Below, one piece after another: positions 1 to 64,000 of a DNA stretch of 64,000 nt (the stretch's first letter is position 1; every line of letters begins with the position of its first letter). Origin of the DNA: Phaeosaccion multiseriatum. Taxonomy: Eukaryota; Protista; Ochrophyta, other classes. Where the stretch lies: contig OZ218952.1 of NCBI GenBank assembly GCA_965112735.1, positions 4,216,001 through 4,280,000 of the forward strand, read 5' to 3'. A program made the position numbers and the translations under genes. Below the pieces are notes generated by a model. The model had not been told where the DNA came from, did not search any database, and worked only from the letters and a program-made list of their open reading frames with translations.

Positions 1-276
1 AAGGAAGGAAGGAAGGAAGGAGGCGGGAATGGAGACGAGGGGAAGCGGAATGAGAGGCTAGCTTAGCTTTCGTGTATGTGTGATCCATCCTCTTTCTCCC
101 CCACCCGTCTACCACCAAACCCCATGTACTGCCCACCCAGGAGCAGGAGCTACCTACTACGCATAGCTGCGCCTCCTTCTGCGCTGTCTGTTCCTCTCCT
201 CTTCCTGAGCCCAGAACACTCCTGCCATCCCTGCCATCCCTTGTGCCCATACGCCTCTACTCTCTCCCTCTCTTAC

Positions 277-1410
277 CTGCCCCTTGACGGTGAGGCGATC
301 GCAGTCGATGAGGCTGGGAATGCCCCCCCGGGTAGCTGCGTCGAGCTGCTGCACCAGCTTGAACTTCTTGCTGTCAAGGGCCACCACAGGCGCGCCCTTG
401 TCGCCTTCCGAGTGAGTAGGGAGGGTGCGTGGATGGGTGAGTGGTGGGCGGTTTGTTGGTCAGTTTGTTGGTTGCCGTCTTCGAGTGTGACTTGTTTGGG
501 TTGATTGATAGGCCGTTGTGTCTTGAAATGAAAGTGAAACTGCAACCGAAGCTTTCCTGCTGCTCTGTCGGGTGTATATATTTACGTATGCTTGTGCCTG
601 TGCCTGTGCTGGTGCTTTGTGCTGCTTAGATTGCTTACCTCGGCCGTCTGCCAGGACGATGTTGTAGGCGTCGTTAATGACATATGCGTCGCTGCGCAAC
701 AGGAGCAAGTCGTTGCACTTCTTTACAGGGGCGAAGCGAGTACGGGGCACGCACACCGCTCCAGCTCCTGATTGATTCATAGGGGGTGTGGAGGCAGGTA
801 AGGAGATGGAATCGTGTGCGATATGGTAAGCAGATGGAATGGTGTGCGATATATACTGAAGAAATCGTACGTAATCGTACGTACCCTTGAAGCACTCAAT
901 GGCGGCTCCCATGGCGGTCTCTAGCTGGAACACGGGGGTGCTCGCGTCGTTCTGGGGGTCCACAGTCTTGTTGTTCTGCATAGTGTGGTGAGATAGCAGA
1001 GACCAATGGGAAGGGCATTAATATGGATACACCACGTGGGGTTTGAGGTTGGCAACAACTCCTCTGAAGCATAGACCGTTGCATGCGCTCCCTCCCCTTG
1101 CGTCTCTCTCTGGAAGGGAAAAGTCATGCTAAAGCTGAAGCCACAACTCAAACTCAAACTCAAACCCAAACGATTCACGCATCCGTGTTTTCGTCGTGGG
1201 GAAGTACATGTGACCGATATACCTGTGACCGATGTACCTTACCTTGATCATGGGGAGGGGGATGAGGCCCCCCTGGGCAGTGATGGCCTCCTTGAGCTTG
1301 TCGAGGCGGATCCACAAGTTGTTGGTGTTGAAGAAGCGATGCTTAGACGTGTTTTGGAACTCGCCCTCGTCCTCGTCCGAGCACTGGACGAGAGAGGCAG
1401 ACAGAGGAGA

Positions 1411-1449
<39 letters not shown>

Positions 1450-3984
1450 AAAGTGAGAATCACACTTTCGGGTTGTTTGCTTGCCTGTTTTCCTTCTTTC
1501 CTCCCGGCCTTCCTGTCAGTCAGAAAGCCGAAAGTTCTCCCCTCCTCCTCCTCCTCCTCCTCCTCTCCTCTCCCACCACCCAACCACCCACTATGCCACG
1601 CACCTGCGCCGACTCCCTAAGGATGTACTGCCCATCCGCCGTGCGCAGGGCCAAGTGTCCTCCCTTCTTATCCGACTCCGTCCTCTCGCAACACTCCATG
1701 AGGAAGGGCTTGTCGGACTTGGCCAGGTAGGCAAGAAGGTCAAGGTCCAGCGTGGCACCGAGGTTGTCGGAGTTGCTCACGAACATGTACTGGTTGGTAT
1801 TGGTAGTAAGACAATGGGTAGGTGGATGGGTGGGTGGGTGGTTAAATTGGTTGGTTATGTGGTTGAGTAGGTAGGCTGGGTGGGTGGATTGGGCTGGTGG
1901 GTCATTGGGTGGGTTGGGAGAGTCAGGTGGGTACGGTGGGTGGGTGGGTGGTTTGGTTGGTTGGGAGTATGATTGAGTGGTTAGGCAGGTGGGTGGGTCG
2001 GTGGGGATGGGTGGTCGAGTGGAGTGTTTGAGTGGTTGGTTGTTTTACGGCCACGAGGGCATGTGTACGACACATCTATCCGTCCGTCGTTGCCTCCCTC
2101 TGCGTAGCTGGCTTCCCCATATGCCTCCACGGTATCGCTCACCTTGATGCCTGCAGCGAGCAGCTCATCGAGCTTGCCAGACCCCGCCAGAGCAGCGTAC
2201 AGGTCACCGTGACCGGGGGGGCACCACTCCTGCACAGGTCAGTCAGTCAAGTTCAGTCCAACGGGGGGCAGAGGGGTGAGGGAGGAAATGATGGGCAAGG
2301 TGACGGAGAGGGGCAAGTTGAGGAGAGAGATGGATCGGGAAGAGACGAGAGTGAGAGCGTCCATCATCACATCAAGTCTCCCTGGAGCTTCCTTCGCACG
2401 CCCCTTCTCACACATACATACACTGCCACGACTACCCCACCATTCCCCGTCCCCATCTCTCTTCTCTTTCTCTTCCTCTCCCTCCCCATCCCCCCTCCTC
2501 CTCTCCCTCTCTCTTCTCTCTCACTCCATTCATTACCTTGGATCGGTTTGTTGGGCACTCAGCGGGCTCCATGGTCTCCTGGTTCACTTTAGGTACCTGT
2601 GGTAAGGGAGGAGGAGGAGGAGGAGGAGGAGGAGGAGGAGGAGGAGGAGGAGGAGGAGGACGAGGAGGAGAGGACGGCGAATGAAATCGACACTCCTCAA
2701 GACAATACACATGTTGCCACCCCACTTGCCCACTCCGTCCAAGACTCTGTCACTTGCCCATTCCTCACCTTGTTCTGCAGCAGCTCCAGGTTGGGGTCGT
2801 TTGCGAGCTCAGGGTACTTGGTCAGGAAGGCGAGTGTGTCCGTTGAGGTGCTGGGGTGGGGGAGTGAGGAGGGAGGGGAGGTGTGAGTGTGAGGGAGAGA
2901 GGAGAGGCCACCTACCCTAGAGAGTGCACACCCTTACGATCCTTGGGACCCTTTACATCACAATCTAGTTTCCCCGCTCTGTCGCATGCCCGAATGGTAC
3001 CCCTTCGCAAGCAATCTGTTTACATAATGTTAGGTAAGTACCTGAAGGAGTTCATGAGCATGAAGCGCACGTTGGACCCGAATGCCTTTCGCATGTAAAT
3101 GACTTGCTTGGCAGTCAGGTCAAGGAAGGTATCCTAAAGAGGGAGGAGAGAGAGAGGAGAGAGGGAGAGAGAGAGGGGCGGGGGGTAGAGGAGTCTCAGA
3201 GAGGGGTGTCTGCAGAGGAGTGTGACACCAAGTAAGAGGGAAGGCCAGGAGGCGCGAGACGAGGCCGGGTGGGGGGAGTCAAAGGGACCATTGCTTGCTT
3301 CATCTTGAGACTAAATCTGAGGACAAGCATCGAGGACGAGTATCGAGGACGCCTGTGCTGGTGCGGATCGTGCGGTTGTACCACCAACTGTTCCTGCTGC
3401 TATACTACTGTTGCTGCTGCCACTGACCTTGCCCTTGACCGTGAGGAGAGACTTTGCCTTGTCAAGACCCATGCTGGTGCCCAGGCCTCCGTTGAGCTTC
3501 AACACCACCGTCTCGGAGAGCAGCGCCTCGGCACCGCTGCTCGGCAGTTGGCAAGGGAGAGAGAGCGAAAGAGAGACAGAGACAAATAGGGAGAGAGGGA
3601 CGGGTGCAAGAGGAGAGAGGGAGTACGTTATGAGAGGAGACGGGAATGAGAGAGACAGATATAGAAAGGGAGCATGACGAAGAGAGAAAGCTTAACTGTG
3701 AAGGAGGACACGCCTATGACGGAGTGCCTCAAATGCCGTGCGACTCGAACTTAAGCCATCGACGAACCAACTTACCTGTACTTTCCCTTGATGTCTCCCT
3801 CGAGGAAAGGCACATCTGTGGCGGGCTCAATGGAGCTCTCCGGGATGGTGCCAGTGCTGCCCGAGGAGAGGGCAGCGTACGAGTTCTTGAAAGCAAGAAT
3901 GGCGGCATCGGAAAGCTTTTCTGCACGCATCATCTCCTCGAACTTGGCGAACTTGGCCGCGTATTCGTCGGTCATTGTCGCCAT
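277..3984 (-). CDS. UGP: UDP-glucose pyrophosphorylase, 11 exons in window; the 3' end continues beyond position 1
   Basis: Spliced exons give VVLKLNGGLGTSMGLDKAKS, FMLMNSFST, EWCPPGHGDLY, YMFVSNSDNLGA, DKKGGHL, FFNTNNLW, QLETAMGAAI and RFAPVK. ATG is at 3984. The last visible exon (404-277) ends at a GTAAG donor with no stop. Confidence 0.95.
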
Positions 3985-5235
3985 GGTTGTGCGTGTGAAG
4001 GGTGTGGGATTACCACGTTGCTGCTTAGAGAAAGGAATATATAATATGTTCAGGAAAGCGAGAGGGAGGAGGAGCGATGGGGAGGACAAAGAAATAAGCG
4101 TGTGGGAGTCAAAATGCTTTCCTGTTGCAGAGCAGAAGCAGCCGCGCCCTCCACACGCGGTCAACGGCGTTAGATTGTCGACCCGTACTCATCATTCTTC
4201 CCTCCGTGTTCCCTCCCGACATTGAGCGGGCCGCATGCCCTCCTCGTATACTTTCGTTGCTTCCTTCTTCCCCCATTGACTTCAAACGTAGATGAGTGAC
4301 CTCTCACGTAGAAGGGGCTGCTTTGCTCCACTCCCTTCCATTGTATCGCCCCAATCCACGATCACGAAGAGCCACGCACGCGACAGATACCCACCCTCCT
4401 AGCGCACGCCCTCCTTCCCTCACAAGCGCAGACTTGCAAGCATATCCAGCTGCTACACCACCATCCGCATCTCCAATACCATTCTTACCTTGCGCGGATG
4501 TACGTGAGGGCTGTACTTCGCTCAAGAGACCGAGTTAAGAAGTGAGGGGTGGCGCTCGGTGTTACTCCGGAGCCCCCGGGGTCAATTTGCAATTTGAGAT
4601 AGTCGCCCCTCGAACGTTGGATTCTTCAGAGATTCTCGGTTCATCTTGCCCTCACTGATCCCTCACTCGGGGCCTCATCCCTCAGTCGGCCTTTTCCTTT
4701 ATCGTGGATTATTATCTTCTTATTGTAAGTATGGCCGGCGCCAGGTCTGAATATATTAATCCCCCCCTGATACTGATTCTGTGGCCTCTCTATTCCTCTC
4801 CTCCCTCCCCTCTACCCATGTAGCAGACGCTGCAAAACCGGGCCCGCACGGGTAGGAAGTGCGGGTAGGACGCATACTCTAAGGTAAAAGGTTATGAATA
4901 TGTTTGGATTGTTACCAGGGTGCTACCGTCTATCCTTTGCCCCCTCTCCGTCTCCTCCCACTATCCTCCAATGCACACGTCTCATAATAAAAGTCTGGGC
5001 GGGGAAACCCTCACCCCCCCGGTCGCCGGTCCCCCTAAACCCCTAAATCCCCCTGCGCCTTCCTTCGAGCTTCCTCCTCTCTCCGGGCCATGGATCCCAT
5101 CCCTTCCCTTCCCTTCACATCGCCGAACGCGTGTTTTGGGGTTGCTTACTTCCCACCCAACCCGTGACGCACACCGACCTTACTTCTCCCCTTACCTAAC
5201 CCATGTCAATAAAACCAAAACTAAAGTTCAAGTCA

Positions 5236-8200
5236 CTAAGGGATGGTGTCACGAATCACCGAGATGCGCTGATACTGCCTGCACACATACTCAATGTTCT
5301 CCACGGCGATGTCCCTGACGCGAGTTGAGTCGTCCAAGTGGTGATGCCCACCGCTAATGAGGGTCACCGCCAGGTCCGGGCAGGCCACCCGCTTGGCAAT
5401 GTCAATCGCCACAGTGTACGGCACCTCCTCATCATTCAAGCCATGCACCAGACGCATAGGACGAGGCACGCTCAGCTCCTTATCGGGCCCATCGAGGAGC
5501 AGGTTGTTGCGACCGTCTTCGATGAGCGCGCGGGTGATGATTTGGTACTTGTTGCCCCACAGCACCTCGGAGTGTCCATTGTCCATGATCTCCTTCTTCT
5601 TGTCCGCAGGGAGGTACTTCCACAGCAGCTTCTCGGTAAAGTCTGTGGGGGTGAGGGTGTGGGTAGGTGGGTGGTGGGCGGGTGGGAGAGGAGAGGAGGA
5701 GGGGGGAAGGGAGGAGGAGGAGGAGGAGGAGGAGGAGGAGGAGGAGATGGATGAGGACCATGGTGAGTGAGTGAGTGGTAAGAACAGACAGCTCCTACAA
5801 TGCGCCCCCGTCTCCAACACACCCACATCCATCCACCCACTCAAACCTCCCTATCAGTTTTGCAGTTCGATTCTCCCTACCCTCCCTCAACCACACGTCG
5901 TCGCCAACCAACATCTACCTCTGCCGTACTCCTGCCTACTTACCTACCCACCTACTCCTCCTCCTCCCCTTCCTCCTACCCACCTGACCCCCTGGGGTTC
6001 CTACTTCTCCTCCTCCTCCTCCTCCTCCTCCTCCTGACCCCCTGGGGTGGGTCAATAATCAAATCCTCCCCACCTCCACCTCCTCCTCCTCCTCGTCCTC
6101 CCCCAACCCCCTCCTCCTACCCGCATCTGTACCCACCTGGGTCGGCAGACAACCCGCAGAATCCCGCCACTAGGTCAGGCCTCTCGAGCATCACGAGGAG
6201 GCCCACCCACCCGCCCACGCCTCCGCCCACGAGCACCGCCCGGGCAGAGGGGCACACGTTCTCCAGCATCTTGATTGTGTCCTCCTTCCAGCGGGTGATG
6301 GTTCCTGTAGGGGGGGGGGGGGGGGGGGTAAGCAGAGCAATTGGGGGCATAAGGGAGTAGTACCATTATGGCCAAGTCAGTGGAAGTCAAGTGCTGCACA
6401 CGCCCAATCCCACCCCCCCTTGGCTCGGCATCTCACCCCATTCCACCCCACCCGCTCCCTTCCCCTCCCCTCCCCTCCCCACCCTACCCCATCTCATCGA
6501 ATCCTCTCCCATCCCCTCCCCCTTCCCACCCCATTTCACACCGCCCCCTTCCCGTCGCTCTCACCTAGCTTGATGTCTCCGCTGCTCCTTCCGCATCCGT
6601 ACCAGTCCGCCGTCAGGAAGGTCCGATCGTGGGCCTATGGGCCGGGGGAGAATGCGTTCCAAGCAAAGAGGCATGGGAAGCGGGGGAGGGAGGGAGGGAG
6701 GGAGGGAAAGAAAGGGGGTGCGTGTGTGTATGTGTGTGTATATGTGTTTCTTCCTGCATGTACACATGGGTATGCAGGTATGACAATTGAGACTATTGGA
6801 CGTCTGGGGGGAGGTGATTGCAAATCGATACGAACGGATACGCATGAGCCAAGTACCCGCGTTGGCTCCTCCTCCTCCTCCTCCTCCTCCTCCTCCTCCT
6901 CCTCCTCCTCCTCTTCCTCCTCCTCCTCCTCCTCCCCTCTCTGTACTGTACATGCTCCGCGTCGGCTCCTCCTCCTCCTCCTGCCCCTCCTCCTCCTGCC
7001 CCTCCCCCTCCTCCTACTGCTCCTCCTCCTCCTCCTGCCCCTCCTCCTCCTCCTCCTCCTCCTCCTCCTCCTCCTACTGCTCCTCCTCCTCCTCCTCCTC
7101 CTCCTCCTCCTCCTCCTCCCCTCTTTGTACTGCACATGCTCCGCGTCCGCTCCTCCTCCTGCCCCTCCTCCTCCTCCTACTGCTCCTCCTCCTCCTCCTC
7201 CTCCTCCTCCTCCTCTTCCTCCTCCCCTCTCTGTACTGTACACGCTCACTTACCCGGCAGCTCTCCTTGATTCTTTCTCCCTTGGTGTCGTCTGGGCGAG
7301 TGTCGAAGGCCGGAAGATACATTACTGTCGGGCTCTGTTGTTGCGTAGTTGAGCAAAAGAGAGGAAAGGGAGGGACCCAAACAAAAAGACAACAACAATG
7401 AGAGAACGAGAGGGAGAGGGAAAGACATAAGAAACGCCAAAGAGGGAGAGATAGACGCTGTGGGAAGGAGGAGAGCCAACGAAGGAGAAAAATGCAGAGA
7501 AAGGACAGGCTTGAGCAAGAGTCAGGAAGGCGGGAGAGAATGCAGAGTGTGTAGAGCTGAAGGAGTGTGTTGGGGAGTCGGGGAGGGAGGAGGGGCGCCC
7601 ACCTTCAAGCCCTACTTGTACAGGGGCGGGGCAGTGGCAATGGGAGTAATGAGCCGTTATCATGTCATACATCAGCACCAGTTTGCTTCCCTCCCTTCAC
7701 CTTTCCGGCTTTCCTTCATTCTTCATTCCATTCTCTTCCCCCCTCCCTCCCTCCTTCATTGATAAACTCGACTCGACTCAATTTTTCTCTCCCCTACAAA
7801 ACAAAACATCATTGTTTCCAGGCCATCTAACTAGACTTTTCATTATTTCCACCCTCCCTCCTTCATTGATTGACTCCTCGACTCCCTCCCCCTACAACAC
7901 CAATACGTACATTGATTCCCGGGGCCATGGTGTAGTAAATCTCCTCTCCGTCGTCGTTTGTCCACACCTTGGAGAACTCGTCGATCTCATGGCCGTCTTC
8001 TGGAGGCTTGCGCCACGGGTCAATGAAGCTTGCAAATCATTGAATGAGAGGACGAGGAGGGGGGGGATGGGGTGGAGATGCGATGGAGAGGGGCCAGAGA
8101 AGGTGAAGGGGGGTGCCGGTGGGGTTGGGTGGGGCAAGTGAGGAGGGTGAGTAGGGGGGCATGGGCTTAGTTTCATGAGTCAAGAGAGAGAATGGTAAGT

Positions 8201-9142
8201 GTTTGGTGTCTGCTTCTTTTTCCCCAGGTAGAAAATGGCTCTTCTGCGCCTTGTTGTCCTTCCTCGCAATCACAGCCCCTTCTCCTCGCCCTGTGGGGAC
8301 ACTTACTCCAAGGATGAGTGGGGGATGATCTGTGCAGCGAGCAGCAGTGGGAAGGAGAAGGGGGGAGAGAGAATGGACGGGAAGAGGGAGGGGGGGTGCG
8401 GATCAGGGATGTGCACACGGGTCTGAGTTGGGGGAGACAGTGAGTGAGGGCCTACTCCTCAGACACACAGAGAGAAGAGACAGAGCGCAGCGCAGAGAGA
8501 GAGAGAGAGAGAGAGAGAGCAGAGAAGGAGGGGAGGAAGTAGGCGCGGCGCGACACTCTTGATTCACTCACTGACCTTCCTTCGTAGTGCCGGGCCAGAG
8601 TCTGGCGAAAGCGCAAGTGTCGAAAGTGACGCATTTCGGCCGCGTGCCAAGAGGAGCAAAGGACAGAGCAAAAGACACATGGAGGGAAGACATAGGCAAG
8701 GTTTGCAGGTCGGTAAGGAGAAAGGGGGACGGGTAGCAGAGTAGCCGAGACGGAGTTTCGGCAGCGAGAGGCCAAATGACGGGACCATACCGGAGGGAGT
8801 GTACGAGAGGAGGGGGCATAACGTACTGGAGTGGGAAGGAATGAAGGTCAAATGGGCAGCTACGAGGAGGAAGAAGAAAACGAGAGGGGCAGAGAGCAAG
8901 CAGGATAGAGCACCAAACATGACATGGGTGGAGAATCACGCACCTTCGCCCTCCACGTAGCTAGGCAACTCAACCATGACCTTCTTTTGCATCCTGGGGC
9001 CGGGGCGAGCGTCGCTTAGAGCGGTGCTGCTGCTGCCTCCTCCTCTTCCCGCCGCTACGGTCCCTGTGAAGGCATCCGTTCCCTGCAGGCCCAAGCATGC
9101 CGCTGCTGCTAAGGTTGTTGCGGCGAGAATACCCCTCCCCAT
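5236..9142 (-). CDS. ABHD10-like alpha/beta hydrolase, probably plastid-targeted, nucleophile Ser replaced by Gly; about 8 exons
   Basis: Hydrophobic signal ending GTDA-F plus an S/T/R-rich transit region. Exons give PTVMYLPAF, DWYGCGRSSG, GTITRWKED, VLVGGGVGGW, ADPDFTE, LVHGLNDEEVP and GGHHHL. Two small exons near 8790-8825 and 8307-8330 restore phase but are less certain. Confidence 0.8.
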
Positions 9143-9360
9143 GTTTGGGTGCCTCCTTTTCCTGCTGCGTCTCTATCCAGTGTTGCTGTTCAGCTTTGTT
9201 GCTTGAAGGAAGGAGAAAAGTGCAAGTGAGGACGGGCGGGGCGGGGAATCCGTGGTCGACGTGTTTGGGTAGGATAAATTTCCCTCCCCTTATTCTCCAC
9301 TTTCCGTCTCTGGTCTTTTCGCTCCTCCTTCTCTTCTCCCTCGAGAGGGAGTGGGGCTCT

Positions 9361-11332
9361 ATGCCCTTATTGGAGAAGGCCCGCTCGTTCTGGAGGGCCT
9401 TTTTCTTCCTCCTCTTTGGCGATTATCGGGGTTTGACCACCAAGCGGCTGACCCTCGCCCTTGTCGGGGTGCTGGTGCTCTACGTGGGGCGGAGGTCGTA
9501 CAGGACGCATGGTCGAGGGAGAGGAGGTGGGTAACACTTGAGGCGGGCGACGTCTTTCCTGGCCCAGGAGCTAGTAGTGATAATGTTGTTCCCTTCCCTT
9601 TTCTTTTGCTGTTCTTTTGTTCTGTGCAGTGGCGCTTGACGCGAGCCGCCACAACCACGCACTCCACCCCCTCCTCTTCCAGCACGAGGAGGACGACGAC
9701 CAGGTGGACGCGAGATTCGTGAGGGAGATCCAGGCCCTCGAGCCGTCCAAGGAGCTCCGCGTCATCTCCTATTCGCTGTACGGAGACGACCCAAAGTACA
9801 CCAGGTAGAGGGTGGCTGGCTGGCTGGCTGGCTGTACGCGGAAGTGCCACCAACTTTTCACTGTTGTATGCGGAGACGGGATCGGGTCGGTCATCTAATG
9901 TAAACTAGTCGCCCTCTGTCCGAACTGGTACTTTGTGCCCCTGCTGCCCGCCCCTTCTGCCCGTTCTGCTGTTGCTACCAGTGGTCTTTGTGTTACGTGT
10001 CCTGCTTTCAATCAAACCCCCGTGCCTTCGTTTAACGCTCTCAACCCCACCCCCGATATATTGTGTATACTCCCACCCGACTCGTTAGAGGCGCAGTGCG
10101 CAACGCTGAACTGGCGCTCGACTACTTTCCCGGGTGGGTTACTCGATTCTACGTAGACAAGTCGGTGCCGGAATCTGTCGTGGAGGAGCTTAAGGCAAGG
10201 GGGGCGCAGGTCTTTCTCAAGAAGAGCAAGGCGGAGGGGGAGGCGGTAGGTGAGAAGAAGGGGGCGCGGGGGGTGTGGGCAGGATTTGGGCTGGATAACC
10301 TATCGTCTCGCAGGGAGGGGGGAGGGAGGCAGACAGATAGGCAGGCAGGTAGAGGAGGCGTTTGGACTGACTGACTGACTGACGGACTGATTGACTGACT
10401 GACTGACTGGCCGACGGACTGGCATGACATATAGACATAGACTGGCACACAAAAAGCACGGGCACCTCGAAGCACAGACAGACACAACAGCGAGGCATGC
10501 ACAGACATGCACAGGCAGACACACCGGCAGACAGACAGCGGCGTATGCACCTCGCCCCCCTTCTGCTGGTTCTTTGCGGGCTCTTTCCTCGTCTCTCTAG
10601 TGTATGGCATGATCCTTCTGACCTCCTCGACCCCCTCTCCTCCCCTCAGGCATGTTCTGGCGCTTTCTAGCCGCAGACGACCCCAAGGTGGACCGCTTCA
10701 TTGTGCGCGATGTGGACAGTCGCCTCAATGCCAGGTGTGTACGGGTCTAGAGGCACGCAGTAGTGTAGAAGTGGTGGCAGAAGTGGTCGTAGCAGCAGTA
10801 GCATGGCGGCAGTAGCTGTAGCAGTAATGGTAGTAGTATTAAGTAGGAGAAGGAGGAGGAGGAGGAGGAGGAGGAGGAGGAGTAGTAGGAGTAGTAGTAG
10901 GAGTAGTAGTAGGTAGCAGCAGTAGTAGTAGTAGTAGTAGTAGTAGAAGAAGCAGGGGAGGAGCAGCAGTAGTAGTAGCACTAGCAGCAGTTGCAGTAGC
11001 AATTTCAGTGGTCAGCGCCCCATCCGTAGGCCTCTCGCACGATAGAGGACCTAAGCAAAGTGTGCTGTGTGGAGGAAGAGCCTCAGACTCAACCCACCAA
11101 AACAGGGGTACGAAACTGAAACACACCACAGAAGCATCCAAACTATCCGTCACCTCTGAGCCACAACCTCCTTACCCACCTATCACAACCCACCAACCAC
11201 CCCCGACCCCAACCTCCACCTCACCCCACCGCACCCCACCCCACTCCACTGCCCTTCCCTGCCCTTCCCTTCCCTTCCCCTCCCCTCCCCCAACCCCACC
11301 GCCGCCACCCCCACCCTCTCCGCCTGATCTAT

Positions 11333-11369
<37 letters not shown>

Positions 11370-12758
11370 TGTCTGTCTGCCTGTCACCACCCCCAGGGAC
11401 CGCTTCGCTGTGCAGGAGTGGATCAAGAGCGGTAGAGCCGTGCATGTTGTGCGTGACCACTTGTGTCACGATTATGCCATGAGTGGGGGCATGTGGGGCG
11501 CTGTGAAGGGGGCGTTACATGGACAGAAGATGGGGGATCTCGTGGGGCAGTGGGCGAAAAGTCACGGGGACAGATACATGGCGGACATTGAGTTCCTCGG
11601 GCAGATGGTACGTAAGGAGGGTATGGGGTATAGGGGTATATGGGGTGTAGGGTATGGGGTATGAAATGAAGGATAAAGGGCACGGGGACACAAGAAAAGC
11701 GGACATAGAGTTCCTCCGCCAGATGGTTCGTATGGAGGATATGGGGCATCGGGTACATGGGCTTAGGGTATGGGGGTATTATGGGGTATGGGGTATGAAG
11801 AAAAGGGTTAGTGGTATGGTATAAAGTACGTGAGCCAAAGAGCATGGGGACAGATATGTGGCGGACAGAGTTCCTCGGACAGATGGTACGTAAGGTGGTA
11901 TGAGGTATGGGGTATGTTGGGTATGGGCTATATGTATGAAGTGAATCTTGAAGGGTCTCGTATAGAATGTGAGTAGGCTGAGGGCACGGGGACAGATGTA
12001 TGTTCGTACATCGAGTTCCTCGACCAGACGGAGCGTGGGGAAGGGAGAGAGGGACGGAGGGAGTTAGTGAGTGAGGGATGGAGTGTAGACTGGTATGGAC
12101 CGGACCGTGTAGGGGCAAGATCAACAGTATAGGGTATGTGGCATTGAGTATAGAGTATTGCGTGTAGGGTACCTCTGCACGGTATGACCTCGTGTGTGAG
12201 TAAGGTGCCTTTCTCCCTGCCCCTACATCCATACCGATATTATGAACCGCGCGCGTTTTATTGTGTCTCTCGCTTCGTTTCTCTCACTCTTGACTCGTCG
12301 TTGTCTCTCCGTCCCCCTTTCTTCTCTCTCTCTGGTCTTTATCTCGCTGTACTTCTGTGTCTCCCTCCCTCTCTCTCCCTCGCTCCCTCCCTCTCTCCCT
12401 CCACCTTTCTCCCTCTCTCTTATCTCTATATCTTTCCTTCGGTTTCTCTCCCCCACTCTCTCTCTCTCTCCCTCTCCCTCTCCCACATCCACACACATAC
12501 AATACATACAAATCACAGATTTGGCCTCTCATTGTGGATGACCAAATCTCCCACGACACGTACTTTTGCATGAAGTACCCAAACGCCGTGCCCTTTCCCA
12601 CGCAAAGGTACACCAACTTCCAACACGTGGGGCAAGTGTTCAATGCCGAGGACGAGGCGAGGGTGTCGGACATTACTTCCTACTCTTGTGGGGGCACCTT
12701 GAGCCACACAGAGCAGCCCGAGATGTGCCGAAACAAGCACAGTTGGAAGTTTGGCTGA
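9361..12758 (+). CDS. Uncharacterised type II membrane protein with a DxD motif (putative glycosyltransferase-like); 6 exons
   Basis: Phase-consistent exons start at 9361, 9630, 10089, 10650, ~11397 and 12519. An N-terminal hydrophobic anchor is followed by ISYSLYG, GAVRNAELA, FPGW, GMFWRF, IVRDVDSRL, VRDH and SGGMWG. Confidence 0.8.
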
Positions 12759-13735
12759 GAGATGGAGAGAGAAAGAGAGAGAGAGAATGGGAGAGCGAGC
12801 GAGGGGGGGGGGGAAGTGGGGGGTGGGGGTGTGGTGGCGGAGGGGGAGAAGAAAGGCGCAAGGAACGGAAGAGGGCACAGGCACCAGCTGAAATTGTGGC
12901 TTGACTGAGTGAGGGAGTCCCCACCCACCCACCCCCGTCACCCATGCGCACAGCCGGGCTCTGCTGTTCTTCTGCCGTGTGGCGTTGGCGCTTTCATTGG
13001 GAGGCCAGCAACCTTCCTTGCATGGCTCGGAGACAAGAAGTTTCCGTGGTCAAGATCGAGATCGAGATTGAGGTTGCTCTCTCCTCGCACTGTCCGGCCC
13101 TCTTCCACCACCTCAGAAGAGCACTGCATGCAGAGGACTGCAAGCAGAGGACTGCAAGTAGAGCACACCTCCCATTGAGCAACCGAAACCCTCGGCTCGG
13201 GGCAGAGTCTTACCGCGGGCAGCGACACGGCAACGACAGCGTGTCTACAGAGGAGTGGCAGCGCTGTCGGTCAGCAGGAGCCGTTTTTTTATTGGATTTA
13301 CAGAGTCTGATGGTATCCGGTCTTGGTCACCAGCAGGTTCAACTTGAAGTTGGGGTTGGCTCGGTGATACTTCAAGATGCTTGACGGGGGTAGTAGGCTT
13401 GCTTCCTACGCCACGGGGCCCGCAGCGCTCGTCTGGGGGTCAACTCTGTACCGTTCATCTTGCCCGTTCAAGTGTCAACCCTCGAGAACACCATGGACAT
13501 ACACTTGATCAATGAACCGGTAAGATCAACGGAAAGGACGTCAGCCGTCCCAGACGAGCGCTTGGAGGGCAGGACCGGCAGCAGAAGTGGAGCAGCAGTT
13601 AGTGATACGGCAGCAGTAGTCGCAGCAGCAGCAGCAGCAGCAGCAGTTGGTGGTACACAGCAGCGGCAGTCATGTCCCGTGGAGGGGAGGCGGATTGAGG
13701 CGGATGGATGACGTCAGAGTGAGTCGCCCCCCTCG

Positions 13736-13793
13736 AGATAGACGGCAACAAGCTCCGGCGCACCAGATAGACGGCAACAAGCTCCGGCGCACC
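13736..13793. repeat. Perfect 29-bp tandem duplication
   Basis: AGATAGACGGCAACAAGCTCCGGCGCACC x2. Confidence 0.9.
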
Positions 13794-14611
13794 CCTCGTT
13801 CCTCCTTAGGGAGCTGCTGCGCTAGCTTGGAGTCGTGCCACTGTTGATATCGGAAGTTTAACATGGTCGGCACGGCACAGTTGCGAAATGAAGAGCGGTG
13901 GAAAGGTCTCCCCTTCCTGCTCTCCACTCCAGCCCTGCCCTGCTGATCTTTATTCACTTACACCCCTTTGGGTCTCTATAACTGATCAGCGATTTTCTCC
14001 TCTGTTGTCTTCCTCTTGGTCTCCCCTGCCTGTGCTAGAAAGAAGCAAGTCGCCACGTTTGGGAAGGTCCTCCCTCTCTTCTCCTTGCTACCTGCCCTAC
14101 CCCCTGCCCGCACCTATTCTTACTTTCTTTTCGTTTTCGTTTCCCTTCTCTTCCCTTCCCTTCTCTTCCCTTTTCTTCTCTCTTCGCCCGCTAGCATCCG
14201 CACATGGCATATGCACGTGCACTCTTGTTGCTGTTTGCTGCGCTTTTCTCCAGTGATCGACCTAGGTGGCACCCCTTTAATGCCGAAGATGCCTCCTCCT
14301 ACCACCTTCTTTCCACACTTTGTTGGTTCCTGCCGCAGCTAGCTCCAGCTCTGTCGATACCCACTAATGTAGTATGTACAGCATGATTCAGTCCCTTGCA
14401 CACCAAGTCAAGGAGGCCCTCGAGCAAGGCCGTGCGTGGAGAGAGAGAAGCGAAGCGAAGCAACGCAAAACAAAGCCTTACCTCTTACTCCTTTGCCCTC
14501 CGCCCTCCGCCCAACACCAGAAAATCTTTCACCCCCCAACCTCCACCCTCCTTTCTGCTTCACTCTTTCAGTCTTCCAGCCTCCCCTCGGGCCCCTCCTC
14601 TCCTTCCCTCC

Positions 14612-14775
14612 GTCCTTCCTTCCTTCCCTCCCCCCCTCCTTCCTTCCTTCCTTCCTTCCTTCCTTCCTTCCTTCCTTCCTTCCTTCCTTCCTTCCTTCCT
14701 TCCTTCCTTCCTTCCTTCCTTCCTTCCTTCCTTCCTTCCTGCCCTCCTTCCTTCCTTCCTTCCTTTCCTTCCTTC
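14612..14775. repeat. (CCTT)n microsatellite just downstream of the CTL stop codon
   Basis: Seen directly in the sequence. Confidence 0.95.
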
Positions 14776-14789
14776 CTTTTTTCTCCCCT

Positions 14790-17700
14790 TCAAGCCTCCA
14801 GCTTCTCCCCCTCCTCTGCCGGCGCTATCTTGCCCTTCCCGTGGGTGGCCTGTACATCCTTATTGGTCTGCTCGATGGTGTTGGTCAGACCCCCCTCGCC
14901 GTAACGGTCCTCCGGGGGGAACATCTCCTCATCCGCGATGAAGCACATGAGGATTGTCGAGATGGCCACTCCGAACACCTTTATCATGAAGAGAAGCAAG
15001 AGCGAAGCGAAGCAAAGCACATGAAGACCGAGAAGCTAAAGGGAAGCAAAGAAGCGAGGAAACAAAGCAATGGGAGGCGAAAAAGACTACGCGAACGCAA
15101 AAAGAAGTGCGGCCCGTCAGGTTGGGGTGCGAGGGAGGGCTGTCAGCTCTGACAATCCCCCCAGTGCTTCCATCGCTGTCCTACCGCTTTGCTCCAATCC
15201 CATTTCCTCCCTCCCTCCCTCCCTCTCTCTCTCTCCCTCCCTCCCTCTCTCCCTCCCTCCCTCTCTCTCTCTCTCTCTCCCTCCCTCCCTCCCTCCCTCC
15301 CTCCCTCCCTCCCTCCCTCCCTCCCTCCCTCCCTCCGCTCCCTCCCTCCGCTCCCTCCCTCCCTCCCTCCCTCCCTCCCTCCCTCCCTCCCTCCCTCCCT
15401 CCCTCCCTCCCTCCCTCTCTCCCTCCCTCCCTCCCTCCCTCCCTCCCTCCCTCCCTCCCTCCCTCCCTCCCTCCCTCCCTCCCTCCCTCCCTCCCTCTCC
15501 CCCGCCCTCCCTCCCACTTCCCTTCTTCTCCCGTCCCTCTCTCCCGTCCCTCTCTCCGTCCCTCTCCCTCCCTCTCCCTCCCTCCCTCCCTCCCTCCCTC
15601 CCTCCCTCCCTCCCTCCCTCCCTCCCTCCCTCCCTCCCTCCCTCCCTCCCTCCCTCTCTCCCTCCCCTCCGTCCCCTCCCTCTGCGCATCACTCACCCCG
15701 GTGAACATCTTGGCCACAAACATGGAGAGGATCCAAACGACAATGGTGATGCCGATGAGGCCGTGGAGACTGTCGGCCATGGAGGCGTCAGCCGCGAGGT
15801 AGAATATGAACGCAGTCGCCAGCGGAATCATAACCTGAGGAGGAATCAAGTAGTCAAAAGTAGGAGTAGAGGCATATGGGGGAGGGTGGGAGGGTTAGTT
15901 CGCTAGGATAAGGGGAGGGGCAAGCGCTCGCTTTGTCCTGGTCCGTCCTCTCTCTTCCCCTCCTTTGTTCGTGCTGGATGGAGACTAATAATCTGGAGCT
16001 GAAACTCTCGTTCCCTTGACCCATGGTTGGCCAATTGCAGTGCGAGTGCCAATGCCGACGGCAGGGTCTCCCTCCTTTTGATCTCTCTCTGTCACTCATA
16101 CTCTCTCTCTCTCTCTCCGTCCCTCTATTTCTCTTTCACTCTATCTCTCTCTCTCCCTCTCTCTCCCTCTCTCTCCCGCCCTCTCTCCCCCTCTCACCCT
16201 CTCTCTGTCTCCCTCTCCCTCTCTCTCTTTCTCGTTCTCCCCCTCCCCACTCTCTCACCTTTCCGAGAATGCACACAACCTCGGAAACCATGGAAACGGC
16301 AGCGACGCGCAGAATGTTCCGCGTAATGAGGAAGAAGGCCTTCCTTGCCGCCTTGCAGAAGCTGTAACCGAACATCGCAGTTTGAATCTGAGAACGGGGG
16401 AGGGGGGGGAGGGGGTTGGATGGCGGGTGAGAGAGTAGAGCATGCAGAAAACGGTCAAGCACACTCCCGCACTCAAGCAATCACACACTCACGCCCTCGC
16501 GTCCTCACGCACCACACCTTCCCTTACTCCCCACAATCATCTCACTCATTCAAGGCACTCACGTATGCGTTCTTGTTGAGGAATTTCATGCACTTTTCGA
16601 GGCACCAAAGGCAGCACTGCACGCAGCACAGAATCATCTGGATGATCTTGTTCTTGGAGTCCTTGGCCTTCTTTTGAAAGTAGGCCACAATGGCGCGGAT
16701 GGTCTTGATAATGGCAATGATGAGCGATCCGAAAGCCGCGGTGCCGCAGTGGTAGAAGCTGCTCACTTTGACGGAGCGGACGACCGTTTGGTTTCCAATC
16801 TCGCCCTTGTCTCTGCAAAAGTACCACATGGAGACAGACATGGCCACGATAATCTGCCCCAGCGCCACGATGAACTCGGATGTCCAGTAATAGCAGAAGA
16901 GCAGGAACAGGCCTGCGTAGCGCATGTTGTCGTCGTACGTGAACACCTGTTTGCAGGTGCGTGCGTGTGTGCATGCGTGCGGTGGGAGCGAGGGAGCGAG
17001 GAGGCAGGTGTTCGGCCAGGTTTGGTGGGGGTGGGAGGGGAGGGAGAAGGAAGGGTGAGGGGTGAGGGAGAATGGAGTGTAAGCAAGCGTACATGGTAGA
17101 GTATGATCCGGGGGCAGGCGAAAGAGAGAGGTGGGGAGTGGGAGTGGATGCCGCCGAAAAGACCACAAGCTCGGGGCAGAGCAGAGAATCCCATTCATGC
17201 GCCCCCCCCCCCGCCCACCCTTCTACCCTCCCACCCTCCCCGTGTTTTCTCCTTCTATGACCTCTCCTCGCTCCATGAAAATCCCACGCCCGCCACTCCT
17301 CTCCACTTACCTTAATGGGTAGGCCATTGTAGGTCCCCGCCTCGATGTTTCCGGCCGACGCCAGGTAAATGGTGTAGATGAACCAGGGTACGAGGAAGAA
17401 GAGGAGGCCGAGGGACTGAATGACGGGGAAGAGCATGATGAGCTTCATGGCGTTGACAGCCCTGGCCGCCTCTTTGGTAATGCCAATGGCGAGAAGAATG
17501 CGCTTACGTAGCCAGAGCATGAGGCACATGTGCAGAAAGGCGCATCCGTAGAGGGCATATCCGAGGTACTCGCAGCCCTGAATCGCCGTGTCAGAGTGCG
17601 ATTTTGGCTCCTCTTCATTCGCCCATGAGCCCGCCGTGCTGATCAGCATTGTGCCTCCGGCCAGAAACAGGACGAGAATAGACCCCACAAGTGCCCAAAT

Positions 17701-18405
17701 GATGAAGGCGAGGACCCCCGGGATGCGCATAAAGAGGAGGAACGCAAACCCCATCACCATGGCAAAGAAAACGCCAAAGCCCATGATCAGATACTTGGCC
17801 GTGAAGAGGTCAGCCGTGAATTCGTCGAACCAGTCGGAGGCGCCTTCAGACACTGTACCATTAAAGGTAGTATTCACATTGGCCGAGACTGCCATGTTGA
17901 GGGCCGAGTTTTCAGCCGTGTCCAGAGCCTCGTTGAGCACGCAGTAGTTCAAAATGTCGGTGGTGTTGAGCTTCACCAGGCAGTTGCCGGCCGCCATCTG
18001 AGTGTAGCCCTCCGTCGTGTCGTACACGAGGGTCACGTTGTTATAGACGTCGGGCATGACGCTGTCTATGCAAATAAACTCCTCGTAGTTCTCTATCTCG
18101 GGGCAGGTTTCCACACACACGCCCTGCGTGCCAATATAATACAATTTCGACTTGTCCTCCACCCCGGCGCTGACTCCACAGATGCGGCCGGCATAGTCGA
18201 TGCCGTTGAGCAGCCTCGCTGGATTTCCGGCGGGGAGGCTATCGTCCGCGATGACTCCCGTCACAATGAGGCCCAAAAATGTCATGGCGCACCAGGTAAG
18301 CACGAGCAGCAGAATAAAGAGGACATCCGTGCACTTGCGATCGCCATCGACCTTAAAGTCGGGGGTTCCCTCCAGCTTCTCGTTATCCTCGTGATCATCC
18401 CCCAT
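14790..18405 (-). CDS. Choline transporter-like protein (CTL/SLC44 family); 5 exons
   Basis: Exons 18405-17311, 16946-16563, 16387-16259, 15834-15697 and 14978-14790 join in frame. Motifs: RKCTDVLF, GIDYAGRICG, RKRILLAI, YHCGTAAFGSLIIA, CLEKCMKFLNKNAYIQTA, FCKAARKAF, TILMCFIADEE. Confidence 0.95.
15206..15670. repeat. (CCCT)n/(GGGA)n microsatellite filling most of the last CTL intron
   Basis: Seen directly in the sequence. Confidence 0.95.
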
Positions 18406-18594
18406 CTTGCTGCTGTCTCTGGTGCCCAGGGGACTGCTGCCGCTGGCTATTGTTATGCTGTGCTTGCTCCTGCCCTCCTCCGCTTCGGCGTTTCCTCGTT
18501 TGAAACTGTCATTTATTGACTTAGTAGGGACCTCTCGCCCGTTTCCCCTTCATCCTGTACCTCTCTTGACGAGAGCCCAGACTGGGCGTCGTCC

Positions 18595-18647
<53 letters not shown>
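18406..18647. promoter_or_regulatory. Putative bidirectional promoter with a (GA)n tract abutting the ankyrin-gene ATG
   Basis: 242 bp between divergent ATGs (18405 - and 18648 +); (GA)n at about 18596-18647. Confidence 0.5.
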
Positions 18648-18651
<4 letters not shown>

Positions 18652-18886
18652 GTTGTGCTGCTTCAGCGAAAGCTGTCCGGCCAGAGGGTTTCCTCCATGC
18701 AAGTGAGGGTGCGACAAAGGTTCAGCCATTGGCGCCCCAATGCACCACGCAGGGCCACCCGGAGGACAAGGAAACTGCGGATGGAAAGCTGAGTGCGCAG
18801 GAATGCCCGCAGGAGGAGAAGGAGGCTACTGATGTAAAGCTGAGTGAGTCAGCCCAGCCTTCTCCCGCTGCCGCTGGGGCTGGTGG

Positions 18887-18938
<52 letters not shown>

Positions 18939-20938
18939 CCACCACCAGCAGCAGAACCAGCAGCAGCAGAACCAACAGCAGAAGCAGCAGCACCAGTAGG
19001 ACCAGCACCAACGCCATCAGAACCAGAAGCAGAAGCAGAAGCTACTGCAGCAGCAACAGCAGCAGCAGCAACAAGTTTGGTCGACAGTGAGGAGGAGGGG
19101 GGCAAGGGGTGCAGCACCGGCGACCGACATGGGATGATTTCTTCCATGGCCCTGGCCACAGTCAACGCAGCAGTGAGCGCAGGCCTGAAGGATCATGAAC
19201 AGCGGAAACCGGGACGGGAGGCGAATCACGTCGTGGAGGAGAGCGGGCTGATTGTCCGGACTCCCTCTCTCCTTGGGCGGAAGTCGCTGATAACGGCGAC
19301 GAAGAACGGAGATGTAGAAGCGGTCTCTAGCGTTCTGTGTCGGCTGGGGGGGGTGGGGGGAAGGATGGCAGCAGGGGCGCTGGTGGAAGCAAGGGCAGAT
19401 CACTACAGGGAAAACAGCAGCCGGAGGGAAAGGAGTTTGAGTGTTATCTGGAGGAGAGAGGAATGTGGAACAACACACCCTTACTCCTCGCCCTTCAGTA
19501 CCACCACGTCGAAATCGCCGACCTTCTCATCAAGGCCGGGGCTGACTGCAACGCCGTCAATGAACGAGGCGCCGCCCCCCTCCTCTACGCGTGCTTGGAA
19601 GGCCTGTCCACCCAGGCAGCTGATCTCATTGAGCGAGGAGCAGTAGTGGACCCAACCCTCACGGCCTTGGTGTATCACAAGGCCACCGACAGCAATGGAC
19701 ACATGACGCCCCTGCTCGCAGCCGCCGTCGGAGGACACACTGAAATCGTCGCCAGTCTTCTCAGGGCTGGGGCTGACGTGAACCGGGTCGTTGTGTCTGA
19801 GAAGAAGCAGAAGCAGCAAGCGCGTGTGGATGCAACAGCAGCAGCAGCAGCAGCAGCAGCGGCAGGAGGAGGAGGAGGAGGAGAGAAGGCTGATGGACGA
19901 CAGGGGGTGCCATCGACAGCCTCCGTCGGGCTGACGGCACTGATGGGAGCGAGTGAGTACGGACACTTGGAAGTCGTGCGTTGCCTCCTCCAGCACGGCG
20001 CATGTGTGCACTACACGAATGACGATGGGAGTCACGCCCTTCACCTCTCTGCGAAGAAGGGTTGGGAGGAGATTGGTGTGGCTCTGTTGGAGCACATTTC
20101 AAGCTCCCGTCCCGCCACAGCAGCAGCAGCCACCCCCAGCAGCGGCGAGCAGGGGAAAGGTGGGACAGAGGTCACAGCGGAGGAAGAGGAAGAAGGTATG
20201 GCAGGGACAGGCACAGCAGCAGCAGTAGGAGGAGGAGGAGCCACAGTAGCACAAGCGAAAGACGTGGTTGCATTTGCCAGCGCCCCGAACGACAAAGGCT
20301 CTACTCCTCTGCACCTCGCCTCCTTGTATAACCTCCCCCTTCTCTTGACCAAGCTGCTGGACCTGGGTGTACATGCCGACCCTAGAGACCTTCGAGGCGT
20401 TACGCCTTTGCTCTACGCTTGTCAAAACCCGGGCTCTACGGGTATTGCAAGCACCCTGCTCGCTGCGGGGGCAGACTCTACAGCTGTGGACAAGCATGGG
20501 CGGACTCCGCTAGCAGCTGCGACGAGGTCGAGATCTCGTTTATCATCTTCTCTCGGACACAAAGACATGGTAGCCATACTCCTGGAAGCGAGTGAGAAGA
20601 AGAAAGAGGAGGACAAGAGGAAGCAGTCTAACAAGGGAATGGGCAAGGGCAAGAGCACGAGTACACTGTCTACAGGGAAAGTGTCTCAGGGAAGGAATGG
20701 GGAGCAAGCGCACGAGGAGGAGAAGGAGGAGGTGGAGGAGGAGGATTGGAAGGATGAGCAGGGCGAGCAGGAGAATGAGCGGGGCTCTCGTCAGGGCACA
20801 AGTGTCGTCGCTGATGAGTCGTATCAGACCGTACGGGGCAGCAAGGTGATTAGGGTGGAGGAGTACGATGCCGCCCGCAAGAAGAACTACCTCAGCAGTG
20901 CGATGGAGGAGGAAGGCGCCTCGGAGACCGACGAATAG
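18648..20938 (+). CDS. Ankyrin-repeat protein with N-terminal MGCxxS (myristoylation/palmitoylation); apparent frameshift near 19335-19360
   Basis: ORF 18648 begins MGCAASAK and reaches the repeat-like SLITATKNGDVEAV. ORF 19337-20938 has multiple ankyrin repeats (TPLLLA, TPLLAAAVGGH, TALMGASEYGH, ALHLSA, TPLHLA, TPLLYA). The frames switch near G8/G6 runs. Confidence 0.8.
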
Positions 20939-21262
20939 CATGCCGACTCGGAACCCCCCCCCCCCCCCCCTTGGACTACGTAAGTATGTGTGTACATTCT
21001 TCCTTCCGAAGAAGTACGATCAGTAAGTGCTACGACGTACCTTAGTTGACAGTGTGTGGAGAGGACCACACTTGTCTTGCGTTTATACTAATAGACTCAT
21101 TCGTGAGATGTAGTCGTTTGTACTCACTCCCGAGAGAATAGCAGAAAACAAGTAGTGGACTCCTTCGACCAAGCACTGAGCAACCCTAAAAAAGGAGAAA
21201 GAAAGAAAAACGCCTTGGATTTGAAAGAAGTGGAGCAAGCCAGGAACTTTCCTTCCACCCTT

Positions 21263-22292
21263 TCACTTCCCACCAGCAGCGACTCGCATCACCACCGTCC
21301 GCCGGTTATGTTCGTCTTCACATGCTTCGACGCCCGGTCTCTCCTGCAAACAGGCCAGCACCGCGGGCTTGAGAAAGCTGACACCGTCCTCGCTGCCTCG
21401 GCCCCGGCCTGTGAAGACTTGGATCTCAGCTCCCGCCTGCTCCCCTGAGAGGACGCGGTAAAGTGCTGCCTTGTTCGTTCGTCTGGCGAAGGGAGCGAGT
21501 GATGGTGTGAGAGAGGCACGAGGCTCATTCGTCTCTTCATTGTCTTGAGGATGGGCTCCCCATCCAGGAACATTCTTCAAGACCTTTCCTCCCCCAGCGT
21601 CATTGTGCGTAGTGAATACCTCGATCATACCTCATTCCTCTCGTTCTCATCTCTGATAACCACAGCTCTAGTGTTGCTCTTCTGCCTTTCTCCCTTTCTT
21701 TCATCCTCGGTGCTGCTGCTGCTTCTTCGAGCTCCTCCTCCTGCTGCTACTTTCTGAGCTGCCCTCTCCTTTCTCCTCTTTCTCCTTTTTTTTTGGCTCC
21801 ATATTGGTCCTTCCACAGCAGAGGATTTCCCTCTACAGGAGATAGAGGCTTCAAGTGCAATGCGCCCACGATGACGAAAAGCAGGAGCACAACCCTCCAG
21901 TTTGTTTGAGCGCGAGTGAAACCGGAGCTGGGAGGCAGCAACGGATTCCCTTCCGCTTCTCTGGCAGAACAGACCCTGTCAGAACATCGACAAGGAGCAC
22001 CATATCCATGCTCCATGTCCATGACCTCGAGTGGGAAACCGCTGGCAAACATCCCTCACAGTTACTAGATGCAGCCGCCCTGAGCAGCAGCCCCCAGAGG
22101 CTTGTTTTATCTTTTCTTCATCTCCTCCCCGCCGCCCAGTTCACGAGTTGCGTACCAGAGGGCGGCTATCACCATTACAGGCGCCATCCTGAAGCAAGTG
22201 GCGGCCAGGCCGAGAGACACGCCCCAATAAAGCGCAAGCAGCAGGAGAGAGAGGCCTACCCAAACCGCCAAATCTATGCTCTTAGTCGCCAT
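21263..22292 (-). pseudogene. Fragmented gene ending in an Smr (small MutS-related) domain-like segment
   Basis: ORF 21628-21263 ends IQVFTGRGRGSEDGVSFLKPAVLACL...EHNRRTVVM, resembling the Smr pattern IITGxGxHS..G..LK..V..L...N.G. Upstream pieces lie in other frames with stops, and there is no clear LDLHG motif. Confidence 0.4.
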
Positions 22293-22613
22293 CGCTGGGG
22301 AGGGAGGAATTGTGTTTTTGCGTGGGGTGTGAGACGAGGTGTATAGCTGTGCAGCTATGGAAATCTAATATTGATACTACAGTAGAGGAGGAGGAGCGAG
22401 CAAGCAAGCGAGCAAGCAAGCGAGCAAAGAAAGGGAGAGGCAATATGTCCATATTGAGAGGCCGACGGTTGTGTGATCACAACTGGCGCCCCCTTTATTC
22501 TACCAACACGTGCACTTGAGTTCATTCTCGCTCCTCGGTGCTTTGTTAGATGCCAAGACCCGCAGTAGAGAGCAGCAGGGGGAGAAGTGAGAGGGTACAT
22601 CCCAGCCTTTAGG

Positions 22614-25600
22614 ATGTCCTCTGTGCGGCAGAGGGATCAACAGCAGAATGCGATCCAGAGGCCGGAGCTGACCAGGCAAAGGCCAAGGCTGCATTTGAAG
22701 CGACGGAGGCCAGGCGGAAAGAAGTTTCTGTCTGCGTGTGTGTGCCTATCGCTGCCGCTCTTCTGTGGATCGTTGAGCCAAGACCGAGGTCTGGGCGAAG
22801 TTCTATTTGGTGGTGCAGCAGACGAGACAGGAAGCCACGCCTCTTGCCTCGGTGACAACGGTTGGGGAGATGTACAGTGTGAGCATGAGTGGCAAAAGAA
22901 GGAAATGCACAGGAAAATTCAAGCCACTACCTACGCCGAGGAGATGAAAGGGGTCGGGGGGGGGGATGCAGAGTGTCCGCCGGAAGGTGGAGGTGGATCT
23001 TTGGATCGCACTTGCCAAGGGCCAGGCCAAGGATCCCCGTTCTCGACTCCGCCTGGGTCGGCGGGACCGCCCACAACTGTTGCTGGGCCCGCGGCATCAA
23101 GCTTCCACACCTCTTTCAAGCCGGGGCTCCCAGCAGACCACATTTGGTCCTCGTGTGAGTACTGCGGTATCGAGGGCTACCGTATTGGGCAGACAGGCGG
23201 ACAAGAGCAGCAGCAAAAGCGGCAAATATGCCCTGCACTCCTGCGAGGAGTCATTTTTGACCCTTACGGAAGTCTCACGCTGCCCCTCCTGCACGGAGCC
23301 GACTACTCTGGTGACGGGGATGGCACAGGTGGAGGAGGCGGCAGCTCAGACTCCGAAAGCGAAGGAAGGGTTGTTACTGCTCATCAGAGCAAGTGGGCCC
23401 ACTTTTACAAACAGGACTCGGCGGAATGTTATCACACGCATAGACTGAGCCGCATACCGGCGGTTGTCACCCAGCAGCGGTTCGATTTGGCTGCTGCTGC
23501 TGGTGCTATTGCTGCTGGTGGTGGTGGTGGGGAAGCCCCATCGAATGCTCTGCAGTGCAACAGGTAGGCAACCGCTGTGTACTTTCCGTTACGTGTGCGC
23601 TTCTTTCACCGCTTCCCTTACTGTCGAGAATGTTGCCTGAGCTTTTCTTCGCTTCTCCTTTATTCCCCGTCTGTCGCATCCCATCATGCTCGCCTCATTC
23701 ATATTCCTCCTCCTCCTCCTCCTCCTCCTCCTCCTCTTCATCTTCTTCTTCCTCCTCCTCCTCCTCCTCCTCCTCCTCCTCCTCCTCCTCCTCCTCCTCC
23801 TCCTCCTCCTCCTCCTCCTCCTCCTCCTCCTCCTCCCCCTCTTTCCTTCTCTTCCTCCTCCTCTGCGCCCCTCAGGTGGATAGAGCGTCCCGTCTTCCTC
23901 ATACATCTGCTCACTTGGCAGGTAAGAGCGCGAGGGCGAGCAGGGAGGAGGGAGGAGGAAGGAGGAGGGAGGCAGACACAAAAGTCAAGTCTTTCTCCTC
24001 AAGAGGAGGGAAGAAGGAAGCAGATCGAGTCAAACCCTTCCACTTCTCACGACTCTCCGACCGAAGATGGTCAGCCTCCCAAACAAGTCGTTAAGCCCAA
24101 CGGGCGAAACGACTCCAGACTGCCGTACTGACCCCCCCCTCCCTTTCTCCCCCCTGTGTGTGCGTGCGTGTGTGTGCGCGCGTGTATGTGTGCATGTGTG
24201 GGCGTGTGTGTGCGTATGTGTGTGTGCGTGCGGGCGCTTGTGTGAGGCAGGTGGGGCACCTTCTGGTCGACGTGCTTGAACCGCTCTATCACTCCATGCT
24301 GAGTGCGTGGGGGGAGGTCAACACGAACGTTACACTCGTGCTTGACGTACACAACCCCGCAGAGAGGCCGGGCCTGCACGAAGCCCTGTTGGAGACCGTC
24401 TATCGCAGTGACACGCCGTTTCAGGTGGGGAGGAAAGAGAGAAGGAGCGGAGGGGAGGGAAGGGGAGGAGTGGGGAGGGAGGGGAGAAGAGAGGGAAGGG
24501 GTGGAAAGGAGAGGATAGAGAGGAGAGGAGAGGAAAGAAGAGCAGACAGGCGGTTCTGACGGGCGGATGGGCGGACCACTTGAGGCGTGTTGTACTTTCT
24601 GTTTGTCTGAGTTACTGTGGCTTGAACCTCTCGTTCAAAGCTTTTCCCAATCGCTTCCCTTCTGTTTTTTTGGTCGACATGCCCACTTCCTCCTCCTCTC
24701 CATCTCACCCATTCCAGGCATAGTTTCAAAGCCCTCCGTTCTTTTAGCTTTTGATTTTTTATCATAGACCTACCCGACATTTATCACAGCAGCCCTGTGA
24801 CCTACTTGCCGTGTCTACCTTTGTCACAGTCCTACCCTGCTTGCCGTACCTCAACACGACTTCTCACTCACCGCTTTCTTTTTCTCTGCGCTGCCGCCTC
24901 ACTGTCTGTGTGTCCCGCCTTCCCCTCCCTCCTTCCCTCCCTCCCTCCCTCCCTCCCCGCCTTCCGTCTCCTTTCTTCCTCCCCTCCCCTCCCTCCGTCC
25001 CCCCCTCCCCCCCTCCCTCTCTTCCCTCCAGCTGCTGCGCGCCTTCACCCGGCACCCCATCCTCAGCCTGTCTTCTCTGGCCCAGGAGGAGGGCCTGACT
25101 TGCTGCAGACACGTGTTCTTTGGTCTCGACGTGTCTTCTTCGTACTACGCCCTGGGGCAAGACGCCCACCCCCGGGTCCTGCAACCTGAGGTGAGCTGTG
25201 TGTGTGTGCCTGTGTGTATGCGTGTCCATGTGCGTTTGTGTGTGTGGGTGTGTGGTTGTGTCCATGTGTGCGTGTCTGTGTGTGTGCGTGTGTGCGTGTG
25301 TGCGCGCGTGCGTGTATGCGTGTGTGTACCCACCCCCACCCTGCCTTGTTCCCCGCCTACCTTTCTGAGACGGGGGCAGACAACCCTTGAGTGACAGAGT
25401 GGCCATGATCCCCCCCTTGTGCGACAGCGAGGTAGCAAGCACCTTCTCGACCAGGACTCACATCGCGCCAAGCGCCCTCCAGCTCTTCCTTCCTTCCTTC
25501 CTTCCTTTCTTTCTTCCTTTCTTCCTTCCTTCCTTCCTTCCTTCCTTCCTTCCTTCCTCCCTTCCTTTCTTCCTTTCTTCCTTCCTTCCTTCCTTCCTCC

Positions 25601-28600
25601 CTTCCTTCTCTCCTTCTTTCCTTCTTTCCTCGTTTCTTCCTTCCTTCTTACCTTCCTTCCTTTCTTTCTTCCTTCGTTGGATCTCCGCAGGCTCATTACT
25701 CAGACCAGCGCCTAGTGCATCGTTACATGGATTTTGCCGCCTTTTTGAAGCAATGGGACCCCCGCCAGCAGGAGCAGCAGGAGCAGCAGGAGCAGGAGCA
25801 GAAACAGGAGAAGGAGCAGCAGCAGGAGGAGGAGGAGAAGGAGGAGGAGCACCAGCAGCAGCAGCAGCGCCGGGGGGGAGAGGAGGAGAAGGGGCGGCAG
25901 GGGCCCGTGGTATCTTTCATAACGAGGTAGGGAGGACGTCTCCGAATCGTCACGGCAGACAAGAGGAGGGGGGGCGGGTACGTTGCTTTTCGAGAGGGGC
26001 CCCGGTTATGTGACCCCCCTACCCTCATCATTCTGCGGTTGCCGTCCTCTCGGCGTCTGCATGCGTGCGTACGTGCGTGCGTGGGTGCGTGCGTGAGTAC
26101 GTGCCTGCGTGTGTGTATGTCGCTCCTGTCTCTCTCTTGTGTATGTATGGACATGTCTTTGATCCATCGATCGCTTCTCTGTCCATTCCTCTGCCTTCCC
26201 TCCGTACATCATGCCCCTGATCTATGATCACCAACACGACGGCTTGTCAGGGACCCCTCCGCACGGCGCCACATTCTCAACCACGGAGACCTCGTCGCCG
26301 CCTCCCGAGGCCTTGTCACATGCGATGCATGCAAAGTAGAAGAGGAGGAGGAGGATGGCAGTGGAAGAAGAAGCGGTAGAAGCGACCCTATGGAGGAGGG
26401 TACACAATCCACGGGTAGTCCAACCCCGGAGGGTCCGTTCCCGGGGGGAAGGCTGGTTCGTGTGGAGGAGATCGAGTTGGAGCGATTGTCGTGGAGTGAG
26501 CAGAAGAAAGCGCTCTGGAGGACGGGTGCGTGCGTCATGGTCACAAACAGAGAGGGAAGCGAATGGCAGTGGATGGATATGTGACTTGAGAATCTTGAAC
26601 TGAACCTGAAGCGGAAACAAACCCCCCTCAAACCCTCAATCCTTCTCCGTTATTCTCCGACCATCTGCCTCTTGCTGACTTACTGTCCGTCGGGATGATG
26701 GCAACCCCAATCAATGCCCTTGGGTGTATGATTGTGTGTCGTGCGTGCGTTCGTGTTTATGCGTTTGTGCGTGTGTGTGCGTGTGCGTGTGTGTTATAGA
26801 TGTGCTGGTGGGCTCGTATGGCACGGGCCTGCACAACGTCCCCTTCATGCGACCGGGCACTGCGGTACGTTACGTAAGGAAGCGGTAGGTCCAGGGGGGG
26901 CGGGGGGGGAGGGCACGCACATACATATATACACAGAGAAACAGGCAGGCAGGTAGACAGGCACACACATACACACACACACGCAGGCACCTCGCTCGAC
27001 TGTCTGAATGACTGACTGACTGACTGATTGACGGACACGTTTTTCTTGACTGACTGCCGAACTGACTGACCAACCAACTGCCTGATTGAGTAACCGACCG
27101 ACTGACTGACTGACTGACTGACTGACTGACTGACTGACTGACTGACTGACTGACTGACTGACTGACTGACTGACTGACTGTTTGTGTTGCAAAGGTGATT
27201 GTGCTCATGCCACCGGATTGGTGCCCCTTTCTCTGGCACATGGCGAACCAGGTGAGGTTATGGTCGTGACCTCGATATATCCACATCGAACACATCGATA
27301 TCGAGAGAAGACAGGAGGACAGAGACAGGTTTTGTAGCGCCAGTCAAGGCAGCAGCAGGAGGCAGAGGGAGAGGGGGGGCAGACGCTTTGCGCCGCCCCG
27401 CTCGCCCTCTCCGCTCACTCCTTGCTCTCTCTGCCTGCCTCTCCCTCCCCTCACCCCGTGCTCTCTCTGGCCTAATTGCTCTCCTCTCACCTCTTGTTCT
27501 TGTCTCGGGCGGCGTTGCCAGGCCATCGCCAGCGGTCTCCGAGTCTACGCAGTCTGTCAGGAAGCTCGCCCTCCCGACACTACTCGGAGGTGAGTCAGTA
27601 AGTCAGAGAAGTCAGTAAGGAGGAGGAGGGGGGGGGGAGGACTGAGAAGCAGAACGTACGAGTTACGAGTGGATAAGGCAGGGGCGCGGGGGGGAGGACT
27701 GAGAAGGAGAACCCACGGGGTTGAGTGTGGCCACTTCCTTCGCTCAGATAAGCACCCTTTCTGTTCCGCCAGTTTCAGTTGAAGTGTATAGAACCTTTTC
27801 CATCACGTTATACTGCCATCGATCTGTCTACTCGTCGCCCATGCGGCTCTCTCTCCACCCTCCCAGGGCATTGTCACAAGAGTAAATATAGCACTACACC
27901 CAACCACATCTCTCGAGGCTCAGTGCGTGCGCCCCCCTCCAAACCCCCGCCCCTCCTCCTCCTCCTCCTTCCGGCCTCCTTCCCCTCTCCCCTGACGTAC
28001 TGCGCCACTGCATTCATCGATTTCATTCACAGATGGCACCGCTTCCACTGGAGTGCTCGAGGGTGGCTTCAAGCCCCCTGGTACTCCCGCTATGAGTCCT
28101 TCAGCGTGCCTGTGGGCGATTTCGAATCTCTCCTACGGCAGGCGCTGTTGACCGCCGCTTGGAGTGGCGATAGGAACAGCATCGGCAGTGAGAGACAGGG
28201 TAGCAGCGGCAGCGATAGGTACATCAGCACGAGCTGCAACAGTAGCAGCAAAAGCAGCAGTGGCAGCAGCGGTGGTAGTGGTGGTGATGGTGGTAGTGGC
28301 AGTAGTGGTGATGGCACGCACAACAACTGCAGAGCGGGATCGGGGTTGCTGAGAGGAGGCGGAGGAGAAGGAGGAGGAGGAGGAGGAGGAGGAGGAGGAG
28401 GAGGAGGAGTGCAGACGGAGACACACTGGAGATACGACGCTCTCCTGTCTGAGCCCGTGCCCTGGGCTTCACCCATCTCCGTGTGGGTGCACATCGGAGA
28501 CCTGACTGTGCAGAGCATGGAGACTGAGAGCAGCACCAGTAGCAGTAGCACCAGCACCAGTACCAGTGGTAGTGGTGGCAGTAGTAGGAGTAGTAGTAGT

Positions 28601-31600
28601 AGTAGTAGTAGTGGTAGCAGCAGCAGTAGCAGTACTGATGGCAGCAGCAGTATCAGTAGTGACGAAGGGTCATCATCGTCACTCCTGCGCCTCTCTGCCA
28701 CGCTGGAGGTGGTGATGAACGAGGCCCCGGAAACCGTGCTGGCGGACTTCCCCCTCCAAATCTGCCTACAAGTGGCCTTCTCCGGAGGCGGGGAGTCCTC
28801 CGGTAAGCTCTGCGTACAACCCCACGATCTCAATGAGATGGGTACGGTCTTTGTACGCATCAAGAAGGATGCTCTGCTGCAGGAGGAGGAGGAGGAGGAG
28901 GAGGAGGGCGGGGAGGAGAAAGGAGGGAAGGGGCGGCGACTACTGACGCTGATGGCGTGGATGGAGCATGTGCAGACGCAGAGCCGAGTCGTGGGCTCGG
29001 AAACCTTCTTCCCCATCGTCAAGTTGCTGCAGAATGATCAAGATGAAGATAGAGAGGAGGAGGAAGCGAAGGGCGGCAATGGTGGCAGTGATGGGGAGAG
29101 CTGCGATGATGGGTGGTGCAGAAAGAGCAATAGCAATAGCACTAGTAGCAACGGTAACAGTGGTGGAAAAGGGGGTAACTGGAATGTCAGGGAGTACCTC
29201 CACCCAAGGCTTTGGAGAGAGGCGTCAGCAGAAGGAGGACGAGGAGGGCGTGAGCCGGGCTCCGTTGCGATTCAGGTGAGGCACTACTGGCGCTGCCTCC
29301 TCCTCCTTGTTCTTCTTCTTCTTTTTCTTCTTCTTCTTCTTCTTCTTCTTCTTCTTCTTCTTCTTCTTCTTCTTCTTCTTCTTCTTCTTCTTCTTCTTCT
29401 TCTTCTTCTTCTTCTTCTTCTTCTTCTTCTTCTATACGAAATGTAAGTTGTATCGCAATCGTCGCCAACCTACCAACCCACAACCAACATGCCCATATTT
29501 CTCACACATCAGGTACAAATGCAGAATGGCACCACCGCGAGCGAAGTCATGGACCTTTCGCAACCCCTCTCGCCGCAGCAAGGCGTTGCAAAGCTTTGTC
29601 GCCGCATCGCTGCCTCCCCCGACCTGTGCGCCGAGATCTCCCACAAGGCTCACAGGCTGGCAGAGACGGATCTCCTTGCTGCTCGCCTGGGGCTGCCTGC
29701 CGTGCAAGTGGTGCCGGAGCCGGACAAGCCTTTTGTGTTTTTGCATCTTGAAAAGTGCGGTGGCACTAGTCTGCGGCACGTGATGGTGGAGGGAGCCATG
29801 ACGAGTGACAGAGAGTGAGTCGGTCGGAGTGGGAGTGGATGAGAGTGAGTGAGTGAGTGAGTGAGTGAGTGGGAGTAAATGGAGTGAGTGATTGAGTGAG
29901 TAGGTGAAGTGGGTGGGTTAGTGAATGAGTGAGTGAGTGAGTGAGTGGGTGGGTGGGTGAGTGAGCGGATGAAGTGGGTGAAATGAGGGGGGTGGGACAA
30001 GTTTGCGGAATGTGATGGTGGAGGAAGTCATGGCGAGTCGGAGAGATTGAGTGGGAAGTGAGTGGGAATGGAGTGAGTGAGTGAGTGAGTGAGTGAGTGA
30101 GTGGGTGAGTGAGTGAGGGAGGGAGGGAGGTGGATTGGGTGGAGTGGGGGTGGGAGTGGGAGTGAGTAAAGTGAGGAAAGTGGGTGAAGTGGGGTGGAGT
30201 GGGGTGGAGTGGGAGTGGGAGAGGGAGTGGGAGTCGGAGAGGGAGTGAATGGAAAAAGCGGAGTGGGTGGAGTGGGAGTGAGTGAGTGAGTGAGTGAGGG
30301 AGGGAGGGAGGGAGGTGGAATGGGTGGAGTGGAAGTGGGAGTGAGTGGGTGAGTGAGTGAGTGAGTGAGTGAGGGAGGGAGGTGGACTGTGTGGAGTGGA
30401 AGTGGGAGTGGGAGTCTGAGGGAGTAGAGAGGGTGAAGTGGGGTGGAGTGGGAGTGAGTTGAATGGTTGGAATGGGTGGAGTGGGAATGGGAGTCGGAAC
30501 GGGAGTGGATAGGTGGGGAGGGAACGGGAGAAAGTGAGGTGAGGGGACGAGGAAGGAGGGAAAGGAGGGAATGCCGGAGGGGCGTTTACCTCCCCTCTCC
30601 TACGTGAACCCAGTAATTTCACTTCCTGCTGCTCTTCTTTCCCACTCTCTCACTTCTCTTCCCCAACTCCCTCACACACGCGCGCTCACACACACACACA
30701 CACACATGCACGCACACACCCCAGGTTCTTCGTGCCGTGCTACATCCCCGGGGTGGAGGCAGGAAGTTTCATCTTCTCTCCCCGCACGGAGCACTGCGCC
30801 TTGTTCGACCTCTCGTCCGCAGCCTTGGCAGGGGGGATGGGGATGGGCGAAGGAGGGGTGGAAGGGGGGGCAGAAGGGGGAGCAATGGGGAGGGCAGAGC
30901 GCGTAGAGCGGCGTTTGGAGCGGCTCGCAGTGGTAGCAATGCACCATGCCAGAGGTGAGTAAGCTTCTGGTCTATCACCAACTGCTACTGCTACTTCTGC
31001 TGCTGCTGCTACTGCATCACCAACTGCTACTGCTGCTGCTGCGGTATCACCAACTGCTACTGCTGTTGCTACTGCTGCTGCTGCTGCTGTCGTTTTCCCG
31101 TTCCCAATGACGCTTAGGCTGGGACGTGTGGCGTGAGCTCCCCTCTATGCGACGCGAACAAGACATGTCGTGCTTTGTGATGCTTCGCGACCCCACAGAT
31201 CGGGTCATCAGCTTGTACTATGAGGTGAGTCAGGGAGGAAGGGAGGAAGGAGCTCGTCAAATGGTGAGCAAGCAAGCAAAGCGAGGGAGTCGAGCAGAGT
31301 CGAGCAGAGCAGCGACCGCCCACCTTGCTCACTGTATTGCTTCGTGCAAACGAACTCCTTCCTAACTCCTTCATCTCTCTCTAACTTCTTATTCTCTCTC
31401 TCCCTGGTCTGGTGTGGTGTGGTATGGTGTGGTGTGGTTTATCACCAACTGGTGTGGTGTGGATGGTGGTGGATGGACACGTGTGGTGGATGGACGTAAT
31501 GTGCATCGATGCGGTTGCTCTGGATCCGCATGGGCAGAGGCTGGCGGCCCGCACCGGAAAGGTACGCAACCGCACCGACCTCTCCACTTGGTGAAGAGGG

Positions 31601-33911
31601 AGGAAGGGAAGGAAAGACGGGGAGAGAGAGAGGACAGAGGGGCAGGGAGGGAGATATAGCAGAGATAGACGGAGAAAGAGAAAGAGACAGATGTATAGAA
31701 AGAAAGAGAGAGAAGGGAGCGAGAACAGATAAGGAAGAGAAGAGAGAGAGGAGAGACGGAATGGGAGAGAGAGAGAGAGGGGGACAAGGGCCGCTATCGG
31801 TTGGGACAAGGGCCGCTATCGCTATCGGCAGTAGGAAAGAAAGGTTCTGATCACAATCCCCCTGAGAAGATGAAGCAAGTCGGTCCGCTCTTCTCTGAGG
31901 CGCGGGCTTGACCCAACCAATTGGTGGTTGCTGCTTTGCCTCCCCCCCCCCCCCCCCCCTTACCCCCTGGCACTCCCTCCCCTCTCTATACCTTTCCTTT
32001 CTGGTGCCATTTGGTGCCGCCCCGCAGCCCCTCTCTGCCCTGAGCCCCAGCGAGCTGCGGAGAGTCCTTGAGGTGAGGGAGGAGGGGACGCGCGTGGTGT
32101 GGGCGCGTGTGGTGGGGGCGCATATGCTGTGGGCGCGTGTGAGACGAGATCCTCCCCCCTTGCCCCCTCTACCTGCCTCTCTGCCTGTTTGTTTGCTGGC
32201 CTGTCTGCCAGCTTGCCTGCCTGCCTGCCTGCCTGCCTGTCAGCCTGCCTACCTGCCTACCTGCCTACGTGGCTGCCCCTTGATGAATCTGCTCATCTGT
32301 GGCTGTTGATCTCATTCCATGTCTCAGACCTCTGTGTATTGCACTCCCTCCCCTCTCTCTCCTTCCTTCCCCAAAGGACGGGTACTCCGTGTACGAAGGC
32401 ACTTATATAGACGATGGAGTGATCGACGCGGGCTGCAAGGTAAGTAAGCAGAATTGGGGGGGGGCACAACCACCCATACTCCACACCGACGCTTAGCCTC
32501 CTTCTCCTCCTCTTACTACTCCTCCTCCTCCTCCTCCTCCTCCTCCTCCTCCTCCTCCTCCTCCTCCTCCTCCTTCTCCTCCTCCTCCTCCTCCTCCTCC
32601 TCCTCCTCCTCCTCCTCCTCCTCCTCCTCCTCCTACCTCCTGCTCAGATGATGTGCGGTGCCAAGACGCACACTGGCCGTAAGGTAAGCAGCGAAGTGGC
32701 TCCAGTGCCGTACAGTCTTGAGTTGGCGGGCGAGAGACTCAACCGTTGTGTGGTGGGGGTGCTACACGACTATGAGGTAAGGGTGCGTAAGGTCACGTAG
32801 GGAGTGCGCTGATTTGTGGTTGTTGTCATCTTCTTCGTGGCGAGTTTCCGAATCGACGTCTCTCGACTGGACTGGACTCGACTCTACTCCATTCTGCTCT
32901 GGGACTCTACTACTATACTAGACTAGACTCCTCTCTACTCTGCTCTGCCCTGCTCTGTTCTACTCTGACTCCGTATCACCAACTGCTCTCCTGTGCTGTG
33001 CTGTGCTCTGCTGTGCTTCGCTTTGCTCTACACTACTCTACTCCACTGTACTCTACTCTACTCTCTTCTCTCGACTCGACTCGACTCGCCTCTGCACTAC
33101 TCGACTCCTCTCTACTCGACTCACCGCCCCTCACCGCCCCTCACTCCTCTCTCCTCTCCTCTCCTTATCTGTACTCGATATTACTCCTCTCTCTGTGCTC
33201 TACTCTACACAACTCGACTCCACTCTCTTTCTGCTCTACTCATCTCTACTCTACCCTACGCTACTCTACTCTACTCCACCATTCCTCTCTACTCACTCTA
33301 CTCGACTCGACTCGACGTAAACGCGAGAGAGCAGACCACACGTCAGATGCTGCACTACTTCTTCCCGTGGATCCCTGGCCCGAGTATAGAGGCGCCGGAC
33401 CGTGTGATTCACAAAGGGGCCGCGGGGCAGGAGAAGGCACGAGACCTCTCGGCCGAGCAGCGGCAGGTGAGAGGGGAGGGGCGGGGAGGGGCGAGTAGGG
33501 GAGGGGAGAGGGGGGTACAACGACATGCACTCATGTCATAATACACAGGCACAGATCGATTGATACACAAGAGGAGGAGGGGGAGGGGAGGGGGGTCGTG
33601 AGGGTGTCATGAGAGGGGCACGCGTAGTGGCGTTGCTGTGCAGCTGTGGATGGAGCCGTGTAGTGTTTGGCTGAGGCCTTTCACTGCCTTCTTGGCCTTC
33701 TTGCCGCTTTCACTTGCTTTGCATGCTTGAGAACTTACGCCTCACCGTCCTCGACCCCCCCCCCTCCCTTTCTCACTTGTCTCGTCTGTCTTGTTTGTCT
33801 TTGTGGTGTAAGGTGATCGCTGAGCTGAATATTTGCGATGAGGGGCTGTACGAGCTCGGCTTGCGTCGATTCGAAGCCCAGAAGAGGGTGTTGAGCCTCT
33901 CACTGCTCTAA
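22614..33911 (+). CDS. GT61-family glycosyltransferase fused to a PAPS-dependent (Golgi-type) sulfotransferase; 19 exons, about 1467 aa
   Basis: Exons 22614-23563, 23876-23921, 24251-24424, 25032-25190, 25691-25926, 26251-26525, 26800-26864, 27195-27251, 27522-27589, 28033-29275, 29513-29814, 30725-30954, 31118-31224, 31538-31561, 32028-32072, 32377-32439, 32648-32776, 33335-33466 and 33813-33911 are all GT-AG and phase-matched (4404 nt). GT61 motifs: GHLLVD, FITR...RRHILN, DVLVGSYGTGLHNVPFMRPGTAVIVLMP. Sulfotransferase motifs: FVFLHLEKCGGTS, LRDPTDRVISLYY, LNICDEGLY. Confidence 0.8.
27007..27180. repeat. Intronic (GACT)n microsatellite
   Basis: Seen directly in the sequence. Confidence 0.9.
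29811..30530. repeat. Intronic degenerate (GAGT/GGAGT)n array
   Basis: Seen directly; starts at the GTGAGT donor. Confidence 0.85.
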
Positions 33912-33958
33912 AACTCTTTACGTATCTTCTTGATTCAAGTGCGCTTGTATCGACTTGG

Positions 33959-34157
33959 TCGACCCCTGATACACTATCCGCTATCCGCTATCGCCGGCGC
34001 CAGGCGGCGCGCTATCCGCTATCGCCGGCGCAGCCGGCACGCTATCCGCTATCGCCGGCGCCAGCCGGCACGCCGGCGTCAGCCGGCGCGCTATCCGCTA
34101 TCGCCGGGGCCCGATAGCGCGCTATCGAGAATGTGGCGATAGTGTATCAGGGGTCGA
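33959..34157. mobile_element. 199-bp non-autonomous DNA transposon (MITE)
   Basis: Perfect 20-bp TIRs: TCGACCCCTGATACACTATC (33959-33978) and GATAGTGTATCAGGGGTCGA (34138-34157). A 6-bp direct repeat ACTTGG flanks both ends (33953-33958, 34158-34163). Internal repeats of GCTATCCGCTATCGCCGG. Confidence 0.9.
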
Positions 34158-34527
34158 ACTTGGGAGAGAAGCAAAGAAAGTTCCAAAGGACGGAGGAGGT
34201 TAAGTTTTAGGTTCAGTGATTGGGGAGGCCTTTCCAGTTTCCAGCAGCAGGCGAGCCGCAGGCGGCGAAGTGTTGTTGGTTAGTTTAGTATATTGTGAAT
34301 GAGTCCGAAATAGTAAGAGGGGAAAAAGAGCAGAGCTGCGGCGGGCAAACTGAAATCGGAAACCCCCCGGGGTTCGTCACTCGCCCTTGGGGTAGAGCAG
34401 AGGCGGAGAAGAGTAGTGAAGACAGTACGATGGAGATCGTTGTGCATGCAAGCACGGTGATGGACAAGTGATTAGGTCTAATTGGCGTGCGTGTGTCGCG
34501 GAGGTTCCGCTCAGAAGACACGTCGAT

Positions 34528-35382
34528 ATGGGCACCACTTCTACAGTAGCAGCAGTACAGTTAAGCAAAGAAGGGGGCGGGCCCGTCGTGGCGGCGAGAG
34601 TGTGCGGGGAGAGAGATGCATTCACAGACCGCTACAGCCAAGGGAGGTCAACGGTGGTGGATCGAAGGAAGAGGACCAACGGCTTTGAAGACATCCCTGT
34701 CCACGAGAGAGAAGACTTTGGGAACGCGTATGAGGAGGCTTGTAAGTGAACGGCCTGTGCAGTAATGCCCTGGAAGCTTTCGGGGGAGAGAGAAAATGCC
34801 CTGAGCTTTCGCCTCCCCCCCCCCTTCCCACGTACACCACCTTTTCTTTTCTATAAGTGCTGTTCTTCTGTCCCCCTTTTTTCCTCCGCTCACCCCTCCC
34901 TGTACACAGCTTCACTCCCTTCGGCCTCCCCATTTTTGACTCCACCTCCCTCTTTTTGTCCCCTTTGCACACTCACAAACGCCCATGCCCACCCCCTTTC
35001 ACCAACCCTCTTCCCACACACATGCTTGATTATTCCAACACAACCAACAATACTCCCAGACGAGTTTTGCCGCAAGAATTTCCAAGGCAAGGCCAAGATG
35101 GGGCGGGACGATGCCAAACACGGTCGAGGAGAGTACCCATCCGCCGCGGCCTTCAAGCGTAAGCCTCCCGCAGCGCTGAGGGAGTACAGCAAGTGGACCC
35201 CGCACGAAAAGCAGAGCTACACAGAAGCCTACGCCGGCTACGGTAAGCACCTGGGCCTGGGGAGCAGGGGCGCGCGTGCCGCGAAGGGCATCTGCCTCAC
35301 GACGGGCACGGCGGCGGCGAAGAGATCAGCGCCCGAAGGCATGCCTACGATGCCCAGCATGCCCAATACGTCGTCGCCACCC

Positions 35383-35423
<41 letters not shown>

Positions 35424-36903
35424 GCTTTCCCTGCCCAGCCTTCCTCCCCCTCCCCCCCACACCGTTGGCGGATCTTCACGTGTGCCTAGCAACAGTCGTC
35501 GCAGCGGTAGCAGTTATATCAGTAGCAACAGCAGCAATAGCAGCAGCAGCAGCAATGCCCAAAGTGCTGCAATGGTGTCATCGGGCAGTACTGGTTCCGT
35601 GTATGGTGCTTTCAGCGGCGGCGTGCCAGCAACGTCGGTAGCCGTGGCGGCATCAATGCCAGGGGTCAGTACGAGCCAGGGTGAGATGACCTCGCCCTCA
35701 CGTGGCTACATGGATGCTCTTTTGGCGGCTGCTGGAAACGCTGTGGAAAGAGTAGCGACATCAAGCCGCGGCAGCAACAGCAGCAGCAGTGTTACTCGCG
35801 TCCCAGCCTTTCCTTCTGACGGAAGAGGAGGAAGAGTAGTAGTAGCAGCAGCAGCAGCAGGAGGAGGAGGAGGAGCAGGAGGAGGAGGAGTGTGGAATGG
35901 AAGGGGACCACCAGTACACCCAGAAACTCTACCCGCAGCGAGAGCAGTTGCAGCAGTGCCGTCAGTAGTGCTCGGAGGAGCAGGAGGAGTCGGAGGAAGA
36001 GGAGTAGGGTGGGGAGGGCGTCTGCCAACGGCGTCTGCGGCCCTTGCCGCCCTGTCGCCAGTTCTTGCCGCCCGTACTCCTACTACCTCTACCACTACGG
36101 CGACCAGCAGTCCGATGGCGATGACGACGACGACAACGATGATGATGAAGACAAGGGGCGATCCCTTACCTTCGACTACTGCGCCCCCTCCCTCCTCCTC
36201 CTCCTCCTCCTCCTCCTCCTCCACCACCACTACGGACCCGCTTGATGTCAGGGCCAGGAACGAAGCTCTGTGCCACGCATTTGAGGATCGTAACGTTTGC
36301 GACAGGCAAAAGATGCGAAAGCTTGACACGTTTGACCACATTCCCGGCCCGCAGCGCGCCGTCTACGAAAGTGCTTACGAGAAGGCCTATACGCTCTGGA
36401 CCAGAGAACTCATGGTGCGTTTCCGTTTCCCTGTGTTTGGCTGTGTCAACGTTTCTGTGTTGCCTCCCCCAGACGAGACCGGGGGGAGATGACTGGGGAG
36501 TGTTGTATTTTCTAGAGCAGCTTGATGGTGGTGCGTGTGTTTATGATAGAGTTTGTGCCTATCGAAGTAGCTGTATGGGCATATGGGTAGAGAAATCGTA
36601 GTCCCGTCTGTGAAAGGGGCCTACTATCAAGCTCTCCGCTTGGTATCTGTGTCTGTTGCTTTCACCTCGGTCGGTCGGTCGGTCGGTCAGTCGGTCGGTA
36701 TGTATCGTATTGCGAAAAGGTTTGGTTGTTGTTGCCGTGGATTAGTCAGAAGTCAACTGCAGCAGATCCGCGGCTCTACCACAACCCTTTTTCCGTGTGT
36801 TACCAATCCTGCCCCTGAGTTTGCTCCTTGCTTTCTTCTCTTGACATACACACACACCCACACGCACACCCACACGTGCACCCACCCACACCCACATGCA
36901 CAT

Positions 36904-36941
<38 letters not shown>

Positions 36942-39781
36942 CTCACTACAAGATGGGAAGACGTGACGCAGCGACGGGCAAGGCGGCGGATCCCCGGAGT
37001 GGCGACTCTGCTTCAGGGGTAGCAGGAGGGGGGGGGTCCTCGAGGGGGCGGGAGTGGGAGGAAGAGCTGAAGAAACGCTATGTGGAGGGCTTTACAGCTG
37101 CGAAGAGGGAGAAGAAGAGGAAGAAGGGGGCCCTCCCCACCGCAGAGGGAGGAGGAGGAAGAGCAGGAGGAAGAGCAGGAGGAAGAGCAGGAGCAGAGAC
37201 AACCACCACCGCGTCGGGGCAGGGTGCGAGGAAGGAGAAAGAGATCAAGAAGGGGGGGGGGGTTCCCCTCCCCCTCCCCGCAGAGGCAATCCCCGCAGAG
37301 GTAGCAGTAGGCACAGCGTTTGGGCGAAACGGAGAGGTGGGGCCGGGTGCGGTGGTCGGGCATGGCGCGGTGGTGGCTACGAGGTCGTCGTGGCTACCCC
37401 CCCCGCCTCCAATTCACACAAGCAGTGCAGCGAGTGGTGCTGCGAGAGCTGCAGTGAGTAGTGCACCAGAATGGCACCGTTCGCCTACTCACGGTGGTGC
37501 TCACGGTGGTGCTCACGGTAGTGCTCACGGTGGTGCTTCTCGCGGGGATTGGGGGCTGGACGCGGGAGGGGGGGTAAGGGGGATGAGGGGGATTGGGGCA
37601 GGGGTGGGCCCCATGGCGATGGAGATAGGGTTAGCAGGTGAGTCAGCACGTGGCTCGAGGCCGTCGCTCGATGGCAAACGCAAGAGCGTCGGCTTCAGCA
37701 GCAGCGTTGACAGTGTCAGCAGCAGCAAAGTCAGGGGTACTGGTAGTCATGGCCACCATCAGGGAGGCGGGGAGGGGAGCTTGAGAAGCAGCGTGCAGCA
37801 CGGCGGCGGCGGTGCCACGGCAAGAGGGGCGCCTGCGTTCGGCCATATGGACATGCTCGCGACGGCGGCGAGTGAAGCCAATAACGCGGAGGTGAAGGTG
37901 CGGCAGGAGCAGCCGGAGCAGCGGCGGGTGCAACGGCTGCGGCAGGCACAGCAGCAGCAGGTGACACTGATGCAGAATCCGATGGCAGTGGAGAAGCAAA
38001 GGCATCATTGCATAGAGCAGGGGAAGAGCAGAAGCCCCTCTGTGCTGCACGATGCGGCTCGACGGGGGGCTCTGCCCATCGTCCAAAGGCTGCTGAGCAC
38101 AAGGGAGGGAGGAGAGGGAGGCGCCGTTGAGAAGATGGAGGTGGACACAAGGGACAATGAGGGCAGCACAGCGCTGCACGTGGCGGCTGCTCTGGGGCAC
38201 GGCAAGGTCGTGGCCCTTCTTCTTAAGCACGGTGCGAATGTGGAGGCCATGGATGGGACGGGTTGGCGGCCACTCCACCACGCAGCCTCTGGGGGATGCA
38301 CCGCCGTTGTCGAGGTCTTGCTGGCAGCAGGCGCCAGTGTGCATGCAGTGGAGCGAGGCAGGGGTGAGACGCCGTTGATGAAGGCCAGGCGGGGAGGGCA
38401 CGTGGAAGCCATGCGCCTCCTCTCCCCTCCTTCTCTTCCGGCTGCTACTGCTGCTGCGGCTGCTTCTGGTGCCTCTGCCACTGCGACTACTACTGGTGCT
38501 GCTCCTGCTGCTCCTGCTGTTGCTGCCCCTGCTGCTGCTCCGCGCGCCACCAAGAGGCCGTGCTATGGTGCCCCATCCGCCAATGACGGTTATGCTAACA
38601 GTGCGAACAGTGGGAACACTTCCCCTTCGACCTCGACTTCGAGTACGAATGTAACTTCGACTCCCTCGAGTGTCTGTCTAGAAAAGAGGAACGATTTGCT
38701 GGAGATTATCATGACGTACAACGATTTGCTGGAGATTATCATGACGTACGTGGGGTCGGGCTGCTTCATCTTCGTAGCGCTGGTCAGCAGGCAGTGGAGA
38801 GAGCATTTCTCTTACTCTATAGTTGGGGGGTACAGCCTCTCAGTAGGGGGCAGTGGACAGCAGACCTCCACGATCACTACCAGCAGCGGTGAGACGGCTC
38901 AGATGAAGCGGGTGCGTCAACCTTGGACGTACCACCGCAGCGTGATTGAGTCCACCGAACGCTTGGCCTGGGCGAGGAGACAAGGCTATGAACTGTCTGA
39001 GGCCACCTTTCACACCGCCGTTCAGCATGGAGATGCGTCGGTGTGTGAGGCTCTCGTTGCGCTGGCCTGTCCGAGGAGTGACAACACTGCGCTGATTGAG
39101 TCGCTGGCAGCGCGGAACGAGCGGCATGGCATGAGTATCTTGAAGGTATTGGGAGGTGCGGACGGCAGCAGCAGGAGTAGTAGTAATGGTGGTGGTGGTG
39201 GTGGTGGTGGTGGTGGTGGTGGTGGTGGTGGTGGTGGTGGTGGTGGTGGTGGTGGTGGTGGTGGTGGTGGTGGTGGTAGTGGTCTTTCTGTCATGGACAG
39301 AGACACGGTTGCAATGGTCGAGACAGAGGAGGTGCTGCTTCCGCCTCCTTCCACTGACAGGGGCAGCGGCGGTGAGGGTGGCATCAGCAAAGGCAAGAGC
39401 AGCAACAACAGCGGCGGGGGGGGGACAAGTGAAATGCGTGCGGGCATGGGCAAGGGTAAGGACGAAGAGAAGGAGGTGGTTGGAAGGGAGGGTAAGGAGG
39501 CGAAGGCTGGGGCGGATGATGTGGGGGGTAGCGCAGCGGCCGAGGCTGTGCAAACGGCTCGGCAGCGTGTCAGGGAGGAGTCTTTGGGGCTTGCGTCCTC
39601 TCTTTTGAGCCTGGCAGCCCAGCAAGAGCGAGAGGGAAACTCTTCCAAAGCCCTGCCGCTGTATGAAGAGGCATTGGGCATACAGACGGGCCTGTTGGGG
39701 AATGAGCACGCGGAGACTGTGAGGGCGAAGGGCCTGTGGGGCAAGGCACACGGGATGGCCCGCAACATGGGCACCAGGTAA
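34528..39781 (+). CDS. Large protein (about 1470 aa): two copies of an unknown ~110-aa module, ankyrin repeats, an F-box-like/degenerate ankyrin region and a C-terminal TPR-like helix pair
   Basis: Exons 34528-34741, 35060-36414 and 36941-39781 are phase-matched. Ankyrin: STALHVAAALGH, RPLHHAASGG, ETPLMKA. TPR-like: ALPLYEEALGIQTGLLGNEHAET. The start codon is uncertain. Confidence 0.7.
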
Positions 39782-39943
39782 AAAGTAACCTTTTCTTCGG
39801 AATGGCTCTGGGAAATCTTCGCCAACTAGTACGTGTGGGGGAGAAGGAAGAAAAGAAAAAAGAAAGCCCAAACGCTTCGCCATTTGAAAGGGGTACCACC
39901 ACCTCTTTTGGATCCTTTCGATGTTTCTTCCTCTTTCTTTGTA

Positions 39944-42222
39944 ATGATTGCAACTTCTCTCTCGCAGCAAAGCTCTCTTTCACGCGTATCTGCATCTGCT
40001 GCTGTCACAATACTCGCAGCATCAGCGGCAGCAGCCGCCGGTGCCCCTCGTACCCTCCCGACTGCCTTTCTCCCCACCTTCTCCTCGTCCTTTCTCCTTC
40101 CTCCCCGCTTGAGGCAGCAGCATCAAGCTTCGCAGATTGATCGGCGGTCTCTACGAAGTTTTGTATCTCTGGAAGGAGCCCCACCAGCAGCAGGAGCAGA
40201 AGCAGGAGTAGAAATGGGGAAGAGGAAGAGGAAGAATAGCGAAGCTTTGCAGACGGTGTGCGACTTAATCCTCAGCGGCGAGTGCCGGAGCATTGTCTTC
40301 CTAACGGGGGCGGGAGTGAGTGTCTCAGCAGGTATGATACGATTTGCGTGCGTCCCGCCCTGACCGCAGACTGTGTGATGATTTCCCGTTGAAATCCATC
40401 TCGAAGGAAGAAGGGAAAAAAGAAGGGGGGAGGTTTTCTCACTGTTCAAGGCCTTGCTCTGCCGGCAGGTATCCCCGACTTCCGAAGCCCGGGGGGGATG
40501 TACGACACGCTCAGGCCCGAGCTGCTCACCGCCTCGGAGGAGGATCGAGACCTCATGCGGGTGGACCCAACCTACGTGGTGAGTGAGTGAGAGAGGGAGG
40601 GAGGGAGGGAAGGAGGAAGGGAGGGAGCGCGGGAGGGAGCGAGCGAGCGAGGAAGGGAGAGAGGAGGGGGGGGGGGGTCACGATACCCGACGTAAGCTTC
40701 GTCAGCCTATCATGAACCCCCTTCACCCCGTCCACTCCCTGTCTCCTCTTTGGTGTGTAGCCTGACCTTGCGGACTGCCGGCCCGGTTCCTCGTGATTCT
40801 CCTCTTAGACCTTCTCCTCGACCCGCTCGGCACCATTTTGTACCAACCTTTCCATGCTCTCTCTCTGTGTGTGTGTTCCACAGCTGTCGTGGGCCCTCTT
40901 CAGCCACAACCCTTTGTGCTACCTCGAGCTACGGCGTCCTTTCATCGTCGGCATAGGACAGAGCAAGTGGAAAGCGACGCTCTCACATAAGTTTATGAAA
41001 CTGTGTTTCCAGAAGCATGTGAGTAGTAGTGCGGACTCGCGTCCGTGCGTCGATGCTTATACTCAGCACTCCATCTACATCTCACTACTTTATCCACATG
41101 CTCACTACTCCACACATTCTGTGTTTCCAGAAGCATGTTAGTGTCTGCACTCGCTCGCTCTCTTCGCTCCCAGCCTTTATCGCACCACGCCATGCTTATC
41201 TGTCTGGGTTGTACGGAAGGTCCTTTCACTGTGCTCACTACAAGTGCCACTCTTTTTCTCTCCCACTCTCTCTTTCTCTCTTGCTCTTTCTCTCTCTCCC
41301 TGTGTCTTTATCTCTTGCACTCTCTTTCCGATTCTCTCCTCTGGCTCTACCTCTCTCTCTCTCTCCTCCCACTTGCCCTGACACTCCGACTAAAGCTGCT
41401 GAGGCGAGTGTACACACAAAACATCGACGGCCTCGATTTCCAACTGTGCGACAGCAGCAGCAGTAGTGATGGGAAAGAAGAGAGTCAAAGCCAGCTATCC
41501 CCACAGCGGCTGGAGCCAGGAGGCGGAGGGGGGCATTTACCTGCACATCTCATCGTGCCCGTTCACGGCAGCTTGGGCAGAGCCTCATGCGAGTTTTGTA
41601 AGGAGCCCTACCCCATGGCGGACTTTGAACACGTGAGTGAGAGAATAAGAGAGAGATGGAGAGAGAGAGAGAGAGAGATGGAGACAGAGAGAGACAGAGA
41701 GGGAGAGAAAGGGAGGGAAAGAGGAGGGGGGGGGAAGGGCGGGAGCAGGCAGAGAGGTAGAGAGCGAGGATGGATGTGTGAATGGTTGCGTGTGTCTGTG
41801 TGTGTGCGTGCGTATGAGAGAGGGGAGTTGCGGGCGTATGACGCAGGGGATGAGGGAGGAGTGAGAGAATGCGATGGAAGTGGACATGCATACCTCCAAC
41901 ATCCCCCTTCCTCCCCTCCTTTCTTACTTCGTTCCTTTCTTCTTTTCTTCCTTCCTTCTTTCCTCTCCTCCCCCCTCCCTCCCTCCCTCCCTCCCCTCCC
42001 TCCCTCCCTCCCTCCTTCCTTGTATGGCCTCTCTTCGGCCACCAGGAGGTGCGAACTTGTGTGAGGGACATTTACTCCAGAGACGGCAGTAGTGTGATCA
42101 AGAGCAAGGCCGTGGTGTGCAAGGCCTGTCACAAGGCAGGAGTCAAGCCAGACACCGTACTCTATGGCGCCCAACTACCAGATGCCTTTGAAGAAGGCAT
42201 CAGAGCAGACTTCTTCGGGCCC

Positions 42223-42253
<31 letters not shown>

Positions 42254-42627
42254 CTGCTGCTGTATCACCAACTCCTGCTGTTGCCGGTCGCAGTGTTGGT
42301 ACAAATGGTGTGAAGGATGCCGAGGATGGCGTCGCCTCCTCCGTGGCCCCCGCTCCAGTGGACCTCCTCATCGTCATGGGGACTTCTCTCACTGTAGGGC
42401 CTGCCAATCAAGTGGTACGAATGGTGCCTGACTCGTGCAAGCGCCTTGTCATCAATTTGGAGGAGGTGGGGCACGACCTCGGCATTCGGTACGACGATAG
42501 TACCCATGTCGATTTCGATGTCGATATCCGAGGAGGACGCGACTTTTTCTATCAAGGGGCATGCGACGACGGAGTGAGAGAATTAGCGGACAAGCTGGGG
42601 TGGGGTGAAGACCTCAATCGACTTTGA
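39944..42627 (+). CDS. NAD-dependent deacylase, sirtuin (class I, SIRT2/3-like); 5 exons
   Basis: GAGVSVSAGIPDFRS, YTQNIDGL, VHGS, CEFC...CKAC zinc site, VKPDTVLYG, MGTSLTV. The S/A-rich N-terminus may be a targeting peptide. Confidence 0.93.
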
Positions 42628-42986
42628 CGGACGGGATGTACAGTCTTGTGTGTCATTGGCATTGATGGATGAGGATAGAAATAAAGAGGTGGGGAAATGA
42701 GCATCTGCCACATGTACACACAAATACACGTACCTTTGTGAGATGCATCTACTTCATTTCCCCACGCTGTCTTTCAGTCTTGATCCATTCCATCCCTTTT
42801 CAATGCACTACAACACCACACGCTTTATTGGAGGTACTCTTTCCGGGGTCGGTGAAGTGAGTTGAACCAAGAGGTGGGGAGCTCTACAAAAGCCACGCAA
42901 TGGATGGAGCAGAGGCGACGAGTGCCCGACGTAAGAGAATGGCGCCTGAACTCCCCTTTCCAAATCAAATGTATCGTATGTACAAG

Positions 42987-44269
42987 TTATGTAATTACAT
43001 AAATGCGATGGTACTCAAAAGAGTTGTTGCCCACCCGTGTACCCATTCGAGCAGGATCGAGCAGGAGGACGGTACGCTGCTTGAGTCGACTATCGACTAC
43101 TTCCTGCGCGCCCTCCATCCCTGGAGTGCAAACGAGAGGAGAGCGTCTGAAGTATCTCAACTCGAGAAATGCCTCGGCCACACCCTCCCTACCCCGCAAG
43201 CGGCTATCGTCGGGGGCTGGGTGCGCACAGATCGCGGCAGTCTTCTTCACTCGTACATATCCCCTTTAGAGCCTAAGAGGTTTCGTGGATTGGCGGTGCC
43301 CTATCGTCGTTGCTCGCTCGGTGCCCGAGCCACACCGCATGCCACCCCGCATGCCCTGGCCTGCGGTAGGGAGAGCAGGATAAGATCAGCAACCATTTCA
43401 TTCACCGACTTTCGGTGGCTGCTGCTGCTCCAGTCCAGACTCACTCGTCACTCTCACGCCAAAGCCAAGAAACAAAGGAAACCGAAATGTACTGCCCTCT
43501 TCTTCTTCTTCTCCTCTGGCTGAAATCTCATCTACTAGTCGCTATAAATAGCTTGAGGGCGTCCTCGCTTTCCGTGGCAATTCTTCAAACCGTCTCAAGC
43601 TGAGCTCTCTGCCACTCGAGTTGTTTGTCCCAGTCTGCTTGTCCTGATAGCTCGTACCATCCAGCTTAGGGCCCCGGTAACTGCACCATATCGCACTCCA
43701 GCCACGATCAGCACCAGAGGGGTGGCTTTACCGGGGCGTGGTGGTCGGTGGTCGATGCTCGCTCAGGTACTTGGCATGGCGTGGCCCTCCTCATCATGCG
43801 CCTCCTTCTCCTACCATCATCATCGTCAATGGTCAGCGGCTACGGTTATGAGGTACCTTGAAGGATTCTGCCCATCGCTTCCGCTGCCCTTAGATGGGTA
43901 CCATACACACACCGAAATGGGATGGATAAAGGAGGGGTCATCTTCTTCGTCGCTTTCCTCCTCCTCGTCAGGCCCCTGGTCAACGTCGCTTGTACTCTCC
44001 ATCATCAGCTTCTTCTTCATCTTCTTCCTCGCCTTGGCCCCGCCTCCTTCCCCCTCCACGTGGAATATGATCACGTCGACATTCGACCCCTCCTTCTGCA
44101 AACGCCTTGCCATCTCCTTCCGCACCTTGCCAATAGTGACTGGATGGATGCGCAACAATAGCGTCTCCCGCCAGGTCCACTCTCGATCGTGGACCATGCA
44201 GTGCTGCTCCTCGGGCTTCAGCCTCACCACCGCCGCTCTCCTCACGCGAGGCTTCCGAAGGCTCGCCAT
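42987..44269 (-). pseudogene. Hypothetical or degenerate coding region
   Basis: ORF 44269-43826 looks protein-like and is followed by coding-like fragments in other frames broken by stops. No family recognised. Confidence 0.25.
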
Positions 44270-44537
44270 GGGAGCAGCAGCACAGGGAAATGGAGCGAGG
44301 ACAAAGGGGGAATCTAAAGTACAGTTTCGTTCCGACGGCGGGCGCAAAACTCAAAATGGCCTTTTCTTTCCCTCCCCTTCCCCTCTTCCCCTCCCTACTC
44401 CCTAGCCCCCCTTTTCTTTTATAGTGCAGCACACTACTTTTGCTTTCAATGAATTTCATTTTTTTTATCTTCTCCTCATTATATACCTAAGGGCGTAGGC
44501 TCATCGATGGCCTCATCTATTTCTCCCTTCCTTTTGA

Positions 44538-46824
44538 CTACGCGACGCTACCTTGGCGACTCGCACTCTTCGTTCCACGCCGCTCCTCCCCCTCCCTACC
44601 ACCGCCGCCAGCCACAAAGCTATCCTTACTAATACACTCCGCCATGAACATTGGCAAGTACAGCGCGCTGCTGAGGGGAAGGGGAGGCTCGGCCTGCTCC
44701 ACGCAGTGCGGGTGTGCCTGCTGCAGCACCGAGTGCACCTCCCTGGTGAAGATTCCCTTGTACACCTTGAAGTGGCGGTAGTAGCTGTTGGTGAAGTAGT
44801 CCACGATGGCCTGGGGGGAGGGGAGGGGAGGGCAGGGCAAGAGGAGAAACAAGGGGAGGGAGGGAGGGAGGGAGAGAAGGAAGGAGGAAGGGAGGAAGGG
44901 ACGGACGGTGGGAGGGAGGGACGGTGGGAGGGAGGGAGGGAGGGCAAAAACAGAGGCAAAGGAAAGAACGAAGGAAGGAAGAAAGGAAGGAAGGAAGGAA
45001 GGGAGGAAGGAAGGAAGGAAGGAAGGAAGGAAGGAAGGAAGGAAGGGCGTAGAGAAGTGTGGGATAGGGAGACGGGGTGCGAGGGGAGGGTCGTGAGCGT
45101 TGAGCTTGAGCAATGCGGCTTGTCCACGAAGTCCAACAAGTGAGTTATTACCCAAGCGATTAAGCACCAAGACACCAGGTTTCCGTTTTGAGGCTCTCCC
45201 CCACCCACCTTGGTCTCCTCCACTTCGAACACGCCTGTGCTCCAGGGGGGGCGCTCTACGCTGTGTGTCAGCAGCAGCTCCTTAAACTCACGGAAGGACT
45301 GCTCCACAGAGGTCTGCCCATCTCCCTCCAACATGTCCTGGGCAGTTGTAGGGTAGGGGGTCGGAATGGGGTGAGGTTGGGTGGAGTGGGTTGGATAGAA
45401 GAGGTTGGTTACGGCGAGGAGCAGCAGCAGCAGCAGCAGGAGGAGGAGGAGGAGAGATGCCATGCTGAAAAGCGGGACTACGAATGCCGATGTATGTCGA
45501 GTCTTCGCACGCACATCCTACCACAGCAGCACTGATCCTTACAGGCCGTAGTACAGGCGACTACATGCCAATAGGGCGCCTGGAACACACCCGCCCTTCT
45601 CTCACGTCAGATGTCAGGCCTGGGATCCTTACAAGGGGGATCAGCGAAGCTGGAACTGACTTCGGGCCTGAAACTTGACTGACCTGATCGAAGAGTTGCT
45701 TGGCGAGGGAGAGGAAGGTAGACGACTTTGTTGCGCAGAAGCGCCGCTCTTTGCAAAAGGCGTAATTGTAAAAGGTAAAGTCGAGCACCACCTTCACACC
45801 AAAGGAGGAGGGTGAGGAGCAGGAGCAGGAGGAGGAGGAGGAGAAGGAGGAGCAGGGGGAGGGGTAGGTTCAGAGGCAGAGAGAGAAGACAAAGGAAAGG
45901 AGAGACTGCATCAATGAGAGAAGGGGAGGGAGACAAACTGCTTGTTCGAGCACCACATCAACTCTCAAAGCACCAAGGAGAAGGGGGAGATGTCGGTCTA
46001 CTCATAGAAGAGTTGCCGCCGCCGTAGTAGCAGTAGCTGCTGCAACAACCCTCAGCACCGCGTCTCTCTCTCTCTCTCCGTCCGTGTCCCCCTCACCTGG
46101 TCTAAGCCTCTTTGGAACTCGTCGCTGTCGAGATCCTCTCCTGCCTCTGCTCGAATGGGTCCTGTTCTCTGCCCTGTCCTAGCAGAAGAGTCCACCTGCT
46201 GCACCTCGCTGCTCGGGGCAGGGTCGGTGCCACATGAGTCCGCGGACTTGCCCCAGGGAGAGGAGTCGGCCTGGCCCAAGTAGCGGCGCAGCAGGCTGTA
46301 CAGGGGGTGTGGCAAGGAGAGGGTCAGCGGTAGAGAGGTCAGCGGATGAGGAGGGACTGTGTATGTGTGGGTACGGGAGGCGAGAGTGGCTTTGGAAGTA
46401 GAGAAGGGTGATGGAAAGAGAGTCCAGGCTGCCGAGAGCGAGGCTCCCAGGGCGGGAGAGAGAGGGGTGGGGGGGAGGGGGCACAAGCGGCAAACCCACA
46501 CCCTTTGTTGCCCTTATCGCAGGCCCTGCGTATTGTTTGCTCGCCCGTCGGCAGCCTTCAAGAGCAGAAAGAGAGTCGAAGTCCTCCGCTGTGACAACCC
46601 GCGCCCACCCACTCACACTCACCCCTTGCATTGATGCGGGTCAAGCGCCGCCTCCAGCTGATCGAGCTGCTCCTTGGAGAAGTACTTCCATGTTAAACAT
46701 AATGCCTTGGAGGTAGGGGAAAAGGGAGAGAGAGCGTGAGCTGAGGAGAGCGGTGGATGGGGGAGAAGGAAAAGTTCTATGAGCAATTCTCCATAAGGTC
46801 TGAAGCCTGAGCCACCCTCACCAT
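44538..46824 (-). CDS. CFAP119: Flagellar central-pair C1a protein CFAP119/CCDC189 (C1a-32 family); 6 exons
   Basis: An ATG-only first exon (46824-46822) is followed by ALCLTWKYFS, VLDFTFYNYAFCKERRF...STFLS, FKELLLTHSVERPPWSTGVF and IVDYFTNSYYRHFKVYKGIF. Confidence 0.85.
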
Positions 46825-47266
46825 GTTCGCTTCCTTGTCGAGGCCTTTCGTTCTCTCGCTGCTATAGTGTGAGGGAGGAGGAGGGGAGGTAGGAGGAGGA
46901 ATCGAAATCAGTTACTTTTCGTTCGCATGCATACGTAGGCTTACGTAATTCAATACATGCTCCGTCCGCCCACTCTTTCCCTCCTTTCCTGTCTCCTGTC
47001 TACTCACTCTAGTAGTTTACGGCAGCAAGGGATAGCTACCCCTTCAGAAGAATCAAAGAGAGTTAGTGTGAGCATTGCTTCTTGGAGCGGCCTGTGGGAC
47101 CATCCTCGTGAACAGCTGGAGCTCTGTTTGCGTCCTGGGCTTTGTCCCGCTTTCGTCGCCCAAAGCCGCCAGCTCTGCAACAGCAGAGGAAGGGCCTGGA
47201 GGTTTCTCGTATTGGGGGCGTACTGTCTACTTGCCTGGCTGGTCCACCGGTGAAGAGGGACCAGCG

Positions 47267-48740
47267 ATGGCGGGGCTGCGAGCATGCCAGCAGCGGATGA
47301 CGAGTGCGCTTTGGAGGGGCGGGCGGGAGCGAGCTTTTGCAGCGGTATGCTCAAACTCTACACTCCCCTCCGCCAACGCATCGTCCTCATGCTCTCTAAC
47401 GACGAGGAATTATCTCACGGTCAGCAGCAGCAGCAGTAGTAGCCGTAATGTGGGTGGGAATAGGAGCCCGCAGAGACGAAGGACGAGGAGGCGGAACGAC
47501 GAGCCTGTCCCCGCTGCAGGAAGCCAAAGCCACTGCTATCAGTCAGCAGCTTGGGCGTCGTCGATACCACCGCCCGAAGCAGCGGCATTGCTGTCGGGAA
47601 CGAATGCATACAGAGGAGGAGTGATGCTTTCCGGTGCCCAAGCGAAGCGTGCAGGGCCCCAGTTGGAGCAGCGGAGACTCGCACGAAGCTTTAGTGCGTC
47701 CCCTGCTGCTGCCGCTGCTCCTGCGAGGATGGAGATGGATGAGGATGACAGGCAGCAACAGCTCAATTCCACTGGTAGCCGCACAGATGCGAAGGTCCCC
47801 GCTGCAGAGACTGCGGTTACGGCGTCAGCATCAACCGCGGCGGCTGTGCCTCCCGCATCAGGCCGGCGAAGGAAGCTCCGCCCCAGGCCGCCTCCTATCT
47901 CCCTGGTACGTGCTCTCTTCTGTAGCGAGTCGTGTGGCTCCGGCTACGCGTGGCAATGCGGCGCTGCATACCCATCACATGACCGATCGTAAGGAGGAAG
48001 CGGGAGGCTTCTCGTCGGCGATATCTCGAGACACTCACATCGTTTTGTTCCTCTCTCTCTCCCCCCTTCCCTCCCTCCCCTCTGTCCCGTTCCTCCCCCG
48101 CCCACCCATTTGCACAGACGGATGCCGCAGCCGCTCGCGTGAAGGAGCTCATGGCCTTGAAGCCAGGGGCGCAGGGGGTGAAGCTCGGAGTGAAGCGGAG
48201 GGGTTGCAACGGCTTCTCCTACGTGATGCAGTATCTGGAGGAGGGAGAGCAGCCCGACAAGGGCAGCGAGGAGGTGGCGGAGAAGTGAGTCGCCGGGGGG
48301 GGCGGCGGGAGATGGGGGGGGGTTGGATGCCCAACTGCAAGCGAGGGGCTGCGACTCTCGACTTTCCCCTGTTTCTTGTCTGCGGGAGTGGGAGAGTTCT
48401 GGGGTGTGCGAGTGGTGCCGAGAAGGCTCTCTCCCTTCTGCACCGCTCCTTTCTTACCCATCCCCGTCCTCCCTCCCCCCCCCCCTCCTCTTGCCGCTCT
48501 GTCTGCCTATCTGTCTTGTCTCCACTCTCCCCCCCTCTCTCCACTCCCTCTGTACTCTGCTCGTTCTGAACTCCCCCTACAACGAAAAGGGGTGTCCGTG
48601 TGTTTGTGGACAAGGCGGCAACGTTCTACATCGTGGGCACTGTGATGGATTGGGAAGAGACGGAACTGTCCTCAGAGTTCACCTTCACCAATCCCAATGC
48701 GAAAGGCTCTTGCGGCTGTGGAGAGAGCTTCAATGTCTGA
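47267..48740 (+). CDS. ISCA1: Mitochondrial A-type Fe-S cluster assembly protein; 3 exons
   Basis: Exons 47267-47905, 48118-48284 and 48590-48740. Motifs: SLTDAAAARV, GVKRRGCNGFSY, FTNPNAKGSCGCGESFNV*. R/S-rich presequence. Confidence 0.95.
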
Positions 48741-50082
48741 TTCATTCGGAGAGGGCTTCAGCGGCTGTGGAAAAACCTTGATTGATTGATTCGGAGAGAC
48801 TTTCAGCAGCTGTGGACAGAGCTTGGATGTCTGATTGATTCGAAGATAGTTGATGGTCGATGAGGTGTCAAGTCTTGTGGCGAAGTGCATGTATAATGCC
48901 CCGAGGGAGGAGCACGGTGATGGCGGAAAAGGGAGAGGCGGCGGCACATCCAGACACGCGCAGCGTAAGGGCACGCAGTATGGCCATGGAACTTTTGGTC
49001 TCGGGGTGGTGTGTCGCTGGACCCAGCCGGGGAAATTTGTCGTAGGCCTGAAAGACCGTAGTAGCGTCGAATGTCTATTCTGCTTTGCGAATCTCATACT
49101 TCGTAGTACTTGACGGCAGACTTGGAAGGCTTTTACGATCCGCGACGGTTCGAAGGCCCCTCTCCGTAGGCGGTACCATCGCAGATTGTAAGGCTTTCTG
49201 GACTTGGTGGTAATATATGTCAGCACCACAGCAATGACCTTCGGCGTTACTACCGGACACTTGCCCCGCTACAGAGGCAGAGCCTTGGGCCTGGCAATTG
49301 ACTGGGGCAGAAGAGCCGCGATGGCAATCAAACAAGTCAAAAGGCCAGACCAAAGTATGGGACGAAACAATAATAGCCTTGTGGCTTGTATAAAAAAAAG
49401 CCTTGTGGCTTGTATATTTATATTTCGAGCAAAGTTTTGTCCCGTAAGATTACGTACGATAGCAAAAGCCCCTCAGAGATGGCGCCCCATGGCCCAATAC
49501 CTGGTAGATAGGAAGACACGTCAGAGCGCCAAAAATGATCCCGTTCATTGATACAATTACAATTGAATAGGCACAGTACGGTAGTGAGCCACCGGCCACA
49601 CTTGCAACAGTGTGCCTTGGGGGGTCCTTCCCACCCCAACCCACCCACCCCTACCCTCCCGCCCACCCTCCCTCCAATCTTCTCCTTCCCCACCCTCCTC
49701 CTCCTCCCCTTCCTGGTATTGTCAGAGCACTCCTGGTTACTCCTCCTAACTCTCCATGGCCCTCCCTCCCTCGCCCCCCCCCCCCCTTACCCCATTGAGT
49801 ATCGCAGTTCCTGTGCTCCTCCTCCTACTCCGCCGTCAGCCCTCCCCCCGTACCCGTCCCATCCTCCTCCCTTCCAGCTCGGGAGTAGTCAAAACGTCAA
49901 CTCCAAACTCCCTCCCTCCCCACGCCTACCCCGAGACCCTGAGATCACTGCACCATTATCCTCTCTCTCTCTCTCCCTCCCTCCCTGTGTCTCTCTTTCT
50001 CTCTCTCTGTCTTGTCTATCTGTCTGTCCGTCAGTCAGTCAGTCAGTCAGTCTGCCTGTCTGCCTGTCTGTCTCTCCTTGTC

Positions 50083-53000
50083 CTACTTCTTGACGAGCTT
50101 CGCGGGCATCTCATAGACGACCCATCGGCGATTGTGCTCCTCTCCGGGTGGCACGGGTCCCTCGCAGGCGAGGTCGGTGCAGCCACACTTCTTCTTTGGC
50201 ACGTCTAGGCACGGCCGATCGCAGCCCTCGCCTCTCATGTCGCCCCCTACACGTGTACACGCACACGCACACACACACACACACACAAACAGAGAGAGGG
50301 AGAAAAAGATGAAAAAGAATGTGAGAAACCTGCTTTTGCTTGTGTGTGGCATGACATACACTGCTGCTCATGTCCTCACTCACCTTCCACAGCCGCTCCC
50401 GCCAACGCGCTAAAGCTAAAGGCGTGTCCATCCCCTGCGGCCCTCGCAATGGCGAAGTAACGCTTGCCCGCATTCTTGGTGTGGGTGTAAATGAGGTTGT
50501 AGTTGGCTCCTGAGTAGCCTCCGACGTACTCCTTGCCCTCGAACAAGCTCTCCGAGCTGAAGCAGCCCAAGTAGCGAGCGTCTTCGCCCTTTGCGACGGC
50601 GCCTTCGGTCTCTCTGTGAGGAGGGACATGAAGCAAGGGATGGAAATTTGACACTGGCATTTGAGCAGAGGGCGTATACGGGCATATGGACACACACATA
50701 CATACACAAAAACACAAAAACACACACAAAAGATAGCTCTGTCGCTCCCTCCTCCCTTCCTGCTCTCCCTTCCTTCCCTCCCTCCCTCCCTCCCTCCCTC
50801 CCTCCCTCCCTCCCTCCCTCCCTCCCTCCCTCCCTCCCTCCCTCCCTGAGGACGTACTACCAGCTACACACACACACACACGTACGTTTCCTTCCTAGCC
50901 CCCTTCTTGCCAGTCCCCATGGAGGCGGCGTTCGGAGTGGGTACGGTGTTAGGCTTGGGAAGCACTCGATAGATCCTCACGATCCAGTGCTCGCTGGTGA
51001 AGGCTTCTTCCATGGTTGTCAGGTCAAAGTCTTTGTTGCCAATCTCGCGGCCCCGAGCACGATCGAAACCTGCGGGTTTGTTGTACTCCACCTTTTGTAC
51101 ATGGTGTGATGATATGGGTAGGGTAGGGTAGGGTAGGGTAGGGTAGTGTAGGGTAGCGTAAGGTAGGGTAGGGTAGGGTAGGGTAGGATAGGGTAGGGTG
51201 GGGTAGGGTAGGGTAGGGTAGGGTAGGGTAAGGTAAGGTAGGGTATCGGGTAGTGGTTAGGATAGAGTGGGGTAGGGTCGGGTATAGGGTGGGAGTTTTT
51301 AAAAGGGTAGGGTGGGGTAGGGTAGCGCAAGGTATCGGGTAGGGTGGGGTAGTCAGGGTAGGGTAAAGGGTGGGGGGGGGGGGAAAGGTAGGGTAGGGAA
51401 GGGAAGGGGAGAGAAAGGAGGATGATGAGGAAAGGCGATGAGAACACAGGGGCAGGCGAGTCACAACACATGTACATCACCACACCATGCCTTCATCCAC
51501 ACTTCTCTTCTCGTTGGTATCTCTTCCACTCCCCTCCCTCCCCCCCCCCCCGTCCCCTTCCTTTGCTTACCTTCATCTCGCCAAAGCGGTAGTAGCAGAG
51601 CTTGTAGGCCACGCAGTTGTGCAGCGTGGGGCTTCCTGAAGGGCCTACATCGAACTGCCCCTGACTCGACATAAAGTCGGCCTCCCCGGGCATGTCTTTG
51701 GGGTACACACCGGACCCAATTCGCACCTGCAACAATAGCAGCAGCAGCAGCAGTATCAGCAGCAAGAGGAGGATGTTCGTGTGAGCCGAGGAAGATGGTA
51801 ACGTACGTACGTAGGTAGCCCATCACCAACATCAGATCTCCAATGAGAACGCTTTAATTCATTCTTTAACGTTCCTCAATGAGCACTTACCGGCCACAGG
51901 AACTTGTTGATATCGTCGCTGCTGTAGCCTGTGAGTCCACCGAAGATCACCAACACGTAGTCCACGTCCAGCGACTCCAAGATGGGGTAGGCCTGTGTGT
52001 TTGTGAGCGATTGAGGAGAGTGCAGTGCCGTGAGATACGTGTGTGTGTGTGTGTGTGTGGAGAGAGAGAGAGAGGTGAGGGGAGGGGATTGAGGGTGAGA
52101 GTCTCCTGTCTCTCTCGCTCTCTCTGTCCGTCTGTCTCTTATGTCAGAAGGATACAAGACCCCCTTCTCTCCTCTTCCTCTGGCCCGCTCTCCCTCTGGA
52201 TTCCTCTCTCTCTCTCTGCCCCCCCCCCCCCGTGATGTACCTCACTCACTCACTCACTCACTCACTCACTCACCCTCTCCTCCGTAGACGCTAGAGCCCT
52301 CCCCACGGTGGCGATGTGTGTGTTGTTCCACGTGTTGTTGTCCACCAGCACGGTCCTGTTACTCATGGCAGACATCTGATATCCGTAGTCCCACCAGGAC
52401 ATGATCTTGGCGTCAGGGTCGGTGTTGTGTCTCAACTGAGGACACGGGGAGAAAGGGAGGGAAGGGAAGGCAGGGAGGGAAGGGAGGGAGGGAGGGGAGG
52501 AAGGGGAGGGACAGGAGGGAGGGAGGGGAGGGAGGGGAGGAAGGGGAGGAAGGGGAGGGAGTGTGCGGTGAGTGCGTTCGCGAGTGCGTGCCGAGACTCT
52601 TGAGGCTGCCACTGCCACTGAAGCTGCCCGTGCCCCCCACGGGTGTGCGCTGCACTGGCGGGGGTCTCGTCTTCCTTCTTTCCTCTACTTATGACACTCC
52701 CTCCCCTCCCTCCTTCCCCCTCCTTCCCTCTCCGCCCTTCCTCTCTCTCACCCAGTAGTACGCCTCGCGATAGTCGTCATACAAGACCCTCTCCCCGCTC
52801 TGCGTCCTGCCCGCCTCAATCACAATGGAGGGGCTGCTGTACGCCAGACTCGATACGTAAGTGGAGTGGTATGAGTAGAGGCACATGAGCATGGCCACTC
52901 CCACCAGAACTCCGCCAGACAACATGGAGCCCACGCCTGTTGGGGAAGGAAGGCAGTGGATGGCAGTGGAAGGTACAGGAAGGGGAGGGAAGGGAAGGGA

Positions 53001-56000
53001 AGGGAAGAGAAGGGAAGGGAAGGGAAGGGAAGACAATCAAAGAATGTGGCGGGGAAGGGAGGGGAGGAAAGCGTCGCAAGGGAGAGAGGACTGGGGCATG
53101 CGTAAACACAGAGCACACACATACACGCACAAAGGAGAGAGACAAGACAATACGACTTCCCTACCTACCTACACACACAGACAGAGAGAAGACACGCACA
53201 AGGAGAGAGACAAGACGACTTCCCTACCTACCTACACTCACAGACAGAGAGAAGACACGTCTTACCTACGGGCGAGGCCTTACTTGACCTCTTCTTGCTT
53301 ATGTAACTTCCCTCGACGGCATCCTCGGGCTTCGAGAACTGCACAGATAGCAGACAACCAAGACGACCACCACGAAGAGGAGAGCGAGAAGCACGATGAG
53401 CGAAGCAGCGAAGGAGTACGCAAAGAGGGTCATGCAAGGGAAGGGTGGGGAAGGAGGGAGGAGGAAGGGAATGAGCTCTGGGAAAATATCCAATAGTCTA
53501 ACAAGTTTAGCAGTCTAATGGTAGGCACAAGACACTCTCCCTCCCCTCCCCTTCCCTCCCCTCCCCTCCTCACCTTGAGGATTGCCGAGAAGCGCTGCAG
53601 CACCTCCGACAGCCCAACAGCAGCAAGGATGCAGGCAATCGGCGCCAGCGTAAGCATCAGCCGCACCATCACACCCGCAAAGTACCACGACAGGGTTCCG
53701 TAGATGATGAGGAACATGGCTCCATCCGAGCAGTCTCGGTATAGGAAGAACAGCCTAGTTGTGGGTTTTTGCGGGTTACCATACCGAAACAAAGGAGTGG
53801 ATGGGTGGGTGGGTGTGGGTGGAGAAGGTGAGAGGTGGACAGAGGTGTGAGGTGTGAAGGTTGTTGCTAGCCCCGCAGTGGAGTATAGTGGAGGGTGGGG
53901 ACGGAGAGTGGGACGTTTGAGAGGGGCTCTCCCTCATTCTCTCACTCTCGCTCTGTGCTCATCCACGCCCTCACTCTCTCCCTCCCTCCCTCCCTCCCTC
54001 TCTCAATCCCCCCCTCACTCTCCCTCACTCTCTCTCTCCCTCCCTCCCTCCCTCCCTCCCTCCCTCCTTCCCTCCTTCCCTCACCCACTTCAACTCACCC
54101 AACCGGCGCGAGAGGCACGAGAATATGAAGGTCGAAGAAGAAACTCGTCCACGTCGTGGGCTGGTGCTCCGACACAGAGGCGATGATAGGGATGTACTTG
54201 GATGCGTAGGTAGGGTCGAGGAGCGTCAGAGAGCGGCCTGTCCACTGCACAATGCCCAGCAGTTGGGCCGTGAGCAGCAGCAACGCCACAAGACTTACTA
54301 CCGACACTGCGGCGCTTATCAACACGCGCTGGGAAGAGATGGATGTATATAGAGAGGGAGAGAGAGAGAGAGAGACAGGGAGGGAGTGGGGGTGAGAGAG
54401 AGGAAGGGAGGGAGAGGGGGTGAGAGAGAGCGAGCGAGCGCCGAACATGCATGCAGAGCGCAGTTTGTAGAGTGTGCGTGGAGAAGACATGTGACCTAAA
54501 CCTAAACTCCAACTCAACTCCTAACCCTCACCTTGAGCAGCTTGGCGTTGATTTCCGAGAAGAGATAGTTGAGCACCGCGTACACCTGCAGCCCTAAGAA
54601 CACTCCGTGAGATGCGGCGCACTCCGCTTGCATGATGACGTTAAAGCCCACGAAGGGAACCTTTGGTTGCCGAGAAGGGAGGGGGGGTAGGGGTGGCGTA
54701 GGGTAGGGTAGACGAGGGTAGGACGGTTGCGTGCATCGCGGGTTAGGGAAGAAGAGAGAGAGGGAGAGAGAGAGAGAGTGTGTGCGTGTGAGAGAGAGAA
54801 AAGGGGGGAGATCGAGACAGAGAGAGAGACGCGCAAGGCCACACCTTACCTGCATGGCCAGGAGAGAGCCGAGAGCGTAGAAGGTGCTGTATGCAATGTA
54901 CAGTCTGCTGGAGTACCGCCCCGCCACCACCATGACCACACAGTAGATGGGGATTATGTTGATGATGAACACGTAACCGCCCCAGGCCTGAGACGTCAAG
55001 AGGAAAAAGCACACAAAGGTGGTGAATCACAGGTACATTTTAAAGAGTAAGAAAGAGAGAGAAGAGAGAGGAATACACACATTAAGGTGGTGAATCACGG
55101 TACTTTTAAGAGTAAGAAAGAGAGGGAGGAGAGAGAGAAAGAGGGGACAGAGAAGGAAGCGAGAGAGAGTAAGATAAGGGTAGGAAATCTTACGTACCGC
55201 CACCATGTAAAAGTACGCCAGGGCCGTGAGGGCCGCCCACGCCATGGAGCCTGTGTTGACGCTCTTGACCCACAAATAAAACACAAACAGGAGGGCAAAG
55301 ATAGCCACGCCCTCGTTGTCGTAGCTGAGGGGGGGGGGGAGGGGAGGGGTGGGGAAGGTGGGGAGAGAGAGGGAGACAGAGGGAGGGGGAGGGACAGAGG
55401 GAGGGGGCTGTAGGTATAAGGAGGAAGATGGAGGCCCACACAGAAAGAGGAGAGAGAGGAGAGAGAGAGAAAAGGGATGGGAGACGCAGGGAGACTCGTC
55501 GCTCCACTCTCACTCACCTGCCCCCCACGCTTCTGGAGATGTACGACGGCACGATGGCCGTGAACGCCGCCGCCAGCAGCGCCGTTGAGGAGCGCTTGGT
55601 GACCTCATAGGTTAGGCAGTAGCTTGCCACCGCGGTGTTCGCCGCAAAGAGAGGCGCCAAGAAGACGCACATGTTGCGAATGTTGATGGTGAAGTTGAGC
55701 AAGTTGAGCAGCCAGTAGAAGACGGCTGCAGTGAGCATGAGGCCAGGGTAAATGGTGCCTCCAATTGTGCGCCCCAGCGGGTACCATCCCCTGTCGTCGA
55801 ACCAGTCCAAAAAGTCCAGAAACCCCTCAGCCGCGAGGTACTTTGTGGTGCGAAAGTTGAAATACGGGTCAAACTCGTGAATAACACTCTCGTACCGCAC
55901 CACGGCAAAGAGGCGGATGAAAAAGGCCATGAGGCAAATAAGGCCCAAGATGCCGTACTTGAGAATCACGGGAAGCCCCGTGCTCTCCTCCTCCTCCGGC

Positions 56001-56668
56001 CGGTACACTTCCCCCCCCCCTTTGGAGTCTGCGTATTCATCGCTCTTGCCCTCCGCACTTCGCCCCCCCCCCCCTCCCCCTGCTGCTGCTGCTGCTGCTG
56101 GGATGAGGACGGACGGGTGGGGAGTGCAAACGACAGTCAAGTTGATGGACCATGGCATGAGTGCGCAGACATAACACTCCTTGTCCCCTTGCCCAGCCAC
56201 TCAAACTCTGTCTGTCCCTCTCTCTCTCTCACGCCCTGTGTTCAGCAGGGCTCGGGCCCCGCCTCAGGCCCACCCCGAAGGTTGATGCTATGTTCACACA
56301 GGGGATGTATATACACTGCGTGTACTTACTTACGCACAGACTAGTGGACTTTGGTCAAGCAAAGCGGCGTGTCGACTGACCGCCCCTCCCCTCTCTCTTT
56401 GCCTCTTCCGGTGAGCAAGGCAGAGCACCACCACCGACAAGCTCGCTTCCTTGCACCGATAACCTCGCTTCCTTCACAAGCCATCTCAAGCATACAACAA
56501 GGATCTCCTTATTGCAAAGTAAGCATGGAGTAGCCCTGTGAGGCAAGGCGATCCCCCCCCCCAAAAAAACACCTGTCCCGTATCCTTCTGCGCTCTTCTC
56601 TCCGTACCTTTGCTACCTCCGGACCCTCCCGTCGAGCCGTTAGCGCTCGGCCTCTTCTTTGCAGGCAT
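50083..56668 (-). CDS. STT3: Oligosaccharyltransferase catalytic subunit STT3 with a C-terminal WSC-like extension; first exon uncertain
   Basis: [75 protein letters not shown]. Two further in-phase exons (50613-50384, 50246-50083). The ATG at 56668 is tentative because the phase into the next exon is unresolved. Confidence 0.93.
51115..51400. repeat. Intronic (TAGGG)n pentamer array
   Basis: Seen directly; degenerate toward its right end. Confidence 0.9.
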
Positions 56669-56879
56669 CCCAACCCCCCCCTCCAGGAATCTCTGCCCCT
56701 TCTTCACTTCTTGAAGCAAAGTTTTGTTTGTTCTCTCCTTGCATGGCGGCCTCCTCACCGATCGGGTTACGTAATGAAGAACCATCTGTGAGAGCACCAC
56801 CAACTGCCCTTCTTCCTTTCATTTTTCCTTCCTTTTGTTTTGCTTTTTTGTTTTGTTGGAGCAACTTGTACATGTGGAG

Positions 56880-59800
56880 ATGGGGTTAAGAGGGCTCTTG
56901 GCGCCCCTTGTGTTTGCGTTACGCTTGTCACTGCTCCTGCTGCTGCTTCCGAAACTGTCGGCTTGGAGTGGGCCTCTGGCATTTGTAAGAGGGAACAGCT
57001 TGGATTGGGTGAAGGGAGACGGTGCGTGCCGAAATAACGGTGGTAGCAGCAGCAGCTTAAGGCGTAGGGTGCTACCGCCACAGCTCCTTCAGCTAAGGGG
57101 CGGACATCGACCGACTGGGAGCAGCACAAGTCGCCGAGAAAGTGAAGCGGGGAGGGAGGAAACAAAAGGAGCAGCAGCGGCGGCTTTGACGGCAATCGGC
57201 TCCCATGGGGGGAAGGAAGGGCTCAGTCCAACGAAGAACAACGCGGTATCCCGACGAGAGATGAACGTCGCATACGTTATCACGGCGGGTACGTTTTCGG
57301 AGAGTGAGTGCCGAAAACGCAGTTGATCTGATCAGCACCCAACCCCATCCCTATCCCCAACTACCATTCCCAACGCACGCCCTCCCTCACTCTAAGTGAC
57401 CTTTGCCGCCGGGTTTATCGTGTACCTGGAGCGGCAGGGCTTCAGCGTAGCCTTCACGGCCATGGCCAAAGCAGCCCAACTGGAGGAAGATAAGAAGGGA
57501 GCGGTGCTGTCCGCCTACTTCTACGGGTACACTCTCTCTCAGGTGGGTCATATGGGTGTGGGGCGTGAGGGCGAGGGGTGAGGGTTGAGGGGTGAGGGCA
57601 GTTGTGAAAGCACGCGAGAAGACAAGTCAACCAATCAGTCAATCCGCGAAACTGTGTGTATGGACTGTTATTCTGCTTTTGGAATTTTGTGGTGCAAGTT
57701 TTCATCGTGGGTCGATTGCTAAAAGCTTGCCACCTCTCTGCAGTTGGCTTCGTGCGTTCCCCACTTTGTTGCTGCACTCGGTACCTTAAGCTTTCCCTCC
57801 CCCCATTGTGTGACCCCTCACCACACGTCGCCTCGTCACCCCCTCGCCCCTCCCCATTCCTTGTACATGTACTATGACTGTGTGTGTACTGTGCAGATCC
57901 CGGGGGGCTGGCTCACAGAGCGCATCGGTGCATCACCCGTGGTACTGGCAAGCTTTGTGGGCTGGGCAGTGATCAGCTTGCTCACTCCAACCTCCGTGGC
58001 CGCTGAGGCAGGGTAAGAGAGAAGAGAGAGAGATAAGCGAGAGAGAGAGAACGAGAGAAACAGAGCGGGAGGGAGGAAGAGACGGAAAGAGAGAGCGGGG
58101 GGGGGGGGATAGAAAAAGCCCCTAGGGGCGGAGCGTTCTTGTTTCCGTCTGTTTGCCCGGGATCGATCCCAACCGGATGGAAGTCCGTTCTCTAAGGCCT
58201 TGGCCTGTGCCTCGGCTGCTCACACCACCTTCGTTGTTTCGGACCCTCGACGAGGCGTCCGTTACCTCGGCAGCAGGATTCTCTCTCTCTCTCTGTGTGT
58301 GTGTACGTGTGTGTGTTTGTCTCTCTCTTTCTCTCTGACGGTCTCTCGCTTCGTCTTCGAAACTCACTCACTCACTCACTCACTCGCACACTGCAAACAC
58401 ACACACACACTCACATTCACCAACACCCACACCATCAACGCACACACATGCACACACGCGCGCCGACCGCATGCACAGCTTCAAGAGCGTGATGGCGTGT
58501 CGAGTCCTCATGGGGGTCACCCAAGGGTTGGTGTTTCCCGCCCTGCACCACATTCTCGGCCGGACCATTCCGACCTCTGCTCGCACTGGCCTTGTATCTC
58601 TCGGTTCCTCGGGAATGTTTGTTGGGTCGGCTGTCGCCCTCACACTGGTGCCGGCCCTTGTACTAAGGGCAGGGGCGGGGGCCCCGCTGAGGTTGGTGGG
58701 GCTGCTCGGTCTGGGGTGGGCGGCGATTTGGTTGGCCGTGGACAGAATCCTCAAGCCACTGCAGCAGCAGCAGCAACAGGAGGAGGAGGAGGAAAGATCT
58801 CCACTATTATTATCATCTTCTTCTCTCAACGAGGGCAGCGCCCGGACCCCATGGGTGCGCATGCTGATGGATCCTGCAGTGTGGGCTCATATCGCCGGCA
58901 ACTTCTCCCACGCCTACACCCTCTTCGTGCTGATGAGCTGGCTGCCTACCTACTTTGAGACCTTCCTCGGCACTTCGCTGGCGGCCATGGGCAAAGGGGT
59001 GACTGCCCTGCCGTACGTGGCCATGTTCCTCACCACCAACGGGGGAGGGCTGGTTGGTCAGTGGGTGAGGTACGTTGGACATACACACACACGTAAAACA
59101 CACACACGCATAGAGAGAGGAGAGAGAGAGAGAGACGCACGCAAACCCACCCACATGGCGAGAGAGACACACACGCACACGCATACAGACAGAGAGAGCG
59201 AAGGAAAGAGAGCGAGATACACGCGCACATTCACACCCACCCACACGCACCCACACCCACCCACACGCACACACTCGCACACATGTGATCGCTCTATCGC
59301 TCACCGCCGAGTCCTTGCGCCCCCCTCCTCCCTCCTCTCCCTCCCTCCCTCCCTCCCTCCCAAAGCGACTTCCGCCTGCGTCGGGGCCTGGACTCCCCCC
59401 AAGCACCACCCATCTTTTCTCGCAAGGTGTGCAACACGCTGGGCTTCTTGCTCGCCGCCGTCGGAGTAGCGATGATGCCCAGTGCTCGGTACGTTAGTTT
59501 TTATGTTGAGGGAGGGAGGGAGGGAGGGAGGGATGGAGGGGGAGGGAGGGAAGGGGGTGGAGGGGGAGGGAGGGAAGGGGATGGAGGGGGAGGGAGGGAA
59601 GGGAATGGGAGGGAGGGGAGGGGAGGGGAGGGGAGGGGAGGGGAGGGGAGGGGAGGGGAGGGGGAGGGAGGGGAGGAGGAGAGGGGGAGGGAGGGGAGGA
59701 GGGGAGGGAGAGGAGGGAGGGAGGGAGAGAAGGGAGAGCGGGAGGGAGAAAGGGAGAGAGACAGACGGACAGACAGAGGGAGGGAGAGTGGAAGGTCGTC

Positions 59801-60051
59801 AGTGCTGTATATCCTCATTGACGTGTGCTTGACTCACAGATCCGTATCCCAAGGGCTGGCGTTGACGACACTGAGCCTCTCTGGCCTGGGCCTGAGTCGG
59901 TCGGGGTGGGCCTTGAATCACATCGACATCGCCCCCAAGCACGCAGGTGAGGTTATGTATTGACTGATAAGAGTCAACCTCAGCATACGTAATTGTGGTA
60001 TGTGTGTATGTGTATCTGTGTGTGTGTGCGTGTGAGTGTGTGTGCGTGTGC

Positions 60052-60082
<31 letters not shown>

Positions 60083-60482
60083 CGTGTGAGTGTGTGTGTG
60101 TCTGTGGGACAAGACGGGGGAAAGGGTGCACAGAGCTCCGTGCTATGCCCTGCTCTCCAACACCCATCAAAGCGAGTTTTGCCCTCCTGGACGCCAACTC
60201 TCAACTCTCTCTCCCTGTCTCACTCTCTCCGTCTCTCTCTCTCCCTCCCTCCCTCCCTCCCTCCCTCCCTCCCTCAAAGGTGCTCTCATGAGTCTGAGCA
60301 ACACCGCCGCGGCTTTCGCAGGAGGAGCCGCTACCGCGTTTACTGGCAGCATACTAGACGCATATGGGGGAGCCTCTGTTGCCCAGGGGTGGACGGTGGC
60401 CTTTGGGGTCAATGCTGCCATCCTCCTCGTCGCCGCCGCCTGGTTCCTCAAGCTAGGAAGGGCAGACGTTATCTTCGAGTAA
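56880..60482 (+). CDS. MFS anion:cation symporter (SLC17/PHT4-like); about 7 exons; possible plastid bipartite signal
   Basis: VYLERQGFSVA, GAVLSAYFYGYTLSQIPGGWL, RVLMGVTQGLVFPA, LMSWLPTYF, SRKVCNT, NHIDIAPKHAGALMSLSNT. N-terminal hydrophobic stretch ends LSA-W. Confidence 0.9.
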
Positions 60483-60493
60483 GGTCGAAGAAA

Positions 60494-61217
60494 AAGAAGA
60501 AGAAGAAGAAGAAGAAGAAGAAGAAGAAGAAGAAGAAGAAGAAGAAGAAGAAGAAGAAGAAGAAGAAGAAGAAGAAGAAGAAGAAGAAGAAGAAGAAGAA
60601 GAAGAAGAAGAAGAAGAAGAAGAAGAAGAAGAAGAAGAAGAAGAAGAAGAAGAAGAAGAAGAAGAAGAAGAAGAAGAAGAAGAAGAAGAAGAAGAAGAAG
60701 AAGAAGAAGAAGAAGAAGAAGAAGAAGAAGAAGAAGAAGAAGAAGAAGAAGAAGAAGAAGAAGAAGAAGAAGAAGAAGAAGAAGAAGAAGAAGAAGAAGA
60801 AGAAGAAGAAGAAGAAGAAGAAGAAGAAGAAGAAGAAGAAGAAGAAGAAGAAGAAGAAGAAGAAGAAGAAGAAGAAGAAGAAGAAGAAGAAGAAGAAGAA
60901 GAAGAAGAAGAAGAAGAAGAAGAAGAAGAAGAAGAAGAAGAAGAAGAAGAAGAAGAAGAAGAAGAAGAAGAAGAAGAAGAAGAAGAAGAAGAAGAAGAAG
61001 AAGAAGAAGAAGAAGAAGAAGAAGAAGAAGAAGAAGAAGAAGAAGAAGAAGAAGAAGAAGAAGAAGAAGAAGAAGAAGAAGAAGAAGAAGAAGAAGAAGA
61101 AGAAGAAGAAGAAGAAGAAGAAGAAGAAGAAGAAGAAGAAGAAGAAGAAGAAGAAGAAGAAGAAGAAGAAGAAGAAGAAGAAGAAGAAGAAGAAGAAGAA
61201 GAAGAAGAAGAAGAAGA
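60494..61217. repeat. Uninterrupted (AAG)n tract of about 240 units
   Basis: Seen directly; starts 12 nt after the MFS stop codon. Confidence 0.97.
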
Positions 61218-61628
61218 GAAGAAGTTAAGGATGAAGACTAGCTACCTGCGAAGTCGCGGTTTGAGTGGCCCCCTGAAGTCGATTTAAGCCTACGAGTATG
61301 TTGCATCCTTAAAACGGATTTTGAAAGAGGTTTGACCATACTTTGAACCACCTTTGAAGGCCCTTGTTATGGAGTGTATTTCTGTATTATCTTATCAGTC
61401 TCATTTTGTACATAACTTTGCTAAGAAACCTCACCATCAATCATCGGCGCGTGTGTACTTGTGGAGAGGGGGGTGAGAGTTTTATAGTACGGGTGCCAGT
61501 CTGCCAGCAGTGTCGTCACAGTGGGAGGGGAGAGAGGGAGAGAGGCCAACCACTCAGTGCAAAATTGACATGATGCCCGCCGGTGAAGAGAGGGGCCACA
61601 CTCGGCAGTGCACTCCGTAGAGAGGTGG

Positions 61629-63745
61629 TCAAAGCAGAGAGAAGCTACTCGATTCCTCATCGTCGGACGCCGCCTGCCATTGCCCCTTATTCTTGTTGCT
61701 GTTGAACGTGCCGAGTCGAGAAGGAGGAGGTACATCAGTAGTAGCAGCAGCAGCGGTGCCTTTACCGCCTTTGCCTATGCCTTTGCCTTTGTCGTTGCCG
61801 GATTTGCCCAAGGGGGGAGACTGCTGCTCTACATAGACTCTCGACGAGGACGAGGCCCGCCGTCGACTAAGTCTCAACCCTATCAACACCCCACAAAGGA
61901 ACACAACGACGAGCCCGCCGAGTATGGCCACCCACAAGTCCATCAACGATTCCAACCGTGTCCAGAAGCCATCCTCCTCCTCTTCCTCCTCTTCCTCGTC
62001 TCCCCCCAACACCACAGTAATATCGTAGTGCAGCACTGCCCACTCGGTCGGCTGCGAGTCAACGTACAGACCCGCGAAGCTGCGAATGAACTCCCATAAC
62101 GCACTGAGGACGAGGGAAGAGTCGTCATCGTCGAAGGCCGCTTGCAGTTGAGCCGCTCCATCTGTGGCGTCGGTTTCCGAGGCAAAGTCTTTCACTATGA
62201 AGCTCACCACCATCACGGTGGTGGTGGTGGTGGTGCTGCTGCTGCTGTCACTCCTCACCGCGCTTGCGCTCGACGAGGTTATATTTGATGATGCAGTCTG
62301 GAATATTGGCGATGATGCAGTCTGAAGTATTGGCGGTGCTGCCAGTGTCCCCCCCCTCCGCCGCTGCTGCTCGTCCCTTGGGTTGTAGTGATGGTTGCTG
62401 TCGGCCTCTCTTCTGGCTGCTTGGCTCGACAGCGTCCGGAGCTCCCCCTCCTCTCTCTGCTCCTCCTCCTCTCTCTGCTCCTCCTGCTGCTCCTCCTCCT
62501 CCTCCTCCTCCTCCTGCTCCTCCTCCTGCTCCTCCTCCTCCTCCTCCTCCTCCTCCTCCTCCTCCTCCTCCTCCTCCTCCTCCTCCTCCTCCTCCTCCTC
62601 CTCCTCCTCCTCCTCCTCCTCCTCCTCCTCCTCCTCCTCCTCCTCCTCCTCCTCCTCCTCCTCCTCCTCCTCCTCCTCCTCCTCCTCCTCCTCCTCCTCC
62701 TCCTCCTGCTGCTGCTGCTCCTCCTCCTCCTCCTCCTCCTCCTCCTCCTCCTCCTCCTCCTCCTCCTCCTCCTCTCCTCCTCCTCCTCCTCCTCCTCCTC
62801 CTCCTCCTCCTCCTTCTCCTCCTCCTCCTTCTCCTCCTCCTCCTCCTCCTCCTCCTCCTCCTCCTCCTCCTCCTCCTCCTCCTCCTTCTCCTCCTCTTCC
62901 TTCTTCTCCTCCTCCTCCTCCTCCTCCTCCTCCTCCTCCTCCTCCTCCTCCTCCTCCTCCTCCTCCTCCTGCCTTTGCCCGTGCCCATGCCTTGCGGCTC
63001 GCTGCTGTCGCGACACCACCATCCGTCTCCTTCTACTGGACCCACCCCCACCACCACTCCCTACTACCGACGACGAGGAGGAGAAGGAGGAGGAGCTGCC
63101 GTCCTCCACACTAATGATGGTCACATCCCCCGCCAAAGCGCCGGTGATGAGCGTAGTGATTGCCACCTGCATAGCGCCAAGCACGCCAGCAGTGTCCACA
63201 AAGCTCGCGTCTTCCCCACTCATACCAAAGCTCCCCAAAATGTAGCTTCCGCTAGTGGGCAGGGGGTAAGGGGTTGAAGCTACCGTCGGCGTCTGCACAG
63301 AGGGAGTGAGCGAAAGGTTGCACAGCCACACAAAGCAACGCAACGCGAGGGCAAGGGGCGGTGCGGTGGGGGAGGCACAGGGGGGAGGACGTAAGACAGG
63401 AAGGGAGCTGCTGCTGCTGCTGGCTGTATCACCAACTGCTGCTGCTGGCTGTATCACCAACTGCTGCTGCTGCTGCTGCTGCCGAGAGTCTTGATGTAAT
63501 CTATGAAGCTAGTGCCATGCAGTGCCATACACTGCCATACACGATCGTGCCATTACTATGTACAGCTAGGTGCCATACGGGGCGCGTTCAGCACGTCAGC
63601 AATCAGCACACATGAGGGCTCCCCCCCCTGGCCTCAGTGACTTACTGGCCTCACTGACTTACTGGCCTCATTACTGTCCTCAGTGACTTACTGCTGTCGG
63701 TGCTGGGCTCGGCGCAGCGGTAGGGGCCGATGTCGGTGCCTGAGA
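61629..63745 (-). CDS. 3' part of a type I membrane/surface protein (PTxAP mucin-like repeats, SEA-like module, poly-Glu, one TM helix); 5' end outside the window
   Basis: Exon APTSAPTAAPSPAPTA, then TPTVASTP...VTIISVEDG...RRRR, a poly-E tract with one frameshift near 62773, VMVVSFIV, and a TM helix LWVAILGGLVVVFLCGVLIGL followed by RLSRRR. Confidence 0.55.
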
Positions 63746-63759
63746 GCAAGTGATGGATG

Positions 63760-63935
63760 AGGGATGGCAGAGGATAGCAGCGGATGGCAGAGGATGGTAG
63801 AGGATAGCAGAGGATGGCAGAGGATGGATGAGGATGCAGTGGATGGCAGAGGATGGCAGAGGACGGATGAGGATGGCAGAGGATGGATGAGGATGGCAGT
63901 GGATGGCAGAGGATGGCAGAGGATGGCAGAGGATG
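63760..63935. repeat. Intronic (GGATGGCAGA)n minisatellite
   Basis: Seen directly in the sequence. Confidence 0.9.
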
Positions 63936-64000
63936 AGTAAGAGATGCATAACACATATTTGAGGCGAGTCGAACAGATCAGAGGCGAGTCGAACAGATCA

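Follow-up and report, generated by a model that had tools for sequence, protein, structure and literature searches.

The window, a stretch of 64,000 nucleotides from the ochrophyte alga Phaeosaccion multiseriatum, contains on its forward strand, at 22614-33911, a single stop-free frame of 1441 amino acids that can be rebuilt from exons joined through GT-AG introns with all phases matching. The reconstructed chain comprises 17 exons and 4.3 kb of coding sequence without a stop or frameshift, begins at an ATG at 22614 that has an in-frame stop upstream, and ends with a stop codon at 33909-33911 (Table 1). The best explanation is a nuclear gene with at least 17 predicted exons. A sequence-only reading of the same DNA had counted 19 exons, a figure that the reconstruction replaces; its junctions 27589/28033 and 29275/29513 were reproduced exactly, its GT-AG introns, matching phases and absence of a stop between both catalytic regions were confirmed in the rebuilt frame, and the motifs it named were found where it had placed them. 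Splice sites were ranked against the local GT and AG sites by leave-one-out scores. Exons 1, 9 or 11 may contain additional small in-frame introns within their low-complexity stretches, and a naive dynamic-programming run divided exon 1 by such an intron. Exons 13 and 14 are uncertain because the frame survives skipping of either.

Table 1. Exons, deciding intron and linker blocks of the predicted gene (positions in the window)
Feature	Position	Strand	Residues	Content
Exon 1	22614..23563	+	1-316	Start codon, basic tail, signal anchor (probable), low-complexity stem; N-terminal part of GT61-like domain (IPAVVTQQ, 23454-23477); donor CAG/GTAGGC
Exon 2	24247..24424	+	317-376	VGHLLVDVLEPLY; basis: sequence and splice sites
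Exon 3	25032..25190	+	377-429	Acceptor cag/CTG behind pyrimidine tract; donor GAG/GTGAGC; phase 0/0
Exon 4	25691..25926	+	430-507	Q/E-rich insert, then VVSFITR
Exon 5	26251..26525	+	508-599	RRHILNHGDLV, acidic insert, LSWSEQKKALWRT; within the GT61 alignment of aa 580-703
Exon 6	26800..26864	+	600-621	DVLVGSYGTGLHNVPFMRPGTA, GT61 signature; YGTGLHN at 26817-26837
Exon 7	27195..27251	+	622-640	VIVLMPPDWCPFLWHMANQ; Val624 at the family's 96% Glu position
Exon 8	27522..27589	+	641-662	AIASGLRVYAVCQEARPPDTTR; donor GAG/GTGAGT, rank 1 of 42
Exon 9	28033..29275	+	663-1077	C-terminal end of GT61 (FSVPVGDFESLLRQALLT, 28100-28153), then linker
Linker core, non-repetitive blocks	28421-28513, 28682-28882, 28934-29041	+		S-, G- and E-rich runs between the blocks
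Intron 9	29276..29512	+		237 nt, mostly (CTT)n
Exon 10	29513..29814	+	1078-1177	Stem-like stretch, then 5'-phosphosulfate-binding loop FVFLHLEKCGGTS; HLEKCGGTS at 29744-29770
Exon 11	30725..30954	+	1178-1254	Insert relative to viral sulfotransferases; VVAMHHAR at end, candidate catalytic His pair
Exon 12	31118..31224	+	1255-1290	3'-phosphate-binding motif MLRDPTDRVISLYYE; RDPTDRVIS at 31186-31212
Exon 13	32028..32072	+	1291-1305	Short, phase 0/0; basis: splice sites only
Exon 14	32377..32439	+	1306-1326	Short, phase 0/0; basis: splice sites only
Exon 15	32648..32776	+	1327-1369	ELAGERLNRCVVGVLHDYE; likeness to sulfotransferase C-terminal half by eye only
Exon 16	33347..33466	+	1370-1409	Weak acceptor, rank 15 of 42
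Exon 17	33813..33911	+	1410-1441 and stop	VIAELNICDEGLYELG; resembles family C-terminal helix by eye only

The protein is best explained as a short, basic, cytosolic tail, an anchor (aa 38-54), a low-complexity stem, a GT61-like domain (aa ~205-703), a linker and a Sulfotransfer_2-type domain (aa ~1145-1441), in this order. Its sole hydrophobic segment, FLSACVCLSLPLFCGSL (22725..22775, + strand), lies just behind KRRRPGGKK and is probably a type II signal anchor; its 19-residue Kyte-Doolittle maximum of 1.55 is the highest of the protein and slightly below the usual cut-off of 1.6, and the same scan of all 1441 residues found no second hydrophobic segment.

Sulfotransfer_2 (PF03567) includes the heparan sulfate 2-O-sulfotransferase/pipe enzymes and the Golgi carbohydrate sulfotransferases of the chondroitin/HNK-1 type. 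Exon 12, scanned alone rather than within the spliced domain, matched PF03567 at 20.6 and 18.8 bits (E = 5e-4 and 1.9e-3), below the gathering score of 22 bits, and a language-model atlas search with exon 10 led to sulfotransferase fragment clusters (PF03567, PF06990) at 0.89. A local profile of 97 viral members, of which 15 of 20 sampled belong to PF03567, scored 21.6-24.8 bits on the spliced protein across two junctions (aa 1147-1289); the domain alignment from the 5'-PSB to the 3'-PB motif gave 20.8-24.2 bits, and the best of 200 shuffles reached 0.6 bits. Exons 12 (best) and 10 were the only matches to this profile in a six-frame scan of the 1841 stop-free segments of the window. EKCGGTS (aa 1157-1163) aligns with PKTGGTS and RDPTDRVIS (aa 1278-1286) with RnPydRlvS at the family spacing; at the level of sequence, the PAPS-binding motifs are intact. 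The sulfotransferase identity proposed by the sequence-only reading is supported by the Pfam fragment, the atlas clusters and the profile match across splice junctions.

The algal domain resembles Sulfotransfer_2 in the Lys of the PSB loop, the RDPxxRxxS motif, a candidate His pair 27 residues earlier and a length of ~300 aa, but has no N-terminal anchor of its own, carries Cys for Thr in the loop, and differs from the viral sulfotransferases by a ~74-aa insert behind the loop. The pair, His1251-His1252, sits at the edge of an insert, adjoining the conserved His column of the profile where the alignment is ambiguous. About 150 residues follow the 3'-PB motif, the right length for the C-terminal half of the domain; this half is not recognisable by profile, and exons 13-17 received no statistical support for it from Pfam, the profile or hhalign.

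GT61 (PF04577) contains the plant N-glycan beta-1,2-xylosyltransferase, xylan arabinosyl- and xylosyltransferases, and animal EOGT and POMGNT2, together with many bacterial and viral DUF563 proteins. The algal protein shows, the first two by eye only, the family's co-linear blocks H-x3-D/E-x-x-P, R-x4-RR-x-x-N, S-x-x-EQ and G-x-[H]-G-x-G-L-x-N-x-x-F as well as a C-terminal V-x-V-x-x-x-E-x-L-L block, but is far longer, with Q/E-rich and acidic inserts and a sulfotransferase behind the GT61-like domain. Exon 6 matched PF04577 at 20.7 and 18.9 bits (E = 5e-4 and 1.9e-3), below the gathering score of 27 bits, again as a single exon rather than as part of the spliced protein. A local profile of 55 bacterial and viral members, all 27 of those checked being PF04577 (17/17 viral, 10/10 sampled bacterial), scored 34.2 bits on the spliced protein (E = 9e-13 for one target) over aa 580-703, crossing four junctions. 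This domain alignment alone scores 31.9 bits, the best shuffles of 200 reached -1.2 to -1.7 bits, and exon 6 was the sole match among the same 1841 segments. Splicing lifts the GT61 score from 10 to 34 bits and the sulfotransferase score from 15 to 22-25 bits, gains that may be inflated by a few bits since some splice sites were picked with the family consensus in mind. The similarity to verified GT61 members is significant over the conserved core, and the GT61 identity put forward earlier is upheld by the sub-threshold Pfam match on the signature exon together with the profile match across splice junctions.

In the N-terminal half of the GT61 domain the likeness is by eye only. Exons 4 and 5 together yield FITRDPSARRHILNHGDLV, which aligns in a weak domain to yisRskarrRkilNedele of the profile. 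For the N-terminal family blocks Y-x-H-F-x-x-E-x-x-P and R-x4-R-x-x-x-N, VGHLLVDVLEP and FITRDPSARRHILN are by-eye matches, the profile domain there scoring -0.8 bits, and the exon 2 sequence is a by-eye counterpart of the NYxHFxxExxP block of the alignment consensus, where the profile match is not significant. Exon 1 had no Pfam match, and a search of 1.84 billion representatives gave no relative.

The canonical GT61 signature is G-x-H-G-A-G-L-T-N with a Glu ~12 residues after the His, whereas the algal protein reads GSYGTGLHN and then Val624: Tyr606 replaces the His, Thr the Ala and His the Thr, and Val624 takes the place of a Glu found in 96% of the 55 family members. The earlier description of an unusual Tyr stands as to the residue, but its rarity was overstated: among 25 viral members chosen without fixing this site, 14 have His, nine Ser, one Tyr and one Thr. 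These substitutions make it possible, at rather less than even chances, that in a fused protein the sulfotransferase alone is catalytic, the GT61-like domain having lost sugar transfer and acting in glycan binding or as a scaffold. The sole viral member with Tyr and its Ser-carrying tandem neighbour (L270: Tyr or Ser with Cys) also have no Glu, and therefore both positions may be lost together. Against an inactive domain, most other strongly conserved positions are retained (Arg508, Arg513/514, Asn518, Gln592, Gly604/607/609, Asn612 and Phe615) and the long intact frame speaks for selection acting on the domain; the His position, moreover, varies naturally (Ser, Tyr or Thr in 11 of the 25 viral members), so that Tyr606 and Val624 may be the hallmark of a subfamily using a different donor and not signs of lost activity.

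Between the two domains lies a linker of ~435 aa (aa 704-1140), with a core at 28421..29041 (+ strand). The sequence-only reading had described ~400 residues with a beta-rich segment; the length holds approximately, and the strands (exon 9 residues 130-162, 217-229, 241-261, 271-277 and 304-312) come from a low-confidence, single-sequence AlphaFold2 model with a mean pLDDT of 40.8. Exon 9 had no relative in Pfam, atlas or metagenome searches. An antisense ORF at 28090-29022 is an example of a frame kept open by low-complexity runs.

The GT61 alignment ends at aa 703, 40 residues past the start of exon 9 (1243 nt), where MAFFT sets FSVPVGDFESLLRQALLT at the C-terminal end of the family members; the linker and the GT61 end therefore share this exon, and intron 9 is the only join deciding between a fusion and two genes. 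DNA contigs of four public runs reproduce 27500-29320 without difference outside simple repeats, so exon 9 is no assembly error there. Of the public sequencing runs, only DNA runs from a single sample contained the locus. The collections searched yielded neither an orthologue nor a relative of the same architecture, and two related algae showed no synteny.

A GT61-sulfotransferase fusion in one gene is the best reading and is predicted with fairly good confidence, because exon 9 is shared, the splice sites of intron 9 are top-ranked and the sulfotransferase part, taken alone, is without an anchor. The donor CAG/GTGAGG (11.2 bits) is the best-scoring of 31 local GT sites, and the acceptor is outscored by just one of 66 local sites. 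The competing model, in which two adjacent genes were wrongly joined, appears rather improbable: a GT61-plus-linker gene would end by read-through of the exon 9 donor or by polyadenylation in intron 9, and a separate sulfotransferase gene would start from ATG 29489 or another Met close by. An in-frame stop (29444-29446) and an ATG are indeed present within or beside the intron, and a phase-compatible join has a one-in-three chance. However, the read-through product would carry a tail of ~50 Leu out of the (CTT)n repeat, the intergenic gap would be 43 nt compared with 0.9-1.7 kb around neighbouring genes, and the protein from ATG 29489, the only candidate start, would have no hydrophobic segment and thus neither signal nor anchor. 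The one-gene claim of the first reading is accordingly sustained by the predicted chain, the shared exon and the ranked sites, with the join itself remaining a prediction. A silent or decaying pseudogene, its frame open by chance or by choice of splice sites, is very improbable: no relative came from any collection searched, and low-complexity runs can preserve a reading frame, the antisense ORF being a case in point, but 17 exons free of stops and frameshifts retain family-conserved residues in both domains, on opposite sides of introns.

Taken as a whole, the locus is likely to encode one membrane-anchored protein of ~1441 aa with a GT61-like and a sulfotransferase domain. The protein would sit in the Golgi, with both domains lumenal. 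The C-terminal domain, in which the Lys loop and the Arg/Ser motif are intact and a candidate His pair is present, would move sulfate from PAPS to a glycan. The GT61-like domain would either add a sugar that is then sulfated or, given the Tyr606 and Val624 substitutions, do no more than bind and position the glycan. The fusion would supply the sulfotransferase with a membrane anchor and hold both steps together in fixed proportion. That a single polypeptide both transfers a sugar to a glycan and sulfates that glycan, as first proposed, is something we infer from the two domains; a role in making algal sulfated polysaccharides would suit this alga, which as an ochrophyte stands close to the brown algae.

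To our knowledge, few of the enzymes that assemble and sulfate the matrix polysaccharides of algae have been identified, and genomes do not reveal which glycosyltransferase partners which sulfotransferase. A natural fusion would make such a pairing explicit and would offer a single recombinant target for nucleotide-sugar and PAPS assays, a value limited for now by the predicted join and by a GT61 domain that may be inactive. Tentatively, the gene may be one of a set of Golgi enzymes, specific to this lineage, that combine a PAPS sulfotransferase with various glycosyltransferases in fusion proteins. If so, the alga would make sulfated glycans with modular 'add sugar, then sulfate' polypeptides, a strategy not known from any organism, and each fusion would name the pair for one linkage, together amounting to a catalogue of pairs.

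Known two-domain Golgi glycan enzymes include the NDST deacetylase-sulfotransferase and the glycosyltransferase pairs of LARGE and EXT, to which the fusion would add a glycosyltransferase-sulfotransferase architecture. Like them, the algal protein is predicted to place two consecutive glycan or matrix steps in one type II membrane polypeptide. Full-text literature searches found no natural fusion of a glycosyltransferase with a sulfotransferase; neither NDST, LARGE and EXT nor the stramenopile and Nemacystus fusions below make this join, unlike the predicted algal gene. The sulfotransferase domain itself is described as expanded and fusion-prone in stramenopiles, where it is also joined to a JmjC dioxygenase (PMC2938197), and is reported as fused to an alpha/beta hydrolase in Nemacystus (PMC6418280).

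The candidate gene was rebuilt by hand, combining the gene ends of the sequence-only reading with stop-free segments of the three plus-strand frames, splice signals and family-like blocks. The resulting model is a plus-strand gene of 17 exons with an open frame of 1441 aa and consistent phases; its first ATG sits behind an upstream stop, and the frame closes with TAA at 33909-33911. All introns are GT-AG, with donors mainly /GTGAG or /GTAAG (the slash marking the exon end) and pyrimidine-rich acceptors. The earlier observation of an exon chain spanning both catalytic regions, with matching phases and no intervening stop, is confirmed, and junctions 27589/28033 and 29275/29513 were both recovered exactly, but 17 exons were obtained instead of the 19 then counted; in-frame mini-introns within low-complexity stretches may alter this number. 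A naive dynamic-programming model based on codon scores was misled by stretches of low complexity, and the hand-curated one took its place.

Exons of the rebuilt gene, the intron that separates its two halves, and copies of the 11-mer ATCACCAACTG (window positions)
Feature	Position	Strand	Remark
Exon 1	22614-23563	+	hand-curated model
Exon 2	24247-24424	+	hand-curated model
Exon 3	25032-25190	+	hand-curated model
Exon 4	25691-25926	+	hand-curated model
Exon 5	26251-26525	+	hand-curated model
Exon 6	26800-26864	+	hand-curated model
Exon 7	27195-27251	+	hand-curated model
Exon 8	27522-27589	+	hand-curated model
Exon 9	28033-29275	+	hand-curated model
Intron 9	29276-29512	+	mostly (CTT)n
Exon 10	29513-29814	+	hand-curated model
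Exon 11	30725-30954	+	hand-curated model
Exon 12	31118-31224	+	hand-curated model
Exon 13	32028-32072	+	hand-curated model
Exon 14	32377-32439	+	hand-curated model
Exon 15	32648-32776	+	hand-curated model
Exon 16	33347-33466	+	hand-curated model
Exon 17	33813-33911	+	hand-curated model
11-mer copy	30974	+	intron 11
11-mer copy	31016	+	intron 11
11-mer copy	31046	+	intron 11
11-mer copy	31441	+	intron 12
11-mer copy	32975	+	intron 15
11-mer copy	63428	+	
11-mer copy	63453	+	

Pfam searches with single exons recognized both domains below the cut-offs: exon 6 matched Glyco_transf_61 (E 5e-4 and 1.9e-3; 20.7 and 18.9 bits, cut-off 27) and exon 12 matched Sulfotransfer_2 (E 5e-4 and 1.9e-3; 20.6 and 18.8 bits, cut-off 22). 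Exon pieces gave nothing meaningful against NCBIfam and PDB sequences. In a feature search of a language-model atlas, which provides leads only, exon 10 adjoined sulfotransferase fragment clusters (PF03567, PF06990) at 0.89, and exons 9 and 5 had no match. Family profiles were built locally from viral and bacterial loci gathered with DNA patterns for G-x-HGAGLTN and IPKTGGT; among these, Pfam confirmed PF04577 in 17 of 17 viral and 10 of 10 sampled bacterial ORFs, and PF03567 in 15 of 20 sampled viral ORFs. The spliced model scored 24.6 bits against the 19-member viral GT61 profile, 34.2 bits (E 9e-13 for one target) against a 55-member GT61 profile, and 21.6 bits on the whole protein or 24.8 bits on its C-terminal part against the sulfotransferase profile, values that may be inflated by a few bits, not by twenty, since some donors were chosen with the family consensus in mind (26525 over 26495). 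In 200 composition-matched shuffles, the top scores were -1.2 and -1.7 bits for the GT61 profiles and 0.6 bits for the sulfotransferase profile.

The GT61 alignment (aa 580-703) runs across junctions 5/6, 6/7, 7/8 and 8/9, and the sulfotransferase alignment (aa 1147-1289) across junctions 10/11 and 11/12. When the window was scanned in six frames (1841 stop-free segments), the GT61 profile matched exon 6 only (10.1 bits) and the sulfotransferase profile only exons 12 (14.6 bits) and 10 (11.5 bits); the profile signal comes from splicing, not from any lone ORF. Family resemblance is by eye only in two places, the first half of the GT61 domain and the second half of the sulfotransferase domain, and hhalign comparison of exons 15 and 17 with the sulfotransferase alignment was not significant. 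The two domain identities first proposed from motifs, with an HMM comparison suggested as a check, are thus supported by the Pfam fragment matches and by local profiles for both domains.

The sulfotransferase domain retains the loop Lys (EKCGGTS) and the 3'-PB motif RDPxxRxxS, and a candidate catalytic His pair precedes this motif by 27 residues; enzymes of this class are known to use such residues for PAPS binding and as the base. The GT61 domain keeps Arg508, Arg513/514, Asn518, Gln592, the three motif glycines, Asn612 and Phe615, with Tyr606 replacing the motif His and Val624 replacing a Glu found in 96% of the 55 members. The Tyr of YGTGLHN had been called unusual. In viral members gathered without fixing this position, His occurs 14 times, Ser 9 times, and Tyr and Thr once each; Tyr is accordingly uncommon there (one of 25) but natural. 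The only Tyr member and its Ser-carrying neighbour are tandem GT61 paralogues of 376 aa each on one viral contig (L270, IMGVR_UViG_2703719317_000013; 6718-6753 and 8870-8905), with AYGAGFTN and ASGAGFTN replacing HGAGLTN. In each of them Cys takes the place of the nearly invariant Glu, so that both positions are altered together, as they are in the algal protein; two His-carrying viral members have Gln in place of the Glu. Tyr appears to go together with loss of the Glu, and the combination of Tyr606 and Val624 could indicate either another donor sugar or a dead GT61 domain.

The GT61 profile alignment stops at aa 703, which lies 40 residues inside exon 9, and FSVPVGDFESLLRQALLT (28100-28153) is matched in alignment with the C-terminal block of GT61 members, 10-15 residues from their ends. 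Exon 9 continues past this alignment for 374 further codons without a stop, which assigns the linker to the GT61 gene and leaves intron 9 as the one join in question for the fusion. Scored with splice matrices derived from the remaining 15 introns, the intron 9 donor CAG/GTGAGG (11.2 bits) ranked first among 31 GT sites within 400 nt, and the acceptor second among 66 local sites. Under a division into two genes, read-through of this donor would add about 50 leucines before a stop at 29444-29446, and the sole start for a separate sulfotransferase, ATG 29489, lies 43 nt past that stop; spacing between neighbouring genes is 0.9-1.7 kb. Such a sulfotransferase would be without a hydrophobic segment, and the full model has a single one (aa 38-54) behind a basic cluster. 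Run searches found the locus in DNA runs of one sample only, whose contigs, compared over 27500-29320, are identical to the window outside the simple repeats, with no variants and no joints. The shared exon 9, the splice ranks of intron 9 and the anchorless sulfotransferase indirectly favour the single fused gene of the sequence-only reading, which we regard as likely, but unproven.

The linker (aa 704-1140) consists of three non-repetitive blocks separated by Ser-, Gly- and Glu-rich runs, and the blocks had no match in Pfam, the atlas or metagenomes. AlphaFold2 prediction of exon 9 alone from a single sequence placed mostly strands in the linker, with a pLDDT (40.8) too low to justify a fold search; a beta-rich linker is plausible as a prediction. 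A minus-strand ORF at 28090-29022 was set aside as a mere shadow of the low-complexity sequence in exon 9.

NDST, LARGE and EXT are two-domain Golgi enzymes and count among the nearest known cases. The predicted gene combines two known domain families in a new way. An exhaustive HMMER search with exon 1 gave 0 matches among 1.84 billion representatives, metagenome scans found no relatives of exons 9 and 10, and a word-indexed protein search with exon 10 found none either. A word-indexed search aimed at long fusions, with a GT61 alignment led by an 825-aa member, returned only close kin of that member. This viral or bacterial protein (11948-14422 on viral contig L013, and related proteins P0001-P0005) carries pyruvyl transferase, GT2 and GT61 domains; GT61-containing multi-enzyme glycan proteins therefore exist outside eukaryotes. 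The texts returned by full-text literature searches likewise contained no natural glycosyltransferase-sulfotransferase fusion, in line with the earlier statement that no characterised enzyme of this architecture was known. The closest published cases are JmjC-sulfotransferase fusions, described together with an enlarged sulfotransferase family in stramenopiles (PMC2938197), and a protein of the brown alga Nemacystus that joins a sulfotransferase to a hydrolase (PMC6418280).

The window is eukaryotic, with about 57% G+C and introns rich in simple repeats. A choline-transporter-like protein (PF04515) is encoded by a neighbouring single-exon gene on the minus strand (16549-18549, ORF of 667 aa). 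It is most similar, with 48-50% identity, to proteins of brown algae (Ascophyllum, Laminaria, Ectocarpus) and of Phaeothamnion, against 43% for Chrysoparadoxa, which places the organism among ochrophytes near brown algae but apart from the species sampled. No GT61 or sulfotransferase gene lies near the corresponding gene in the two algae checked for synteny, Chrysoparadoxa and Ascophyllum. The GT61-sulfotransferase gene has at least 16 introns, whereas its plus-strand neighbours consist of long ORFs with hardly any introns: one upstream for an ankyrin-repeat protein (19331-20935) and two unassigned ones downstream (34750-36489 and 36845-39778). Intron 10 contains a G-rich tandem repeat of about 500 bp (29982-30520; GC skew 0.94) with GAGTGG/GTGAGT-like units, the source of dozens of decoy donor sites. 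The 11-mer ATCACCAACTG occurs seven times in the window, always on the plus strand, against 0.04 expected, and five of these copies lie within introns of the GT61-sulfotransferase gene, inside CTG/CTA-type microsatellites.
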